From positions 729,565 to 793,564 of the forward strand of contig CBDCQM010000005.1 of assembly GCA_965220605.1 (NCBI GenBank): a DNA stretch of 64,000 bases. Reading direction: 5' to 3'. Positions 1-64,000 of this stretch are shown here, one piece after another (within the stretch, counting starts at the first letter, position 1; each line of letters opens with the position of its first letter). This stretch comes from Dehalococcoidia bacterium (GTDB taxonomy: Bacteria; Chloroflexota; Dehalococcoidia; Lucifugimonadales; UBA3495). The position numbers were made by a program, and so were the translations under genes. Under the pieces are notes generated by a model, which was not told where the DNA came from, did not search any database, and was given only the letters and a program-made list of their open reading frames with translations.

Positions 1-255
1 CCCTTCCTTCACAGCGTTCGGATCACCCAGGATCGCGGCGCCCACCAGGTCCGCCTCCAGGTTGAGCGCCAATCCCAGGATGTCGTTCCCGAAATCAAGC
101 AACTCGTTGGAGCGCACTCCCTGCAGGCCCTGAATGCTGGCGATGCCGTCGCCGACCTGGACCACAGTGCCGACGTCCACCAGGGTCAGGTCGCCGCCGA
201 ATTCTTCGATTTGGCGCTTGATCAGCGATACTATGTCCTGTCCCCTGGTTGCCAT
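1..255 (-). CDS. atpA: F-type ATP synthase alpha subunit, first 85 codons (gene runs off the left edge)
   Basis: Own translation of the minus strand from ATG at 255-253 gives MATRGQDIVSLIKRQIEEFGGDLTLVDVGTVVQVGDGIASIQGLQGVRSNELLDF..., a typical AtpA N-terminus. It lies directly downstream of atpH. It is absent from the ORF track because it has no stop inside the window. Confidence 0.85.
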   Translation of the reverse strand, partial: MATRGQDIVSLIKRQIEEFGGDLTLVDVGTVVQVGDGIASIQGLQGVRSNELLDFGNDILGLALNLEADLVGAAILGDPNAVKEG

Positions 256-388
256 TGCGGGTTCTCCTTGCCCGGTGATTTGGTGCTATTAGCAAATTCG
301 GAGACGACCTGTTCCCTCGCCCCCGACTTGTTATCCCTGTTGCCTTCAGTATGCGGACGGAGGTTTTCCCGCCCTTGATTCACGGGCC

Positions 389-940
389 TTAACGGGAACT
401 GATGATCAACTGCTCCCTCAGTCCATTCAGCCTCGACCGTGCGCTACCGTCCAGCAGACGGTCGCCGATCTGGATGATCAGGCCGCCGAGTATGGCGTCG
501 TCCACGCGGGCGGTCACCACCACTTCCCGGCCGATCAGGTCGGCCACGAAAGCGGTTATGCGCTCCAGCTCGGCCTCCTCAAGCGGCACCGCCGTTGTGA
601 CTTCCACCCTCTGACGCCCCTCCTGGCGGTCCAGCAACTCCGAGAACTCGTTGCAGGCTTCTCCCACCGCGTCGACCAGCCCCCTAGCGACCAGGAGGTT
701 GACCATGTTGCGGACCATCGGATTGACGCCGCCGAGCACCGATTCAACCGCGTGCTGCTTGTCTTCAGCGGATACTCCGGCGTGACTGAGAAGCGCGCAG
801 AAGCCGGCATCGTCAAACGCCTCGGCCACCAGGGCCATATCCTGGCCCCACTGGTCGGCCTCGCCCTGTTCCTGGGCGAGTTCAAAGACCGCCTGACCGT
901 ACCGCCTGCCTGACACCCTCTGTGGCATTGATGCCCTCAC
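389..940 (-). CDS. atpH: F-type ATP synthase delta (OSCP) subunit
   Basis: 183-aa ORF between atpF and atpA. OSCP-like sequence (YGQAVFELA..., C-terminal LGGLIIQIGDRLLDGSARSRL). An alternative start at M5 (928) is possible. Confidence 0.85.
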   Translation of the reverse strand: MRASMPQRVSGRRYGQAVFELAQEQGEADQWGQDMALVAEAFDDAGFCALLSHAGVSAEDKQHAVESVLGGVNPMVRNMVNLLVARGLVDAVGEACNEFSELLDRQEGRQRVEVTTAVPLEEAELERITAFVADLIGREVVVTARVDDAILGGLIIQIGDRLLDGSARSRLNGLREQLIISSR

Positions 941-1010
941 CCTAACCCTCTCCCATGAGGAGAGGGAACTATTAGCAACCCTCCCTCATGGGGAGAAGGG
1001 GAACTATGAG
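941..1010. repeat. REP-like double hairpin (family B: CACCCTAACCCTCTCCC-loop-GGAGAGGG) between atpF and atpH
   Basis: caccctaaccctctcccatgaggagagggaac followed by ccctccctcatggggagaagggg. The same motif recurs more than 12 times in the window. Confidence 0.6.
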
Positions 1011-1013
1011 CCG

Positions 1014-1514
1014 CTAACCCCGGCGCAGGGTTTCGCCTTCTTCCAGCACCTGGGCGATCAGGTCCTCGTGGGCCTGCCGGTCGAGGGAGCGGCGCATAAC
1101 CCTTTCGGCTGCTGTCAGCGCGAGGTCGCTGAAGTTGGCCCGGACTTCCTCGATGGCTGCGTCCCGTTCCCGTTGAATGTCGGACTGGGCCCTTGAGACG
1201 AATGTTTCCGCCTCATTCCGGGCCCTCTCCATTTCCTCGGCGCGGAAGCGTTCTGCCGCCTCCCGGGCCAGGTCCATGATGCGCTGGGCCTCCCGGCGAG
1301 CCTCGACCAGCTGTTCCTCTACCGCCGCCTGGGAAGAGGCGGCCTGTTCGCGCGCGCGCTCCGAGGCTTCCAGGCTTTCCCGAATGCGGTCGGCCCGCTG
1401 GTCCATGAGGCGGAGTATGGGTTTGTACGCAAAAGCGAACAGGATCCCCAGGACCAGCAGGAAATTGACGAGGTAGATCAGCAGGCTTGGGAGGTGAACT
1501 CCCAATGTCTCCAT
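1014..1514 (-). CDS. atpF: F-type ATP synthase subunit b
   Basis: 166 aa with an N-terminal TM helix (LLIYLVNFLLVLGILFAFAY) and a long charged coiled coil. Operon position fits. Confidence 0.85.
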   Translation of the reverse strand: METLGVHLPSLLIYLVNFLLVLGILFAFAYKPILRLMDQRADRIRESLEASERAREQAASSQAAVEEQLVEARREAQRIMDLAREAAERFRAEEMERARNEAETFVSRAQSDIQRERDAAIEEVRANFSDLALTAAERVMRRSLDRQAHEDLIAQVLEEGETLRRG

Positions 1515-1532
1515 AATTCGCTCTCAGCCGTG

Positions 1533-1826
<294 letters not shown>

Positions 1827-1851
1827 TCAAGTATAAGTGTTGCGGAACGAA

Positions 1852-1950
1852 TTAGTCCTGTCGTGAGGCGTAGATAGCGAAAATCCCGCCCAGTGCCGCA
1901 GCGGCAATTCCCAGCGTGCCGATTACCATTCCCAGTACTATGACTTCCAT
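1852..1950 (-). CDS. Candidate 32-aa hydrophobic micro-protein between atpB and atpE
   Basis: Own translation gives MEVIVLGMVIGTLGIAAAALGGIFAIYASRQD*. GAGAGGG lies 7 nt upstream of the ATG. A single predicted TM helix. Below the ORF-track length cut-off. Confidence 0.35.
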   Translation of the reverse strand: MEVIVLGMVIGTLGIAAAALGGIFAIYASRQD

Positions 1951-1990
1951 ACGTTTGCCCTCTCAGAAAATCCCCTCTCTTCCCATTGTT

Positions 1991-2027
1991 CCCTCCCCCT
2001 CAGGGGGAGGGCTAGGGTGGGGGTGAA
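1991..2027. repeat. REP-like hairpin family B (inverted orientation) between atpB and the micro-ORF
   Basis: ccctccccctcagggggagggctagggtgggggtgaa is the reverse complement of the family B consensus. Confidence 0.6.
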
Positions 2028-2045
2028 TTCCGTGATTGAATCTGC

Positions 2046-3119
2046 CTAGTGGTGTTCCTCGTGTCCCTCGTGTTCGTGAGCTGTCATTGCGATGGCCGCG
2101 AACACCAGGGTCAGACCGGCGAAGATCAGTCCCTGGATGAGGCCGACCAGCAACTCCAAGCCATAGACACCCACCGTTGCCACGAATGGGACCAGGAAGG
2201 CCGACATCAGCACCAGGATCTCTCCCGCCGTCATGTTGCCGAACAGGCGGAAGGTGAAGCTGATCAGGCGGACGAATTCGCTGAAAGCCTCCAGCGGCCC
2301 CACGAAGAAGAAGTCCAGCAGGCCCTGAAAGGCATCGAGCATCCTGAACTGGAAGAGAGCGCCCATGCCCGCCGCCAGGCTCCGTACCCGGATGAACTTC
2401 CCGAAGTAGCCGATGCCCAGCATTTTGATGCCCAGGAACTCGACGAAGACAAACGAGATGATCGCCAGCGCCAGCGGCATGTTGATGTCGGTGCCCGCCG
2501 GGCGCAGCAGGTGAATCTCGACCTTCCCATCGGTCATGAACCCAAGCGCGGGATAGAAGGGAAGCAGCCCGATCCAGGCGTTGATGACAACGAAAAGGAA
2601 GATGCTGGCAATCACCGGAAGCAGCATCCGCGAGCGGGCAGGGCCCACGGTACCTTCGACGAAGCGCAGCAGGCCCTCGATGACGATTTCGCAGAAGTTC
2701 TGGAAGCGGCCTGGCACCATGCTGGCGCGACGCGCGCCGAGGACGAAAATCAGCACCAGGATGACGCTGGCAATCCAGCACGAAAGCAGGGTGTTGGTGA
2801 TGATGAAGTTGGTGCCCAGGAAGGGGCCTTCCTCGTACACCTCTTTCTCGTGCTCGTCCAGTCCCTCCTCGCCGTACTTGTGCTTTGTGTGCTCAGCGTG
2901 GAGGAAATCGAGATAGTGGTCGCGGGAGCCACCGGGAGCGACCACCTGTGGAGGAAGGTGTACTGCGGGCTTGCTGACGAAAGGACCTTCGGCGGTCTCT
3001 CCGGCTGCTTTGGCCGCCGGGTCCTGTACCAAGCCTGCGCCAATGGCTCCGGTGATGAGCCCGGCAATGAACAAAGCGGCGATGACCAGAAGGCCGCCTA
3101 GCAGCAGACCCTTGCTCAC
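2046..3119 (-). CDS. atpB: F-type ATP synthase subunit a with an N-terminal extension of about 110 aa and a His-rich tail
   Basis: 357 aa. The C-terminal two thirds are a typical a-subunit (…RLFGNMTAGEIL…). An extra N-terminal TM helix plus a hydrophilic segment precedes it. Ends in HEHEGHEEHH. GTG start overlaps the atpZ stop (GTGA). Confidence 0.9.
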   Translation of the reverse strand: MSKGLLLGGLLVIAALFIAGLITGAIGAGLVQDPAAKAAGETAEGPFVSKPAVHLPPQVVAPGGSRDHYLDFLHAEHTKHKYGEEGLDEHEKEVYEEGPFLGTNFIITNTLLSCWIASVILVLIFVLGARRASMVPGRFQNFCEIVIEGLLRFVEGTVGPARSRMLLPVIASIFLFVVINAWIGLLPFYPALGFMTDGKVEIHLLRPAGTDINMPLALAIISFVFVEFLGIKMLGIGYFGKFIRVRSLAAGMGALFQFRMLDAFQGLLDFFFVGPLEAFSEFVRLISFTFRLFGNMTAGEILVLMSAFLVPFVATVGVYGLELLVGLIQGLIFAGLTLVFAAIAMTAHEHEGHEEHH

Positions 3120-3376
3120 CGGGAAATATCTCCGTCGGAATCGGATTTTCCGGTTGTGGAACTGTTGTTAAACAGGGGAAGCACCATCTTGTAGAGACCG
3201 TAAAATGCCGCCACCGTACCGATTAGGACTCCCAACAGGGTGAAGAGTGGCGTGAGGCCGGAAAGCCGGTCCAGCCAGATTCCGCCAACTGCGCCGACGA
3301 CGATGCACATGGCCACATACCAGCCCAGCCCCAAGAGTCGCAGCGCGATGAGCCGTCGATCCATACAACCGCTCAA
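3116..3376 (-). CDS. AtpZ/AtpI-family small membrane protein
   Basis: 86 aa with two TM helices (LLGLGWYVAMCIVVGAVGGIWL, LFTLLGVLIGTVAAFYGLY). First gene of the atp operon. Confidence 0.7.
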   Translation of the reverse strand: MSGCMDRRLIALRLLGLGWYVAMCIVVGAVGGIWLDRLSGLTPLFTLLGVLIGTVAAFYGLYKMVLPLFNNSSTTGKSDSDGDISR

Positions 3377-3624
3377 ACGGCTGGGATGGTATCACCAGCC
3401 GTGGGATATGTCAATCCGATTTCCGTAATCGGCGACTCTCCAGTCCAACCCGGACGAGCCGGTCCGGCAACCTGACAATCCTCGACAGTCGCACCGGCCG
3501 GACTTCCGCGCAGCCCCTGCGATTGCAGAAACGCGAGCGGCCCCGGCGGGAAGCGTCGGGGCCGATGGTTCTTCTGATTCACGCTGGCACTGCCGGTTCT
3601 TGGGGTGCCCCGTTCCAGGCTCAA

Positions 3625-4173
3625 CTACCTGTTTCCGAAATCCTCGAGGTCGAGAGAATCAATGAAGTCGGTGAAGGCGGACATGCCCTCCAGTTCCTCC
3701 TCCTTGACCTCACCCCGTGGCTCGGCGGGCGCCGGTTCCACTTCTTCAGCCTGCCCTGCAGGGCGACCTTCCTTGTCCAGCTGAATGCCTGCCTTGTCCA
3801 GCACCGACTCGTTGGCGAATATGGGCACTTTTGCCCGCACCGCCAACGCGACGGCGTCGCTGGGCCGGCAGTCTATGTCCTCGCTTTGTCCGTTTACGTC
3901 AATGGTGATGGTGGCGAAGAAGGTATCGTTCTGCAGGTCATTCACCAGTATGTGGCGGATGGACCCGCCAAGCTTGTCGATGACTTCCCGGAGAAGGTCG
4001 TGGGTCAGAGGGCGGGGAACACTCAGGTCCTGGAGCTTCACCGCGATCGCGTCCGCCTCTGCGGGGCCAATCCAGATGGGAAGGTAGCGGTCGGAGTCAT
4101 TCTCCCTGAGAATGACCACCCTCTGGTAATTCATCGGACTCACGCGGATGCTGTCAACAGTCATCTGTTTCAT
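3625..4173 (-). CDS. Bifunctional nuclease family protein (DUF151/BFN)
   Basis: MKQMTVDSIRV...RVVILRE...YLPIWIGPAEADAIA...PRPLTHDLL is a DUF151 signature. GGAGG lies 9 nt before the ATG at 4173. The track ORF extends to 4245. Confidence 0.75.
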   Translation of the reverse strand: MKQMTVDSIRVSPMNYQRVVILRENDSDRYLPIWIGPAEADAIAVKLQDLSVPRPLTHDLLREVIDKLGGSIRHILVNDLQNDTFFATITIDVNGQSEDIDCRPSDAVALAVRAKVPIFANESVLDKAGIQLDKEGRPAGQAEEVEPAPAEPRGEVKEEELEGMSAFTDFIDSLDLEDFGNR

Positions 4174-4263
4174 TACCGTCGCCTCCGAATAAGTCCAAGT
4201 CCAAGATGGGAGAAAATTGTATTCCGGTGCCAAATTCCATGTCAACCCGAACCGACGCCGCGG

Positions 4264-4426
4264 CAGAGCTATCGCATATGAATTGCAACCCCGTCACTCC
4301 GGCGAAAGCCGGAGTCCAGAATGTGCGGGATGCCGGATTTTTGGATGCTAACTGCCTGGTTCGGCCACTGGATTCCGGCTTTCGCCGGAATGACGGACAT
4401 TACCCCGCTCCTATGCGATTGCCCTG
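4264..4426. mobile_element. MITE, B-ended family (CAGRGCWATCGCAT ends, twin hairpin core)
   Basis: cagagctatcgcatatg...gtcactccggcgaaagccggagtccag...ctggattccggctttcgccggaatgac...tatgcgattgccctg. Flanked by a short direct repeat, (g)ccgcgg. Confidence 0.7.
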
Positions 4427-4624
4427 CCGCGGCGGCAGGGCCGCCGGGGCTGTCCTGAGCCCTCCACCGGGGCAAGGAGGAGGGGCAACAGTGATACCGT
4501 TGCCCCTTGATGGCGTTGGCCTTTGGGTTGTTCCGGCGGATGTGGCGCTGCGGGAACTGCCGGATTTGCCGGCTCTGCGCCAAGGTCCTCCCCTTTTGCA
4601 GAGGGGCACGAGCGTCCCGGCTTC

Positions 4625-5071
4625 CTAGTGCACAGGCTCCGGCTCGCTGAAGTACTGCGAGGTCAGAGTGGCCGTGGCCGGACCTGAAAGCACGTCGATT
4701 CCGCGGCGCACTGCAGCAGTGACGTTGGTGAGTTCCTGCTCCAGAGTCCGCAGGCTGCGGAGCGCATAGGCGTCAGCCTCGGACCGGCTGCTGTTGGCCT
4801 GGTTCTCGGCCTGCTCCACCATTCTCCGGGAGCGGTCTTCGGCGTCGCGAAGGATGTTCATGGCCCGCTGTTCCGCCTGGAGCAGCAAGTCGTGCTTGTC
4901 CAGCCGCTCCCGGTAGTCTTCCTCGGCCTGGGCCTTGGTGCGGCGGGCGTCGGTCTGGGCCAGGCTGATGATGTGGTCCTTCTGCGCCAGCACTTCTTCG
5001 GCCGCCCGTATTTCCTTGGGCACGGACAGTCGAAGCTGGTCGACCAGTTCCATGGCCTTGGTCCGGTCCAC
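4625..5071 (-). CDS. Coiled-coil protein of unknown function; the true start may lie upstream at a non-canonical codon
   Basis: 148-aa charged heptad-rich ORF from GTG at 5071. The frame stays open upstream to 5169 and encodes (I)DIINVIDKLETLIDTSKAARAGGHILV after GGGAGAGGGGG. Confidence 0.5.
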   Translation of the reverse strand: MDRTKAMELVDQLRLSVPKEIRAAEEVLAQKDHIISLAQTDARRTKAQAEEDYRERLDKHDLLLQAEQRAMNILRDAEDRSRRMVEQAENQANSSRSEADAYALRSLRTLEQELTNVTAAVRRGIDVLSGPATATLTSQYFSEPEPVH

Positions 5072-5173
5072 CAGGATGTGGCCGCCCGCGCGGGCTGCCT
5101 TGCTGGTGTCTATCAGGGTCTCCAGCTTGTCGATAACGTTAATGATATCTATGATAACCCCCTCTCCCGGTCA

Positions 5174-5665
5174 CTACCCTTCGACCGGATTTCCAAATTT
5201 CGAATACAGCGCTTCCGCCACATTGGGAGGAACCATCTCCCTGATGTCTCCGCCTAGCCTGGCAACCTCCTTCAAAAGACTGGCGCTCACAAAGACAAAG
5301 TCCTGTGAGGTCATAAAGCAGACCAGGTCCACTTCGGGCTCCAGTTTGCTGTTCATGAAGGCCATCTCGAATTCGTACTCAAAGTCGTAACCGCTGCGCA
5401 GGCCCCGGACGATTACCCCCGCGCCTATCTCTCTCGCGAAGCGGACCGTCAGTCCCGAGTACTTGACCACTCTCACGTTCGACAGATGCGAACTTGCGTC
5501 TTCAAACAGCGCGACCCTCTCATCGGTGTCGAACAGCAGACTCTTCGATGGAGTGTCGTAAACTGCAACGACAACCTCGTCGAACAGCCGCGAAGCTCGC
5601 GCCGCGATGTCCAGGTGCCCCACGGTGACCGGGTCGAAGCTACCCGGGTAGAGTGCAGTCACCAT
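5174..5665 (-). CDS. coaD: Phosphopantetheine adenylyltransferase
   Basis: MVTALYPGSFDPVTVGHLDI... is the canonical CoaD N-terminus (T/HxGH motif). 163 aa. Confidence 0.9.
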   Translation of the reverse strand: MVTALYPGSFDPVTVGHLDIAARASRLFDEVVVAVYDTPSKSLLFDTDERVALFEDASSHLSNVRVVKYSGLTVRFAREIGAGVIVRGLRSGYDFEYEFEMAFMNSKLEPEVDLVCFMTSQDFVFVSASLLKEVARLGGDIREMVPPNVAEALYSKFGNPVEG

Positions 5666-5713
5666 GCCGGTTCAGCCATCCGTCCGTGTTTTTGAGTGTA
5701 TTTCACTGTCTTC

Positions 5714-6277
5714 CTAGTTCCGGTCGTCAGGTTCATTCCGGTAGAAGGACACCGCGTTGTCGCCATACTGGCGGAATACGACCCGCCGCAGGGTTCCGTA
5801 TGCCGCCCTGAGCTCCGTTTGCCTCGAATGCCCCGCGACCACCATTCCGTCGGCGGTCAGCAGGCGCTGCCGGCCGCCGATTGCCTCCATAACCTGGTGG
5901 AAGGCGCCCATGCGATACGGGGGGTCCAGCATGACCAGACCGTAGCCCCCGGGTAGCGCCGGGAGCGCCCTTGCAGCGTCGGCCTGCCGTACCTCGGCAA
6001 TGTCCCCGAAGCCGGTACTTACCAGATTGTCGCGCACTACCCCGGCCTGTCTCCGGTCTTTCTCAACGAAGTCGGCCCAGGCTGCGCCACGGCTCAGAGC
6101 TTCGATTCCGAGGCTGCCGGTCCCCGCGAAGAGGTCCAGCACGCGCCGGTCGAAGTACTGCTCTTCTTCCAGAATGTTAAAGATCGCCGCCCTTACGCGT
6201 TCGGTGGTGGGGCGAACGCCCGCTGTCGCCGCGCCCTTCAGGCGCCTGCCGCGGGCCTCCCCGCCGCCTATCCGCAT
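5714..6277 (-). CDS. rsmD: 16S rRNA (guanine966-N2)-methyltransferase RsmD-like
   Basis: RPTTERVRAAIFNIL, LDLFAGTGSLGIEALSRGA and the DPPY motif are present. The rsmD-coaD gene order is classical. Confidence 0.85.
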   Translation of the reverse strand: MRIGGGEARGRRLKGAATAGVRPTTERVRAAIFNILEEEQYFDRRVLDLFAGTGSLGIEALSRGAAWADFVEKDRRQAGVVRDNLVSTGFGDIAEVRQADAARALPALPGGYGLVMLDPPYRMGAFHQVMEAIGGRQRLLTADGMVVAGHSRQTELRAAYGTLRRVVFRQYGDNAVSFYRNEPDDRN

Positions 6278-6452
6278 TGCTGGGGCACCAGGAAATTATA
6301 CAAGCTGACCTTTCCTCATCATATATAAACAGATACAAATTTTATCAAGTTTAAGAAATTTCCTAGAAGTAGGCGAGAAAATTGCCAGCCAGGCCAGGAG
6401 CGGACGGGCATCAAACGACAACGAAATTGCTCCGTCCTCACGGCGATTCAAG

Positions 6453-6481
6453 TTGACGCTCACAGGGTGCTGTGCTAACAT
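6453..6481 (+). promoter_or_regulatory. Sigma70-like promoter candidate TTGACG-17 nt-TAACAT upstream of ribF
   Basis: ttgacg at 6453-6458 and taacat at 6476-6481, exactly 17 nt apart. It sits at the edge of an AT-rich divergent intergenic region and would give a leader of about 150 nt. Confidence 0.35.
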
Positions 6482-6633
6482 CCGGCGCACGGTGCGGGAC
6501 GATTCCGAGTAAGGCCATGGACGCCCCGGACGTACTCCGGTTCAATGCAACTGCCGCAAATTCCCGGCCTCTGGCGCCGTCTCACCTGTCGGAAGCTGGG
6601 CAAGCCGGGACGATTTGGGGGATCTCAAAATCA

Positions 6634-7557
6634 ATGACCTTACGCCAGAGCTTGGCCGGCTTTGCCCCTGACAGGGACACGGTAATCACCGTGGGCGTTT
6701 TCGACGGTGTGCACCTCGGCCACCGTCATCTGCTTGAATACCTGATAGACTGGGCCGGTTCCAACTGTTCCCCCACCGTCCTCACCTTTTCCAACCGCCC
6801 GGTGACCGTTTTCCGGCCCGGCACCTTCCCCAGCTACCTTACCACACCCGACCATAAGGTTGCCCTCCTCAGGGAAGCCGGAGTCGAGGGTGTCGTTCCC
6901 CTCGAATTTACCCAGGAGCTTTCCCAGGTTTCCGCCCGCGAGTTCGCCGAGTATCTTTCCGGTCCGGTGCGCATGAAGGGCCTGGTTCTGGGGCCGGACT
7001 CTGCCCTCGGCAAGGGGCGGGAAGGGGACCTGGACTACATGAAGCAGGAAGGGGAGCGCCTGGGTTTCTGGGTCCGGTCGGTCCCTCCCCTCGAAGTCAA
7101 CGGCCAGCCGGTGAAGAGCCGGGTCATTCGCGAGGCTCTCGTAGCCGGGGACGTTGCCGGCGGCAGTGCGCTGCTGGGCCGCAACCACACCCTGAGCGGC
7201 AAGGTCGTGGTCGGTGACCAGCGCGGTCGCACCCTGGGCTTTCCCACAGCCAATATCGACGTCTACCCCGGCCTCCTCTGGCCGGGAGACGGAATCTACG
7301 CGACCTGGGCCCATTTCGGAGGCGAGCGACACGTCTCGGCTACTTCCATTGGCGTAAGGCCAACCTTCGGTCTCACCCAGAGACTCGTGGAAGTCTACGT
7401 GATGGACTTCAGCGGCGACCTCTACGGCCAGCAACTTACTGTCGAATTCGTCCAGAAAGTGCGCAACCAGGAGACCTTCGCCGACATTGACACCCTGATC
7501 GAGCGGATTGGCCAGGACGTTTCGGAGTCCCGGACGGTGTTGGCCAGGACCGGTTAG
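6634..7557 (+). CDS. ribF: Bifunctional riboflavin kinase / FAD synthetase
   Basis: ITVGVFDGVHLGHRHLL, ...GFPTANI... and PTFG motifs. Start moved to ATG 6634; the track ORF begins at 6472. Confidence 0.9.
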   Translation: MTLRQSLAGFAPDRDTVITVGVFDGVHLGHRHLLEYLIDWAGSNCSPTVLTFSNRPVTVFRPGTFPSYLTTPDHKVALLREAGVEGVVPLEFTQELSQVSAREFAEYLSGPVRMKGLVLGPDSALGKGREGDLDYMKQEGERLGFWVRSVPPLEVNGQPVKSRVIREALVAGDVAGGSALLGRNHTLSGKVVVGDQRGRTLGFPTANIDVYPGLLWPGDGIYATWAHFGGERHVSATSIGVRPTFGLTQRLVEVYVMDFSGDLYGQQLTVEFVQKVRNQETFADIDTLIERIGQDVSESRTVLARTG

Positions 7558-7581
7558 AGCCGACTGGAAAAAGGAGAGGAA

Positions 7582-8883
7582 TTGCTGGACCCCGAAACTC
7601 TGAACACCATCGTGAACCGGGGCGTGAGCGACATCATCTCCCGCGAAGAGTTCACGCGGCTCCTCCAACTGGGCCGCCCTTTGCGCCTCAAGATGGGATT
7701 CGACCCCAGTCGGCCCGATATCCACCTCGGTCACGTAGTCGGCCTCCGCAAACTGCGCCAGTTGCAGGACCTTGGCCACCAGGTGATCCTCATCGTCGGA
7801 GACTGGACTGCCCAGATCGGCGACCCCAGCGGGCAATCGGCCACCCGCCCCATGCTCACCCACGAGCAGGTGATGGAGAACGCCCAGTCTTACCTCAGGC
7901 AGTTCTTCAAGGTGGTGGACGAGGACCGCACCCAGGTGGTCCAGCAAAGCGAATGGTTCGGAAAGTTCACCCTGGCCGACGTCATCGGCCTGACCGGCCG
8001 CTTTACCGTGGCCCAGTTCCTGCAGCGTGCCGACTTCGCCCAGCGCTACGCCGAGCAGAGGCCCATTGCCATCACCGAACTGCTCTACCCGCTGCTCCAG
8101 GCCTACGATTCCGTAGTCATCGAATCGGACGTGGAATTCGGCGGCACGGACCAGATGTTCAACCTGCTCGTCGGGCGCGAGCTACAGGGAATGATGGGCC
8201 AGACTCCGCAGCAGTGCTTCATGATGCCCATTCTCGTCGGCACCGACGGTGTCCAGAAGATGAGCAAGAGCTTGGACAACTATGTCGCCGTGGACGAGCC
8301 TCCCGAGGACATGTATGGCAAGATAATGTCCATCGACGACACCCAGATTGCCCGGTACTTCGAGCTGCTGACCGACCTGCCGTCGGCTGCACTCTCAGAC
8401 CTGGAGCGCGACCTGGAACAGGACTCGGTCAACCCAATGGATCACAAGAAGCGGCTGGCGTGGGACATCACTCGCCAGTTCCACGACTCGGCTGCGGCTG
8501 ACGCTGCCCAGGCCCGCTTCGAGCGCGTGGTGCAGGGACGCAGCCTGCCTGACGAGATGCCGGAGATTTCGATAAAGCAGTTGAAGGAACGGCTACCTCA
8601 GCCTGATGATAATGCTGGTGTGAGCAGCAACCTCACCTTAATGGCGACTAGAGACGGAGGCAGTGTAGATACTTTTGGCGCCCGGTGTGACCTACTGCTA
8701 GTGGCTACTGGCATGGCTGCTAGCAATGCTGAGGCTAGACGGTTAATTTCTCAGGGTGCGGTCGAGCTAATACGTCAATCTGGGGAGATCGAACGTTGGA
8801 GTGATCCCCGGGCTAATGTAAATGTGAGCATCGGTGATGCGTTACGCGCGGGCCGCCGCCGATTCGTCCGAATTGTCGAGTAG
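7582..8883 (+). CDS. tyrS: Tyrosyl-tRNA synthetase
   Basis: HIGH-type motif (PDIHLGH), KMSKS motif and a C-terminal S4-like domain (EARRLISQGAV). TTG start. Confidence 0.9.
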   Translation: MLDPETLNTIVNRGVSDIISREEFTRLLQLGRPLRLKMGFDPSRPDIHLGHVVGLRKLRQLQDLGHQVILIVGDWTAQIGDPSGQSATRPMLTHEQVMENAQSYLRQFFKVVDEDRTQVVQQSEWFGKFTLADVIGLTGRFTVAQFLQRADFAQRYAEQRPIAITELLYPLLQAYDSVVIESDVEFGGTDQMFNLLVGRELQGMMGQTPQQCFMMPILVGTDGVQKMSKSLDNYVAVDEPPEDMYGKIMSIDDTQIARYFELLTDLPSAALSDLERDLEQDSVNPMDHKKRLAWDITRQFHDSAAADAAQARFERVVQGRSLPDEMPEISIKQLKERLPQPDDNAGVSSNLTLMATRDGGSVDTFGARCDLLLVATGMAASNAEARRLISQGAVELIRQSGEIERWSDPRANVNVSIGDALRAGRRRFVRIVE

Positions 8884-8910
8884 CTGGCGCAATACCAGTC
8901 CTCGCCGTTC

Positions 8911-9285
8911 TCAGGGCGAGGAATCCCCGTTGCCGTTCTGCCGTCGAAGCCTGTCGTTCTCTGCCCTCAGTTCTTCGATGGTCTGCTGGAGGTTTCGTAT
9001 GAGTTCGCTCTGGCCGTTGCCCTGATTTCTGTCATTGCTCAGAACGGCGGCCATCAGGGCCATCAGCTCATGGTGGCGGCGCTCCGCTGCCTCAGCATCC
9101 TGGCGTCGTTCCTCTCGGCGGCGTTCCTCATCTTGACGGCGTTCTTCCTGCTGTCGATTTTCCGCCTGCCGGCGCGCTCTGAGGTCAAAGTAACTGGACA
9201 GCATTTGTGGCACTCCCACGACGGCGAGCATAATTGCGATATATGCTCCCGCCTGCAGGTATTGCAGGGTAGACCATTGTTCCAT
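8911..9285 (-). CDS. Small single-TM coiled-coil protein with an E/R/Q/D repeat tract (copy 1 of a tandem pair)
   Basis: MEQWSTLQYLQAGAYIAIMLAVVGVPQML..., then (EERRQD)n, then ...ELIRNLQQTIEELRAENDRLRRQNGNGD. Near-identical to 9354-9761. Confidence 0.6.
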   Translation of the reverse strand: MEQWSTLQYLQAGAYIAIMLAVVGVPQMLSSYFDLRARRQAENRQQEERRQDEERRREERRQDAEAAERRHHELMALMAAVLSNDRNQGNGQSELIRNLQQTIEELRAENDRLRRQNGNGDSSP

Positions 9286-9292
9286 CGCCCGA

Positions 9293-9298
9293 ATTATA
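9293..9298 (-). promoter_or_regulatory. TATAAT -10 box 7 nt upstream of the ATG (possible leaderless mRNA), copy 1
   Basis: Minus strand reads gggTATAATtcgggcgATGgaacaatgg. No Shine-Dalgarno sequence fits in the 7-nt gap. Confidence 0.35.
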
Positions 9299-9353
9299 CC
9301 CGGCAGGTTGCTGATAGGCCCTTCGGTTCTTGATTTCCCATCCGGGGAAAGGA

Positions 9354-9761
9354 TTAGCAGTCGGAATCCCCGTTGCCGTTCTGCCGTCGAAGCCCGTCGT
9401 TCTCTGCCCTCAGCTCTTCGATGGTCTGCTGGAGATTTCGTATGAGTTCGCTCTGGCCGTTGCCCTGATTTCTGTCGCTGCTCAGGGCGGCGACCATCAG
9501 GGCCATCAGTTCATGGTGGCGGCGCTCCGTTGCCTCAGCATCCTGACGGCGGCGCTCTTCATCCTGTCGGCGTTCCTCACGGCGGCGCTCTTCATCTTGA
9601 CGGCGTTCCTCACGACGACGCTCCTCCTGCCGCTCTTCCGCCTGTCGGCGCGCTCTGAGGTCGAAGTAACCGGACAGCATTTGCGGCACTCCCACGACGG
9701 CGAGCATAATTGCGATATATGCTCCCGCCTGCAGGTATTGCAGGGTAGACCATTCTTCCAT
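9354..9761 (-). CDS. Small single-TM coiled-coil protein (copy 2, longer E/R repeat tract)
   Basis: MEEWSTLQYLQAGAYIAIMLAVVGVPQML... Start chosen by homology to copy 1; the track ORF extends to 9827. Confidence 0.6.
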   Translation of the reverse strand: MEEWSTLQYLQAGAYIAIMLAVVGVPQMLSGYFDLRARRQAEERQEERRREERRQDEERRREERRQDEERRRQDAEATERRHHELMALMVAALSSDRNQGNGQSELIRNLQQTIEELRAENDGLRRQNGNGDSDC

Positions 9762-9768
9762 TGCCGCC

Positions 9769-9774
9769 ATTATA
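9769..9774 (-). promoter_or_regulatory. TATAAT -10 box 7 nt upstream of the ATG (possible leaderless mRNA), copy 2
   Basis: Minus strand reads gggTATAATggcggcaATGgaagaatgg, with the same geometry as copy 1. Confidence 0.35.
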
Positions 9775-9801
9775 CCCGACAGGCTGCTGAAGGACTCCGA
9801 A

Positions 9802-11898
9802 ATGACGACTCCCTCTTCCCAGCGCAAGCCACCCTTGGCACAGCAGAGGCCGCACAGCGCTACTCATCACGGGGTGACGGTTGAGGACCCGTGGCACTGG
9901 CTGCGAGACCCTCAATATCCGAACGTAGCCGACCCCGATATCCTGGCCTACCTCGAGGCCGAGAACGCCTATTTCGAAGCCTTTATGTCGCCTCGTGGCG
10001 AGATGGTGGACGAGATCTTCGAGGAGATCAAGGCGAGGCAGCAGCCGGACCTGTCCAGCGTTCCGTGGAGGCGTGGCGACTGGCACTACCAGTGGAGCTT
10101 CCGGGAGGGGAGCCAGTACCGCGTCTGGCAGCGCTGGCCAGCTGGCGACGAAGGTGGGCGGGAAGGCCCGACAGCCGGAGCAGAGACCATCCTGGACGAG
10201 CCGGCCCTTGCCTCCGATGTCGAATACTTCCGCCTCGGCTCCATGTCGGTCAGCAACAACGGGCGCCTCATGGGTTACAGCACCGACACCGACGGTTCCG
10301 AGCGGTTCAGGATGCAGATCAAGGACCTGGAAACCGGCGACCTGATGGATGAGGTCATCGAGAACACAACGGGAAGCCTGGTCTGGTCGACTGATGACTC
10401 TTCTTTCCTGTATACCGTTGTCGATGAGAACTGGCGCCCCTGGCAGATACGCCGTCATGTGTTAGGGCAACCCGTTGACGATGACCCGGTCATATACGAG
10501 GAGGCCGATCCCGGCTTTTTCGTGGGAATGATTCCCTCCACTTCCCGGGAGTACATCATCATCGGCACCGGCGACCACATCACGTCCGAGGTGCGGCTGC
10601 TACCTGCGTCCGCTCCCACCTCCACCCCGGTCCTGGTCTCGCCCCGCCGCACCGGCCACGAGTATTCGGTGGACCACCAGGGCGATCGCTTCGTGATCCG
10701 CACCAACGACACCCACAAGAACACTCGGCTGGCGACGGCGCCTGCCCACGACCCTTCCGAAGATTCATGGGAACCCTTGGTGGACCCATCCGACGAATAC
10801 TACATCAGGAACTTCAAAGCGTTTGAAGACTTCATCGCTGTGGAGGAGCGCGTGGGTGGCCTTGACCAGGTGCGGCTGATCGACCGCTCCGGCAACTCCC
10901 GCTACATTTCCTTCCCGGAGTCCGCCTACACTGTTGGCCTTGAGACCAACCCGGAGTTCCGTACCGGTACCCTGCGCCTCGAATACTCGTCGATGGTTAC
11001 GCCGACAACCGTGTTCGACTATCACGTAGACGCCGAAGAGCTCGAGGTCCGCAAGGTGCAGCAAATCCCAAGCGGCTACGACCCCTCCGCCTACACCACG
11101 GAACGGGTGGTCGCCACCGCCCGCGATGGCGCCCAGGTGCCCGTGTCTGTCGTGCGCCGGAGGGACACCCCCGTGGACGGCAGCGCGCCGATATACCTCT
11201 ATGGGTACGGCGCCTACGGCTTCGCTTTTCCGCCGTCATTTTCCACTACCAGGCTCTCGCTGTTGGACCGCGGGTTCATGGTCGCTATCGCTCATATACG
11301 GGGCGGCGACGACCTGGGCTATCATTGGTATGAAGCAGGCAAACTGGACCGGCGCACCAACACCTTCAACGACTTCGTCGATGCGGCCCGAGGGCTGATC
11401 GACCGCGGATACGGAGCGCAGGGCCGCATCGCCATAGCCGGGGGCAGCGCAGGCGGGCAGCTGATGGGCGCTGTGGTGAACCAGGCGCCTGAACTCTGGG
11501 GCGCCGTGGCAGCCCATGTCCCCTTCGTGGACGCGCTGAACACGATGCTGGACGACACCCTGCCCCTTACTCCCATCGAGTGGCCGGAGTGGGGTAACCC
11601 GATCGAAGACAAGACGTCTTTCGAATACATAAGGTCATATTCCCCCTATGACCAGCTCGAAGCGAGGGACTATCCGCCCATGCTGGTAACCGCAGGACTG
11701 AACGATCCCAGGGTGACCTACTGGGAGCCGGCGAAGTATGTGGCGAAGATGCGGGCCATCAAGACCGACAGCAACACCCTGCTTCTGAAGACCAACATGG
11801 GGGCCGGACACGGCGGCAGATCGGGAAGGTATGACCGGCTTTACGAAGTGGCCGAGGAGTATGCCTTCATGCTCGTAAGCTTGGGGCTGGCTGACTGA
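9802..11898 (+). CDS. ptrB: S9A prolyl oligopeptidase family, oligopeptidase B-like
   Basis: 698 aa with an N-terminal beta-propeller region and a C-terminal hydrolase domain carrying GGSAGG around the nucleophile Ser. Confidence 0.85.
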   Translation: MTTPSSQRKPPLAQQRPHSATHHGVTVEDPWHWLRDPQYPNVADPDILAYLEAENAYFEAFMSPRGEMVDEIFEEIKARQQPDLSSVPWRRGDWHYQWSFREGSQYRVWQRWPAGDEGGREGPTAGAETILDEPALASDVEYFRLGSMSVSNNGRLMGYSTDTDGSERFRMQIKDLETGDLMDEVIENTTGSLVWSTDDSSFLYTVVDENWRPWQIRRHVLGQPVDDDPVIYEEADPGFFVGMIPSTSREYIIIGTGDHITSEVRLLPASAPTSTPVLVSPRRTGHEYSVDHQGDRFVIRTNDTHKNTRLATAPAHDPSEDSWEPLVDPSDEYYIRNFKAFEDFIAVEERVGGLDQVRLIDRSGNSRYISFPESAYTVGLETNPEFRTGTLRLEYSSMVTPTTVFDYHVDAEELEVRKVQQIPSGYDPSAYTTERVVATARDGAQVPVSVVRRRDTPVDGSAPIYLYGYGAYGFAFPPSFSTTRLSLLDRGFMVAIAHIRGGDDLGYHWYEAGKLDRRTNTFNDFVDAARGLIDRGYGAQGRIAIAGGSAGGQLMGAVVNQAPELWGAVAAHVPFVDALNTMLDDTLPLTPIEWPEWGNPIEDKTSFEYIRSYSPYDQLEARDYPPMLVTAGLNDPRVTYWEPAKYVAKMRAIKTDSNTLLLKTNMGAGHGGRSGRYDRLYEVAEEYAFMLVSLGLAD

Positions 11899-11994
11899 TA
11901 CGCAGCTTCCGTGCCGTGGCTGGGTGTCCATTAGGCTAATGGTCTCGCATGGGCCTAAAATACGTGCTATCGGCCAAAAATCAGGACTTGGAAG

Positions 11995-12096
11995 CTATTT
12001 CAAAAGAACTTTTGGGGCCAATTGGCGGACTTCTTCGCATCAGCCTTTCACCCCCACCCCAACCCTCCCACTGAGGGGAAGAGGGCTTTTGAGATA
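11995..12096. repeat. REP/MITE-like element, family B long form (ends CTATYTCAAAA / TTTTGAGATAG)
   Basis: ctatttcaaaag...ttcacccccaccccaaccctcccactgaggggaagagggcttttgagata. Confidence 0.6.
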
Positions 12097-12129
12097 ACTT
12101 CTTAACCGTCCGGCATTGAGGGGCAGCGG

Positions 12130-13914
12130 ATGAGCCAGCACCATGGGACCAGCGCCATTCCATGGCGGGAGTGGAACGAAGAAGCTTTTGCCGCGGCCAG
12201 GACGGAGGGCAAGCCGGTCCTGCTCACCTTGGGCGCCACCTGGTGCCACTGGTGCCATGTGATGGACGAGCAGGCTTATTCCGACCAGAGGGTCATCGAC
12301 CTGGTCATCGACCAGTTCATCCCGGTGCGCGTCGATGTGGACCAGCGCCCCGACATATCCCTGCGCTACAACCAGGGGACTTACCCGTCGGTGGTCGTCC
12401 TCACGGGCTACGGTGAGTTCCTCACCGGCAGGCCCTACACGCCTGCCGACGAAATGGCCGAACTTCTGCGCCAAGTATCCTCCGGTGAGTTCGTCCCCGA
12501 ACAGGACGCCCAGCGCGCTTCCACTCGCCAACCAGCTTCCGAGGCCACCGTCGATGCGGTAATGGGACGGCTCCAGGACCTCTACGACGGACAGTTCGGC
12601 GGATTCGGGATAGAGCCGAAACAGCCGCCTTGGGAGGCCCTGCGCTTTCTCTCAGCCCGTTACGGCCATACCGGCGACCGCTCGGTTCTGAGAATGGTAA
12701 ATACAACGATGGAAGGGATGTGGAACGGAATCTACGACCACAGGGACCAGGGGTTCTTTCGCTACGCCGTAAGCCGGGACTGGAAGGTGCCGCACTACGA
12801 GAAGATGCTGGTTACCAACGCCAGCCTGGCCATGGCCTTCCTGGAGGGTTACCAGATCACCGCAAGGCGGGGCTTCAGGACGGCGGTTGAGGGAATACTC
12901 CGGTACATGCTCAGCACCCTGTACAGTCGCGGAGACGGTCTGTTCTTCGCCAGCCAGGATGCCGACGAGCCTTTCTACCAGAAGTCCTGGAAGGACCGCG
13001 CCGTCGCCGAGCCGCCTCCCATCGACCGCACCTTCTATGCCGGGTGGAACGCCCTGGCCTGCCAGGCCCTGATCCAGGCGAGTGATGTGCTGGGCAACGG
13101 CTCATATCGGCAGTTCGGCATCGACGCCCTCGACCGGCTGTGGAACAGCAGTTGGACCCAGGAGGGAGGACTGTGCCGCCGCGCGGGCATTCCTGGCGAC
13201 GCTTCTCCGGTCCTGACCGACCAGGTCGAGTTCCTGCGCGCCTGGCTGGCCCTGTACCAGTCCACGGGAGACCCCGACAAGCTGGAACGGGCCGTTGCGG
13301 TAGCCGCGACTACCCGGCGACTCTTCGGCGCAGCCGGTGGCGGGTGCTATGACACCACTCCGCCCCACTCATTCGAGGCGAGGCTGCTCCCTCAGGAGCA
13401 GCCGGTGAGGGATAACGCCGTATGGGCCGAGGCGCTTCAGACCCTGGCATACCTGACCGGCGATACCGCGTACGCCGCTCAGGCTTTCGCTGCCCTCGAT
13501 GCTTTCGAGTCCGTGGTGCCGGGCAGGAGCTACCTGGGCAGCCATGACTCCCGGCGCATGGAGGAGGACGAGGAAATCCTGTTCCTGCCGGCCGGGTCGG
13601 CCTGGGGTCGTGCCCGGGATATGCAGACCAACGGGCCGGTCAGCTTGGTCATAGTCGGCGACTCTTCAGATCCGGCCTGGTCTCGTCTGCACCGCGCCGC
13701 ACTCCGGGTCTACGCTCCGCATCGGATAGTCGAGCCGCTCGACACAGTCCGCGACTCCGCCAAGATCAGTCAGCGAGGATTCCCTATCGATCGCGCTCCG
13801 GCATTGTACGCGTGCATGGGAGAACGCTGCCTCGCCCCCATCACCACGCCCCAGGCTGTGCGGGAAATGGCGCGCTCCCGTACCTGGGCCACGGGTCAGT
13901 TCCAGAACGCGTAA
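12130..13914 (+). CDS. Thioredoxin-domain protein, DUF255/YyaL-like
   Basis: KPVLLTLGATWCHWCHVMD (a CxxC-type motif in a thioredoxin fold), followed by a long alpha/alpha-toroid-like region. 594 aa. Confidence 0.85.
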   Translation: MSQHHGTSAIPWREWNEEAFAAARTEGKPVLLTLGATWCHWCHVMDEQAYSDQRVIDLVIDQFIPVRVDVDQRPDISLRYNQGTYPSVVVLTGYGEFLTGRPYTPADEMAELLRQVSSGEFVPEQDAQRASTRQPASEATVDAVMGRLQDLYDGQFGGFGIEPKQPPWEALRFLSARYGHTGDRSVLRMVNTTMEGMWNGIYDHRDQGFFRYAVSRDWKVPHYEKMLVTNASLAMAFLEGYQITARRGFRTAVEGILRYMLSTLYSRGDGLFFASQDADEPFYQKSWKDRAVAEPPPIDRTFYAGWNALACQALIQASDVLGNGSYRQFGIDALDRLWNSSWTQEGGLCRRAGIPGDASPVLTDQVEFLRAWLALYQSTGDPDKLERAVAVAATTRRLFGAAGGGCYDTTPPHSFEARLLPQEQPVRDNAVWAEALQTLAYLTGDTAYAAQAFAALDAFESVVPGRSYLGSHDSRRMEEDEEILFLPAGSAWGRARDMQTNGPVSLVIVGDSSDPAWSRLHRAALRVYAPHRIVEPLDTVRDSAKISQRGFPIDRAPALYACMGERCLAPITTPQAVREMARSRTWATGQFQNA

Positions 13915-13949
13915 TCGGGGCTGAACCGGACCCCGATTCCACTAAGAAA

Positions 13950-14049
13950 CTATCTCAAAACAGGTGAGTTGCTTTCTCGGCGTTTTCTCTGCACTAGCTT
14001 TTCACCCCCACCCTAGCCCTCCCCCTCAAGGGGGAGGGGACTTTTGAGA
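13950..14049. repeat. REP/MITE-like element family B long form, its right end interrupted by the IS
   Basis: ctatctcaaaacagg...ttcacccccaccctagccctccccctcaagggggaggggacttttgaga, then the IS. The remainder gatag follows the IS at 14911-14915. Confidence 0.6.
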
Positions 14050-14909
14050 GCCTGTTGACGATCTTTGGAATATGTTAGGTTGAGGCATTACCAAGGCAGA
14101 GCGATCATGTCTCATTCCTATCCCAGCGACATCAGCCGGGAGCAATTTGCCCGGATTCTTCCCTTTTTGGAATCGGCCCGCCGTCGGACCAAGCCCCGCA
14201 CCGTGGATCTGTACGACGTTTTCTGCGGGGTGCTCTACCTTCTGAAGAGCGGGTGTCAGTGGCGGATGCTCCCTGCGGACTTTCCCGACTGGCGTACCTG
14301 CTACAAGTATTTCCGCCAATGGAGTGAGCGTCCCGGCCCGGAGAAAGAGTCAATTCTGGAGCAGGTCTTAAAAAAAATTGGTTGGCGCGGCCCGACAAAA
14401 CAATGGTCGGACAGAGCAGACCAGCTTCTGCATCGTGGACACCCAGAGCGTAAGGAACACCGACAGTGCCGGGAGCAAGGGCTATGACCCGGGCAAGAAG
14501 GTGTCCGGGGTCAAGCGCCATATCGCTGTGGACACGCAAGGATTGCCCCATGCGATTGATGTGACCACCGCCGATGTTACCGACCGGGCTGGGGCATTAG
14601 CGATGTTTTCCCGGAGCCGGGCCACGCTGAACCAGGTGCAGAAGGTGTTGGTCGACGGGGGTTACAGCGGAGAGCCTTTTGCTGCGGCGGTGCAGAACCT
14701 GTTGGGAGCTTCGGTGGAGGTAGTGAAACGCAAGGAACTGCATACCTTCGTGGTGCTGCCGAAACGATGGGTGGTGGAACGGTCTTTCGGTTGGCTGGAT
14801 AAGTGCCGCCGCCTCTGGAAGAACTGCGAGAGAGAGCTCAATACCAGTCTGCAAATGGTGGTTCTAGCCTTCGCGGTGCTAATCCTGAAGAGATCGTCAA
14901 CAGGCTCTC
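14046..14909 (+). mobile_element. IS5-family insertion sequence (IS427/IS1031-like size, about 0.86 kb)
   Basis: Perfect 19-20 bp terminal inverted repeats: gagagcctgttgacgatct (14046-14064) and agatcgtcaacaggctctc (14891-14909). Two-frame transposase. The exact ends are ambiguous by 1-4 nt because of gaga repeats at the junctions. Confidence 0.85.
14107..14487 (+). CDS. IS5-family transposase, upstream frame (orfA)
   Basis: MSHSYPSDISREQFARILPFLE...YLLKSGCQWRMLP is the N-terminal domain of IS5/IS4-type transposases. The A8 run at 14370-14377 is the probable recoding site. Confidence 0.8.
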   Translation: MSHSYPSDISREQFARILPFLESARRRTKPRTVDLYDVFCGVLYLLKSGCQWRMLPADFPDWRTCYKYFRQWSERPGPEKESILEQVLKKIGWRGPTKQWSDRADQLLHRGHPERKEHRQCREQGL

Positions 14910-15223
14910 AGATAGTCGCTCATACCTGTTACTCCCAAACCCGGGCGGCCAGGGAGATCGCCCCCAGGGCTGCGGGAAAGCCCGCGTACCCTCCCGTCTG
15001 CATCAGCACTTCCACCATCTCCTCCTTGGAGAATCCCACGCGAGGGCCGGCTTGCAGGAAGTTGCGGAGTTGGGACTCAGCCCTGAGGGCTGTCAGCGCG
15101 GCGGTAGAGCAGACCACCCGCGACTTCAGATCGAGACCTGGCCGGAAGAAGATTTCTCCGAATGCAAACTGGAAGGTCAGAAGCCGCATATCCGGCGCCA
15201 GATCATCGACGCCGCCGATATAG
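14372..15223 (+). CDS. IS5-family transposase, downstream frame (orfB, DDE domain); the frame has no stop inside the IS
   Basis: ...CIVDTQSVRNTDSAGSKGYDPGKKVSGVKRHIAVDTQGLP...VLVDGGYSG...RWVVERSFGWL. The frame is +1 relative to orfA. Only the part up to about 14905 is IS-encoded; the rest reads through into flanking DNA. Confidence 0.75.
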   Translation, partial: KKLVGAARQNNGRTEQTSFCIVDTQSVRNTDSAGSKGYDPGKKVSGVKRHIAVDTQGLPHAIDVTTADVTDRAGALAMFSRSRATLNQVQKVLVDGGYSGEPFAAAVQNLLGASVEVVKRKELHTFVVLPKRWVVERSFGWLDKCRRLWKNCERELNTSLQMVVLAFAVLILKRSSTGSQIVAHTCYSQTRAAREIAPRAAGKPAYPPVCISTSTISSLENPTRGPACRKLRSWDSALRAVSAAVEQTTRDFRSRPGRKKISPNANWKVRSRISGARSSTPPI

Positions 15224-15705
15224 CCGCCCCGGTCCTCGGTGCCCATCAGCTTTTCCCGCAGTTCCCGGCCACGGGCCTCCATTTCCTCCAGGCTGAGTTC
15301 CGGCACCTCGGTCTGCGGCACCTCAATCCCACGCTCGCGGAACGCCTCGTGGGCCATCTCAAGGGAGTTGACCGCCGAGGGAAACCCGGCGTAGATGGAG
15401 CAATGCACCGGCACCTCCTGTATCTCCTCGGCGCTCATCCCCATGTTCAGCGCGCTATGGACGTAGGTCTGGAACTGGGACAGACGCTGAAGGGAGGTCA
15501 GTACGGACAGCGTGGCCAGCATCCGATAGCGGATGTCCAGCCCAGGACGGGACCACACCGCTCCGAATATCGACTCGCCGGTATAGTTCCTGAGACCGGG
15601 TATGTTGGCCACTGCCCTCGGACGCTCCCGCGCCGGGTAGGTGCCGTGCTGAAGCTTTTCCCGGATCTCGTTGCCCTTCCGCCTCAGTTCCTCTCGGCTG
15701 CTCAT
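14929..15705 (-). CDS. Carboxymuconolactone decarboxylase (AhpD-like) family protein, tandem domains
   Basis: 258 aa with two CMD-like halves (…IYAGFPSAVNSL…, …GGYAGFPAALGAI…). Confidence 0.8.
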   Translation of the reverse strand: MSSREELRRKGNEIREKLQHGTYPARERPRAVANIPGLRNYTGESIFGAVWSRPGLDIRYRMLATLSVLTSLQRLSQFQTYVHSALNMGMSAEEIQEVPVHCSIYAGFPSAVNSLEMAHEAFRERGIEVPQTEVPELSLEEMEARGRELREKLMGTEDRGGYIGGVDDLAPDMRLLTFQFAFGEIFFRPGLDLKSRVVCSTAALTALRAESQLRNFLQAGPRVGFSKEEMVEVLMQTGGYAGFPAALGAISLAARVWE

Positions 15706-15841
15706 CTCGTTCCTCCAATACCGGAATGCGCAAATTGCGGCCCAGTATACCCCATGACGGTCGCAGCGAAGCGCCCGGTCATGGGACAGAACGCAACGGT
15801 GTTAGAATACTCCGCAGCGACAACTGTTGGAGTGGCTGAAT

Positions 15842-17476
15842 ATGAACGTTAACGATGCAGTGGCCCGTATCCTGAAGACAGAGGGAGTGGAATGGGTTTC
15901 CTGCTTTCCTTCCAACAACCTGATCGAATCCGTGGCGGCAGAGGGGATCCGGACCGTTCTGTTCCGGCAGGAACGCGGCGCCCTGATGGCCGCCGACGGC
16001 TACAGCAGGATGAACGACCGCCGCAAGTTCGGCGTGGCTATCACCCAGGGCGGCCCCGGTTCGGAGAACTCTCACGGCGGCATCGCCCAGGCCTTCTCCG
16101 ACAACATCCCGATCCTGTACCTGGCGGGCGGGCCAGCGTTGGGCCAGTACGCCGTGCGGCCCAACTTCTCGCCGGTGCGGTCCTACCAGTCGGTGTCGAA
16201 GCACGCCGAGGTGATCACAGCGCCGGGGCAGGTGGCGGCGACAATGCGGCGCGCCTTCCACCACCTGCGCAACGGCCGGCCCGGGCCGGTGATCGTGGAG
16301 ATTCCCGCCGACGTGGGCGGGCAGGAAGTGCCGGACGCGGCTCTGAATTACCAGCCGCCCAAGCGTCTGCCCCAGTCGCCATCGCGTGGCGACGTGGCGG
16401 AAGCGGCGCGGCTGTTGCTGAACGCCCGCAAGCCGGTAATCTGGTCGGGGATGGGCGTACTCTTTTCCCAGGCCACCGGGGAACTGCGGGAACTGGCCGA
16501 ACTCACCCAGATTCCCGTCTATACCACCATGCCCGGCAAGTCGTCCTTCGATGAACGGCACCCGCTGTCGCTGGGCGCGGGCAGCGGCGCGACCTCCCTG
16601 CCGGCCCGCAGGTGGATCCAGGAGTCGGACGTGCTCTTGGCAGTGGGTTCCAGCATGACCCGTACCAGCTACGGGCAGCCAATACCCGACGGCAAGGTCA
16701 TCATCCACAACGTCGAGAGCATCGAGGACATCAACAAGGACTTCTACGCGGATGTCGGACTTCCCGGCGACGCCAGGCTCACCATGCAGGCCCTGATAGA
16801 CGAGGTGAAAGGTCAGGTCGGAGAGGCGGGCCGGCCCGCCAACGGAGTCGCCGAGGAGATCGCTGAAATCCGCAAGGGCTGGCTGGCCGAATGGACTCCG
16901 CTTCTAGAGACCGACGAAGTCCCAATCGGCACGTACCGCGTAATCAACGAGCTGGAAAAGAACCTGGACCGGGAGAACAGCGTGGTGACCCACGATGCCG
17001 GTGCTCCCCGGGACTCCATCATCCCCTTCTACACTGCCACCACGCCCCACAGCTACATCGGCTGGGGCAAGTCCACGCACCTGGGCTACGGCATTCCGCT
17101 GATGATCGGGGCCAAGATGGCCGACCCCAACCGTTTCTGCCTGAACTTCATGGGAGACGGCGCCTTCGGCATGTCGGGCCTGGACATCGAGACCTCGGTG
17201 CGGGCGGGCGCGCCCATCACCACCATCGTGCTGAACAACGGCGGCATGGCGACCTACCCGGGCGGCTATCCCGTGGCCAACGAGCTTTTCGGACTGACCC
17301 GCATGGGCGGCGATTACGCCAAGATCGCCGAGGGCATGGGCGCTGTGGGGATCACCGTCACCCAGCCGTCGGAAGTCGGCCCGGCGCTGGTGCGAGCCCA
17401 GCAACTCAACCGCGACGGCCGCACCGTGCTGCTGGACATTCACACCAACCTGGAGGGCCGCAAGTCCACATACTAA
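15842..17476 (+). CDS. Thiamine-diphosphate-dependent enzyme (acetolactate synthase / oxalyl-CoA decarboxylase-like fold)
   Basis: An N-terminal Pyr domain (…FRQERGALMAADGYSR…) and a C-terminal PP domain with GDGAFGMSG…NNGG. 544 aa from ATG 15842. Confidence 0.8.
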   Translation: MNVNDAVARILKTEGVEWVSCFPSNNLIESVAAEGIRTVLFRQERGALMAADGYSRMNDRRKFGVAITQGGPGSENSHGGIAQAFSDNIPILYLAGGPALGQYAVRPNFSPVRSYQSVSKHAEVITAPGQVAATMRRAFHHLRNGRPGPVIVEIPADVGGQEVPDAALNYQPPKRLPQSPSRGDVAEAARLLLNARKPVIWSGMGVLFSQATGELRELAELTQIPVYTTMPGKSSFDERHPLSLGAGSGATSLPARRWIQESDVLLAVGSSMTRTSYGQPIPDGKVIIHNVESIEDINKDFYADVGLPGDARLTMQALIDEVKGQVGEAGRPANGVAEEIAEIRKGWLAEWTPLLETDEVPIGTYRVINELEKNLDRENSVVTHDAGAPRDSIIPFYTATTPHSYIGWGKSTHLGYGIPLMIGAKMADPNRFCLNFMGDGAFGMSGLDIETSVRAGAPITTIVLNNGGMATYPGGYPVANELFGLTRMGGDYAKIAEGMGAVGITVTQPSEVGPALVRAQQLNRDGRTVLLDIHTNLEGRKSTY

Positions 17477-17482
17477 ATTTCA

Positions 17483-17554
17483 CATGGATGCACAGGATAA
17501 ACAGGATTGGGCCTTAATCCAATCGGAATATCCTGTGTATCCTGTCCATCCATG
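17483..17554. repeat. Long imperfect hairpin (26-nt arms) between the ThDP enzyme gene and mce
   Basis: catggatgcacaggataaacaggatt ... atatcctgtgtatcctgtccatccatg, with 2-3 mismatches. An internal ACAGGAT heptad is repeated. Confidence 0.5.
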
Positions 17555-17575
17555 TTTAATGAATTGGGAGGGAGT

Positions 17576-18007
17576 ATGACACTCTCCGCTAACCCGCCGG
17601 TTGCCACCGACCTGGTACACCACATCGGCATTGCCGTATCCAGCCTGGATGAGAGCATCGAGTTCTACCGCGGCCTGTTCGGATTCAAGCCCGGCCAGAT
17701 CATCGTCCGCGAGGACATCGGAGTGCGCGGCTGCTTTGTGCCCGTGGGGGAGACCAATCTCGAGTTGCTGGAAGGGACTAGCCCCGACAGCCTGATCTCC
17801 ACGCACATCGCAAACCGGGGGGAGGGACTCCACCACGTCTGCTTCGAGGTTGAGGGGATAGCCGACAAGCTGAAGACGCTGGACGAGCTTGGCGTTCGCC
17901 TGATAGACAAGGTGCCGCGCACCGGTCTCATGGGCGGCGACATCGGCTTCATGCACCCGTCGGCGGCGCGCGGGGTGCTGATCGAGCTGGCCCAGCACGG
18001 CCACTAA
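17576..18007 (+). CDS. mce: Methylmalonyl-CoA epimerase (VOC superfamily)
   Basis: VHHIGIAVSSLDESIEFY...GEGLHHVCFEV...GFMHP...GVLIEL. GGGAGGGAG lies upstream of the ATG at 17576. Confidence 0.85.
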   Translation: MTLSANPPVATDLVHHIGIAVSSLDESIEFYRGLFGFKPGQIIVREDIGVRGCFVPVGETNLELLEGTSPDSLISTHIANRGEGLHHVCFEVEGIADKLKTLDELGVRLIDKVPRTGLMGGDIGFMHPSAARGVLIELAQHGH

Positions 18008-18187
18008 GGCCGCGTCGTCAAATTGAGTTGCCGGACACGCGACGGTCCTTTTCCCGTCATTCCGGCGAAAGCCGGAATCCAGACGCGCTCTATACCGCAG
18101 AATGATTTGCCTGCGGAAAACCCTGGATTCCTCCTGAGCTCGCCGATGGGTTTCGCCGGAATGACGGGTTAATTTGACGATACACAC
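18007..18187. mobile_element. MITE, A-ended family (degenerate copy), abutting the mce stop codon
   Basis: gtcgtcaaattgag...gtcattccggcgaaagccggaatccag...(damaged second hairpin)...gaatgacgggttaatttgacgat. TA is present at both flanks (18005-06 and 18188-89). Confidence 0.7.
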
Positions 18188-18271
18188 TAGGTCGCGAAAG
18201 CGGGAATCAGGATAAGAGTCAGGCAGTTACCGATTTCACCCTCACTCTTGAAGGGGGAGGAAATTCTGAAA

Positions 18272-18308
18272 GCGGTCAAACAAAACGGGCGACGATTCTT
18301 CGTCGCCC
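18272..18308 (-). terminator. Rho-independent terminator of ssrA
   Basis: Minus strand reads GGGCGACG-aagaat-CGTCGCCC followed by GTTTTGTTTG. Confidence 0.6.
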
Positions 18309-18325
18309 CTGTTGCATTTGAAGAT

Positions 18326-18679
18326 TGGTGGAGACGGGGGAGAGTCGAACTCCCCGTCCAGAAGAACCTATAAGCCGGATGTGCTACAAGCTTGTCCGCC
18401 GGTTTGATCTTGGACTCTTCAGGCACCGCCGACGCAACCTGGAGAGACCCAGCCGGTGAATCTTTGGCCGCCCTTACCGGCGTCGGATTGGCCGCATCCC
18501 GGACTTATGGCGCCTGACTCCCCTCCTCCGGGAATAGCTGGGAGCAGACGTAGCCGCGTTTAGGCGGCTAGAGCGAATTCACGTTCGCCAGTTACTTTGC
18601 GCCACCTGTTTAACGAGGTTTGATGGCACCTCGGCTTGCAATCCGTTACAGAACGCCCCTGTCGAACCCGCGCGTCCCC
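18326..18679 (-). ncRNA. ssrA: tmRNA (SsrA), predicted tag GEREFALAA
   Basis: 5' end GGGGACGCGCGGGTTCGACAGGGG. 3' tRNA-like end GGACGGGGAGTTCGACTCTCCCCCGTCTCCACCA. Internal reading frame GGC GAA CGT GAA TTC GCT CTA GCC GCC TAA at 18589-18560. Confidence 0.9.
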
Positions 18680-18743
18680 ATGTCTACAATGGCCCTGTCG
18701 CCACTCCCGGCCATCGCGTGAACGACGGCAGACCTTTGTGGAA

Positions 18744-18819
18744 TGGCGACCCGGATGGGATTCGAACCCACGATCTCTGGCGTGACAGGCCAGTATGTTA
18801 ACCGCTACACCACCGGGCC
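18744..18819 (-). tRNA. tRNA-Asp (GTC), CCA encoded
   Basis: GGCCCGGTGGTGTAGCGGTTAACATACTGGCCTGTCACGCCAGAGATCGTGGGTTCGAATCCCATCCGGGTCGCCA. A 7-bp acceptor stem, anticodon loop CTGTCAC and a T-loop GGTTCGAATCC. Confidence 0.9.
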
Positions 18820-18949
18820 ATAAGCAACTGCGCCACACCCGGCCCAGCTATTTGAGTGTATGACGTGCGGATTTCGTTGTCAATACGGGGATGCCGGGCG
18901 GCAGCGTTCCGAATTAGGTGGTTTCCTTTAACGGACTGATTTCAACGGA

Positions 18950-18978
18950 GCGTAGGGGCGGGTTTGAAACCCGCCCCT
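18950..18978. terminator. GC-rich hairpin downstream of the CDF transporter gene (terminator candidate)
   Basis: gtaggggcgggttt-g-aaacccgcccctac. No clear U-tract. Confidence 0.4.
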
Positions 18979-19042
18979 ACAGGATACGCACCGCCTAAAT
19001 TGAAACCCCATCTGCCGGGCGGCCAGGGCGTTTTGGCAGGAA

Positions 19043-20002
19043 TCAGCCGCCCCAGCGGGACCTGGCTTCCAGGTGGCCCAGGTGGTGGTCTTCAAGGCAG
19101 TCCGTGGCGGACTCCTCGAACTGAAGGGTCAGGTGGCTGACTCCATGCTTCTTGTAAACCAGCTCGCGCATTTGAACCAGAAGCCGGTCGGTATGCACTG
19201 CATAGCCCGGCTCAATTACGATGTGAGCGGTCAGCGCATGATAGCCTTCCGAGATGGTCCATGCGTGAACATCGTGAATCAAAGTCACGCCAGGAACATC
19301 TTCGATGTCGGAGCAAAGCCGGTAGAGGTCCAGATGCTCCGGCGTCCCTTCCATCAAGGCGTAGAAAACCTTGAGGATGAGCCGCCACGAACTCGCGGCA
19401 ATCAGGGCGGCGATCCCTATGGAAACGATGGGGTCGGCGATCGTCCAGCCGTTGAACATGACCAGCACCGCGGCAACAACCACGCCCACCGACGCCATGA
19501 AGTCGGAAATAAGGTGGCGGAAAGCGTCATCCGCCCTCTGGTTGCGTTGGGCGCCGAGCCGGAGTATGACGGCGGAAACAATGTTGACCACCAGACCGAT
19601 GATGCCGATGACAAGCATCACGCCGCCCTCGATCTCCAGTTCCGACCGGTCGCGCAGACGGTTGATTCCTTCAAACAGCACCCAGGCGGCGACCAGCCAG
19701 AGAGCCAGGGCGCTGAGCATCGCCCCGGCGACCTCGGCCCGGTGGTAGCCGAAGGTGCGCTCGATGGAGGCCGGCCGGCCCTCGGCCCACGCAGTGAACA
19801 GGGCTATCGAGATGGCAGCGGCCGACGCCAGCATGTGCCCTGCGTCGGCCAGAAGGGCGAGGCTGCCGGCCAGGGCGCCGGCGATGATCTCGGCAACAAG
19901 AAGTCCAAGAACCAGCGCCAGCGCAATGACGAGGCTGGTCCTGCCCGCTCGAGAGGCCCGCTGTTCAGTTTCCTCTTCCTGCCGCTGAAGGCCTGTCGCC
20001 AT
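19043..20002 (-). CDS. Cation diffusion facilitator family transporter (CzcD/ZitB-like)
   Basis: Six TM helices, HxxxD-type motifs (LLADAGHML; FRHLISDF) and a C-terminal cytoplasmic domain. ATG at 20002 is preceded by AAGGA. Confidence 0.85.
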   Translation of the reverse strand: MATGLQRQEEETEQRASRAGRTSLVIALALVLGLLVAEIIAGALAGSLALLADAGHMLASAAAISIALFTAWAEGRPASIERTFGYHRAEVAGAMLSALALWLVAAWVLFEGINRLRDRSELEIEGGVMLVIGIIGLVVNIVSAVILRLGAQRNQRADDAFRHLISDFMASVGVVVAAVLVMFNGWTIADPIVSIGIAALIAASSWRLILKVFYALMEGTPEHLDLYRLCSDIEDVPGVTLIHDVHAWTISEGYHALTAHIVIEPGYAVHTDRLLVQMRELVYKKHGVSHLTLQFEESATDCLEDHHLGHLEARSRWGG

Positions 20003-20057
20003 TCCTTCTCTTCTCCAGGAGCGTCGCAATAGCGCCTAGCATTCTCCCTGTACTACC

Positions 20058-20160
20058 TTTTCACCCCCACCCTAACCCTCCCCTTCAAGGGGGAGGGGAT
20101 ATGCAATACTGCCAGAGCGAGGACGGAAATCCAGAGACCTCTCCCTTCAAGAGGGAGGGA
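20058..20160. repeat. Two consecutive family B REP-like hairpins
   Basis: ttcacccccaccctaaccctccccttcaagggggaggggatatgcaatac ... ctctcccttcaagagggagggaatatgccacac. Confidence 0.6.
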
Positions 20161-20174
20161 ATATGCCACACTCC

Positions 20175-20831
20175 CTAAAGCTGGAAGGTCTTCTTCCAAA
20201 TGCCCGGGGAACCGGCGGCATGGGTCATGACGTCTCGCATCCGCTGGTTGTCGGGGTGGGCTTCCCTCTGACGCAGCCACTCCTCGGTCTGCGACACATT
20301 CTCGTCCTCGAACTCGTAAACGGTGGCGTATGACGGCGCCCCGCGAACGGCCTTCCACCTGCGTCCCCGGATACATCCGGGAACCTTCTCGTAGTTCGGC
20401 ACATAAACGCCGGAGTACCAGTCATTCCACTCGGCGTCGTTGGCGGCTGGGACATCCATGCGGCCGATCTGCAAAGCAGCAGCCATATCGCTGTTGGCGA
20501 TGTCGTCCGTCAATGCTCCCGGATGGATCATTTCGTAGACGTTGTTCATGAAGTTGGTGCCGATGATGCTGGGGCTGACCCTCTGGCCCCATTCCGTTCT
20601 CGGGCGGTTCTTGAACGCATCCGTCTCGATGACGGCCGGGCTCTCGAGTTCGTACACGGCCATGTGTTTCGGGCCGCTGCTGGTAGCCTCGTACCGTGCG
20701 GCGTTCAGCACCCCGGGGACCGACAGCAACTCCGCCAGGTGCTCCTCGTTGTACCAGCGATTGAAGTCATCTTCCATTTCGGCCGGGATGTCGGCCCAAA
20801 CAATCATGAGTCCGGTGCCTTTCTTGACCAT
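20175..20831 (-). CDS. Two-domain protein of unknown function; resembles EthD/DUF4286-type dimeric alpha/beta-barrel proteins
   Basis: Internal duplication: IVWADIPAEMEDDFNRWYNEEHLAELLSVPGVLNAARY versus MDVPAANDAEWNDWYSGVYVPNYEKVPGCIRGRRW. The family call is from memory only. Confidence 0.4.
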   Translation of the reverse strand: MVKKGTGLMIVWADIPAEMEDDFNRWYNEEHLAELLSVPGVLNAARYEATSSGPKHMAVYELESPAVIETDAFKNRPRTEWGQRVSPSIIGTNFMNNVYEMIHPGALTDDIANSDMAAALQIGRMDVPAANDAEWNDWYSGVYVPNYEKVPGCIRGRRWKAVRGAPSYATVYEFEDENVSQTEEWLRQREAHPDNQRMRDVMTHAAGSPGIWKKTFQL

Positions 20832-20941
20832 AACTACCTCCGGCGGCTATTACAGATCGATTCTTTGCGGATTTTCACTCGGCAATTTTGTTGCGGCAAT
20901 AATAACCGCGACGCCGCCATTTTGCATCATTGGGCTTGGCA

Positions 20942-22171
20942 TCACCAGATGATTCCAGCTTCTTCCAGATCGTGCACCTCTTCCGGCGCAAGACCCAGGA
21001 TCCCGGAAAACACGTCGACGTTGTGCTGCCCGAGTTCAGGGGTCCAGCTGTCGATGCGGGCCGGAGTTTCGGAGAATCGCCACGGCGGCGCCACCGCTCG
21101 CTGCTGTTCCCCCGTGTCTGTGTTGCGCACCAACGGGAAAGCCCCACGCTCCTGCAGGTGAGGGTCCCTCATCAGGGCGTCGGGTGAAAGGGATGGATGA
21201 GCCGGGACGCCGTGGCGCTGGAGCTTTGTCGCGGCGTCGGCAGCGGTGTGAAGAACAGTCCATGCTTCTACAAGGGCGTCCAACTCGTCGTGCTTACGCC
21301 AGCGACGGAAAGCGTCGCCAAACTCATCGCCCGTAGCCCACGGCGGGCTGTCGATTGCAGCGACAAAGCCCGCCCACTCCACTTCCGACGCAACGGAGAT
21401 ACTGATCCATTCGTCCTCGCCCTTGCAGCGGTACACCCCCTGGGGCGCGGCTGACCGGTCCCGGTTTCCCTGGCGGAGCGACTCACGATAGTTCATCGCC
21501 ACGTCAAGCAGTTCGGGCCCAATGAACGAGGTGGCCAGGTCCCGCACCGACACGTCGACGTGCTGGCCGAGACCGGTGCGCTGCCGGGCCGACAGGGCGG
21601 CAACGGCAGCGAAGGCCGCCAGCATTCCGCCCGTGTGGTCCATGGCGTGGCGTAGCTCTACGGGAGGCCCGTCGGCGTATCCGGTCAGGTGTCCCAGCCC
21701 GCCCAGCGCGGCGAACATCGGGGCATACCCGGCGTAGCTGCTTTCCGGGCCGGTCTGCCCATTGGAGGACAGAGAAACAAGGATGATGTCGGGGCGGACT
21801 TCCTTCATGGCTTCGTAACTGAGTCCCAAGCGTTGCATCACGCCCGGCCGGAAGTTCTCCAGGGCCAGTTCCGCAACGGCAACCAGTTCCAGGGCCAGCT
21901 CGACCGCCCGGGGCTCCTTTAGGTTAAGGCACACCGACATCTTGTTGGCGTTGATCTGCTCGAAGCTGGACGGCGGCTTGCCGTACATGGCGTGTGGGCG
22001 GCGGGTGATGTCCAGCCGCGCTGAGCTTTCGATCTTGATCACCTGCGCGCCCAGTTCGGCCAGCATCAGGCCGGCGAAGGGGCCGGCGGCGTGCACCGAA
22101 AAGTCGGCAACACGCACGCCAGCGAGGGGGCCAGCCGGTTTTGCCGTTGCGGATGATTCATTGGAGGTCAT
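20942..22171 (-). CDS. CaiB/BaiF family III CoA-transferase (paralog 1)
   Basis: LAGVRVADFSVHAAGPFAGLMLAELGAQVIKIE..., GYAPMFAALGG, TGLGQHVDVS. 409 aa. Confidence 0.85.
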   Translation of the reverse strand: MTSNESSATAKPAGPLAGVRVADFSVHAAGPFAGLMLAELGAQVIKIESSARLDITRRPHAMYGKPPSSFEQINANKMSVCLNLKEPRAVELALELVAVAELALENFRPGVMQRLGLSYEAMKEVRPDIILVSLSSNGQTGPESSYAGYAPMFAALGGLGHLTGYADGPPVELRHAMDHTGGMLAAFAAVAALSARQRTGLGQHVDVSVRDLATSFIGPELLDVAMNYRESLRQGNRDRSAAPQGVYRCKGEDEWISISVASEVEWAGFVAAIDSPPWATGDEFGDAFRRWRKHDELDALVEAWTVLHTAADAATKLQRHGVPAHPSLSPDALMRDPHLQERGAFPLVRNTDTGEQQRAVAPPWRFSETPARIDSWTPELGQHNVDVFSGILGLAPEEVHDLEEAGIIW

Positions 22172-22216
22172 TACAGCACCTCAATATTGCCGAGTGGTGA
22201 ACTCGAAGAAACCGCC

Positions 22217-22314
22217 CCTAAAATCAGTAGCAGCTTTCTTTTCTGTTTTCCCGTGCATCAGATTCACCCCCACCCCAACCCTCCCCCTCAAGGGGGAGGG
22301 AGCTTTTGAGATAG
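22217..22314. repeat. REP/MITE-like element family B long form
   Basis: cctaaaatcagtagcagctttc...ttcacccccaccccaaccctccccctcaagggggagggagcttttgagatag. Confidence 0.6.
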
Positions 22315-22320
22315 TTACTA

Positions 22321-22484
22321 GGGGGTGTCGTCAAATTAACTCGTCATTCCGGCGAAAGCCGGAATCCAGGGGTTTCCGCAGGCAAATCATTTTGCGGCGT
22401 AGAGCGAGCCTGGATTCCGGCTTTCGCCGGAATGACGGGAAAAGGACCGTCGCGTGTCCGGTAACCCAATTTGACGACACTCCC
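22321..22484. mobile_element. MITE, A-ended family, intact 164-bp copy flanked by TA
   Basis: TA|gggggtgtcgtcaaatta...gtcattccggcgaaagccggaatccag...ctggattccggctttcgccggaatgac...aatttgacgacactccc|TA. Confidence 0.8.
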
Positions 22485-22536
22485 TAAGGGGACTATACCC
22501 TCCACCTCAAGGGAGAGGGGACTAAGGGGACTGTTT

Positions 22537-23112
22537 CTATGCCATCCTGCTCGCGCCACTCCGCTGTGAGGGACTCGGCTCGTTGGGAATCGCCACCGCG
22601 GCGACAAACCCTGCTCCAAGCCCGCACAGGTGCCCCTCCCAGGATACCTGAACATCGGTAGGCAGCAGACCCGAAAGTATTATCGTTCCGAACACAGCGG
22701 CTACGACCAGAGCCACCAGGACCGACAGGATGCTCCGGTCCAGGATTCCCTTGAGAAGAAGGTATCCGAACAGTCCGAAGACCAGCCCGCTTGCCCCAAC
22801 GTGGATTGCCGGCCTTCCCACGACCCAGAGGGCAACACCCGATACAAGGACGATGGCAAGGCAGACCCAGGGGAACCTGCTGCCGCTCCGCATCACCGCC
22901 AGGGTTCCCAGCGCCAACAGACCCACTGAGTTCGACTGGACATGCGCGAAACTTCCATGAAGAAAGGGACCCAACGGGATACCGGCAAGACCCTGGACTG
23001 TCCTGGGCGCCAGCCCGTAGGCGTTGAAAGCGTGATCGAAGAAGTTGTTCGCCATTTCGATCAGCATTATCAGTCCGATGAAACCGATGAGGAAGTACAA
23101 ACTGGAATTCAC
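22537..23112 (-). CDS. Rhomboid family intramembrane serine protease
   Basis: FLHGSFAHVQSNS (H..xN) and the GASGLVFGLFG (GxSG) motif. Six TM helices. 191 aa. Confidence 0.8.
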   Translation of the reverse strand: MNSSLYFLIGFIGLIMLIEMANNFFDHAFNAYGLAPRTVQGLAGIPLGPFLHGSFAHVQSNSVGLLALGTLAVMRSGSRFPWVCLAIVLVSGVALWVVGRPAIHVGASGLVFGLFGYLLLKGILDRSILSVLVALVVAAVFGTIILSGLLPTDVQVSWEGHLCGLGAGFVAAVAIPNEPSPSQRSGASRMA

Positions 23113-23137
23113 CCACAGCCCTCGCCCGTCGCCTGCG

Positions 23138-24358
23138 CTAGATCACTTCGGCCCGCGCCAGTACGGTCAACTCCTCGGCGGAGTATCCGAGCGCATGAAA
23201 TACCTCCGCATTATGCTCCCCCAGCAACGGCGCCCGGCGAATTTTCGGAGGGGTCTCGCTCATTCGCAACGGCACATCCGCGTAGTCGAAGTCTCCGGCC
23301 TCCGGGTGACTCACCGGCACGAAGAAGTCTCGTTCCCGTTGCTGCGGGCTGTCAAAGACCTCCCGTGGAGTCAGGTAGGGTGCGATGGGTACTCCATGTG
23401 CCTGCCCTTCACGGTAGAGCCACTCGCGAGTGTGCTTTGCCATCCATTCCCGCAGTTTTTCGTTGACCTCCGGTCCGTGGGTGGCCGGATCGCGAAACTT
23501 TTCCGGCGTGGCCCACTCCGGTTCACCGAGAAACCGGACCAGATTCTCCCACTGCCGAGCCTCAAGCGTCAGCAGCTCGACAAAACCGTCCGCAGCAGGC
23601 ATCACGCCGCCCATCCGGAAGAACCTGGAGAAACGGGTTTCCGTGAACCCTTCCGCTTCAAGACGCTGTACCGGCAGATAGCCGATGGCCATCTGCGCCT
23701 CCTGCATCGAAGAGTCGACGGACTGCCCGATGCCACTTTCCCATTGGGCGACTACCGCTCCGAGGATGCCAACGGCGGCGGTCAACCCTCCCTGATAGGA
23801 GGCCATCATGCCACCGGCGGTTATGGGCGCCCGGTCGGGAAAAGTGTCGAGAGCCAGCCCGTTGGGAAGGAGGTTGCCTTCGCCCCCGGCGTGGAACACG
23901 TTGATGTCGTGGGCAGCGTATCCCGCGTTAGGTCCGCCGGACCCGAATGGCGTGACGGCGGCGACGATAAGCGCCGGATTGATTCCGGCAAGGGACTCAC
24001 GAGTGAGACCCCTGGCCGCTGCGTCATCAGGCTGGGAATCGTGAATGAGAACGTGCGCCTCCCCGGCCAGGCGCGCCAGGATCTCGCGACCCTCGGGATC
24101 GTCAACGTCCAGCGTCACGCCTCGCTTGCCGGTGTTGAGGTAGAGAAAGCTCCCGCTGCGTTCGGGATGAGGGGCGTCACCTGGAAAGGGCCCGCGTCGT
24201 CGGGACGTGTCGCCTACCTTCGGCGGCTCCACCTTCATCACGTCCGCGCCCAGGGCCGCAAGCAGCTTGCCACAGTAAGGAGCGGCCACCATCGTTCCCA
24301 ACTCGAGGACGCGGAGGCCGTCAAGCGCTCTAGACGGATTTTCGACGATCAAGGTCAT
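23138..24358 (-). CDS. CaiB/BaiF family III CoA-transferase (paralog 2)
   Basis: LDGLRVLELGTMVAAPYCGKLLAALGADVMKVE... 406 aa. The ATG overlaps the stop of the upstream protease gene (ATGA). Confidence 0.85.
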   Translation of the reverse strand: MTLIVENPSRALDGLRVLELGTMVAAPYCGKLLAALGADVMKVEPPKVGDTSRRRGPFPGDAPHPERSGSFLYLNTGKRGVTLDVDDPEGREILARLAGEAHVLIHDSQPDDAAARGLTRESLAGINPALIVAAVTPFGSGGPNAGYAAHDINVFHAGGEGNLLPNGLALDTFPDRAPITAGGMMASYQGGLTAAVGILGAVVAQWESGIGQSVDSSMQEAQMAIGYLPVQRLEAEGFTETRFSRFFRMGGVMPAADGFVELLTLEARQWENLVRFLGEPEWATPEKFRDPATHGPEVNEKLREWMAKHTREWLYREGQAHGVPIAPYLTPREVFDSPQQRERDFFVPVSHPEAGDFDYADVPLRMSETPPKIRRAPLLGEHNAEVFHALGYSAEELTVLARAEVI

Positions 24359-24774
24359 AGAAAATATGGCGGGTGATTTACTTCTTCGTCCGGCACGTCT
24401 TCCACTTGCTCGGTCACCGAGTTCACCCGCAGCCTCATATTTTGCAGACGCTCGTAACCAATCAAGGGTATCGGTGCCGGGGCAACCATAGCGGTGAAAC
24501 CATTTCCTCGGGGCCGGTCAACAATTACCCTGCCGGTTATGGAGTAGGTATCCAGTTCAACGACCCCAGTCGCAGTCAGGAATCTGGTTTGTCCATCAGG
24601 CACCACGTGCAGACCCAGGGCTTCGATTTCCTCCATCGGCAAGCCCATCAGGGCCGCGCCAGTGTCCACCAGAAAAGAGTATCTCCTGGTATCGGACGGG
24701 CCAAAAATGACAGCTTCCACGAAAGTTCTTCCCATGGGCTTCAATCCTATGCCGGTACTTTTGGGTAAATTCAT
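24355..24774 (-). CDS. Retropepsin-like (clan AA) aspartic protease domain protein
   Basis: 139 aa with FLVDTGAALMGLP (D-T-G-A active-site signature) and a later ...PLIGYERLQNMRL flap/dimer-like segment. Confidence 0.65.
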   Translation of the reverse strand: MNLPKSTGIGLKPMGRTFVEAVIFGPSDTRRYSFLVDTGAALMGLPMEEIEALGLHVVPDGQTRFLTATGVVELDTYSITGRVIVDRPRGNGFTAMVAPAPIPLIGYERLQNMRLRVNSVTEQVEDVPDEEVNHPPYFL

Positions 24775-24780
24775 GTACGA

Positions 24781-24857
24781 GTTACGCAGCTGGAGATTTT
24801 CGCCTTCACCCTAACCCTCTCCCTCAAGAGTGGGGATAACTGAACTGCGTAAGTCCT
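24781..24857. repeat. Family B hairpin with alternative ends (TTACGCAG / CTGCGTAAGTCCT)
   Basis: gttacgcagctgg...cttcaccctaaccctctccctcaagagtgggg...gaactgcgtaagtcct. Same architecture as 33558-33632. Confidence 0.55.
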
Positions 24858-24874
24858 ATCGTGTTATGGGACAC

Positions 24875-26110
24875 CTACTCCGGCAGTATCGGCGGCATGG
24901 GCTCGCTGCGCGGCGCTTCGCGCAGGCTCAGGGCGTGTCCATCGGTGAACCAGGGCACGCGAGGGTCGCGGGAAGGGAGCATCACGGTTGCCTGGCCCGG
25001 GGCGGTAACCTCGCCTCGCTGGTTTTCCGCCCAGATCTCAAGGTCCACCAGCGGGGCGCCGTCGTAGATGCGCTTGCCGATCACGCGGCCCCTGCACCAC
25101 TGGGTATCTCCGTAAACATTGAAGCGACGACATTCCACCCGGAGGCGCTTCAGGAACGCGTCGTCGCCCATCCAGTTGGTGACCAGCGTCCCCATCCACG
25201 ACACGCGCTGCGGGCCGTAATCGTAAGCGCCGGGTACGCCCACGGCCTCCGCTACCGAGTCGCGGAGGTGGCCGATCCCGGTGTACTCAAGCCCGCCTCC
25301 TGCCTCGGGATTACGGAAGAAGTGGTCCGGGTGCCGCAGCGCCTCCCGCAGCAGCACGCCGTGGGCGCTTGACCGTCCGGTGCCCACGAGAAAAGCCGAA
25401 ACATCCTGCAACGAAAGCGGCCCCCGGACCACCGGCTCCAGCTCGTCGCCGATGTTGGTGTCCTCGTAGTACCGGGGCAGGCTGCCCCTGGCCTTCTCCG
25501 CCAGCACCTGCTGGTCGATGGCCTCCAGCTCCTCGGGAGTGTACTCGTGGCGGCGGGGAACGCTGGAGTACTTGCCCCGCTCCCGGGAGGCGCGGCGCTG
25601 GTGGCGGGTACACCAACCAACAACCCGCGCGACCAGTTCGTCCCGCTGGTTGGTGTAGATGGTCTCCACAAACTGGATGACAAGCGTTTCCGAGTACCGG
25701 CTCTGGCGCTCCTGGACATCCAGCACCCTCTCAATGCAGTTGACCGCGTCGCCGGGGCGGATGTTGCGGAAGTTCTCCCAGTCGTTGCCCGCGAAGAATC
25801 CGTGGACGCCGGGCAACCCCCAGCGGGTGCGGCCCGACCAGTGGCGCATGTAGGGCGCGCACGGGTGCCCGATGACGGAGCCGTACTTGGAGTAAGCGGC
25901 ATATTCCTGGTCGCGGAATATGGGGTTGCTGTCGCCGATGCCGTTGACGAAGTTGAGCAGCGCCCCCAGGGAGGCGTCTCGAACGAAGTTCTCGGTACGC
26001 ATCCTCGTACCGATCATTGCCTTGGCGCGGGCGATGGCCTCGGGCGTTATACCGCCCTCCACCTCCGGCAGGGTCTCGACTACGCGCTCGCGCTCGTTCT
26101 GGCTGGTCAT
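24875..26110 (-). CDS. Double hot-dog MaoC-like (R)-specific enoyl-CoA hydratase/dehydratase
   Basis: 411 aa. The N-terminal half resembles the MaoC_dehydrat_N/FAS1-DH region and the C-terminal half resembles MaoC dehydratase (…YDYGPQRVSWMGTLVTNWMG…). Confidence 0.75.
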   Translation of the reverse strand: MTSQNERERVVETLPEVEGGITPEAIARAKAMIGTRMRTENFVRDASLGALLNFVNGIGDSNPIFRDQEYAAYSKYGSVIGHPCAPYMRHWSGRTRWGLPGVHGFFAGNDWENFRNIRPGDAVNCIERVLDVQERQSRYSETLVIQFVETIYTNQRDELVARVVGWCTRHQRRASRERGKYSSVPRRHEYTPEELEAIDQQVLAEKARGSLPRYYEDTNIGDELEPVVRGPLSLQDVSAFLVGTGRSSAHGVLLREALRHPDHFFRNPEAGGGLEYTGIGHLRDSVAEAVGVPGAYDYGPQRVSWMGTLVTNWMGDDAFLKRLRVECRRFNVYGDTQWCRGRVIGKRIYDGAPLVDLEIWAENQRGEVTAPGQATVMLPSRDPRVPWFTDGHALSLREAPRSEPMPPILPE

Positions 26111-26154
26111 TTGTTGATCTCCACCGTCGGGTTGCGCCTTCTCACGGGGACGCC

Positions 26155-26186
26155 CTCACCCTAACCCTCTCCCAGAGGGAGAGGGG
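26155..26186. repeat. Family B REP-like hairpin
   Basis: ctcaccctaaccctctcccagagggagagggg. Confidence 0.6.
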
Positions 26187-26190
26187 ATTG

Positions 26191-27441
26191 TTACCAGATT
26201 ACCTGCTCTTCTTCCAGGCGGGACACTTCTGATTCTTCCAGGCCCAGCAGGCCGCAGAAGACTTCCCGGTTGTGTTCGCCGAGAAGCGGCGCGTGTCGCT
26301 GGATGCGGGGTGGCGTGCGACTGAGTTGCCACATCAGGTTGAATATCGGTTCGATGCCCAGCGCGGGATGTTCGATATCCGAATACAGTCCTCGCTCCTG
26401 AAAGTGAGGATTGAACAATCTGCCCTCAGCACCGAGTACCGGGAATGCCGCGACTCCGTGAGACTGTAGCAGCTCAGTCGTCTCCCAGGGAGTTCGCTCC
26501 CTGGTCCATGTTGAAACGTGCTCGTCCAACTGGCTCCTGTTGCCGAGGCGGCCATATCGGCTGGCAAACTCTGGATTCTGCGCCCACTCAGGATGCCCCA
26601 TGGCGTCTACGAGCCCCCGCCACTCCTCCTCGGTGCGGACGGCGATGGACACCCACTCGTCCTCGCCGCCGCAGGGGTAGTTGCCGTAGGGAGCCATCAC
26701 CGGGTCGTAGTTTCCTCGAGGCCGCGGCGCCCTTCCGGTGAGTTCGTACTCCATGAGACCGGCCCCCATGGTGGCCACGGTGGCGCGGAGCATCGAAAGA
26801 TCAATGTACCGGCCACGCCCCGTGCGGCGGCGCTGGTACAGGGCGGACGTGATGGCGAAGACTGCGTGCAGGGCGCCGCAGAGGTCGGCATAGGCGTGCT
26901 TGAGACCCAGCGGACGGCCGCCGCTCCGACCGTCTTCACTCTCATAGCCCATAGTGCTGTCCAGGCCGGACAGCGCGCCAATGGACGGAGCGTAGGCGCG
27001 CAGGTCCCGCAGGGGGCCGGTCTGGCCATTGGAGGTGATGGAGGCCATCACCAGCCCGGGGTTATTGCGGCTCAGGGTGTCGTAGTCAAGTCCCAGACGC
27101 TGCATCACGCCGGGCGAGAAGTTCTCGATGACCACATCGCACCGGGACGCCAGCCGTCGTGCCAGTTCCACGGCTTCGGGCTTCGTGGTATTGAGGGTGA
27201 TGCTGCGCTTGCCCCGGTTCACGTTATGGAACATCGGGTTCTGTTCCGGGTCGGGCTCGTCGCCGACGATGGGGCGGCCAAGACGCATGTAGTCCATGCG
27301 CTGGCGGGTCTCCACCTTGATGACCTCGGCGCCCATGTCCGACAGGATCATGCCGGGAACCGCCCCGGCCAGCACCCAGCCGAAGTCCAGAACGCGATAC
27401 CCATCGAGGGGTCCGGGCGGGATTCTGGCGTGTTGCGTCAT
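26191..27441 (-). CDS. CaiB/BaiF family III CoA-transferase (paralog 3)
   Basis: LDGYRVLDFGWVLAGAVPGMILSDMGAEVIKVE... 416 aa. Confidence 0.85.
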   Translation of the reverse strand: MTQHARIPPGPLDGYRVLDFGWVLAGAVPGMILSDMGAEVIKVETRQRMDYMRLGRPIVGDEPDPEQNPMFHNVNRGKRSITLNTTKPEAVELARRLASRCDVVIENFSPGVMQRLGLDYDTLSRNNPGLVMASITSNGQTGPLRDLRAYAPSIGALSGLDSTMGYESEDGRSGGRPLGLKHAYADLCGALHAVFAITSALYQRRRTGRGRYIDLSMLRATVATMGAGLMEYELTGRAPRPRGNYDPVMAPYGNYPCGGEDEWVSIAVRTEEEWRGLVDAMGHPEWAQNPEFASRYGRLGNRSQLDEHVSTWTRERTPWETTELLQSHGVAAFPVLGAEGRLFNPHFQERGLYSDIEHPALGIEPIFNLMWQLSRTPPRIQRHAPLLGEHNREVFCGLLGLEESEVSRLEEEQVIW

Positions 27442-27455
27442 TCAGGGACCGCCAC

Positions 27456-28040
27456 CTAATCGAAGCTGAAAGGCGGGTATTCGTCTACAAGCAGAGCGCC
27501 GTATGCGCTGACGCGGTACTGCCATAGATTCAACCGCATGATTATGTCGTACAGCGATTCGGAATAACGGCCTGTAATCAGCACCAGCAGCAGGGCCACC
27601 AGCACCAGCAGGCCGGTGATCATGCCCAGGAAATATACGATTATCCAGTGCGGGATAATGAGCAGCCAGCGAAACAGGGTGGTCAACCGCGAAGACCTTT
27701 CCGGGTATTCAATCAGCAGGTCCGCCGGATAGTCGTCCCGCGAACCGAAGGAGAAGGGTGGGTATCTGTCGGTGTTGCCAACACCGTACGAGTAATAGTT
27801 GACACGCCAGCTCCACCTGAGCAGGCCGGCGTGGTATCCCCACAGAAACTCAGGATTGCGGCCGATGACAAGAATGATGAGCCACGAGAGCGGGACAGTG
27901 AAAATCGTTGGGAACTGAAGAAGGCTCAGCAATACGATATGCGGAATCAGCAGCAGCCATTTAATGAGCCACAAGACGCGGTTGACCCGCTCTTCGTACT
28001 CCCCAACCAGTTGCACAGGGTAGGAGCCGTATCCAGCCAT
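27456..28040 (-). CDS. DUF4389 family membrane protein (tandem repeat)
   Basis: YPVQLVGEYEERVNRVLWLIKWLLLIPHIVLL and a second ADLLIEYPERSSRLTTLFRWLLIIPHWIIV repeat. Both end in YPPFSF. Alternative start at 28073. Confidence 0.7.
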   Translation of the reverse strand: MAGYGSYPVQLVGEYEERVNRVLWLIKWLLLIPHIVLLSLLQFPTIFTVPLSWLIILVIGRNPEFLWGYHAGLLRWSWRVNYYSYGVGNTDRYPPFSFGSRDDYPADLLIEYPERSSRLTTLFRWLLIIPHWIIVYFLGMITGLLVLVALLLVLITGRYSESLYDIIMRLNLWQYRVSAYGALLVDEYPPFSFD

Positions 28041-28150
28041 TAGGGGAACATCCTGCCACGAAGATTGCCACAATAATGGGAGCTTCCCGCAAGAATTTCG
28101 GGCTGGGTTTCAGTATACCTTACCGGCTTTCCTGCTATCCCGTCAGATGA

Positions 28151-28357
28151 CAGGGCAATCGCGTTATAACCGAATCGCCGCCTACTTGGCGCCAGAAATC
28201 TCTCCGGCACGCCGGAAGAGACCGTCATTCCGGCGAAAGCCGGAATCCAGAGCGTCCCGGAGCAGGCCAACTTTCCGGTAATCAAGGGTTATGGATTCCG
28301 GCTTTCGCCGGAATGACATTTGATGGGCAGGCAAAAGCTATAACGCAATCGTCCTAG
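28151..28357. mobile_element. MITE, B-ended family (longer variant) flanked by a 9-bp direct repeat gtcagatga
   Basis: cagggcaatcgcgttataacc...gtcattccggcgaaagccggaatccag...tggattccggctttcgccggaatgac...tataacgcaatcgtcctag. Direct repeats at 28142-28150 and 28357-28365. The right-hand copy contains the stop codon of the CoA-transferase gene. Confidence 0.7.
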
Positions 28358-29707
28358 TCAGATGATGCCCAGCCGGTAGAGTTGGACCACCTCTTCGGGG
28401 GTGTAGCCCAGCTCTCCGGCGTAGATCTCGCTGTTGTGCTGGCCCATCGTCGGCGCGGGACGGGGATGCGATCCTTCGACAGGCTCAGGATGAGCGGCAG
28501 GAGCAAGCTCAGGGTTAGCGGCAAGAGCGGGATCGGGATTGGCGGCAGGGGCCGACAGCGCATAGGGTGGGCCGGGAAGGGCGACCGGGCCAGTATCGGG
28601 CCGCTCGACCTCCACGAACAGGGACGCCAGGCTGGGGTCGTGGCGCACCTCGTCGAAACCCCTCACCGGAGCCAGGGGAATACGGTGCTCCAGCGCCATC
28701 CCCAGCAGTTCCGCTTTGGTGTGCTGTAGCAGCCACTCCTCGACGTACCCGTCCACCTCGTCGGCGTACTCGTTGTTCATCACGGTGCGGTTGCGAAAGC
28801 GCGGCTCCTGGGACCACCCGGGCGTGCCCATCAGTTCCAGCAGTCTGCGCCACTGGCGGCCTTCCGGGGAGCCAACAAAGATGTATCCATCCTTGCAACG
28901 CAGTATGCAGTTGGGGTAGGGAAAGTCCAGCGCATGGTGCCCGGTGCGGCGCGTCACTCGCCACTGGTAGACCGCCATCAGGGCCTCGGGGCCGTTGTAC
29001 AGCCCAGCCATGGACTCGATCTCGGCGATGTCGATGTGCTGACCGGGGCTGGCAGCGGAGATTTCTCCCTCATTCCAACTCTCTCCCGCCGGGAGAGAGG
29101 GCGGATTGTCGCGGGCCAGCAGGGCCATAACGATGGCCGACGCGGCGGCGGCTCCGGCGAAGTAGCCAGCTTCGGGCGTGCCGAAGGTCAGCGGCTCGCG
29201 GTCGGGGCTGCCGAGGCCCTCGCAGATTCCCCCGCCTGCCGCCAGGTTGATGTCGTAGGCTTTCCAATCGCGGTATGGGCCGGTCAGGCCGAACGGCGTG
29301 ATTGAGGCCATCACGAGACCGTTGTTGTGTTCTCGCAGAGAATCGTACTCGAGCCCGACCCGGTCCATCTCGGTTGGGTGCAGGTTATGCACCAGCACGT
29401 CGGCGCGGGAGACCATGCCTGCCAGTATCTCGCGCCCGGTGGGCGTATCGAGGTTGAGGGTGACGCCCCTCTTGTCGGCGTTCAGGTACAGGAACAGGCC
29501 GCCCCGCTCCCGGTGATGCGACCGTTCATGGTGAGCCTGTCGAACCACCGGCCAGGGGCCGTAGTCCCGGGCCCAGTCGCCAACCCCGGAACGCTCGATC
29601 TTCACCACATCGGCGCCCATGTCGGCCAGGAGCTTGCCACAGTAGGGGGCGGAGATGAACTCCCCGAACTCAAGGACTCGCAGGCCGTTAAGAAGGCCGT
29701 AGGTCAT
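28358..29707 (-). CDS. CaiB/BaiF family III CoA-transferase (paralog 4) with in-frame low-complexity insertions
   Basis: MTYGLLNGLRVLEFGEFISAPYCGKLLADMGADVVKIE... from ATG 29707. The track ORF extends to 29983 but that part is non-homologous and Arg/His-rich. Confidence 0.8.
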   Translation of the reverse strand: MTYGLLNGLRVLEFGEFISAPYCGKLLADMGADVVKIERSGVGDWARDYGPWPVVRQAHHERSHHRERGGLFLYLNADKRGVTLNLDTPTGREILAGMVSRADVLVHNLHPTEMDRVGLEYDSLREHNNGLVMASITPFGLTGPYRDWKAYDINLAAGGGICEGLGSPDREPLTFGTPEAGYFAGAAAASAIVMALLARDNPPSLPAGESWNEGEISAASPGQHIDIAEIESMAGLYNGPEALMAVYQWRVTRRTGHHALDFPYPNCILRCKDGYIFVGSPEGRQWRRLLELMGTPGWSQEPRFRNRTVMNNEYADEVDGYVEEWLLQHTKAELLGMALEHRIPLAPVRGFDEVRHDPSLASLFVEVERPDTGPVALPGPPYALSAPAANPDPALAANPELAPAAHPEPVEGSHPRPAPTMGQHNSEIYAGELGYTPEEVVQLYRLGII

Positions 29708-29712
29708 GCCGT

Positions 29713-30459
29713 TCAGCCCGCGGCCGCGTATCGGGCCAGGGCGTGCAGGTGGCCGGCCAGTTCCTCCGGCGCGGAGAGGAAGGGTGAATGGCCGGTCGGC
29801 ATGGTGATGACCTCGGCGCAGGGCATGGCGGTGTACATATCGCGCGCGAACTCCGGCGACACCGCGTTGTCCTGTAAGCACTCGACAAAGATACGAGGCA
29901 CACGTCCGAAATTTGCGTCGGTGATCCGCATGGGCGAGACCAACGGGCCCACGGGCTGAGGAACAACCATCGACTGCGCCCACGCCACGTCTTCGGACGA
30001 ACAGTCGTTGTAGAAGCGGTGCTGCGTCTGCTCCATCTTGTAGAGCACATGGGTGCCGTCTGCGGCCAGATCCCAGCTGGGGCGTTCCTCCAGGGCTCGT
30101 TGCAGGTCCGACTCCTCTGAGACCGTCCCCATGAATGTCGCACCGTCCGGCAGGAGGACCGCCGTGAGGTACACCAGCACAGCCACCTTGTCGGGACGCA
30201 ACTCCGCGGCCCGGCTGATGGATATGCCGCCCAGGCTGTGCCCCACCAGCACTACAGGACCTTCCAGCGAGTCCAGGACGCCACAGACGTGCTCGGCGTA
30301 GGTCTCCAACGTGACGTCGGCCAAGGGGGTGCCGTCATGGCCGTTGCCGGGGAGGTCGACGGCAATCACCCTGTGGCCATGCTGCTCCAGCAGAGGGGTC
30401 ACGCGCTCCCAGCACCAGGAGCCGTGGGCCGAGCCGTGAACGAGGACGTAGTTGGCCAT
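29713..30459 (-). CDS. Alpha/beta hydrolase (esterase-like)
   Basis: MANYVLVHGSAHGSWCW... and the nucleophile elbow GHSLGG. 248 aa. Confidence 0.8.
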   Translation of the reverse strand: MANYVLVHGSAHGSWCWERVTPLLEQHGHRVIAVDLPGNGHDGTPLADVTLETYAEHVCGVLDSLEGPVVLVGHSLGGISISRAAELRPDKVAVLVYLTAVLLPDGATFMGTVSEESDLQRALEERPSWDLAADGTHVLYKMEQTQHRFYNDCSSEDVAWAQSMVVPQPVGPLVSPMRITDANFGRVPRIFVECLQDNAVSPEFARDMYTAMPCAEVITMPTGHSPFLSAPEELAGHLHALARYAAAG

Positions 30460-30538
30460 ATCGGCGCTCCTTCTCCCTCTGGGGAGCATCTTAATAAAGT
30501 TCCATCTCCCAGAGGGAGCGGGTTAGGGTGTCATCCAC

Positions 30539-31285
30539 CTACTCCAACAAGCCATTCCGCAGCCGCTCCAACGTATCACCGCTGACCCCGTGCCGCCGCA
30601 AATATGACTCTGCACCTTCGTATTCCCGTTGCAGCGTGTCATGAAACCTGCGGAAGGCCAGTGGCTGTGGCGCCAGGGTCTGTGCAGTCGGGTTCGGGTT
30701 ATGCTCCATCGCCTTGATGCGGCGCACGATCCCTTCGACCACTTCTCCGGTCAGCATGTAGTCGGCTTCGATGGTCTCAGCGTCCACTCCCAGGACATCG
30801 AGGATCAGGGCGGCAAGAAGCCCGGTGCGGTCCTTGCCGGCGCTACAGTGGAAGACCGCCCCCCTTCCACTGCCCAGCGAATCCGATATGGCGCCGACGG
30901 CTGCGCCAATGCCTTCCCCGGAGTTCTCCAGCATCCAGAGATATGTGGCGGCAAGCCGCTCGGCTATATCTCCGCCGGTGAAGGGAGGAATTTCACCCCT
31001 GGCATCAAGAAACGGAAAGTGCCGGTAATCCGTTCCTAGTTCCGGCAACGGTCCCAGGCCATCCCGGTTGGCTTCGTTGGAGTTGCGAAGATCCACCACC
31101 AGTCCGATGTTCAAATCTTCCGCAGCCAGCTTGGAATCTGCGACGGTCATTTCCTGCAGAGCGTCGCTACGGAAGAGCCGACGCCAGCGGATGGTCCCTC
31201 CCTGGTCATTCCGGTAACCGCCGAGATCACGGAAATTGACGCAGCCCTGCATGGGCAGCCACCGCGGGTTGCTTTCGGCGCTCAT
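30539..31285 (-). CDS. Tyrosine/serine phosphatase-like protein (Y_phosphatase3-like, CX5R)
   Basis: VFHCSAGKDRTG is the CX5R P-loop. 248 aa. The ATG overlaps the stop of the CitE-like gene (ATGA). Confidence 0.75.
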   Translation of the reverse strand: MSAESNPRWLPMQGCVNFRDLGGYRNDQGGTIRWRRLFRSDALQEMTVADSKLAAEDLNIGLVVDLRNSNEANRDGLGPLPELGTDYRHFPFLDARGEIPPFTGGDIAERLAATYLWMLENSGEGIGAAVGAISDSLGSGRGAVFHCSAGKDRTGLLAALILDVLGVDAETIEADYMLTGEVVEGIVRRIKAMEHNPNPTAQTLAPQPLAFRRFHDTLQREYEGAESYLRRHGVSGDTLERLRNGLLE

Positions 31286-32184
31286 GCTCCCGGCACTCCC
31301 ATCTCACGGGCGATTTCCAGCATGGCGCGCGCCGTTTCCTCGTGAGCGATGTCCACCATGTCGCCGCCGAAGGTGACCGCCGCGCCTCCCTGGGCGCGCG
31401 TCGCTTCCATCGCCTGGATCAGCCCCTTGTAGTGGGCGACCTCTTCTTCCGACGGCGTGAAGACTTCATTGACCACCGGCACATGGGAGGGATGGATGAG
31501 GTGCATACCCGTGTAGCCCAGTTGCTTGGCCTGCTGGGCCGACCTTCGCAGGCCGTCCAAGTCGTGAATGTCCATCCAGCCGCCGCTCATGGGGTAAGGG
31601 ATGCCCGCGGCGCGTACGTCCACCAGCACCTTGGAGCGCAGGAACAGCGTTTCCATGCCCTCCGGCGTCCACTGGAAGCCGATGGAACGGGCGGTGTCGC
31701 CACCCTTGCCTCCACTGGCTCCCATGTGAGCCACGCGAGGCGAGGAGATGGCAATCTCCCACGACTGGCGTATGCCCGAAGCCGTCTCCAGGGCAGGATC
31801 GATGAAGATCCTGCCTATCTCCAGACCTTTCTCGCGCTCGAAGTGCCGGAGCAGGTTGTCGACTTCGACGACATCGGCAGGCCCTTCGACCTTGGGCAGA
31901 AGGACACAGTAGAGGTGGGGGCCTACAATCGCCTCCAAGTCGCCCCCGGTTAACCCCGTTTCCAGCCGGTTCACCCGGACTACGATCGTCTGCCCGGCCT
32001 CGCCCAGCTCCTGCACCATGGCGGCGACCGACTCGCGGGCCGCGGGCTTCTCGTCGGGCGGAACCGAGTCCTCCAGGTCCAGGATATAAGCGTCGGCGTT
32101 GAAGCGCGGCGCCCGGCGCATCCAGTCTTCCTTGTTGCCCGGAACGAAGAGCTCGGTCCGGATTGGCCTGGCCTTGAATCTCAC
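31282..32184 (-). CDS. HpcH/HpaI aldolase / citrate lyase beta (CitE)-like acyl-CoA lyase
   Basis: RTELFVPGNKEDWMRRA...ADAYILDLEDSV... is the CitE/malyl-CoA-lyase-type N-terminus. 300 aa. Confidence 0.8.
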   Translation of the reverse strand: MRFKARPIRTELFVPGNKEDWMRRAPRFNADAYILDLEDSVPPDEKPAARESVAAMVQELGEAGQTIVVRVNRLETGLTGGDLEAIVGPHLYCVLLPKVEGPADVVEVDNLLRHFEREKGLEIGRIFIDPALETASGIRQSWEIAISSPRVAHMGASGGKGGDTARSIGFQWTPEGMETLFLRSKVLVDVRAAGIPYPMSGGWMDIHDLDGLRRSAQQAKQLGYTGMHLIHPSHVPVVNEVFTPSEEEVAHYKGLIQAMEATRAQGGAAVTFGGDMVDIAHEETARAMLEIAREMGVPGA

Positions 32185-32310
32185 CCGCTTTCCTCCATTG
32201 GGGTTTCATCGCAAAGGACGCAGAGGCCACGCAGAGAGCACAGAGAGATCAAATAAATCCTCTGTGTCCCCCGCAGAATCTCGGCGTCCTCTAGCGTTTA
32301 ATCGTCCAGC

Positions 32311-33540
32311 CTACACCACGCCCTGGGACCTGAGCTCGGCGACCTGCTCGTCGGTAAGCCCCAGGATCGTCCTGAATACCTCGTCGTTGTGCATTCCCAG
32401 GGTAGGGGCGCCGGGCAGGGAGGGCAGTTCTCCGCCGGAGAAGCGCACCGGGAAACCTGCGGCCACCGCGCCCGCCACCGGCTCGTTCATGGCTCCGTGG
32501 TTCATCGGCGCGAGGATGCCCCGCTCCCAGAAGTGCCTGTCGTTCATCACCTGCTCGGCGGTGCGTACGGGGGCGCATGGAACATCGTGTTTCTCAAGGC
32601 ACTCGATGGCGGCATCCAGGGTCATCTTGCCGATGCGCTCCTGTATTTCCCGGCGGGCTTCTTCCACGTTGTCGGTACGCTTCACGTAGGTGTCGAAGCG
32701 CGGGTCTTCAAGCAACTCCGGGGTTTGCAGGGCGTCGCACATCCTGCGCCACTGGTCGTCGCTGGTAACGGTGATGGAGATGTCGCCTCCCACAGCGCTG
32801 TACAGCCCGGTGGGACCGCTGCGGCTGATGTTCCCGGTGCGCAGCGGCAGACCGAGTTCGATGCTTTCCTCCAGGTTCTCCATGAACATGAGGGAAACCA
32901 GCGTGTCCATCATGGAAACGTCGAGATACTGACCCTCGCCGGTGCGGTCCTTTTCGCGCAGGGCTGCCAGGATCGAATAGCAGGCAAACATCGGGGTTAC
33001 CAGGTCGCCTATGTAGAAGCCTACCTTTACAGGCGGGCGGCCCTCCTCGCCGTTAATGTCCATCAGGCCGCTCATTCCCTGGATCTGGGGGTCGTGGGCC
33101 GGCTTGTCTTTGTATGCGCCGGTCTGCCCGTAGCCCGAAATGGAGGCGTAGACGATGCCGGGGTTTACGGCCGCAACTTCCTCGTAGCCGAGTCCGGCGC
33201 GGCGCAGGGAGCCCGGGGCCAGGTTCTCCAAGACTACATCGCTCTCCTTGGCCAGCTCAAGGAACAGTTCCTTGCCCCTAGCGGTCTTGAGGTCGAGGGT
33301 TATGCTCTTCACGCCCTGGGTGCGCTTGAGGAAGCGGGTGGAGATGTCCTCATCGGAGTTGCGGCTGGCGTGGGTGCCCTCGGGCCCGGCGAAAGGGCCG
33401 TTGCCTCTTACCGGGTCGCCGCGGCCCGGAATTTCCACCTTGATGACCTCGGCGCCCAACCGGGCCAGGCTCATGGATGCGAACGGCCCCGCCAGGTACA
33501 CGGTCACGGCCAGGACGCGGATGCCGGCCAATGGCTGCAT
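32311..33540 (-). CDS. CaiB/BaiF family III CoA-transferase (paralog 5)
   Basis: LAGIRVLAVTVYLAGPFASMSLARLGAEVIKVE..., TGEGQYLDVSM. 409 aa. Confidence 0.85.
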   Translation of the reverse strand: MQPLAGIRVLAVTVYLAGPFASMSLARLGAEVIKVEIPGRGDPVRGNGPFAGPEGTHASRNSDEDISTRFLKRTQGVKSITLDLKTARGKELFLELAKESDVVLENLAPGSLRRAGLGYEEVAAVNPGIVYASISGYGQTGAYKDKPAHDPQIQGMSGLMDINGEEGRPPVKVGFYIGDLVTPMFACYSILAALREKDRTGEGQYLDVSMMDTLVSLMFMENLEESIELGLPLRTGNISRSGPTGLYSAVGGDISITVTSDDQWRRMCDALQTPELLEDPRFDTYVKRTDNVEEARREIQERIGKMTLDAAIECLEKHDVPCAPVRTAEQVMNDRHFWERGILAPMNHGAMNEPVAGAVAAGFPVRFSGGELPSLPGAPTLGMHNDEVFRTILGLTDEQVAELRSQGVV

Positions 33541-33557
33541 GGTCTTCTCCCCAATTT

Positions 33558-33632
33558 AGGATTTACGCAGTTGGCGATTTCACTCTCACCCCACCCTCAA
33601 GGGAGAGGGAATGGTTGAAGTGCGTAAGTCCT
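33558..33632. repeat. Family B hairpin with alternative ends (AGGATTTACGCAG / GTGCGTAAGTCCT)
   Basis: aggatttacgcagttgg...ctctcaccccaccctcaagggagaggg...gaagtgcgtaagtcct. Confidence 0.55.
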
Positions 33633-33636
33633 GTCC

Positions 33637-34578
33637 CTACTCGAACTCTACAGGTTCAAATTCCGGCTCTTCGTCCACCGCGCCTGAGGAGTATCGCTCG
33701 ATCACGCGCCGGAACTCACCGAGCTTGTCATGCAGCCAGTCGATCATGTCGGGCCAGTTGTCCCGGTCGTTGGTGTCAATCCTCAGGGACTCGGCGGAAG
33801 TGCCGAGGTTCAGTTGCAGGCCCTCGCGGTATATGGAAACCAGCTTCCTGGCCTCGTTATCGTATCTGCGGCTCTGCTCGACCAGGAAAATGCCGACCCG
33901 GCCCTGTGCGAGGTACTGGGAAACCAGCACGCCGCCGACTTCGTGATAGACGTTGCTGTGGATATGGTCCTGGTTGATCCGCAGATCGCCGGGGTGTTGG
34001 TCTGAATAGGAGTGCCAGAAGTCGTTGCGTATGCGGCGGAGGCGGTTCAGCCGGTTGTTGCGCGCGCCCTGCCCCGGGGCCGTACGATTGAGCACCTGGA
34101 TCCGGCGGTCCCAATCGTGAGGCTTCTCCAACACCTCGAACACGGGGGCTATCGGGGCAGGAAATTCGCCTATGCGGACCGCGCGGACTCGAACGGCGAA
34201 GAATGAGAAATCCTCCGGGGTGTTCATGTTCAGCCAGCGCAGCGCGGCCAGGTGGTCCGGGTGAAACTCCCTGGCCACCCAAATGGCGGACTGGGCCTCG
34301 AACCGGGCCAGGTGGCTCATGATCTGGCCCAGGTGATTCTGGTCGGTGTTGTCCAACTGGTTTTCAATTACGACGCGGCTTCCGTTGGCCGGGAAATTGG
34401 CCAGGATGTCGGCACTGAAACCGTCAACCGCCACTTCAAATTCGTCGGGTTCAATCGCGACGCCCAGCACCCTGGAGAGTCGTTGCAGGTTGTCAGAAAG
34501 CCAGGGGGTGAAGTCTTCGTTTTCGCTCTCCCATGCTTCTCTGATATCAATGTCTCTTAGTTCACTGAAATCCATCAT
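33637..34578 (-). CDS. Putative PD-(D/E)XK-like nuclease domain protein with a DUF4268-like C-terminal region
   Basis: 313 aa. WESENEDFTPWL...FSADILAN...VVIENQLDNTDQNHLGQIMSHLA resembles the N-terminal module of DUF4268-type proteins. The family call is from memory. Confidence 0.5.
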   Translation of the reverse strand: MMDFSELRDIDIREAWESENEDFTPWLSDNLQRLSRVLGVAIEPDEFEVAVDGFSADILANFPANGSRVVIENQLDNTDQNHLGQIMSHLARFEAQSAIWVAREFHPDHLAALRWLNMNTPEDFSFFAVRVRAVRIGEFPAPIAPVFEVLEKPHDWDRRIQVLNRTAPGQGARNNRLNRLRRIRNDFWHSYSDQHPGDLRINQDHIHSNVYHEVGGVLVSQYLAQGRVGIFLVEQSRRYDNEARKLVSIYREGLQLNLGTSAESLRIDTNDRDNWPDMIDWLHDKLGEFRRVIERYSSGAVDEEPEFEPVEFE

Positions 34579-34637
34579 CTCTTCCCCTCCACCAGGAAAA
34601 CATGTGGCGATATTCTAACACCCTTCCGAAAGGCTTG

Positions 34638-34646
34638 TGGTACAAT
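34638..34646 (+). promoter_or_regulatory. Extended -10 promoter candidate TGgTACAAT upstream of the CoxL-like gene
   Basis: tgtggTACAAT lies 84 nt upstream of the ATG at 34730. No good -35 element. Confidence 0.3.
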
Positions 34647-34729
34647 CCGGTTGGCTTGCCGGGCACCCGGCTATCCGCTGATTCAGAGTTTATTCCCGGG
34701 TTTCCAAACTCCGCGCGAGGTGGATTCTA

Positions 34730-36991
34730 ATGGCATCCAACATCGTACTGTCCAATACCGACTATAAGGTTGTCGGAACCCGGCCGGTACGGCACGACGG
34801 CACCGACAAGGTGACCGGACGCGCCAAGTACGGAGCCGACTTTGAGGCTGCCGGCGTTCTATACGCGAAAGTGCTGCGCAGCCCCCATGCCCACGCCCGC
34901 ATCAAGTCCATCGACACCAGCAAGGCCGAGGCCGCAGCGGGAGTCCGCGCCGTGATTACCGGCCGGGACATCCCCACCGATAACGCCGCCGCACGGAAGG
35001 TGATGGCGAAGGACAAGGCGCTTTACAAAGGCCACCCCGTGGCAGCCGTTGCGGCTACCAGCGCCCACGACGCGGAGCAGGCCCTGGCGCTGGTCGAGGT
35101 GGAGTACGAAGTGCTGAAGGCGGCCACCGAAGTCCGAAAGGCCATGGCCGACGACGCCGAGCTGCTGCACGAAGACCAGACCACCACCGAGATGGGCGAG
35201 GATACCGACAAGCACAGCAACATCGCCACTCACTTCCGCTACGAGCAGGGAGACCTGGACCAAGGTTTCGCCGCTGCCGACATCATCGTCGAGAAGGAAT
35301 ACTCCACTGCGACGGTGCACCAGGGCTACATCGAGCCTCAGAACGGCGCCGCATTCTGGAACGCCAACGGCGAACTGACCATCTGGGTCAGCACGCAGGG
35401 CGCGTTCACCACCCGAGACGCGCTGGCAGGCGTGCTGGACCTGCCCGTCTCCAAGGTCAAGGTGGTGCCAATGGAGATCGGCGGCGGGTTCGGGGGGAAG
35501 ATTCCCATATACCTGGAGCCTCTGACCGCGCTGCTGTCCAAGAAAGCCGGCGCGCCGGTCAAGTCGGCCATGAGCCGCGCCGAGGTCTTCGAGGCCACCG
35601 GGCCCACCTCCGGCTCCTACATGCACATCAAGATGGGCGCCACCAACGACGGAAAGATAGTCGTCGCCGAGGCCATGCTGGCCTTTGACGCCGGCGCATT
35701 CCCCGGCTCTCCGGTGACCGCAGGCGCACAGTGCATGTTCGCCTGCTACGACATCGAGAACTGCCGAGTGGACGGCTACGACGTGGTGGCCAACAAGCCT
35801 CCGGTAGCCGCATATCGCGCCCCCGGCGCTCCCATCGCCGCCTTCGCCTGCGAGACCGTGGTGGACGAGCTCGCGGAAAAGCTGGGTATGGACCCCATCG
35901 AGTTCCGCCTGCGGAACGCCTCCAAGGAGGGCACCCGGCGCGTGGACGGACCGGTCTTCCCGGTGGTCGGCAACGTGGAGCAGTTGGAGGCCGCCCGCGA
36001 GTCCGAGCAGTACCAGCGATCGCTGGAAGGCCCCAATCGCGGCCGAGGCGTAGCCTCCGGGTTCTGGTTCAACATCGGATTGCAGTCCAGCGCCGCCATC
36101 AGCGTCCAGGCCGACGGCACCATCTCCCTGGTGGAGGGCTCCACCGACATTGGAGGCACCCGCGCTTCCATCGCCATGCAGGCCGCCGAGGTGCTGGGCA
36201 TCCCCGCCGAGGACGTAGACCCCAGCGTGGGAGACACCGACTCCGTGGGATACACCTTCCTGACGGGGGGCAGCCGCACCACCTTCGCCACCGGCTGGGC
36301 AGCCTACGAGTGCGCCCAGGAAATCAAGCAGAAGATGATCGAGCGAGCCGCCGGCATCTGGGACGTGGACGTAGCGGATGTTGACCTGGTGGACGGTGTC
36401 TTCCAGCACACCTCCGACCAGGAGCTCAAGTTGAGCTTCAAGGAGCTTGCCGGACAGCTGAACCGCACCGGCGGGCCGATCTCCGCCCAGGTCAGCGTAG
36501 ACCCCCGCGGCGCCGGCGGAGCCTTCGCCACTCACATCGTGGACGTGGAAGTGGACCCCGACACCGGAAAGGTCACCATCCTCGACTACACCGCAGTCCA
36601 GGATGTGGGCAAGGCCATCCACCCCAGCTACGTAGAGGGCCAGATCCAGGGCGGCGTGGTACAGGGAATCGGCTGGGCGCTGAACGAAGAGTACCGCTTC
36701 AACGCCGATGGCCGGATGGAGAACTCCTCCTTCCTCGACTACCGGATGCCCACCAGCCTCGACCTGCCGATGATCGGCACGGTGATCGTCGAGGTAGCCA
36801 ACCCCGGACACCCCTACGGCGTCCGTGGGGTGGGTGAGGTGCCTATAGTGCCCCCCATGGCCGCCATCGCCAATGCCATCTACAACGCCGTCGGCGTGCG
36901 AATGAACCAGCTTCCCATGTCCCCCGACGCCATCCTTGAGAGCCTCTGGGCCAGGGACGGCGAGCCGGCGGGACTGGCTGCCGACGACTAG
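34730..36991 (+). CDS. Xanthine dehydrogenase/aldehyde oxidase family molybdopterin-binding large subunit (CoxL-like)
   Basis: 753 aa. VGTRPVRHDGTDKVTGRAKYGAD..., ...GGGFGGK..., and C-terminal ...PYGVRGVGE.... Confidence 0.85.
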   Translation: MASNIVLSNTDYKVVGTRPVRHDGTDKVTGRAKYGADFEAAGVLYAKVLRSPHAHARIKSIDTSKAEAAAGVRAVITGRDIPTDNAAARKVMAKDKALYKGHPVAAVAATSAHDAEQALALVEVEYEVLKAATEVRKAMADDAELLHEDQTTTEMGEDTDKHSNIATHFRYEQGDLDQGFAAADIIVEKEYSTATVHQGYIEPQNGAAFWNANGELTIWVSTQGAFTTRDALAGVLDLPVSKVKVVPMEIGGGFGGKIPIYLEPLTALLSKKAGAPVKSAMSRAEVFEATGPTSGSYMHIKMGATNDGKIVVAEAMLAFDAGAFPGSPVTAGAQCMFACYDIENCRVDGYDVVANKPPVAAYRAPGAPIAAFACETVVDELAEKLGMDPIEFRLRNASKEGTRRVDGPVFPVVGNVEQLEAARESEQYQRSLEGPNRGRGVASGFWFNIGLQSSAAISVQADGTISLVEGSTDIGGTRASIAMQAAEVLGIPAEDVDPSVGDTDSVGYTFLTGGSRTTFATGWAAYECAQEIKQKMIERAAGIWDVDVADVDLVDGVFQHTSDQELKLSFKELAGQLNRTGGPISAQVSVDPRGAGGAFATHIVDVEVDPDTGKVTILDYTAVQDVGKAIHPSYVEGQIQGGVVQGIGWALNEEYRFNADGRMENSSFLDYRMPTSLDLPMIGTVIVEVANPGHPYGVRGVGEVPIVPPMAAIANAIYNAVGVRMNQLPMSPDAILESLWARDGEPAGLAADD

Positions 36992-37018
36992 ACCCTAAGC
37001 GAATCCTGGCAACCGGAC

Positions 37019-37044
37019 TAGGGGCGCACAGCTGTGCGCCCCTA
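37019..37044. terminator. Perfect 26-nt GC-rich palindrome after the CoxL-like gene (terminator candidate)
   Basis: taggggcgcacag|ctgtgcgccccta. Confidence 0.5.
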
Positions 37045-37113
37045 CGATATTATTCAGAGGACGCCCCAACCTTCTCCGTGGAGGGAGAGGGAATTTTACG
37101 AAGGAGAACAGCG

Positions 37114-37662
37114 ATGACCAGAGTACCATTTGCCGCGCGTGAAGCCATGGATGCAGCCGGGCAGGCGATCTGGGACGAAATAGAGACCTCCCGAGGAGGG
37201 GTAGCGCGAAATTACGCTGCTCTGCTGAACAACCCGCAGGCCGCTGGGGCGCTGGCGGGCCTGGGCGGTTATGCCCGCTACGAGACGCCGCTCCCGCAGC
37301 GCATCAAGGCCCTGGCCATCCTGACCGCCGCCAGGGAAGCCTGCGGCAATTACGTCTGGACGGTCAACCAGCGTCCCGCAAGAGAGGCCGGGATATCCGA
37401 CGACATCATCGCCGCCATCCTCGAGTACCGGGCTCCCGCCGGGTTCGAAGCCGATGACGCCACGGTTGTGCAGTTCGTGCTGGAACTTCTGAGGCAACAC
37501 CGGATCTCCGACACGACTTTCGAAGCCATGCGCGCCCTGGTCGGCAACGCCGGCGTAGTGGACGTCCTGGTGGTCAGCGGCTACTACCATACGCTGGCCC
37601 ACTGCCTTCAGGCCCTCGACGTGGAGCTGCCCGAAGGAACCACCACCGCGCTGACCTACTAG
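37114..37662 (+). CDS. Carboxymuconolactone decarboxylase (AhpD-like) family protein
   Basis: 182 aa from ATG 37114 (AAGGAGA upstream). CMD-like helices (…LAILTAAREACGNYVW…). Confidence 0.7.
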   Translation: MTRVPFAAREAMDAAGQAIWDEIETSRGGVARNYAALLNNPQAAGALAGLGGYARYETPLPQRIKALAILTAAREACGNYVWTVNQRPAREAGISDDIIAAILEYRAPAGFEADDATVVQFVLELLRQHRISDTTFEAMRALVGNAGVVDVLVVSGYYHTLAHCLQALDVELPEGTTTALTY

Positions 37663-37710
37663 CTGCCCGTATTCGACGCGAGAAAAAGGAAATAACGACA
37701 GCGAGGGGGC

Positions 37711-37875
37711 CAGGGCTATCGCATATGGACAGTTTAGTCGCTGTCATTCCGGCAGAAGCCGGAATCCAGTGTCCTTAATCGTCAGTATCGTTGCGGAGAT
37801 CAAATGCCTTGCAATTACTGGACTCCGGCTTCCGCCGGAGTGACGGGGTTGCAGTTTTATATGCGATAGCCCCTG
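37711..37875. mobile_element. MITE, B-ended family, flanked by a perfect 10-bp direct repeat gcgagggggc
   Basis: gcgagggggc|cagggctatcgcatatgg...gtcattccggcagaagccggaatccag...ctggactccggcttccgccggagtgac...atatgcgatagcccctg|gcgagggggc. Confidence 0.8.
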
Positions 37876-37900
37876 GCGAGGGGGCGTTTACCTGTGGTGG

Positions 37901-40063
37901 ATGGAGAATAAGATGTCAACCTGTCGCAGAGCGGCTTTTATCGTTGTCGCCGGCATATTGCCTTTGCTGCTTTCCTGCTGGGCAGGCAACCCGGAGGAAC
38001 TGACCAGGCTGGATTCTCTCCGGCAGGACGTGGTGCGACTGCACACCGACTTGTCGGAATTGTCCAAGTCCAGCTTGGGCGAGGACGAAAGCCGTTTCAC
38101 CTTGCAACTGCTCCACGCCGCCGATATGGACGGAGCCGCCGGCGCGTTGCAGAACGTGGAGAACTTTTCGGCCATTCTGTCCGGCCTGCGCCAACAGTAT
38201 CCCCAAAACACCCTTGTCTTGAGTTCGGGCGACAACTTCGTTCCGGGCCCGAGATACTACGCAGCGGGCGATCCCTCGATGGACGCTATCCTGGGGGTTG
38301 CCGGATACGGACGGGCGGACGTTGCTCTGCTCAATGCAATGGGCTTCCAGGTTTCGGCGTTGGGAAACCACGAACTGGACCGGGGCACCTGGGAGTTCGC
38401 TTCCATCGTCAAGGCAGAGGTTGGAGACGGCGCAACATATCCCGGTTCCGGGTTCCCTTACCTGTCCAGCAATCTGGATTTCACCACCGACGAAAACCTG
38501 GCCGAACTGGTGGTTCCCGACGGGCAGGACGCCATCCTGGTAGGCGGCAGCCTGGCCCGCAGCGCCGTGGTCACCGTCGGCGGCCAGCGCATCGGGATAG
38601 TTGGCGCAACCACCCCGTCCCTGCCCTCCATCACCGGCATCGGCGGCATCACCGTCGCGCCTGCGGACTACGACCTCGAGGCTCTCGCCGCCATTATCCA
38701 GGAATCGGTGGACGCCTTGACCGCGCAGGGCCTGAACAAGATTATCCTGCTGGGCCATATGCAGCGCATAGAAATTGAGCAGTCATTGGCGGAGAAACTT
38801 CGAGACGTGGACATCATCGTCGCCGGGGGGTCCAATACGCTGCTGGCCGACGACACCGACCGGCTTCGCCCCGGCGACGTGGCCGCAGGAACCTACCCGC
38901 TGAGCCACCAATCCGCGGACGGGGAGCCGGTGTTGCTGGTGAACACCGATGCCGACTACCGCTATCTGGGCCGCTTGGTGGTGGATTTCGACGAAGAGGG
39001 GCGAGTCATCCCCGACTCCGTAAACCCCTATGTCAGCGGGGCCTACGCCACCGACTTGCAGGGCGGCCAGCTCTTCGCCGGGCAGCCCATCCAGGAGGTA
39101 AGCCGCATCACAGAATCTCTGCGTCCGGTGTTGCAGGAACGGGACGGCGACATCGCGGGCCGCACCGCCGTCTATCTGGCCGGACGGAGGGTTGACGTGC
39201 GAACCCAGGAAACCAACCTGGGCAACCTGATTGCCGACGCCTTTCTGTGGACGGCCCGTCAGCTCGACCCGGAAACGCAGGTGTCCCTGAAGAACAGCGG
39301 GGGCATCCGCGACAGCATCGGGCTGGTGGCGCAGCCACCGGGAACCATATCCCTGGATGATGTGCGGTTTCTGCCCCCGCAGGCCAATCCCGTTGTCGGC
39401 AAGCGCGAGGGAGACGTGTCCCGGCTGGACATCGAAGGCGCCCTTCGCTTCAACAACGGCATGTCCATAATCCCACTGACTGCGACGGAACTGGTCGGCA
39501 TTATTGAGCACACCGTCAGCGCCGAAGGGGTAGGAGAAGTTCCCTCCGGCCTCTTTCCCCAGGTGGGCGGAATGAGACTCAGCTTTGATCCAAGCGCCTC
39601 TTCAGGCCAGCGCATTCGCTCTCTCGCCATAGTGGACGATGAGGGGCAAGTGCTTGACCGGGTGGTGGTGAACGGGAGGCTGTCCGGCGACCCGGAGCGT
39701 CAAATCAAAATGGCTACGATGAATTTCCTGGCTAACGGGGGCTCCGGGTATCCGTTCCCGTTCCCTCACTCCGAGCGGGTTGACCTCTCCGGCGAGGCCG
39801 TGCAGCCCAACCCTCCCAACCCGGACTTCCCGGACTCCAACGGCAACGGAAGGATAGACGACCCCCAGGCGGTTGACCCCGGCCTTTCGGACTTCGCCGC
39901 CTCCGGCACGGAGCAGGACGCACTGGCCGAGTACCTGGCCCACTTCTACGCCGACGAGCCGTTCAACAAACCCGAAACCTCTCCCCTGAGCGACAGACGC
40001 ATCCAGAACCTGGGCCTGCCTGGAATGACGGATACCGTGTTCCGTGGGGAAACCGAAAAATAG
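37901..40063 (+). CDS. Lipoprotein bifunctional metallophosphatase / 5'-nucleotidase (UshA-like)
   Basis: Signal peptide with the lipobox LLLSC. Metallophosphatase motifs (LLHAADMDG, GDNFVPG, GNHELD) and a C-terminal 5'-nucleotidase domain. 720 aa. Confidence 0.8.
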   Translation: MENKMSTCRRAAFIVVAGILPLLLSCWAGNPEELTRLDSLRQDVVRLHTDLSELSKSSLGEDESRFTLQLLHAADMDGAAGALQNVENFSAILSGLRQQYPQNTLVLSSGDNFVPGPRYYAAGDPSMDAILGVAGYGRADVALLNAMGFQVSALGNHELDRGTWEFASIVKAEVGDGATYPGSGFPYLSSNLDFTTDENLAELVVPDGQDAILVGGSLARSAVVTVGGQRIGIVGATTPSLPSITGIGGITVAPADYDLEALAAIIQESVDALTAQGLNKIILLGHMQRIEIEQSLAEKLRDVDIIVAGGSNTLLADDTDRLRPGDVAAGTYPLSHQSADGEPVLLVNTDADYRYLGRLVVDFDEEGRVIPDSVNPYVSGAYATDLQGGQLFAGQPIQEVSRITESLRPVLQERDGDIAGRTAVYLAGRRVDVRTQETNLGNLIADAFLWTARQLDPETQVSLKNSGGIRDSIGLVAQPPGTISLDDVRFLPPQANPVVGKREGDVSRLDIEGALRFNNGMSIIPLTATELVGIIEHTVSAEGVGEVPSGLFPQVGGMRLSFDPSASSGQRIRSLAIVDDEGQVLDRVVVNGRLSGDPERQIKMATMNFLANGGSGYPFPFPHSERVDLSGEAVQPNPPNPDFPDSNGNGRIDDPQAVDPGLSDFAASGTEQDALAEYLAHFYADEPFNKPETSPLSDRRIQNLGLPGMTDTVFRGETEK

Positions 40064-40096
40064 GGCGTGTCGGCATCCTGCGATGCGGACACGCCC
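40063..40096. terminator. Hairpin between convergent genes (bidirectional terminator candidate)
   Basis: gggcgtgtc-ggcatcctgcgatgcg-gacacgccc. Confidence 0.5.
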
Positions 40097-40123
40097 TTGC
40101 CTCGGCGGCGCCGGAATGCCTGG

Positions 40124-40435
40124 CTAGGCAGTCGCGGGAACCTTCATCACCGAGGTCATGGCCTGAACTTCGAGGCGGGCGATGTGGCTCCGGGCATGGT
40201 CCATCACGCCCTGCCACTCCGTGGAGGAGTAGAAAGCCTCTTCCCTCGAGGCCACCTCATCCGCGCTGGGGAAGGAGCGGATCCAGATGAACTGATTGTT
40301 GTCTGCGTTGACCCACATTCCCTCTACGGTGATTCCGTACTTTGCCTGTATTCCCACCAACTGGTCATTGAACAGTTCAACCCAGGCGTCCATCATTCCG
40401 CGATTGATGGTATAGGTGCGCAGTTGGTAAAGCAT
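40124..40435 (-). CDS. NIPSNAP family protein
   Basis: MLYQLRTYTINRGMMDAWVELFN...WIRSF. 103 aa. Confidence 0.75.
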   Translation of the reverse strand: MLYQLRTYTINRGMMDAWVELFNDQLVGIQAKYGITVEGMWVNADNNQFIWIRSFPSADEVASREEAFYSSTEWQGVMDHARSHIARLEVQAMTSVMKVPATA

Positions 40436-40501
40436 GGCGTTCTCCTTTCTGTTGGTTTCCCTCTCACTTCGGGAGAGGGTTATGGTGAGGGCGTTCCTGC
40501 C

Positions 40502-40732
40502 CTAGGTGGCTACGCAGGTAATGGTGCGCTCGATCCCGCTGATGCTCTGAACCTGGGCCGTTACCAAGTCCACCAATGCCACCATGTCCTGTGCTTCCGC
40601 GAGGACGATGAGGTCGTAGGCGCCGGTGATTATGTCGGCCTCAGTAACGTTCTCCATATTCCTGAGGGCCACAAGCACGTCTCTGGCCGCCCCAACGCTG
40701 GTCTCTATCAGAATATACGCTCTTGCTGCCAT
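40502..40732 (-). CDS. Stand-alone Lrp/AsnC ligand-binding (RAM) domain protein
   Basis: 76 aa. AYILIETSVGAARDVLVALRNMENVTEADIITGAYDLIV. Confidence 0.7.
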   Translation of the reverse strand: MAARAYILIETSVGAARDVLVALRNMENVTEADIITGAYDLIVLAEAQDMVALVDLVTAQVQSISGIERTITCVAT

Positions 40733-40792
40733 TGGAGCTATCCCTTCCAGCCTGCTTCAATGGGTAATCAGGCCAAACCGGCGAGGGCGAGG

Positions 40793-41179
40793 CTAGTCGG
40801 GAACGGCGGCCGTGCTGGTTACTTCCACCAGATTGTCGGGCGCGCCGAAGTTGACAATGACCGTTGTGCGCGCCGGACGATCAGCCGGAAAGAACTCGGC
40901 GTAGACCTCGTTGAATCCCGGCAGGTCCTCCCTGTTTGTAACATAGCAGGTGTTGGTCAGAACCTGGTCCATCGAGGAACCGGAAGCCTCCAGGATGATC
41001 GAAATGCGCTCGAGTGCATAGCGGGTCTGTTCCTTGATGTCCTTCCCCACGGTGTTGTCGGTGGGGTGGCGGCCGGTGCAACCCTGCACGAAGACGAGAT
41101 TCCCGTGCCTCACTGCCTGGGAGAGCGGCGCATTGCCCGCCGTGATCCTGTCGGTTGAGATGATTTCCTTTCTGGGCAT
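40793..41179 (-). CDS. ridA: RidA/YjgF/Endoribonuclease L-PSP family protein
   Basis: PLSQAVRHGNLVFVQGCTG...TRYALERISIILEASG...ARTTV... 128 aa from ATG 41179. Confidence 0.85.
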   Translation of the reverse strand: MPRKEIISTDRITAGNAPLSQAVRHGNLVFVQGCTGRHPTDNTVGKDIKEQTRYALERISIILEASGSSMDQVLTNTCYVTNREDLPGFNEVYAEFFPADRPARTTVIVNFGAPDNLVEVTSTAAVPD

Positions 41180-41284
41180 AAGAAACGGCCTCCGCGGGGG
41201 TTGATTCAATCCGCATCCGGTCTTTCGCCGGATACAATACGCCGGACCGGTCCATCCGCCCTGAGCCTGTCGAAGGCCGGTCGG

Positions 41285-41524
41285 CTAGTCATCATCGCCG
41301 GAGTCCGGCGCAGTTCCGCGCAACTCAAACAGGCGGTCTATGCGCGAGACGATATGGGCAGTATCGGCGCGGCGAGCTTCCGATTCCGCCCGCTGGGATT
41401 CCGCCAGAGCGTCAAGCCCGCCTTCCAATCGGCCCATCCTGTACCACAAGCCGCCCGCCATTCCCATCAGGGCCAGCAGGATCGCGCCCACGGCAACTAT
41501 CAGCCTCACATCGTCGGGAGACAC
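41285..41524 (-). CDS. Small single-TM protein with a charged helical tail (copy 1 of a tandem pair)
   Basis: MSPDDVRLIVAVGAILLALMGMAGGLWYRMGRLEG...AESQRAESEARRADTAHIVSRIDRLFELRGTAPDSGDDD. GTG start. Confidence 0.55.
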   Translation of the reverse strand: MSPDDVRLIVAVGAILLALMGMAGGLWYRMGRLEGGLDALAESQRAESEARRADTAHIVSRIDRLFELRGTAPDSGDDD

Positions 41525-41557
41525 GGCATCAAACTCCGACCTGAGCTTGTCGGATTG

Positions 41558-41818
41558 CTAGTCATCATCGCCGGAGTCCGGCGCAGTTCCGCGCAACTCA
41601 AACAGGCGGTCTATGCGCGAGACGATATGGGCAGTATCGGCGCGGCGAGCTTCCGACTCCGCACGGCGAGCTTCCGATTCCGCCCGCTGGGATTCCGCCA
41701 GAGCGTCAAGCCGGCCTTCCAATCGGCCCATCCTGTACCACAAGCCGCCCGCCATTCCCATCAGGGCCAGCAGGATCGCGCCCACGGCAGCTATCAGCCT
41801 CACATCGTCGGGAGACAC
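41558..41818 (-). CDS. Small single-TM protein (copy 2, one extra AESEARR heptad)
   Basis: Nearly identical at DNA level to 41285-41524, with a 21-nt insertion duplicating AESEARR. Confidence 0.55.
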   Translation of the reverse strand: MSPDDVRLIAAVGAILLALMGMAGGLWYRMGRLEGRLDALAESQRAESEARRAESEARRADTAHIVSRIDRLFELRGTAPDSGDDD

Positions 41819-41896
41819 GGCATCAAACTCCGACCTGAGCTTGTCGGATTGCTAGTCGAATCATTATATCCGGGGCCTTACCCCTGTCAATTGAGG

Positions 41897-43042
41897 CTAG
41901 TCGGGTACTTGGGCGAAATCCGCTCCCAACCCTTCTATGAACTCCGGAAACAGTTCAGTTCCGTTCCAGCGCACCGTTCCGCCAAACTCTCCCACTCCAG
42001 GGCCTGCATCCATGGACACGTCGCCGGTTTCGACGAGCAGTTCCACGTGGCTGATTACTTCGGTCAGGGCAAGGAAGAAATTGTTGTCGTCCAGTTCGCG
42101 GTGTGAGAAATGGTCCCGGGTCAGCGAGGCCAGGTCCCTGGGACCGCCTTTCAGGATGTCGACGAGGTCATGGCAGCGAGCGGCGTGATGTTCGACGATC
42201 TCCGTTGCGCGCTCCAGGCCGACGAGGTTGAACTGGCCGCGATGGTAGGCGCGATGGGCAGGCAGGACGTCGATTCCGTCCGTGCGCATTTCTCCGATGG
42301 CCGCAACCCGCAGCAGGGACCGCAGCAGAGCCTTCAGGCCATAGATCTGGTTATCGGCCCGGTAGGTCTCCGGGAGAACGGAGCGGTAACTGGAGTGGCT
42401 CCGGCTGACGGACGGATGGGGAGTGATCTGGGGCAGGACGTGATCGCCCGTGAACATGATCCTGTCGAAGAGGATGCATAGCTCATCGGGCGAGTGGCCG
42501 GGCGTGTACAGGTAGGTCAAGCTATCGGAGCGCAAGCCGTCCGTTACCGCGCAGTCGACGTTCAGCTCGAGGGCGCGGCGGTGGTGCCTCTTCACCCGTT
42601 CGACAGTGTCCGAGTTTTCGAAGGCCTGGAAGCTGGTTACCTCCCGGCGCCAGCTCATCTCCCTTTCCCAACGGTCTTCGAGCAGCAGGCTGCCGTAGAT
42701 TTCGTGGGCCCATAGCTCGGCTCCGCTTTCCCGCACCACGCTCAGGCAACCCCCGTCGTGGTCCATGTGACCGTGGGTCACAACGATGCGTTGCACCGCG
42801 GCCATCGAGTGTCCCAGGTAGTCCAGGCCCTCGGCCAGAAGGTGTTCGGAGCCGTGGCAGCCGGGGTCGATGACCGTCAGGTAATCCCCTTCGACCACGT
42901 AGCACCAGGTCGGCCCCAGGGGCGTCTCCCAGGCTTGAGGAATACCGAGGGCCGACACCCTCGTCCCGGATGGCGCAGAGTACCTGACCACCATCCTGTT
43001 TCCTGATTCGTCGCCCTTCTTCAATATCTCGGGTTCCAGCAT
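41897..43042 (-). CDS. MBL-fold metallo-hydrolase
   Basis: VVTHGHMDHDGG (HxHxDH motif). 381 aa. Confidence 0.8.
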   Translation of the reverse strand: MLEPEILKKGDESGNRMVVRYSAPSGTRVSALGIPQAWETPLGPTWCYVVEGDYLTVIDPGCHGSEHLLAEGLDYLGHSMAAVQRIVVTHGHMDHDGGCLSVVRESGAELWAHEIYGSLLLEDRWEREMSWRREVTSFQAFENSDTVERVKRHHRRALELNVDCAVTDGLRSDSLTYLYTPGHSPDELCILFDRIMFTGDHVLPQITPHPSVSRSHSSYRSVLPETYRADNQIYGLKALLRSLLRVAAIGEMRTDGIDVLPAHRAYHRGQFNLVGLERATEIVEHHAARCHDLVDILKGGPRDLASLTRDHFSHRELDDNNFFLALTEVISHVELLVETGDVSMDAGPGVGEFGGTVRWNGTELFPEFIEGLGADFAQVPD

Positions 43043-43171
43043 TTACACCGCCGATGCGAGTTTGGGGAATTTGAACGAGGCACGCCGTTTACCTTTCAGC
43101 AAATTGCGCACTGACGTTGAAGATTCTACATTATTGGCGCTCCGGCGCTACCGCGCCTATCCGCTAGTTGC

Positions 43172-46100
43172 CTACTGGAGTTTGATCAACGCCGCAAACA
43201 ACACTCCATCCCTGACTATTCCCTGGACGATTATAGTGTTACCCGCCGCCACCTCGTCCTGGAAAATGGTCAGAGGGACTATGGTGATCTGGTTCCCGGC
43301 CAGAAGGATCGACTCGACCCGGCCCTCGTCATCATGCCGTATCTCCTCGACAGCACCTCTGAGGATGAATCGGTGCACTCTCTCCTCGGCCGCTGTTTCC
43401 AGTGAACGAACGCTCTCGATCCTCCTGGCGATGAAGACGCCGCCGGATATCGCGCCGCTGACCTTCACCACGGTCCCGCCGGATATCGCACCCACTATTT
43501 CGGTGTCTCGGGAGACCCGCACGGTAATGCCGTTGACCACAATATCGACGGGGAACGGCGAAGGCGCTGCGAAAGGCAGGGCGACGGTCCCCTGCATCTG
43601 TACGGTGGGAAGAACTCCCACGCCGCCGGCGGGCAGCTGCTCTACGGTAACCGCCAGTATATCTCCGTTCACAACCACAGCCTGCACCACTACCGCCACG
43701 CCGGGGACCAACTCCATCTCCACCCTGGTCAACGCGTCGACAGCCACCGAAACGCCGTGAACTACAAAGCCCGCAACCGTTCCGTCGGCACGGGTTTCGA
43801 CGTTCTCCACCACCCCCGATACGCTGGCTTCTGTGCCTCCTGTGATACTTGGTCCATATCCCACGATTTCCCGCGCCAGCACGGAGCCGTCCCTTTGCAG
43901 GATACCGCGAACCTGTACCGGAGACCCCACTTGCAGGGAGGCATCGATTGAGGTAAGAGCAGTGGTGGATACGGGAATTCCGTTGACCACCAGGGTACCG
44001 TCGGCCTCGACCAGCTCAATGCGTCCCTCGATGTCAACAGGGTTCGCCTGAGTTTCGCGGGTCTCGTCGTATGCCGCCGAAAGGGCCACCTCCCGGGCCA
44101 GCAGGTCCCCGTTGCCCTGCAGTTCCGCCCTGACGCGCACGGTCGACCCGACCGACACTTCCCCTACAATTTTGGTCAGGTCGCTCAGAAGCACGGGCGC
44201 GCCATCCACCACCATCCACTGACCCTCGAGCCACCGGTCCAGCGTACCCCGGATGCTGACGGCCCGTACCAACCGCTCCTGCTCGGTAGCTATAGCCGAA
44301 ACCTCGGTTGCCAGCAGGTCTCCCCTTCCGCCGGTGGCAGTTACGGCAACACGCCGGCCCACCGACGGGCGGCCCGAAAGAACCGTGCTGGCGTCGACCC
44401 TGATGGACACTCCGCCCACGTTCCACTCGCCCTGGGAGGATATTTCTCTGAAAATGCCCTCTATGAAAACGGTATGCGCCGTGCCTGGCGTCGCGGATTC
44501 CCGTAGGTTTTCGATTTCGCGGGCGTAGAGCGATCCGTCGTCCCGGACGATTGCGGAAACCTTGACCGGCTGACCGGTGTTAGGAAGGCCGTCCGTGTAA
44601 GTGTGCCGGTCCACCACCAATTGCGTTGAGCTGACCGTCCAAAGCCCGGTTTCCGCATCGCGGCCCTGGAAGATACCGTGCATGATGGTGCGAAAGGCAA
44701 CCTGTCCCATACCTTGGTCATGCTCGATCTTTCGAGCCAGGAGGGACCCGTCGGGCAGCAACTCGGCTTCCACCAGTACGGCATCGCCCACGGACATTCC
44801 AGCGGTCATCTTGGTGTTGGCGTCCAGACCGACCTCGGTCGAGGACAGTATTATGTTGGCGTTTTCGGGATTGATTCCCTGGAAGATTCCGCGGACCAGG
44901 GCCACATTGGCCGGGTCGGCTACAGGGTCGGTGATCGACTCCGGCTCAGGGCCTGCAATCACGTTGATTTCCGTGAGTGAAGGGCCCCTCCGCTCGTCAG
45001 TCAAGACGTAAGATGCAACCACGAAGTCGCCGACGCCCAGTTCCACGCCGCCCTCGTGAAACTTTATCCCGACTGATTCGGACAGGCCAAAGGAGACCGT
45101 TGCGCTGTTCCCATCCAGGGGCTGGATTTCGATGCCGTTTGCGGTGAGTCCGCTGATCGTTCCCACAAAATGGCGGTTGCGGGTGCTGGCCGGCACCAGG
45201 TATACCTGTCTCGCTACCGTGCCGCCGATATTTTCCTTTAACGAAACGGCAACGTGGTCACCGACCGCAAGGTCTCGAAGGCCGTAGGCGGCCCGGCCAG
45301 GAACGCTGATCTCGGTACCGGAAACCACTGCCATGTCCACCAGCCCGCGGGCCGTCATCACGCCCAGCGTTCCCTCATCGATGAAATTGCGCCGAATCTT
45401 GAGCACCGCGCCGAAGAAGTCAAGCTGGGCAGGAGCAATGTTCGACCAGTCGGACTCGTTGCCGGACAGGTCTATGGCAGTGACGGAATACGAGAAAATA
45501 CCTTCGGGAGGCAGGGTCAGGTCTTTGAATCCGGTGCCGGACAACAGGGCGGTTACGGGGGTCCGGGGGCCGTCTCCGTCCTGCCGGTAAACGCGGTAAC
45601 CGCTCAGGTCCGCGTCCGGGCTTGCGGTCCACTCAAGCTGAGCAGTCCCGGCAGCGCGGTCCGAGTCGATCAGCATCACTCCCGTCGGGGGAGCGGGAGG
45701 CGTGAAGTCGGTCGTGCCGACCCTGACCACGCTGGACTTGGGGGATTCAAGACCCCAGGAATTTATCGCCGCCACCGCGTAGTAGTAACTGGCCCCGTCG
45801 GTGGTCCCCGGGTCGGCGTAGCTGGAGTCGGAAAGCAGCCATGCACGCCGAACAAAGGGGCCTGTCCTGGCGCGACTCAAGTAGACGGAATAGCCAAAGA
45901 TGTCCGGCTCGGGATTGTCCGCCCATTCCAGGGTCACCGAACCCGGCCGGGTGTCGGAAGCGTCGCCGCTCAGGCCAAGTGGCGCCCGCGGACCCTCCGG
46001 CAACTGTCGGCTGCCGGCCTCACAGGGAGAGTCCGAGACTATCTTCAGGTTGGCTCTCAGACCATCCAGATCGTACTGATAGCCTTCGCCATCGATCTCA

Positions 46101-47665
46101 ATGGCATTGCCCTCGCCACTTTCGACTAGAGAGTCGAGGTAGACGAACTCGTAGGAGCCTATCTGGTCCATCGTCAGGCTGGAACCGGCTGCCAGGGCGG
46201 GAGCAGGCTGGGTACATGCGGCCTCGCCGCCTGGCAGGGGGTTGTCCTGGTCGATCAACATGCCGTTGTACCAGAAGCGGAGGGGGTTGCCGAAGAACAC
46301 TGAATCGAAAGCGACCGCCGCAGCCGTGATGTTGATGTTCCCGGTGTTCTCGAGCACCACGGTGGCCCCGGCCTGCGCCGGGGGCCCGGATTCAATCGGC
46401 GCCGCTTTCGCAACCATGATGTCGCGGACGCCGCGGATGTCGCCGGTCCATCCAGCGACAACGAATCCGCCATCCTGGGACTGCACGATCGCCCTGGCCC
46501 CCGCGGAGACCGTACCGGGTCCCGCGGCCCTGGAAGCGCCAGGGTAGGCCCCGCTCCATTGCATCTGGCCGGAGGGGTCAGTCTTGACGACCCAGAACCG
46601 GTCCCCCTGGCTGAAGGACTCGGACCACCCGGCAAGGGCAAATCCCCCGTCCCCCGTCCGCACCAGCGAGTGGGCCGCATCCCTGGGTACCCCGCCGTAG
46701 GAGCGCTGCCACTGAAGCTCCCCTTGACTGTCGGTCTTCAGCAACCAGAAATCCGACAGCCCTGCGCCGCGGGACCAGGTGAAGCCACCCAGGGCGAAGC
46801 CGCCATCGTCAGTGGCGGCCAGTGAGCGGGCCTCATCGTTGTAGCTGCCGCCGTAGGTACGGCTCCAGATGGTGTTTCCGCCTGAGTCCAGCCTTATCAG
46901 CAGGGCATCGCTGCCTGTTTCGTCGGTGGACGAATTCCCCGCAATGACAAGGTTCCCGGAGGAAGTCTCAGTGACGTCGTAGGCCACTCCTCCGGATGAA
47001 TCCGACAGGTCGCGGTCCCATTGAACGGCGCCGGCAGAATCGGTCTTGAGGACCCGGATGGAGCTGCCTGTAACGGCTGTGGACCTGCCGACGAGGACAT
47101 ACCCCCCGTCGCTGGTCTGGCGCACCGCCCTCGCGGAGCCGGTCGTTGGTCCGGGCGCAGCAGGCGCGCCCTGGGAGTCTCCGTAGTTGCGCTGCCACTC
47201 CTCGAACCCCTCGGAATCGACCTTGATCAGCCAGAAGTTGCTGTCCGGGGAAGCGGCTCCACCGGGAGAGCCGGTCTCGCCGGCCAGCACGAACCCTCCG
47301 TCGGTCGTCCCGTGAACGTCGAAAAAGATGTCGTTGTTTGCTCCGCCGTAGGTGTGGGACCATAACTCGTTCCCTTGCGCATCCAGCTTGACGAGCCACC
47401 CGTCTTTCGCTCCCGCGCCGAATGTGCGTGTCTCTCCCGCGACCACGTATCCGCCGTCCGCGGCAAGGGCGACGGCGTGGGCAAAGTCGTCCCCCTCTCC
47501 TCCAAGGGTTACCCTCCATTCCGGGTCGGCCTGGGCCGAGGCCGTGCCCCCGCCAAGAACGGCGAAAACAACAGCCAGCGTCGCAGCCGCCAAGCCGGCC
47601 AGTCTGCGGACGCGACCATAATTGGGGACCCTCAACCCTGTACACACATTCAAGAAATTGCTCAA
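43172..47665 (-). CDS. 1497-aa secreted protein: 7 beta-propeller-like repeats, 2 FN3-like domains, about 8 DUF5666-like repeats
   Basis: Signal/anchor LAGLAAATLAVVFAVLGGGTASAQA. Seven repeats of ..DGG(Y/F)V(L/V)AG..D.WL(V/I/L)K.D..G...W. FN3-like segments (VTLEWADNP...GYSVY; AQLEWTASP...GYRVY). Recurrent G..V.V.A...DGSLLAR.IE units. Confidence 0.8.
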   Translation of the reverse strand: MSNFLNVCTGLRVPNYGRVRRLAGLAAATLAVVFAVLGGGTASAQADPEWRVTLGGEGDDFAHAVALAADGGYVVAGETRTFGAGAKDGWLVKLDAQGNELWSHTYGGANNDIFFDVHGTTDGGFVLAGETGSPGGAASPDSNFWLIKVDSEGFEEWQRNYGDSQGAPAAPGPTTGSARAVRQTSDGGYVLVGRSTAVTGSSIRVLKTDSAGAVQWDRDLSDSSGGVAYDVTETSSGNLVIAGNSSTDETGSDALLIRLDSGGNTIWSRTYGGSYNDEARSLAATDDGGFALGGFTWSRGAGLSDFWLLKTDSQGELQWQRSYGGVPRDAAHSLVRTGDGGFALAGWSESFSQGDRFWVVKTDPSGQMQWSGAYPGASRAAGPGTVSAGARAIVQSQDGGFVVAGWTGDIRGVRDIMVAKAAPIESGPPAQAGATVVLENTGNINITAAAVAFDSVFFGNPLRFWYNGMLIDQDNPLPGGEAACTQPAPALAAGSSLTMDQIGSYEFVYLDSLVESGEGNAIEIDGEGYQYDLDGLRANLKIVSDSPCEAGSRQLPEGPRAPLGLSGDASDTRPGSVTLEWADNPEPDIFGYSVYLSRARTGPFVRRAWLLSDSSYADPGTTDGASYYYAVAAINSWGLESPKSSVVRVGTTDFTPPAPPTGVMLIDSDRAAGTAQLEWTASPDADLSGYRVYRQDGDGPRTPVTALLSGTGFKDLTLPPEGIFSYSVTAIDLSGNESDWSNIAPAQLDFFGAVLKIRRNFIDEGTLGVMTARGLVDMAVVSGTEISVPGRAAYGLRDLAVGDHVAVSLKENIGGTVARQVYLVPASTRNRHFVGTISGLTANGIEIQPLDGNSATVSFGLSESVGIKFHEGGVELGVGDFVVASYVLTDERRGPSLTEINVIAGPEPESITDPVADPANVALVRGIFQGINPENANIILSSTEVGLDANTKMTAGMSVGDAVLVEAELLPDGSLLARKIEHDQGMGQVAFRTIMHGIFQGRDAETGLWTVSSTQLVVDRHTYTDGLPNTGQPVKVSAIVRDDGSLYAREIENLRESATPGTAHTVFIEGIFREISSQGEWNVGGVSIRVDASTVLSGRPSVGRRVAVTATGGRGDLLATEVSAIATEQERLVRAVSIRGTLDRWLEGQWMVVDGAPVLLSDLTKIVGEVSVGSTVRVRAELQGNGDLLAREVALSAAYDETRETQANPVDIEGRIELVEADGTLVVNGIPVSTTALTSIDASLQVGSPVQVRGILQRDGSVLAREIVGYGPSITGGTEASVSGVVENVETRADGTVAGFVVHGVSVAVDALTRVEMELVPGVAVVVQAVVVNGDILAVTVEQLPAGGVGVLPTVQMQGTVALPFAAPSPFPVDIVVNGITVRVSRDTEIVGAISGGTVVKVSGAISGGVFIARRIESVRSLETAAEERVHRFILRGAVEEIRHDDEGRVESILLAGNQITIVPLTIFQDEVAAGNTIIVQGIVRDGVLFAALIKLQ

Positions 47666-47755
47666 AATCGACTGGGGACGGTGCGTTCCCCAAATACACC
47701 TAATCCTTCTGCGGGTTACCGTTGTGTTACATCTCCCTGCGCCCCGGGTCGCACC

Positions 47756-48610
47756 CTAACCACCTGGGGGCCGATAAATCACAGCAATAACCGTGCTCAA
47801 GGTCTGACCGTCGTCGTTGGTGGCCACCACGTCTATCAAGTTCGGACCCTCATCCAGAAACAGGGTCGATGAGAAGTAGCCAAACCGGTTGACCGGGACG
47901 GACCGGCCGTTGATGCTGACGATGGCATTGGGTCCGGTGCGCCCGGCAAGGGGCAGAGCGGGACTCGATACCACGCTTTCATTCTCCGGCTCAGTGATCA
48001 GGAGAAGGAAGGGCAAAGCAAGGGAAATCACCTGGCGGGAAACTCTTACTGTAGCTCCTTCACCATTGGCCGCCACCACGGAAATCGTGTTCTCACCCGG
48101 GTCCAGCGGCACCTGGGATCTGAACCCGCCCTGCCGGTCCACCTCGGTTTCGACGCCGGAAACCTCAACGCTGCTCCCCGGGTCCGTCTGGCCATACACG
48201 GCCACGGTGTTTCCGGGCACGGTGGCCCCTTCTTCCGGGGCGAATACCTGCAGAAACGGCCTGTCCGAAGGGCCTGCCGCCGGTCGGGTTGGGGCGGGAG
48301 GCGTTCCGGTGGCGGAAGATTCCAGGGTCGGAGTGGGCTCCACAGTGGATGTTGCCTGTCTTGTAGCAGTAGGCTCAGGCGTAGGCGTTGCAGCAGGGGA
48401 CGGCTCCTCCGTAGGAGCGGCAAGCGTGGGAACTTCCGCAACGGGAGTCGGGCTGGGGGAAGTATCCGGGCGCGGAAGCGGAGTAACGCAACCCAACTGG
48501 CCCACCGCCAGGATGGCGGCCGCCAACAGGGGCACCACGAGGAGCATCAATGGGCGGGACCGGCGGGATGGTGTCAGCGGAGGCCCCTCGTTCGTTATTT
48601 CCCTGTTCAC
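47756..48610 (-). CDS. Exported protein with a Pro/Thr/Glu-rich linker and two Ig-like beta-sandwich repeats
   Basis: TM/signal LMLLVVPLLAAAILAV. A P/T/E-rich tract, then two related units (VFAPEEGATVPGNTVAVYGQTDPGSSVEV...; ITEPENESVVSSPALPLAGRTGPNAIVSI...). GTG start overlaps the HK stop (GTGA). Confidence 0.6.
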   Translation of the reverse strand: MNREITNEGPPLTPSRRSRPLMLLVVPLLAAAILAVGQLGCVTPLPRPDTSPSPTPVAEVPTLAAPTEEPSPAATPTPEPTATRQATSTVEPTPTLESSATGTPPAPTRPAAGPSDRPFLQVFAPEEGATVPGNTVAVYGQTDPGSSVEVSGVETEVDRQGGFRSQVPLDPGENTISVVAANGEGATVRVSRQVISLALPFLLLITEPENESVVSSPALPLAGRTGPNAIVSINGRSVPVNRFGYFSSTLFLDEGPNLIDVVATNDDGQTLSTVIAVIYRPPGG

Positions 48611-49620
48611 CGGCCAGTCAGGGGCAGGGACAACAGGAAAGAAGTGTGGTGCCCATCCTGTGGTTCCGGCGCCGACTCAACCGTAACGTCCCCGCCGCAA
48701 CGGCGGGCCAGGGTTCGGGCTATGAATAGTCCAAGACCTGAGCTGGTCTTTTCCTCCCTCTGTCCCACTTCGGGGGTCCAACCCCGGTCGAAGACGTACT
48801 CAAGGTATTGCGCCGCGATGCCCGGCCCGTCATCCCACACTCCTATGTGGAACCTGGCGTCGTCGCGGGTGAGAGTGACGTCGACGCGGGATTCGGCATG
48901 AGCCACCGCGTTGTCGACGAGGTTGGTGACGATGTGCTCAATGGCATGGGGGTCGGAGGAAGCCATCCCGAACTCGGCCGGTTCCGCCCACCAGGTAATT
49001 TCCTTGTTCAGTTCAGCAGCCACCGGGGTGTACCGGTCGGCAATACGCCGCACGATCTGGGAGGGTTCCACGGGAGAGGACGAGGGAGGGTCTCCCGGAG
49101 CCTCCAACTGGACCAGCACTTCGATGTTGGAGAGCATGAGCCGGAAGTTGGGCGTCTGGCGGGCGATCTCGTCCATCAACTCCTGGACGGTTGGGTTGAA
49201 CTGCTCACCCGCAGCCTCCAGGGCCGCCTGCACCTCTCGCTGCTTTCCTGCGATACGGCGGAGTGGCCGGCCCAGATCGTGGTCGAAGAGCCTGAAAAAC
49301 TGTTCAGTGGTCTCTCTCCAGTGGTTGTTCTGCTCTTCCCGCGTCCATTCACCCTCGTCCGGGGCGTTGCCGTTCAGCACGGCCGCGCCCATGCCGAGTC
49401 CGGTTGCCCCCAAACCCGTCATGAGCAACAGGGCCCCGATGTAGGTCAAAGGCTCCACGCCCCAGAGGTTGTCGAAAATCTCCGGGCTGGCAAAGGGGGC
49501 CACAATGATGCAAACGAGCCCCGCAAACGCCACGGTCAAGCTGGCGGCGCAGAGCGCAAGGAGAAGGCGCGAATGCTTCCACAGGGGCGATGCCGGGCGC
49601 TTCACGATCCCCAACGCCAT
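48607..49620 (-). CDS. Sensor histidine kinase
   Basis: Two N-terminal TM helices, an H-box (FDHDLGRPL), an N-box (IVTNLVDNAVAHA) and G-boxes (DDGPGI; GLGLFIA). Confidence 0.8.
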   Translation of the reverse strand: MALGIVKRPASPLWKHSRLLLALCAASLTVAFAGLVCIIVAPFASPEIFDNLWGVEPLTYIGALLLMTGLGATGLGMGAAVLNGNAPDEGEWTREEQNNHWRETTEQFFRLFDHDLGRPLRRIAGKQREVQAALEAAGEQFNPTVQELMDEIARQTPNFRLMLSNIEVLVQLEAPGDPPSSSPVEPSQIVRRIADRYTPVAAELNKEITWWAEPAEFGMASSDPHAIEHIVTNLVDNAVAHAESRVDVTLTRDDARFHIGVWDDGPGIAAQYLEYVFDRGWTPEVGQREEKTSSGLGLFIARTLARRCGGDVTVESAPEPQDGHHTSFLLSLPLTGR

Positions 49621-49644
49621 GCCAGTTCCCTCTCGTTGCCGGCC

Positions 49645-50436
49645 TCAGCCCCTGGGCGGAGACAAGCGGTAACCCCGGTCACGCACATTGAGGATCAATT
49701 CGTCCGGACCGAATCGCGTCCCAAGCGCCCGTCCCAGTGAGTCCTTTATCTCCCGTATTCTAACTCTTAGGGAAGCCCTTGGGTCTTCACCCTCGGAATA
49801 CCGCTCGAGGCGTGAGAAAGGCACCAATTCGCCGGGGCTGCGGTACCAGGCGGTGGCCAACTCTCTGAAAATCTCGAACTTCATGCCCTGGATGTCGTTA
49901 ACAGGCCGACTGCCGACATCTTCCGCTACCAGGACCAGTTCGGAAACGGTGTCCAGGACTATTCCGCCGCCCACCGTAATCCGGTCCGGGGAAACCCCCA
50001 TGAGTCGGCGCAATCGAAGAACAACCTCATCCGTACCGGCCAGCTTGTCAATGAAGTCGACCGGTGCGTCCCACTTCAGAGCGTTGCGGGCTGCGAGTTC
50101 ACGTTCCGGCCCCTGGGTGTACTGGGTAAACATGAGGACCGGGAGACGAGGCCATCGGTTCACGATCTGCACCAGGATGTCCAGGCCCTTGAATCGGTCG
50201 TCGGCATGGTCTCCGAACCTGACGTCCAGAAGTACCGCATCGGGGCCGAGTTCCTCGATGTCCCACAAGGCGGTCGCCTCGAACTCGTCGCTCAGGGAGC
50301 CGCCGCCGAGATCGGGCTGCACCACCATGGTACGCCAGCCCTCCTCCTCCATGCGCTGGCGAATGACGCGCATGATGGACGATTCGGCTTCGTCGTCCAC
50401 GATCAGTATTTTGTGAGCAGGCCGTCTCGCTGCCAT
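49645..50436 (-). CDS. Response regulator with a C-terminal winged-helix (OmpR/PhoB-type) DNA-binding domain
   Basis: KILIVDDE..., ...VLLDVRF... (receiver Asp) and C-terminal ...LRVRIREIKDSL...ILNVRDRGYRL. The receiver domain has atypical insertions. Confidence 0.75.
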   Translation of the reverse strand: MAARRPAHKILIVDDEAESSIMRVIRQRMEEEGWRTMVVQPDLGGGSLSDEFEATALWDIEELGPDAVLLDVRFGDHADDRFKGLDILVQIVNRWPRLPVLMFTQYTQGPERELAARNALKWDAPVDFIDKLAGTDEVVLRLRRLMGVSPDRITVGGGIVLDTVSELVLVAEDVGSRPVNDIQGMKFEIFRELATAWYRSPGELVPFSRLERYSEGEDPRASLRVRIREIKDSLGRALGTRFGPDELILNVRDRGYRLSPPRG

Positions 50437-50646
50437 ATTCCCCGTCCGGGTTGACCACTCCAAGTGTTTGCATTTTATCAAAGTCAGCCCGCCGCAAGCT
50501 CCATGAGAGGGTGACGTGTTTATGGCAGGTTGACAAGGGACTCTTCACCTATACAATTGGCCCCGCAGCCTCACACTCCCTGGGGTGTATTGTGCCTTGT
50601 CGGGCAATTGGGCACGATTTCCAGACCGTTCAGATGGAGGTAGGAC

Positions 50647-51819
50647 ATGATAACCAAATTCGGAAGCTTGTTCGCGGGCCATGTTGATCTGGAGAACATC
50701 GGCCTGGACGGAACCCCCGTCAATGAGCGATGGCTGCCCGATCAGGAGCTGGCGGGTGTCTTCGACAAGACTGAAGCGATCGTGCTGAAGATGGAGGAGA
50801 TGGGCTATGACACATTCTGGACGGCCGAGCACCATTTCCAGCGGGAAGGATACGAATGCCTCCCCAACCTGCTCCTCCTTTATGTCCACTTGGCGCACAT
50901 GACCAAGAACCTCAAGTTCGGCTGCGGGTTCAATATCAACCCAATGTGGCACCCTCTCCGACTGGCCGAGGACTATGCCATGGCCGACATCCTCACCGGA
51001 GGCCGGGTGATTTTCGGTGTTGGCCGAGGCTACCACTCCAGGGAGGTAGACACCTTCGGAGTGCCCAGCACCCTGAGCGACAACGAAGCCAACCGCGAGA
51101 TGTTCGAGGAACAGGTCGAAGTCATAATGAAGGCCTTCCACGAAGAGTCTTTCTCGCACCAGGGCAAGTACTTCCAGATCCCGCCTGAGGTCCCATATCG
51201 AGGCTACACCCTCAAGGAGCTCACCTTGGTGCCCCGGCCGGTCAACCTTCCCGTCGAGACGTGGCAGCCGGTGGTCAGCGCAAGCCAGCGGGCCTTTGAT
51301 TTTATGGCCAAGTACAACATGAAGGGCATCATGGGCGGTGGAGCCGCAGCGGGCGGCGCCGCCGAGGGCGTGATGCGACAGTGGCGGGATACCCTCCGGG
51401 CCCGCGGTCGTGATGCCCAACTGGGCGAGGACCTCGCCGTCGGCTATACCATTCACATCGCCGAGACCGAGGAAAAGGCGATCAAAGAGGCCCGTGTCTT
51501 CTTTGAGGAGAACATGAAAATGTTCGCTCCGCTGGGCTTTGTCCGTGGCCTGTCCGAAGATCAGATACGCGCGATCGAGGATCCCCGGCGGGCACGCGGG
51601 GCCGGATTGCCCACCTTGGAGGACGGCATCAAGGCAGGATCGTGGCTGTGCGGCCCGCCGGAACTGCTGGTAGAAAAGCTGGAGGCCGTGCAGGATGCCT
51701 ACCCGGGCCTCAACCAGATAAACGTCGGCTCGGTCATCGGTACGCCGCAGAACGTCATAGTCGAGCAGTTGGAGGCCTTCGGCAGGGACGTGATGCCCAA
51801 ATTCAAGGCGCGGGCTTAG
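50647..51819 (+). CDS. LLM-class (luciferase-like) flavin-dependent oxidoreductase
   Basis: GYDTFWTAEHHF...GRVIFGVGRGYH... 390 aa. Confidence 0.85.
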   Translation: MITKFGSLFAGHVDLENIGLDGTPVNERWLPDQELAGVFDKTEAIVLKMEEMGYDTFWTAEHHFQREGYECLPNLLLLYVHLAHMTKNLKFGCGFNINPMWHPLRLAEDYAMADILTGGRVIFGVGRGYHSREVDTFGVPSTLSDNEANREMFEEQVEVIMKAFHEESFSHQGKYFQIPPEVPYRGYTLKELTLVPRPVNLPVETWQPVVSASQRAFDFMAKYNMKGIMGGGAAAGGAAEGVMRQWRDTLRARGRDAQLGEDLAVGYTIHIAETEEKAIKEARVFFEENMKMFAPLGFVRGLSEDQIRAIEDPRRARGAGLPTLEDGIKAGSWLCGPPELLVEKLEAVQDAYPGLNQINVGSVIGTPQNVIVEQLEAFGRDVMPKFKARA

Positions 51820-51822
51820 TCT

Positions 51823-51924
51823 GAACCGTGATTCGTCTGATTCCATGATGGATATGACAGGCCAGCTAAAAATCATGTCCACTAAAAATCATGTCCATCA
51901 GATAAATCACAAAAATCACAGTTC
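51823..51924. repeat. Palindromic element family C (GAACYGTGATTCGYCTGATT ends) with an internal 17-nt direct repeat
   Basis: gaaccgtgattcgtctgatt...ctaaaaatcatgtccactaaaaatcatgtcca...aatcacaaaaatcacagttc. A related left arm occurs at 54403-54422. Confidence 0.45.
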
Positions 51925-51940
51925 AGACAAAGGAGGAACG

Positions 51941-53242
51941 ATGACTCAACAACTGTCCGAAGCCGAGTTGCTGGATCTGGCCCGGAAGTTCAGCTTTCGC
52001 AGCCGCATCGACAAGAACGTAGTCACCGGCCCCATCATGGTGTGGGGCCGAGGCTCGGTGGTGAGGGACGTCAATGGCAAGGAGTATCTGGACTTCAACT
52101 CCGGCCAGATGTGCGCCGCATTGGGCCATAACCATCCTCGCATAGTGCAGGCCCTGCACGAGAGCGGAGAAACCCTGATCCACAGCCACATGAGCATGTT
52201 CAACGACCGGGAAATCATCCTTGCCGCCCGGCTGGCGGAGATTTCTCCCCAAGGAATGAACCGCTCGATGTTCCTGACCTCCGGCAGCGACTCCAACGAG
52301 GCGGCGATGGCCATCGCCAAGCGCTACACCGGCGGGTACGAAATAGCCAGCCCCGCGGTCAGCTTCCATGGAATGAACGACAGCACCCGCGCTGTCACCT
52401 TCTCCGGCTGGCACGAAGGCTATGGCCCCTATGCCCCCGGTCATTACCCGATCATCGCCCCGTACCGCTACCGCTGCCGGTTCTGCAAAGACCGGGCCGC
52501 GTGCGACTACTCGTGCCTCGACACCAGTTTTGAGTTGCTGGACGCCCAGGCCGACGGGCCGCTGGCGGCAGTGATCACGGAACCTCTGTTCAGCGCTGGG
52601 GGCGTCATCGACCTCCCGGAGGGCTGGCTGGGGGAACTGAAACGCCGTTGCGAGGCCCGGGGCGCCCTGCTGATAGTGGACGAGGCCCAGACAGGACTGG
52701 CGAAGCTGGGAACCATGTGGGCATTTGAGCAGGAGGGCGTCGTTCCCGACATCTTCACGATCTCCAAGCACTTTGGTGGCGGAGTAGCCATCAGTGCGGC
52801 GATCACGACGGATGAGATCGAAGAAAAGGCGTCAGAATCGGGACTGGTGGTGGGGCACTCCCACTCCAACGATCCAATGCCCTGCCACGCCGCCATCGCA
52901 AGCATCGACATCATCCTGGAGGAGATGCTGACGGACGTAGCCCAGCGCATCGGCGACTACTGGCGGGAACACCTCGAACGGCTGGCGTCGCGCCACGAGA
53001 TCATCGGCGACATCAGGGGACGTGGGCTGCTGCAAGGCATAGAACTGGTCACCGATCGGGAGACCCGCGAGCCGGCCTACGCACAGGGCCGGGAGATAGG
53101 TCGCCGCTGCCTGGAAAACGGCCTGATAATGAGTGTTCGGCGCGCCGGGTCCGTGTTCCGCTTCGTTCCACCCTTCACCACCACCGAGGCGCAGATGGAC
53201 GAGGCCGCCGAGATTCTGGATGGGGCTATGGCTTCGATATGA
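51941..53242 (+). CDS. Class III (omega) aminotransferase
   Basis: 433 aa from ATG 51941 (AGGAGG upstream). ...LIVDEAQTGLAKLG...FTISKHFGGG... (PLP lysine context). Confidence 0.85.
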   Translation: MTQQLSEAELLDLARKFSFRSRIDKNVVTGPIMVWGRGSVVRDVNGKEYLDFNSGQMCAALGHNHPRIVQALHESGETLIHSHMSMFNDREIILAARLAEISPQGMNRSMFLTSGSDSNEAAMAIAKRYTGGYEIASPAVSFHGMNDSTRAVTFSGWHEGYGPYAPGHYPIIAPYRYRCRFCKDRAACDYSCLDTSFELLDAQADGPLAAVITEPLFSAGGVIDLPEGWLGELKRRCEARGALLIVDEAQTGLAKLGTMWAFEQEGVVPDIFTISKHFGGGVAISAAITTDEIEEKASESGLVVGHSHSNDPMPCHAAIASIDIILEEMLTDVAQRIGDYWREHLERLASRHEIIGDIRGRGLLQGIELVTDRETREPAYAQGREIGRRCLENGLIMSVRRAGSVFRFVPPFTTTEAQMDEAAEILDGAMASI

Positions 53243-53420
53243 TTGCCCTGACCATTGGAACCAGTTCTTTGGGGACGACCATTACGGTCTCGTCGTAGGT
53301 AATGAACGCCGTCTCGTCCTCTTCAGCGGCGGCGTCATCCGACTGATTCTCGTAGTGTTCCAAAACTTCCTTGACCCTGTGTGCATCCCATCCGGAAGGG
53401 TATTCGTTGGGATCTCTCAT
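53226..53420 (-). CDS. Small acidic antitoxin-like protein
   Basis: 64 aa. MRDPNEYPSGWDAHRVKEVLEHYENQSDDAAAEEDETAF... The ATG overlaps the stop of the upstream toxin-like frame (ATGA). The 3' end overlaps the convergent aminotransferase gene by 17 nt. Confidence 0.5.
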   Translation of the reverse strand: MRDPNEYPSGWDAHRVKEVLEHYENQSDDAAAEEDETAFITYDETVMVVPKELVPMVRAIISKP

Positions 53421-53873
53421 CGTCCTCGTCGTCTCCTCAATCGCCGACGGAAAGCTGCAAGAGCCGTACCGCTCAAGTCGTAAGCCGTTATGACGAATGC
53501 GTCGCCTGTTCCCGGGCCTGGCACGTAGATAACCCGAAGATACCTGTCGGCAGCGGTTTGTCCTATGACTATTCGTGAGTCATTTCGTCCGGGTCTATCT
53601 TCGGCAGCTTCTTCTAGGGAGTGTCGTCAAATTGAGCAACCAGACACACCACAGCCTTATTTCCGTCATTCCGACGAAAGCCGGAATCCAGAAAATCCGG
53701 CTGCCGCATGACGGTTTGGCTACGGAAACCTCTGGATTCCGGCTTTCGCCGGAATGACGGGTTAATTTGACGACACCCCCTAAGGCTTCAATCGCTTCTG
53801 ATTCTTCGACCCCGTGACGGAAAATATGCGGCAGTCCCGTCTCGGGGTCGATGTAAAAGCGTATACCCGACAT
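53417..53873 (-). pseudogene. Toxin-like gene (BrnT/DUF497- or DUF4258-like) split by a MITE
   Basis: The 5' part 53873-53781 encodes MSGIRFYIDPETGLPHIFRHGVEESEAIEAL. The 3' part 53614-53417 encodes EEAAEDRPGRNDSRIVIGQTAADRYLRVIYVPGPGTGDAFVITAYDLSGTALAAFRRRLRRRRGR*. Deleting 53617-53780 plus one TA joins them in frame (96 aa). Confidence 0.6.
53617..53780. mobile_element. MITE, A-ended family, intact 164-bp copy flanked by TA, inside the toxin-like gene
   Basis: TA|gggagtgtcgtcaaattgag...gtcattccgacgaaagccggaatccag...ctggattccggctttcgccggaatgac...aatttgacgacaccccc|TA. Confidence 0.85.
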
Positions 53874-53891
53874 TCACGAATGAGAGACGGA

Positions 53892-54380
53892 TTACCGAAC
53901 CCTGGTCGGCTCCTCGTCCCATGGCCCGGGCAGGCGGCCCTTGGCCGTTGCGCCGATCATGTACCGGCCGTCTTCGTGGCCCCACTCATCAGCCGGCATC
54001 TCGTAGGAGACCTCGATGCCGTTTCCATCCGGGTCCCGGATGTAGATGCCCACGGCGTGGCCGTGGTCGGAGACCGACTCGATGGCGATGTCCCTTTCCT
54101 TGATGCGGTAGTAGAGTTCCTTGAGGTCGTCGAGGCTTTCCATGTACCAGGCCATGTGATTGAGGCCCACCTGCCCCTTCTGGGGGCCGGGAGCATCTTC
54201 GCCCACCTCGACGAGGGCGATTTCGTGGGAATTGCCCATATCGGCGGTCATGAAGGCAGCCCGGCCCGGCCTCACTCCGTAGGTATGAAGTCCCAGCAGG
54301 TCTTCATACCACTGGCGGGAACGCTCCGCGTTCCGGACGTAGATATTGATATGCCCCAGCTGTCTCGGCTTATAGCCCAT
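53892..54380 (-). CDS. VOC/glyoxalase-dioxygenase family protein
   Basis: LGHINIYVRNAERSRQWY...HEIALVE...LNHMAW...HAVGIYIRDPDGNGIEV. 162 aa from ATG 54380. Confidence 0.8.
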   Translation of the reverse strand: MGYKPRQLGHINIYVRNAERSRQWYEDLLGLHTYGVRPGRAAFMTADMGNSHEIALVEVGEDAPGPQKGQVGLNHMAWYMESLDDLKELYYRIKERDIAIESVSDHGHAVGIYIRDPDGNGIEVSYEMPADEWGHEDGRYMIGATAKGRLPGPWDEEPTRVR

Positions 54381-54570
54381 AGCTCCCTCCTCATCCGGGA
54401 ATGAACTGTGATTCGCCTGATTGCAATGATGACCGTGATGGGGCCGCCCCGTCAATCATTCAATCACAAGAATCGCCCCCGCCGGTCATGCTGAGCTTGT
54501 CCAAGCATCAGACAAGGGGTTGAAAGACTGATATTATTGTCCCAGACGCGCCATCGAAAGGAGGCCCGGC

Positions 54571-55362
54571 ATGGTCAGGTTAGGCGGCACGGCAACAATC
54601 GCCCACCTCGAGGTGTTCCAGGGTCTGGAGAAGCTGTTCCGTCGGCGTGGCATCGAAATGGACTGGGTGCTGTACTCCGACTACGACGTCATGGTGGACG
54701 CATTCGTCGCGGGCGACATCGACCTGGCCTGGAACGGACCTCTGGGCTACGTCAAGATCAAGCGGCTCCTCGATGAGCCGTGCCAGGTCATCGCCATGCG
54801 CGACGTGGACATCGGTTTCACCACCCATTTCATAGCCCGGACCGGCTCCGGGATTGAAACGGTGGAGGACCTGAAGGGACGCCGGTTCGCCTTCGGCCGG
54901 CGAGCGTCGGAACAGGCGGGGCTGGTCCCTTACTACCTGTTGAAGCAGGTCGGCATCAACCCAGGCAGCGATCTCGCCGTAGCCAGCTTTTTCGAGCAGC
55001 GGCAGTCGGCGACCCGTTCGGACGAGCGCGACGTGGTCGAACGCGTGGCCTCCGGCGAGTTTGATGCCGGGTCGGTCAGCCAGCGGACAATGGAAACGAT
55101 GGCCGAAGACGGCAGCCTGCCGCGGGACAACGTGCGCATTTTCTATTCCAGTCCCCCGTACAGCCACTGCTGTTTCACGGCGCAGCGAAACCTGGAGCCG
55201 TCCCTCGCCCGTGAAATCGAAGAGGCTTTCCTCTCGGTGACCGGCAACGACGAAGTTGAGGAGGCGGTGCTGAAGGGCGAGGCCTGCAGCAGCTTCGTGC
55301 CGGGCATAGACACAGGGTGGGAACTGATCGAAGCTGCGGCAGTGAGCGAGGGGCTGGTCTAG
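54571..55362 (+). CDS. PhnD/SsuA-like type 2 periplasmic-binding-fold protein without a recognisable signal peptide
   Basis: ...DIDLAWNGPLGYV..., ...VEDLKGRRFAFG...SEQAGLVPYYLL... resemble phosphonate-binding PhnD. No hydrophobic N-terminus and no adjacent ABC genes. Confidence 0.6.
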   Translation: MVRLGGTATIAHLEVFQGLEKLFRRRGIEMDWVLYSDYDVMVDAFVAGDIDLAWNGPLGYVKIKRLLDEPCQVIAMRDVDIGFTTHFIARTGSGIETVEDLKGRRFAFGRRASEQAGLVPYYLLKQVGINPGSDLAVASFFEQRQSATRSDERDVVERVASGEFDAGSVSQRTMETMAEDGSLPRDNVRIFYSSPPYSHCCFTAQRNLEPSLAREIEEAFLSVTGNDEVEEAVLKGEACSSFVPGIDTGWELIEAAAVSEGLV

Positions 55363-56309
55363 GTCTCGCTGTCGCCGCTGGAGGCATTGCGCAGGATGTC
55401 TTCCAGCATGTTGTCCAGCGCGGGGTCGAGTTCCACGGCCGGTTCGAAAGGCGTGTAGTTGAAATCGGTGCGCGCGCGGTCGATCAGTTCCTTCGCCGTC
55501 GGGTTGGTGCTGCCGATCTTCTCCAACGTGTCCCGCAATTCCTGGGATTCGGCTTCGCCCAGCGACCGAAGTTCCGACAAGTCGAAGTCCAGGCTGAAGA
55601 TCGAATTGATTCGCCGCATGATGTCGTAGAACGAGCGGTGATCCCGGCTAATGCCCACGGGATCATTGTTGGAGGTCAGGAACGGATACATAGGCGCCAT
55701 GGCCCCAAGGCGGAACATCTCCACTTCCGGGTGCTGGAAGTGCGCGACGGTGATGAGGGCCATGCCTATCGTCGGCCCATTCCTGCTATTGGAACCGTAG
55801 TTTGAAAACCGCACGCCCAGCTTGTCCATCTCGGGCTTCATGCTGGCCTGGCTGTAGATGCAGCTGACGCTCCGCTCCATATCGGGCGGCGCGGCCCCGT
55901 TGTAGCCTTCGACGGCAACGGTCTGGGAGACTCCCAGCTGCTTGACAGCCTGGAAGAACGCGTCGGCGTACACATCCAGCCGGAACCACGGCTCCTCGCC
56001 GAGAAAGATGACCAGACCGTTTCCGGCGTCGAAGAAATTGTTTTCGCGCCGCATGTTGGTGTCGGGCAGCCCTTCCCGGTAGGCCACCCGCGGCCGGTAG
56101 GTATCATGGGTGCCCGGGACCTGGAACGGATAACAGAGTTTGGCGATTTCGGGCCCCATTGATCCAATACGACGGGCCTGGAGCTTCTCGATCAGGTAAC
56201 GAGGCAGGCCGCTGGAGATCTCGCCTCCGTCGGACCACTGGCGACGCCAGCCGGCAATCAGATAACGGGCGTCGGGGATGGACTGCAAGTCCAGCAGTTC
56301 GTCAGCCAT
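55359..56309 (-). CDS. PAC2 (proteasome assembly chaperone 2-like) family protein
   Basis: 316 aa from ATG 56309 (AAGGAG upstream). MADELLDLQSIPDARYLIAGWRRQWSDGGEISSG... The family call is from memory. The track ORF extends into the MITE. Confidence 0.6.
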   Translation of the reverse strand: MADELLDLQSIPDARYLIAGWRRQWSDGGEISSGLPRYLIEKLQARRIGSMGPEIAKLCYPFQVPGTHDTYRPRVAYREGLPDTNMRRENNFFDAGNGLVIFLGEEPWFRLDVYADAFFQAVKQLGVSQTVAVEGYNGAAPPDMERSVSCIYSQASMKPEMDKLGVRFSNYGSNSRNGPTIGMALITVAHFQHPEVEMFRLGAMAPMYPFLTSNNDPVGISRDHRSFYDIMRRINSIFSLDFDLSELRSLGEAESQELRDTLEKIGSTNPTAKELIDRARTDFNYTPFEPAVELDPALDNMLEDILRNASSGDSET

Positions 56310-56407
56310 CTGCCAACACTCCTTTAGCCAAACGGGCATCACCTGGAAAGAATCAGTAACTGTAATTCTGCCAGACGACCCGCTACAGCGCAAATCCGGT
56401 GAGAGCG

Positions 56408-56987
56408 CAGGGCTATCGTATATGGCCCATTTAAGCGCCGTCATTCCGGCGAAAGCCGGAATCCAGAAAACGCTAGGGAGTGTCGTCAAACTTGCACGTC
56501 ATTCCGGCAAAAGCCGGAATCCAGAAAACGCTAGGGAGTGTCGTCAAACTTGCACGTCATTCCGGCGAAAGCCGGAATCCAGAAAACGCTAGGGAGTGTC
56601 GTCAAACTTGCACGTCATTCCGGCGAAAGCCGGAATCCAGAAAACGCTAGGGAGTGTCGTCAAACTTGCACGTCATTCCGGCGAAAGCCGGAATCCAGAA
56701 AACGCTAGGGAGTGTCGTCAAACTTACACGTCATTCCGGCGAAAGCCGGAATCCAGAAAACGCTAGGGAGTGTCGTCAAACTTACACGTCATTCCGGCAA
56801 AAGCCGGAATCCAGAAAACGCTAGGGAGTGTCGTCAAACTTGCACGTCATTCCGGCGAAAGCCGGAATCCAGGGATTTCCGTAGCCAAACCGTCATGCGG
56901 CAGCCGGATTTTCTGGATTCCGGCTTTCGCCGGAATGACGGAAATAAGGCTGTGGCGCGTCTGGTTACTCAATTTGACGACACTCCC
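56408..56987. repeat. Composite MITE: B-type left end, 8 tandem 58-bp hairpin units, A-type right end
   Basis: Hairpin starts at 56440, 56498, 56556, 56614, 56672, 56730, 56788 and 56846 (period exactly 58 bp). The unit is gtcattccggcgaaagccggaatccagaaaacgctagggagtgtcgtcaaacttgcac, with only 2 variable positions. Ends with ...aatttgacgacactccc|TA. Confidence 0.85.
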
Positions 56988-57021
56988 TAGGCACAGAGAA
57001 CGCAGCCGGAGGGCAACATCT

Positions 57022-57048
57022 CTGGATTCCGGCTTTCGCCGGAATGAC
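57022..57048. repeat. Solo copy of the hairpin core
   Basis: ctggattccggctttcgccggaatgac. Confidence 0.6.
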
Positions 57049-57111
57049 CATATTGTTAACCAATCAATTCGCCTATCAGTAAAAGACCCTGTCCCTCAGC
57101 CCGGCATAATT

Positions 57112-57146
57112 CCCCAAATTAAAGGGGCGCCCGTTTGGGCGCCCCT
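57112..57146 (-). terminator. Rho-independent terminator of the collagen-like gene
   Basis: Minus strand reads AGGGGCGCCC-aaac-GGGCGCCCCT followed by TTTAATTT. Confidence 0.6.
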
Positions 57147-57171
57147 ATGGGTGTGCCAAGGGTGCGTGGGG

Positions 57172-57993
57172 TTAGCTGGACTGGCGGCCTGCTATGAATG
57201 CGCCGCCTGCGGCTACCACGCCGACGATGGCGATGATCAGGGCCACGATGGCGAGGGCTCCGCCCCCACCGTCCGCGCCCGCAGCGCCGGCGGGACCGGC
57301 AGGACCGGTAGCGCCGTCAGCGCCAGCGGGACCGGCAGGACCAGCGGGGCCGGCAGGACCGGCTGCGCCGTCGGAACCATCGGAGCCGTCGGAACCGTCA
57401 GCGCCAGCGGGACCGGCAGGACCGCGAGCGCCGTCAGCGCCGGGTGCGCCGTCATGACCGTCGTGGCCATCCTCGCCAGCGGGGCCGGCAGGACCGGGCT
57501 CGCCCTGAGGACCGGGCTCTCCCTGAAGTCCGCGGGGACCGCGCATGGCCTGCTGGTCCTGCTGCGGCGTCCGGGTCGGCGGCACCATGCCCGTGGAAGC
57601 GTCCAGGTTGACCATGGCGTCCATGCCGCCAACGGTCATGACTTCGGCGGGGTCGGACATGGCGTCGTACTTCATGGTCTCGCCGTCCATCATCATGGAC
57701 AGCGCGAAGGTGACCATCTTTTCGCCGGAGTCGGGGACGATGAGGGTGAAGGAGCCGTCGGCCATGACGTCGGCCATGCCGATCTCCATCATCATCATCT
57801 CGCCCTCTTCACCCTCCTCTTCGACCATGGCCACGACCATGGTGCCGTCGGGCGGGGTCTCGCCATCCAGCATGGCCATGCCTTGGATCAGGCTGGGGAT
57901 GCCTGGTGGCTGCTGCGCGAGGGCCACCGACAGCGGCAGGGCCGCGAGCAGGGCGATCACGCTGAGCAGGGCCAGGACTCTGGTTTTGGTCAT
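57172..57993 (-). CDS. Met-rich, collagen-like (G-X-Y)n protein with a signal peptide and a C-terminal TM anchor
   Basis: Signal [26 protein letters not shown]. Head domain with about 21 Met in about 120 aa ([22 protein letters not shown]). About 30 uninterrupted G-X-Y triplets ([25 protein letters not shown]...). Tail [28 protein letters not shown]. Confidence 0.8.
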
Positions 57994-58114
57994 TCCGTCC
58001 TCCTCATTTCATTCGCATTGGCGGGCGGAGAGTCCGCCCGCCCGGTCGGGATGGGGAAGCCGTCCCGGTTTGCGCCGGGGCGGCTTCCCGCCAGTTTCCA
58101 GGATTGTCCAGGCC

Positions 58115-60580
58115 CTACTGGACGGTGATCAGGCTCCAGCCTGCCAGGAGGTTCTGGCCTTGTACCTCGGCAGCTCCCTTCAGCTGGATCCAGATGATGT
58201 TTCCGCTCTCCAACGCCTCCAGGCTGTTGGCGGCCTCGAATCCGGGATCCGGATCGTAGAGGTACCACGACTGGTCGGTGTTGTCATAGAGGAAGATGCG
58301 GTCGAGCATATCAGCCTCGATCAGACCCGCGAACAGGTCCGCCGGGGCGCGGCTCACCGTCGCCGTAGCGATCTCCAGGAAGGTGGTGATGGTGGTCTGG
58401 CTCACCCGGACCGTAACGGTCTGGTTGCCGAGCTCGAGCTGGGGAACCAGGACGCTGGACGTAAAGTCGCCGTCTATCGAGGACGCGGGAGCCGGTACGG
58501 GCCGGACATCCACGCCGCCGATTTCCATCACTGCCACGGTGGCGAAGGCCGGGAAGTTCATGCCGCTGATGGTGATCATCTCACCGGACGACACGCTGTC
58601 CGTGCTCAGGCTCACCATGGCGCCCGGAGTCTCGTGGGTATCCTTGGCGGTTACGCTCGCGTAGACCCCAACCGAGGTGGCCTCTACATCGTGCGTTGAG
58701 CCGATCCTTGCGTAGCTGGGGACGACGAAGTCAATGCTGACCGCGCCGGAGGCGTCCGCGGAGCCGGCAGCAACGGTTACGAAGTTGTTGCCGTCTTCGT
58801 ACTTCACCTGCACCAGGTCGCCGGACGGGAAGCCGCTCCCGCTCACGTTAACGGTGGTGCCGCGGCGGCTGGTCTCCGGATCGACCGTGATGGTGGCCTT
58901 GGGGATCTCAATCGACCCTTCCGCCACGCGGCCGGACCCGGTAGCTGTGACCGAGATCGTCTTCTTGCCGGAGCCGATGCCGTCATCCTCATCGCTGGGA
59001 ACGTTAACGGCGATCACGACGTCGCCGGCGGAGTTGGCCGTGGCATTGACGTTTGCAGTCTGGTTTCCGATCTTGACGCTGCTGATGTTGTCGCCGGCAA
59101 CGAAGCCGCTGCCTTCGATGGTGATCTGCTGGCCGGGCACGACCATCGCCGGCTGGATGGTCAGCGAAAGAACGCCGACTGTCAGCGAGGCGGTGGCCGA
59201 CGGAGCGCTCATGTCGCCATCGCCGTCGGGGTCGGTGCCGGTTACCTTGACGGTCTGAGTCCCGCGGTTGGCGTCGGAGGGAATCATGACCTTGAACTCG
59301 GCAGCGCCGTCAGCGTTGGTGGAGACGGCTCCCGCGCTGGAGGTCACATCACTGGCCCCGACCGTAACCTTGGTGACCGAGTTGGATGCGGGCCAGTCGG
59401 AAAGGTTGATGGTCACTTCCTTGGACACGGGGGACTCTTCGGGAGACACCGTTGCCTTCGGGCTGACGGTGAACGACCCGGAGACGTCCTGGTCGTTGCC
59501 CGCTGCGTCCTGGGCAGTGATGGTGTTCGCCTGGTTGGCCTTGAAGGCCGACGAAGTGGTGTCGATCTCAAGGGTCCCGGTGTTGTCGGCGATTGTTACC
59601 TCGCCGTGCTTGGCGTCGTTCAGGTTGACCGTCGCCGATCCGTTGGCGAAGCCCTTGAAGGTGGCGGTGATCATCGTGCCGCGGGTGCCGCTGGTCTCGC
59701 TGAGGCTGATCACCCGATCGATGCTGGTATTCGCTTCCTTCTCGTCGCCGTCCGGGAAGTTCTCCTGCCATTCGACGGTCTTGGTGCCGCCGGAGGCCGC
59801 GTTCGTGACCCCGGCCGCCTGCTTGATCCTGATGGTGTAGGCGCCACTAACCGGGTTATTCTGCGGGTCTCCGTTAGCCCTTACATTCGGCACGGTCATG
59901 GTGACGTTGCTGCCGCTCACCACGACGTTGCTGGGGTTGCCTTTGTAGCTGCCGCTGGTAATGTCGATAGCGGAATCAGCGATGGTATCCGGCACACCGA
60001 AGGCCGACAGGTCCACCCTGATGTCCTCGTTGGGTTCGATGGCCGTTGCCGCGTTGGAGCTAATGGTTATCTGCACCGCAGCCCCGGGGGTCTGCGAGCT
60101 GAGCGCGATGGTCCCATCAACTCCGCCATTGCCGCCGGTGCTGGTCTCAGACACGGTTACCGTGTCGTCGCCCTCGATGGGTTGGGCGTCGCCCCCGGAC
60201 GCGAATGTGCCGCTGAAGGCTTCGGACTCGCCCGGTGTCATGGGAGCCGTAAGCGTGTAGCTAACGCTCGCCGACTGTCCAGCTGCAAGAATGAGGTATG
60301 ACACCCCGGTATTCCCCCGTTCCGTGAAATCCCCGGCAGAGGCCAAGGTGTAGCCCGAGGGATAGGTATCCTCAACTACCCCGCCTGCCGCGAAATTGGC
60401 CAGTTCGATGGTGACCGTTATTTCGCCCCCGGGCGCCACCGGGTTCGGGGTAATGCTCCTCATGGCGCTGTGATCATCCGCTTGTGCCACGGTGTAGACA
60501 CCCATCGCAAAGAGGGTGGCCAGCAACGTGGCTAGCAAGGCCAGGGCTATGCCTGTTTGCTTGCCGAGCTGTGCTTTCAT
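58115..60580 (-). CDS. 821-aa secreted surface protein with repeated Ig-like/IPT-TIG-like modules
   Basis: Signal/anchor IALALLATLLATLFAMGVYTVAQA. Recurrent units such as ITIEGSGFVAGDNISSVKIGNQTANV, VNVSGSGFPSGDLVQVKY and ITISGMNFPAFATVAVMEIGGVDV. ATG 60580 follows AAGGAGA. Confidence 0.7.
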   Translation of the reverse strand: MKAQLGKQTGIALALLATLLATLFAMGVYTVAQADDHSAMRSITPNPVAPGGEITVTIELANFAAGGVVEDTYPSGYTLASAGDFTERGNTGVSYLILAAGQSASVSYTLTAPMTPGESEAFSGTFASGGDAQPIEGDDTVTVSETSTGGNGGVDGTIALSSQTPGAAVQITISSNAATAIEPNEDIRVDLSAFGVPDTIADSAIDITSGSYKGNPSNVVVSGSNVTMTVPNVRANGDPQNNPVSGAYTIRIKQAAGVTNAASGGTKTVEWQENFPDGDEKEANTSIDRVISLSETSGTRGTMITATFKGFANGSATVNLNDAKHGEVTIADNTGTLEIDTTSSAFKANQANTITAQDAAGNDQDVSGSFTVSPKATVSPEESPVSKEVTINLSDWPASNSVTKVTVGASDVTSSAGAVSTNADGAAEFKVMIPSDANRGTQTVKVTGTDPDGDGDMSAPSATASLTVGVLSLTIQPAMVVPGQQITIEGSGFVAGDNISSVKIGNQTANVNATANSAGDVVIAVNVPSDEDDGIGSGKKTISVTATGSGRVAEGSIEIPKATITVDPETSRRGTTVNVSGSGFPSGDLVQVKYEDGNNFVTVAAGSADASGAVSIDFVVPSYARIGSTHDVEATSVGVYASVTAKDTHETPGAMVSLSTDSVSSGEMITISGMNFPAFATVAVMEIGGVDVRPVPAPASSIDGDFTSSVLVPQLELGNQTVTVRVSQTTITTFLEIATATVSRAPADLFAGLIEADMLDRIFLYDNTDQSWYLYDPDPGFEAANSLEALESGNIIWIQLKGAAEVQGQNLLAGWSLITVQ

Positions 60581-60729
60581 ATTCGTTAATTCTCCTTGAT
60601 GAACCTCGTTGAGGGTGCTGGACATTGAACTCTTCGCCCTTCGGCGGAAAACTCATTCACATAAGCCTCGTCCTCTTTCTGTCCCGATGGGATGAAGCCA
60701 TAAGGCAAATCACAACTCTCGTTTGCTGT

Positions 60730-60757
60730 GGGGCGCCGGAAAAGGTCCCGGCGCCCC
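60730..60757. terminator. GC-rich hairpin after the FN3 giant gene (terminator candidate)
   Basis: ggggcgccgg-aaaaggtc-ccggcgcccc. No clear U-tract. Confidence 0.4.
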
Positions 60758-60770
60758 GCGTTGGGCTGTG

Positions 60771-63700
60771 TTATCCGTTGATGTAAGCAGCAATGACTTC
60801 GCTCAACTCAACCGAGCCGAGGTCGCCATTGATATAGTGGCTGATGGCGATGGACAACTCGGTTCCGCTGATCTGCCCGTCATCGTCCTCGTCGTACCTG
60901 CTCACTGCGCCTTCGTCCACGTCGGTGACGCTGATGGTCACGTCGATGGATGCGCTGCTGTTGGGTGCGCCGGAGCCGTCATTGACGGTTACCGTCACCA
61001 TGTAGGACATCGTGGTCTCGTAGTCCAGCATGGTGCCTTCGCCTACCATTATCTGGCCCGTGCTGGTGTCGATGGTGAAGTACATGGCGTCGTCGCCGCC
61101 CAGGGAGTAGGTCAGCGTGTCGTCGGCGTCGGCGTCGGTGGCCATCACTGGGGCACCGACATTCATACCGGCAGCCGTGTTCTCCGCCACTTCCCTGGCG
61201 CCCATGCCGTCCGCGAACGTCGGCTGGTTATTGGCGGCCACCATGCTGGTGGTTGGGTCGCTGGTGGCTTCCCTGGCGGGACGGTGCTCGTCGTTGTAGG
61301 TCACCATGGCCCGCAGGTAGTAGCCCACATCCGCCGTCTCCGGGGTGTACATGTCGGTCGCGGCGCCCATTCCTGCGGCGTCCATCCAATCGGTCATGTC
61401 CATGGACTTCTGCCACTTCCAGACTTCGCTGGAGGTCATGCCGTCAGGGTCCTCCAAGGTGGCGGTTACCGCGGCGCCAACCAAAGGAGTCTGCGTTGAC
61501 AGGGTCACTGTCCCCATCTGGTCTGCTGGACCACCCAGCCTGACGACATCAGAATACGGGCCGGTGCCGTCACCATTAGTGGCTGCAACCCGATAGTACC
61601 GCGTAGTCCCCGCAGTAACAGCATCAGATGCTGTTGTGGCGGCGGCCACGGCCGGGGTACTAACAACAGTCCAAGGATGCTCGCCGTCTGCTGACCATTG
61701 AGCAACGTAGCCAGTGATAGCGCTCCCGCCCTGCGACGGAGCGTCCCAAAAGAGAACAACGCTCGTGAAGTTTTGCGGCACAATCGTCAGTCCCGTCGGC
61801 GCATCCGGCTGCGTACCAGCCTTCGGAAGGGCCTCGTCTCCTGCTGTTTGAATGAGGTAGGGCCCCATACCAACGCTGTTGATAGCCGCCACCCGGTAGC
61901 GCACTGACTTGCCTGCCAGAGAACTGTGGGTGTCGGAATAATACGCTTTCTTGTTCCCTGTGTTGTCGCTCGCAACTACCCACGTCGCGCCGGCGTCGGT
62001 CGAGCGATCAATCTTGTAGCCCAGAATCGTGCCGGCTGGCGCCACCCAGAAGAATTCAACCGTCTGCGTTCCCACAGCCACAACTGCCGACCCATCCGAA
62101 AATGCCGTCGTCCCATCATCCGTCGGTACGGCAGGCACCCCTACCGGTCGAGCGGTCACGCTGACGACAGCAGAGTACGGGCCGTTGCCTTGAGTATTAG
62201 TGGCCGCAACCCGATAGTACCGCGTAGCCCCCGCAGGAATAGTTGCTGTTGCTGTTGTGCTGTTACCAGGAGTTCCCAGAGTGATGTCGCTAGTAGCCCA
62301 AGGGTGCTCGCCGTCTGCTGACCATTGAACAATGTAGGCAGAGATCAAGCTCTGACCCTGCGACGGAGCGCTCCAAGAGAGATTGACATCGGTATTTGTC
62401 GGCGTGGTGGTATTCGGTGCCGGCGACACGGTCACCGTCAGTCCCGTCGGCGCGCCCGGTTCCGTACCAGCCTTCGGAAGGGCCACGTCTGTTGCTGTTT
62501 GAACGAGGTAGGGACCCACACCAATGCTGTTGATAGCCGCCACCCGGTAGCGCACTGACTTACCGGCCAGGGAACTGTGGGTGTCGGAGTAATACACGTT
62601 CTTGTTCCCGGTGTTGGCGTTCGCAACTACCCACGTCGTGCCGGCGTCGGTCGAGCGATCAATCTTGTAGCCCACAATCGTGCCGGCTGGCGCCATCCAA
62701 TTGAGTTCGACCGTCTGCGTTCCCACCGCTACAACAGCCCCATCCGTCAATCCAGTCGGCGCTTCAGGCACCCCTGCCGTCACACCGCGACTAACTGCAG
62801 AATACGGGCCGGTGCCGTCAGCATTAGTGGCTGCGACCCGGTAGTACCGCGTAGCCCCCGCAGGAATGTCATCTGTTACTGTAGTGCCCGAAACCGTACC
62901 AGAAACAGCAGCCCAAGGATGCTCGCCGTCTGCTGACCATTGAGCAACGTAGCCAGTCGCGCTCGCGCCCCCAGACGGAGCGTTCCAAGAGAGTGTAACG
63001 GTCCCGGCATTTGTCCCTGTCACCGTCAGTCCCGTCGGCGCACCCGGCTGTGTACCAGCCTTCGGAAGGGCCACGTCTGCCAATATTTGAACGAGGTAGG
63101 GACCCATACCAACGCTGTTGATAGCCGCCACCCGGTAGCGCACTGACTTACCGGCCAGGGAACTGTGGGTGTCGGAGTAGTATGCGTTATCGTTCCCGGT
63201 GTCGGCGTTCGCAACTACCCACGTCGCGCCGGCGTCGGTCGAGCGATCAATCTTGTAGCCCAGAATCGTGCCGGCTGGCGCCGTCCAATTTAGTTCAACC
63301 GTCTGCGTTCCCACCGCCACAACACCCGTCGCATCCGTCAATCCCGTCGGCTTTTCAGGCACCCCTACCGGTCGAGCGGTCGCGCTGACGCTAGCAGAAT
63401 ACGGGCCGTCGCCTTGAGTATTAGTGGCCGCAACCCGATAGTACCGCGTAGTTCCCGCAGAAACTCCAGTATCTGTTACTGTGGTACCGGTACCCGAGGT
63501 AGTAATAACCGCCCAAGGATGCTCCCCGTCTGCTGACCATTGAGCAATGTAGGCAGTGATAGCGCTCTCACCCTGCGACAACGGAGCGTCCCAAGAGAGA
63601 ACAACGGACCCAACAGTTGTCGGCGACACGGCCGCTTTGAGCGCCCTCGGCACACCCGGTTCCCTACTAACCTTCGGAAGGGTCTCGTCTCCTGATGTTT

Positions 63701-64000
63701 GAACGAGGTAGGGACCCATACCAGCACTGTTGATAGCCGCCACCCGGTAGCGCACTGACTTACCGGCCAGGGAACTGTGGGTGTCGGAGTAGTATGCGTT
63801 ATCGTTCCTGGTGTTGGCGTTCGCAACTACCCACGTCGTGCCGGTGTCGGTCGAGCGATCGATCTTATAGCCCAGAATCGTGCCGGCTGGCGCCGTCCAA
63901 TTTAGTTCAACCGTCTGCGTTCCCACGGCCACAACATCCGTCCCATCCACAAATGTCGCGGACGTCGGTGCGAGAGGAGGGGTGAGTTGCGCCCCGACGG
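60771..64000 (-). CDS. Giant surface protein, C-terminal part of more than 1070 aa: at least 8 FN3 domains (alternating A/B types), Met-rich module, cadherin-like domain, dockerin/EF-hand-like tail; 5' end outside the window
   Basis: The frame is open to the window edge (…PTSATFVDGTDVVAVG…). Repeats LAGKSVRYRVAAINS.G.GPYL and WSADGEHPW...TRYYRVAATN..G.GPYS occur 4 times each. Cadherin-like ATDADADDTLTYSLGGDDAMYFTIDTSTGQI...VTVTVNDG...VTISVTDVDE. Tail YDEDDDGQISGTELSIAISHYING. Confidence 0.8.
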   Translation of the reverse strand, partial: VGAQLTPPLAPTSATFVDGTDVVAVGTQTVELNWTAPAGTILGYKIDRSTDTGTTWVVANANTRNDNAYYSDTHSSLAGKSVRYRVAAINSAGMGPYLVQTSGDETLPKVSREPGVPRALKAAVSPTTVGSVVLSWDAPLSQGESAITAYIAQWSADGEHPWAVITTSGTGTTVTDTGVSAGTTRYYRVAATNTQGDGPYSASVSATARPVGVPEKPTGLTDATGVVAVGTQTVELNWTAPAGTILGYKIDRSTDAGATWVVANADTGNDNAYYSDTHSSLAGKSVRYRVAAINSVGMGPYLVQILADVALPKAGTQPGAPTGLTVTGTNAGTVTLSWNAPSGGASATGYVAQWSADGEHPWAAVSGTVSGTTVTDDIPAGATRYYRVAATNADGTGPYSAVSRGVTAGVPEAPTGLTDGAVVAVGTQTVELNWMAPAGTIVGYKIDRSTDAGTTWVVANANTGNKNVYYSDTHSSLAGKSVRYRVAAINSIGVGPYLVQTATDVALPKAGTEPGAPTGLTVTVSPAPNTTTPTNTDVNLSWSAPSQGQSLISAYIVQWSADGEHPWATSDITLGTPGNSTTATATIPAGATRYYRVAATNTQGNGPYSAVVSVTARPVGVPAVPTDDGTTAFSDGSAVVAVGTQTVEFFWVAPAGTILGYKIDRSTDAGATWVVASDNTGNKKAYYSDTHSSLAGKSVRYRVAAINSVGMGPYLIQTAGDEALPKAGTQPDAPTGLTIVPQNFTSVVLFWDAPSQGGSAITGYVAQWSADGEHPWTVVSTPAVAAATTASDAVTAGTTRYYRVAATNGDGTGPYSDVVRLGGPADQMGTVTLSTQTPLVGAAVTATLEDPDGMTSSEVWKWQKSMDMTDWMDAAGMGAATDMYTPETADVGYYLRAMVTYNDEHRPAREATSDPTTSMVAANNQPTFADGMGAREVAENTAAGMNVGAPVMATDADADDTLTYSLGGDDAMYFTIDTSTGQIMVGEGTMLDYETTMSYMVTVTVNDGSGAPNSSASIDVTISVTDVDEGAVSRYDEDDDGQISGTELSIAISHYINGDLGSVELSEVIAAYING

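Follow-up and report, generated by a model that had tools for sequence, protein, structure and literature searches.

Members of SAR202 are ubiquitous in the ocean, are major symbionts of sponges and lack peptidoglycan. Collagen rods that carry a globular head are known from animals, where MARCO, SR-A and the collagens XIII and XVII are single-pass membrane proteins with a trimeric collagen rod and a globular ligand-binding head. Among bacterial collagen-like proteins, BclA attaches to the exosporium via its N-terminus. Prior studies have found that SAR202 genomes do not encode peptidoglycan synthesis and that cultured SAR202 is monoderm, with an S-layer-like layer outside the membrane (PMC10444878, PMC6306507, PMC11994032). 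In the archaeal SlaA/SlaB S-layer, SlaB contains a signal peptide, β-sandwich domains, a trimeric stalk and a C-terminal transmembrane (TM) helix, and the canopy is approximately 30 nm thick (PMC10903991). MrpX, a signal-peptide protein that is 20% Met and 44% charged residues, is oxidized by hypochlorite, and a periplasmic Msr is believed to recycle it (PMC4436054). Here, we describe a Dehalococcoidia gene whose product shares features with each of these systems, and we ask how far the likeness goes.

The gene and the layout of its product

We found that the minus strand of the window (the whole 64,000-nucleotide stretch of DNA analyzed here, with a GC content of 0.59-0.65) contains an open reading frame (ORF) at 57172..57993 that begins with ATG, ends with a TAA stop included in these coordinates and encodes 273 aa, as seen in both the ORF list and the sequence. 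The ORF is a real gene, and the ORF list, the homologues and the dN/dS of the head region all support its assignment as a type I membrane protein. In order, the product is composed of a signal peptide, a 125-aa head, 30 G-X-Y triplets, a Gly4 hinge, one TM helix and the tail RQSS. A preliminary description of this DNA had proposed a signal peptide, a Met-rich globular head, a collagen-like stalk and a C-terminal anchor, and the sequence bears out all four parts.

The signal peptide (residues 1-26, 57916..57993, minus strand) has n-, h- and c-regions, with a mean Kyte-Doolittle (KD) value of 2.58 in the h-region and a cleavage site at ALA-QQ, cut before QQ. Its N-terminus is conserved family-wide as MTKTR[FV]LAL, and 88 of 119 members start with MTKTRF. 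The Met-rich head follows at residues 27-151 (57541..57915, minus strand). The collagen-like stalk (residues 152-241, 57271..57540, minus strand) contains 30 uninterrupted G-X-Y triplets by regular-expression count, the number estimated earlier, which rises to 32 with GGG and GAL included, and it matches Pfam Collagen (PF01391) at E=2.9e-14, with 53 bits where the gathering threshold is 27.2. The X position is rich in Pro (12 of 32 triplets, counted to GAL) and the Y position in Ala and Asp, while the length of the tract varies in frame among homologues, from 18 to 37 triplets. The Pro-rich X position and the in-frame length variation are consistent with a triple helix. The collagen triple helix rises 0.286 nm per residue, and we infer that the stalk trimerizes and, if it is a triple helix, would form a rod of approximately 26 nm (range approximately 20-27 nm).

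The stalk is joined to the membrane by the Gly4 hinge (residues 242-245, 57259..57270, minus strand). When loci are compared, DGGGG precedes the TM helix in most of them and DGGGA, DGGS or SGGGG in a few. The TM helix (residues 246-269, 57187..57258, minus strand) is 24 residues long with a mean KD of 2.60, is nearly invariant in sequence within the Met-rich clade and is followed by the cytoplasmic tail RQSS (57175..57186, minus strand), in agreement with the hydrophobic helix and RQSS tail noted before; relatives end in RRA, RRG or RQSG. Despite the layout of GGGG, TM helix and basic tail, the C-terminal 50 aa matched no NCBIfam sorting-signal model at E<=10, and GlyGly-CTERM, PEP-CTERM, PGF-CTERM and LPXTG identities were rejected on this basis. 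A bacterial collagen design this compact, with a TM anchor, may be of interest to protein engineers.

The gene is separated from its upstream partner gene by a 121-bp spacer (57994..58114, minus strand) that holds two GC-rich hairpins and then a GAGGAGG ribosome-binding site, graded strong. The spacer is highly conserved relative to that of locus L001, and across five loci the hairpin stems are conserved while the loops are variable. A terminator-like hairpin lies 26 bp past the stop (57123..57146, minus strand; a 10-bp stem with 9 GC pairs, then TTAATTT), and of the gene pair only the collagen-stalk gene is followed by one. No sigma-70-like promoter was found in 56850-60900, and an Rfam scan of 56300-58200 returned chance hits only, all of them sub-threshold.

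Long plus-strand ORFs overlap the gene (56770..58128 and 57545..58699), and the G-X-Y tract and the Met run might on this ground be taken for a wrong-strand reading of another ORF, with no gene on the minus strand. However, the minus-strand product carries both a signal peptide and a TM anchor along with a domain predicted to fold (pLDDT 80.7), and its 685 homologues have the same architecture. Synonymous change outweighs non-synonymous change in the minus-strand frame, as it does in head comparisons, where dN/dS against near orthologues is 0.25-0.34. Furthermore, 14 of 22 ATG codons lie within CATG palindromes, which account for the Met content of the antisense frame, so that the Met-rich ORF 57545..58699 on the opposite strand arises as a mirror artefact. 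The homologues, the dN/dS values and the relatives from the profile search refute the antisense reading, and we assign it next to no probability. An antisense artefact had been considered unlikely from the start; the GAGGAGG site and the terminator agree with that judgment, as do the homologues of like architecture and the dN/dS of the head.

The family, its Ig/TIG partner and the envelope

A single-sequence exhaustive search with the Met-rich head returned 11 proteins only. The family became visible only once Met-poor members from a genome scan joined the profile, and we attribute its absence from the single-sequence search to the Met-rich composition of the query. The profile search identified 685 relatives at E<=1e-3, and a collagen run is present in 112 of the best 119 of these 685. 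The genome scan gave 11 named loci, all from Dehalococcoidia/Chloroflexota/SAR202 MAGs and all encoding a signal peptide, a head, a G-X-Y tract, a Gly-rich hinge, a TM helix and a basic tail. Full-length homologues with the same layout occur at 12 other loci, and one sponge MAG contains two cassettes; some Met-poor members come from MAGs whose names point to a pelagic origin (Caspian Sea, SAR202 cluster). No database record matched the exact product of the window gene, and a literature search found no paper pairing collagen-like with Dehalococcoidia, while the matches for SAR202 and collagen were irrelevant. Profile comparison indicates that this is a large, previously undescribed protein family of marine SAR202/Dehalococcoidia (Chloroflexota).

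The upstream partner gene (58115..60625, minus strand) encodes an 836-aa secreted Ig/TIG-domain protein (Pfam TIG), the translation of which probably begins at Met16 (nt 60580; MKAQLGKQTG...). We found a homologue of this partner 79-141 bp upstream on the same strand at 14 of 14 loci, that is, in the window and 13 others, and in both clades. Its N-terminal hydrophobic signal is conserved across loci. At every locus, conservation of the partner is highest in its C-terminal domain of approximately 75 aa (58118..58357, minus strand; …LDRIFLYDNTDQSWYLYDPDPGF…GNIIWIQL…GWSLITVQ), which AlphaFold2 (AF2) predicts to be mostly β with a pLDDT of 80.5 and which is fused to a head-like domain in proteins P0017 and P0018. 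Foldseek of this domain against the PDB returned nothing below E=0.68, the partner sequence matched no PDB chain at E<=1, and the composition of the domain does not shift alongside the Met-rich head.

The pairing with the TIG protein was missed by the preliminary description, and it points to an envelope stalk over a stand-alone adhesin. Given that the host lineage is monoderm, has no peptidoglycan genes and carries an S-layer-like coat, the pair most likely builds the protein envelope of a host that lacks peptidoglycan. The 30 collagen-like triplets would trimerize into the rod of approximately 26 nm, and the membrane-anchored collagen trimer would hold or space the Ig-rich partner, in a role analogous but not homologous to that of archaeal SlaB beneath SlaA. 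Since the head and the C-terminal domain of the partner are both acidic, the two are unlikely to dock by simple electrostatics in the manner of SlaA/SlaB. Taken jointly, a SlaB-like collagen envelope stalk with a Met-rich head that likely serves as an oxidant sink (discussed below) is our best reading of the locus, which we hold tentatively and at a little under an even chance. For SAR202, the conserved pair of a collagen-stalked anchor and a large Ig-domain protein would provide concrete envelope candidates. Many loci also contain a third gene, whose product carries a sortase signal of the LPVTG type; such a gene fits poorly with an envelope that lacks peptidoglycan.

The locus also contains a giant FN3 protein whose ORF runs off the window. 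Its C-terminal modules (residues 821-1030, 60909..61538, minus strand), a 'PDG…W.W' module and a cadherin domain, contain 17 Met (8.1%) compared to 4 Met in residues 1-820 (0.49%), which bears out the Met theme suspected to be common to the head and the FN3 giant. The cadherin domain aligns to animal cadherins, which mostly have other residues at its Met positions. Homologous Met-rich modules lie upstream in loci L001 and L007, and homologous modules are also present in L009.

These modules bear on a second reading, in which the protein is a free-standing fibril like Scl or BclA and the rod pushes a sticky head with flexible Met residues out to host matrix or cells, such as those of a sponge, alongside the FN3/cadherin giant. 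A head on a stalk is a known use of bacterial collagen, NCBIfam gives partial matches to Scl and Lcl, and the Met-rich tip modules of the giant are adhesion-type domains. Met-lined surfaces, as in the SRP54 M domain and calmodulin, provide adaptable hydrophobic binding. The fast evolution of the head, with dN/dS of 0.45-0.96 between more distant or paralogous copies, and the sponge MAG with two cassettes are typical of host-facing surfaces. However, the family and its strict TIG pairing are also found in Met-poor members from MAGs with pelagic names, so that the core function is not host adhesion, and a complex explains the strict two-gene synteny better than a free-standing fibril does. We judge the fibril unlikely and continue with the envelope stalk as the preferred reading.

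Gain, upkeep and possible use of methionine in the head

The head contains 21 Met in 125 aa (16.8%) along with 22 Asp and Glu residues (17.6%), while Lys and Arg amount to 3.2% and His, Cys and Trp are absent. The Met residues form dense MxM, MxxM and MMMM clusters. Against a background of 2.0% Met, the mean of 19 other window ORFs, most of which have a Pfam match, the binomial probability of at least 21 Met in 125 aa is 1e-13. These counts agree with the head of about 120 aa and about 21 Met reported previously, and both of the strings quoted for it are present. The structure prediction proposed at that stage was run for the head as a monomer: AlphaFold2 returned a seven-strand β-sandwich with a mean pLDDT of 80.7 and a pTM of 0.71. 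Foldseek against the PDB gave no match at E<=1e-3, only generic β-sandwiches; searches of Pfam (E<=10) and NCBIfam assigned the head to no family, the best match being DUF1866 at E=0.15; and the head profile matched only unrelated chains among PDB sequences, at chance level.

We found that Met is scarce in most of the family. Among the 119 best-matching members the Met content of the head has a median of 0% and a maximum of 4.3%, while the heads of the Met-rich clade contain 10.4-17.2% Met and 14-18% Asp and Glu, compared to 4-12% Asp and Glu in Met-poor heads. Both Trp and His fall from mostly 1-2 residues in Met-poor heads to 0-1 in the Met-rich clade. Relative to Met-poor relatives, 10 of the 21 Met of the window protein occupy polar or small sites, 8 lie in insertions and 3 are at hydrophobic sites. 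Two clade-specific acidic and Met-containing loops correspond largely to gaps in Met-poor relatives: loop 1 (residues 58-73, 57775..57822, minus strand), in which Met 68, 69 and 73 have no counterpart in these relatives, and loop 2 (residues 100-118, 57640..57696, minus strand), in which the same is true of Met 100, 101, 102 and 112. By this comparison the Met-rich head is a derived trait of one clade. In that clade the head has been remodeled from approximately 0% to 10-17% Met with a doubling of its acidic residues, and the Met lies mostly at sites that are polar or small in relatives or in the two new acidic loops.

Although the Met content of the clade is maintained, the positions are not. 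Of the 60 columns that contain Met, only 5 show conservation in 7 or more of the 10 sequences. Between the heads of the window protein and L007, 5 Met are kept, 15 are lost and 11 are gained, with totals of 21 and 23, and 11 of 62 changed non-Met sites became Met compared to a background of 2%. Met-rich members are only 32-51% identical to the window head, yet their Met content remains at 10-17%. Such turnover of positions with the total kept suggests selection on a thioether-rich acidic surface with no single fixed site. The preliminary description had held that homologues lacking Met enrichment would count against its reading, and taken literally this is the case, given the median of 0% in 119 members; its proposed survey of Met-rich collagen-like proteins now gives one clade with 10-17% Met within a family that is otherwise mostly Met-free. 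The Met-free majority does not void the enrichment, and the retention of 10-17% Met amid position turnover argues for selection.

The opposing view is that the Met excess has no function and arose as a side effect, either of biased mutation or of weakened constraint on a low-complexity surface domain that evolves fast. Constraint on the head is indeed relaxed in some comparisons (dN/dS up to 0.96), and Thr (ACG) to Met (ATG) and Val (GTG) to Met (ATG) are single transitions, which should come easily in a GC-rich genome. However, drift would not be expected to hold 10-17% Met at 32-51% head identity or to turn 11 of 62 changed sites into Met, and the rise in Met was accompanied by a gain of acidic residues, the loss of Trp and His and new loops. 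The neighboring TIG protein (1.8% Met) and the FN3 domains of the giant show no enrichment under the same mutation regime, and near-orthologue dN/dS of 0.25-0.34 indicates purifying selection. The Met content of a DUF5666 giant is likewise low (0.9%), and the enrichment is confined to particular modules. We reject neutral drift, which the maintained Met content and the dN/dS values make very improbable.

Oxidant scavenging and Cu(I) binding, both raised in the preliminary description, are plausible uses of the head. We reasoned by analogy with periplasmic MrpX, for which such a role has been shown, that the head may serve at the cell surface as a sacrificial sink of high capacity, consuming hypohalous acids and other oxidants. 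We consider an oxidant sink the most likely use of the head, with binding of Cu(I) or Ag(I) as a near-equal alternative, the chemistry of the Met surface being something we infer. A motif scan of the ORFs of the window and the other loci found no MsrA, MsrB, HMA or sortase motifs, and Pfam scans of 24 window ORFs found no copper or Msr family. We saw no Msr, MsrP-like or copper-handling genes in the 40-64 kb region of the window or in the fetched flanks.

The copper alternative leaves the architecture unchanged and takes the head as a soft-metal module that buffers, sequesters or hands over Cu(I) or Ag(I) via Met-only sites, as in the Mets motifs of Ctr1, CusF/CusB, CopC and the Met-rich insert of CueO. 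Met-only ligation is typical of Cu(I) sites in oxidizing extracytoplasmic compartments, and the dense MxM, MxxM and MMMM clusters in a head with no Cys are what such a module would contain; the doubled acidic residues could attract cations. A GHDGHDG motif in the stalk (residues 176-182, 57448..57468, minus strand), found by sequence comparison, is carried by three Met-rich members (the window protein, L007 and L012) and would place a ring of His and Asp below the head if the protein is a trimer, while His occurs in the collagen tract of just 2 of 112 Met-poor members. The Met-rich copper regions of Ctr1 and CueO are likewise poorly conserved in position. Set against this, the head has no His, whereas CopC, PcoC, CusF, SilE and CopM pair His with Met, and no more than 5 Met columns show good conservation. 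No GMTCxxC heavy-metal motif occurs in the fetched flanks, and Pfam scans of 20 window ORFs gave no copper-handling family. For the head itself, the 50 best Foldseek matches in the PDB include no copper-binding structure, and Pfam gave no copper family even at E<=10. The Met enrichment of the cadherin domain and other modules of the giant is also unlike a dedicated metal site. We regard the copper module as somewhat unlikely overall and keep the oxidant sink as the preferred use of the head.

A wider version of the preferred reading would unite these observations. The collagen stalk and the Ig/TIG canopy would form an unrecognized two-component envelope, convergent with SlaA/SlaB, and one clade would have turned its abundant stalk into a 'methionine armour' in which approximately 60 exposed thioethers per trimer occupy the space below the canopy. 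This armour would take up hypohalous acids from the host, or Cu(I), and could be regenerated, and the Met adaptation would have spread also to the tip modules of neighboring adhesins. The Met-rich clade includes at least one sponge-derived member. We hold this wider version to be doubtful as a whole; should its link to host association be true, it would represent a new kind of symbiont surface adaptation. The Met-rich clade is a natural experiment in which one scaffold exists at 0% and at 17% Met, and comparison of homologues can test whether surface Met serves as an antioxidant shield, a copper buffer or an adaptable binding surface.

Comparison with known systems

Like Scl1/Scl2, Lcl and BclA, the protein combines a signal peptide, a non-collagen globular region and a G-X-Y tract without hydroxyproline with a surface location. 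In Scl, Lcl and BclA the tract forms a trimeric rod; here it is a repeat that matches PF01391. The resemblance is confined to the collagen part, which alone aligns to the models for Scl2 (NF038329, 59.7 bits against a cut-off of 325), Scl1 (NF038330, 46.4 bits against 400) and Legionella Lcl (NF046116, 35.4 bits against 500), and membership in these families was rejected. The anchor differs as well, as had been proposed for both Scl and BclA: Scl is anchored by LPXTG and sortase, while the window protein ends in GGGG, a TM helix and RQSS with no LPXTG, and an LPVTG signal is present only in a separate downstream gene of other loci. The β-sandwich head that fits no described class, the strict Ig/TIG pairing and the Chloroflexota host further separate the protein from Scl, Lcl and BclA. 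With the animal membrane collagens it shares a likeness of design only, since these have a type II N-terminal anchor, hydroxylated collagen and SRCR or other heads.

The Cu(I) binders Ctr1 (ectodomain), CopC/PcoC, CusF, CueO (insert) and CopM resemble the head in their MxM and MxxM clusters and in working in an extracytoplasmic, oxidizing compartment, and the scaffold of CopC is a β-sandwich. Unlike them, the head has no His, no conserved site of three or four Met and no copper-operon context. Membership in CopC/PcoC, CusF or CopM was rejected, as neither Pfam nor fold comparison gave a match and the ligand set is not conserved.

MrpX of Azospira suillum is similar in being exported, in having approximately 17-20% Met and many charged residues with no catalytic motifs, and in that its conserved feature, like that of the head, is composition and not position (PMC4436054). 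In contrast, MrpX is a small soluble protein whose gene accompanies yedYZ (msrPQ-type) under SigF control, whereas no Msr or sigma genes are near the gene described here. The Met part of our protein is a folded β-sandwich (as predicted) on a membrane-anchored collagen stalk, with no sequence relation to MrpX. A linkage of the MrpX type, to an exported Msr (yedYZ/msrPQ) and a stress sigma factor, was not found in the window or the fetched flanks.

The layout also resembles that of SlaB of Sulfolobus, in which a signal peptide and an N-terminal β-sandwich precede a long rod that forms trimers and, at the C-terminus, a TM helix (PMC10903991). The SlaB rod is an α-helical coiled coil and the protein has three heads, whereas here the rod is collagen and the head is single. 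In sequence searches of the PDB neither the head profile nor the TIG partner matched SlaA or SlaB, and homology to them was rejected; the one structural link, a Foldseek match of the head to SlaB (8qox_B; E=0.014, TM 0.40), ranks 25th, among generic β-sandwiches. Here the gene of the small protein adjoins that of a large β-rich secreted protein, in a host without peptidoglycan. This Ig/TIG protein, adjacent at all 14 loci, would be a candidate for the large outer S-layer subunit. The relation to SlaA/SlaB is one of analogy, not homology, and the predicted rod of approximately 20-27 nm would be of the order of the 30-nm SlaA/SlaB S-layer framework.

A membrane-anchored collagen-like protein and its family

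Our data indicate that the open reading frame at 57172..57993 on the minus strand, running over 273 codons from an ATG start to a TAA stop exactly where the preliminary description had placed it, is a real gene, since it has hundreds of homologues of the same layout, its dN/dS is low, a ribosome-binding site (GAGGAGG) lies ahead of its start, and the antisense ORF is a mirror artefact. For the head, dN/dS against the near orthologues L001, L004 and L005 is 0.25-0.34, with synonymous change exceeding non-synonymous change. A hairpin (10-bp, GC-rich, then TTAATTT) lies 26 bp past the stop. The product begins with a typical signal peptide (residues 1-26, then QQ; h-region mean hydropathy 2.58), followed by the head (residues 27-151), a collagen tract of 30 unbroken G-X-Y triplets (residues 152-241; Pfam Collagen E=2.9e-14), GGGG, a 24-residue hydrophobic helix (mean hydropathy 2.60) and RQSS. 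The head contains 21 Met in 125 residues (16.8%; P for at least 21 about 1e-13), 22 Asp plus Glu and no His, Cys or Trp; Met averages 2.0% across 19 other ORFs of the window, most of them with a Pfam match. The Met-rich head, the uninterrupted triplets and the hydrophobic helix with its RQSS tail had all been described before, and each held up.

The preliminary description had also named, as an unlikely objection, that the collagen tract might be an artefact of an antisense frame. Our results speak against that objection: the collagen gene frame has homologues and a purifying dN/dS, and the opposite ORF (57545..58699, plus strand, 384 aa) was rejected as a gene. Since C precedes 14 of the 22 ATG codons of the collagen gene, and CATG, being a palindrome, gives an ATG on each strand, the antisense ORF is itself Met-rich, and 16 of its Met fall in the overlap. 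It illustrates how the Met richness of a gene can be mirrored in a shadow ORF.

With the Met-rich head as query, a word-indexed search found 8 proteins, and HMMER, run exhaustively against 1.8 billion representatives, found 11; all are metagenomic, and in several the collagen tract is disrupted by frameshifts. Searching one genome per species with aligned Met-rich N-termini yielded 11 loci, all in MAGs labelled Dehalococcoidia, Chloroflexota/Chloroflexi or SAR202. The protein of each locus starts with a signal peptide and a 90-135-aa head, continues with 18-37 G-X-Y triplets and closes with a Gly-rich hinge, a TM helix and a short, basic tail. The family opened up because Met-poor members were added to the profile, which then retrieved 685 proteins at E<=1e-3. 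Among the best 119 of these 685, a collagen run is present in 112, the N-terminus MTKTRF in 88 and the C-terminus MGRRA in 85, and the source annotations are 'hypothetical protein' or, wrongly, 'FimV' or 'collagen alpha'. Our literature search returned no paper mentioning a collagen-like protein in Dehalococcoidia; the family appears undescribed, and a C-terminal TM-anchored collagen design is unusual among bacteria. Paralogue expansions of family-III CoA-transferases and luciferase-like monooxygenases are typical of SAR202, and the window, which encodes three of the former and one of the latter, fits this group in gene content.

The closest homologue (L001, 10001-10800) has a frameshift in the collagen tract, where several ENA gene calls (P0002-P0008) are also truncated or frameshifted; these reflect either long-read assembly error in a GC-rich repeat or real decay. 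A few kb downstream in L001 lie IS605 OrfB/TnpB (Cas12f-like) genes and a HigB-like toxin.

Methionine enrichment of the head

Among the best 119 of the 685 family members, we found a median head Met content of 0%, and none exceeds 4.3%, the highest value. In the Met-rich clade (the window, L001, L002, L004, L005, L006, L007, L009, L012 and the metagenomic proteins P0012, P0014 and P0016) it is 10.4-17.2%, with L008 intermediate at 4.7%. Thus the enrichment is derived, extreme and maintained in this clade, and such a switch from 0% to 17% Met on one scaffold is unreported as far as our literature search showed. Asp plus Glu rises from 4-12% in Met-poor heads to 14-18% in the clade, Trp falls from mostly 1-2 to 0-1, and His is mostly lost. 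The window head carries two inserted acidic Met-rich loops of 16 and 19 residues. Of its 21 Met, 10 occupy sites with Thr, Ser, Asn, Ala, Gly or Glu in Met-poor relatives, 8 lie within insertions and only 3 replace hydrophobic residues. Methionine therefore sits mainly at sites where relatives have polar residues, and we infer that these are most likely surface-exposed.

An AlphaFold2 model of the head, built with 19 family sequences, predicts a seven-strand β-sandwich (mean pLDDT 80.7, pTM 0.71) with 15 of the 21 Met in β-strands. Foldseek against the PDB gave no match at E<=1e-3 and no copper protein within the top 50; the best matches were generic prealbumin-like, CBM20-like, pilin-like and dioxygenase-type sandwiches. 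Sulfolobus SlaB (8qox_B), at rank 25 (E=0.014), shares no more than a sandwich with the head, and the head profile had no meaningful match among PDB sequences.

Of the 60 alignment columns in which Met occurs at all, only 5 have it in 7 or more of 10 clade members. Between the window (21 Met) and L007 (23 Met), 5 Met are shared, 15 lost and 11 gained, and approximately 18% of changed non-Met sites became Met, compared to a 2% background. Met is not enriched in the TIG partner (1.8%), the FN3 domains of the neighbouring FN3 giant (0.49%) or the DUF5666 giant (0.9%), which share the same mutational regime; drift was rejected as the cause of the excess. Since the Met total is kept while positions turn over, and neighbours under the same regime lack enrichment, this is the pattern expected of selection on composition rather than of a single binding site or drift.

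The FN3 giant lies on the minus strand from 60771 and runs off the window end past 63998. It has approximately 8 near-identical FN3 repeats; a 'PDG…W.W' module and a cadherin domain, both Met-rich, come next, and the tail is dockerin/EF-hand-like DEDDDGQISGTELSIAISHYINGDL. The Met-rich module that the preliminary description had pointed to is borne out by the counts: 17 Met (8.1%) in residues 821-1030 compared to 4 (0.49%) in residues 1-820. Met-rich modules homologous to those of the giant are found upstream of the cassette in L001 and L007, L009 likewise contains homologues of these modules, and an FN3/cadherin giant occurs further upstream in three Met-rich loci besides the window.

We consider the gene, its family and its Met remodelling solid and surprising; the mechanism is what we infer. 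The head may serve as a composition-level oxidant sink, a reading that we favour tentatively and by analogy. A sink fits the turnover of Met positions, the spread of Met to unrelated tip modules of the FN3 giant, and the removal of irreversibly oxidising residues (Trp and His lost, no Cys). MrpX of Azospira, the closest functional precedent, is exported, with 20% Met and 44% charged residues, is oxidised sacrificially by hypochlorite and is thought to be re-reduced by a periplasmic reductase (PMC4436054). However, no Msr gene was found in the window or the related-locus DNA examined.

Met-only clusters are Cu(I) ligands used outside the cytoplasm. Since the head contains such clusters, Cu(I)/Ag(I) binding would be nearly as good an explanation. 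The stalk of the window (57448-57468), L007 and L012 carries GHDGHDG, and His occurs in the collagen tract of only 2 of 112 Met-poor relatives; in a trimer this motif would bring six His and six Asp together at the same height, which might be a metal site. However, the head has neither His nor a conserved site, and no copper genes were found near the collagen gene in the window or the related-locus DNA examined. Least probable, in our judgement, is that the head is a sticky, adaptable binding surface for host matrix. Its adhesin-type neighbours and fast evolution would fit, as would the enrichment of cadherin and FN3 genes in sponge MAGs (PMC8163846). All of these readings have to account for Met gains at many alternative, mostly polar positions, alongside gains of acidic residues, and for a clade with at least one sponge-derived member.

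The TIG partner and other neighbours

A homologue of the TIG partner (836 aa; 58115..60625, minus strand) lies 79-141 bp upstream of the collagen gene on the same strand in 14 of 14 loci of both clades. The protein has a hydrophobic N-terminal signal and Ig/TIG-type domains but no anchor at its C-terminus. Conservation is highest in a C-terminal domain of approximately 75 aa (…W.Y.N..Q.W..YDP…GDIVWV…GWNLISL), modelled as small and mostly β (AlphaFold2, pLDDT 80.5) with no structural neighbour in the PDB, and fused to a head-like domain in the metagenomic proteins P0017 and P0018. The spacer (57994-58114) contains two GC-rich hairpins whose stems are conserved and loops variable in five loci (window, L001, L004, L005, L002), with no U-tract after them; Rfam gave nothing above its threshold. 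These hairpins could serve to process, stabilise or attenuate the mRNA and so tune how much of each product is made relative to the other. Since no promoter-like site was found ahead of the collagen gene, the two genes are likely co-transcribed. One MAG, SB0662_bin_29, carries two complete cassettes (L006 and L012), and SB066x names denote sponge bins (PMC7883664); the dN/dS of 0.96 between their heads suggests diversification or alternative surface variants.

A third gene lies downstream in 6 of 13 related loci (L002 11929-12657; L004 12852-13580; L005 11100-11831; L008 10931-11536; L010 10977-11588; L011 3382-4065), encoding a signal peptide, head-like domain, Pro/Thr linker, LPVTGD, TM helix and Arg-rich basic tail. 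Such a sortase-type sorting signal is odd in a lineage reported to lack peptidoglycan. The window has no third gene; in that position, directly downstream of the collagen gene, is a tandem array (56439-56872) of a 58-bp unit repeated 7.5 times at 98% identity. The unit contains the hairpin ATTCCGGCGAAAGCCGGAAT, present in 20 copies through the window compared to 0 expected by chance (also at 4296-4391, 18059, 22346-22433, 28227-28314, 37746, 53668-53755, 56917 and 57026), often as inverted pairs approximately 68 bp apart, and resembles an element of the REP/MITE type. When translated, it yields VIPAKAGIQ and FWIPAFAGMT, which artificially lengthen several spurious ORFs as well as the N-terminal end of the PAC2 ORF (55359-56489).

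The DUF5666 giant (43172-47665, minus strand) is a 1497-aa secreted, large surface protein with repeated N-terminal 'DGGY/F…G' units that look like a β-propeller, FN3-like segments and seven DUF5666 domains. The same strand also encodes, downstream at 47756-50481, a protein of glucodextranase-B/cadherin-like type together with a histidine kinase and a response regulator.

A possible envelope stalk and comparison with known systems

Cultured SAR202 are monoderm and encode no peptidoglycan synthesis, and their membrane is overlain by a layer described as 'reminiscent of the S-layer' of other Dehalococcoidia (PMC10444878); peptidoglycan genes are likewise missing from the genomes of sponge SAR202 (PMC6306507). 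In Sulfolobus, SlaB starts with a signal peptide and β-sandwich domains, continues as a trimeric coiled-coil stalk and ends in a C-terminal TM helix, and it holds the SlaA canopy in a framework approximately 30 nm thick (PMC10903991). The collagen gene product has the same overall design with a collagen triple helix as its presumed trimeric rod, estimated at 26 nm for 30 triplets and 20 nm for the family median of 24. Neither it nor the TIG partner has sequence similarity to SlaA or SlaB, so it would resemble SlaB in design and not by homology. Given this design and the constant pairing with a large, β-rich secreted protein that itself lacks an anchor, the pair might form the stalk and outer element of a SAR202 protein envelope, a proposal to which we give slightly less than even chances. 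Adjacency and topology are observed; the trimer, the contact and the lattice are presumed. Against it, the head and the C-terminal domain of the TIG partner are both acidic, and the LPVTG-type third gene is left unexplained.

The collagen repeat is genuine, as the Pfam Collagen match indicates. Membership of the Scl, Lcl or BclA families was rejected since scores fall far below cut-offs, LPXTG is absent and the head differs. The likeness to MrpX and to Met-motif copper binders lies in the composition of the Met-rich head only. Overall, the collagen gene product is a bacterial collagen-like surface protein with a Met-rich extracytoplasmic module and not a categorically new system.
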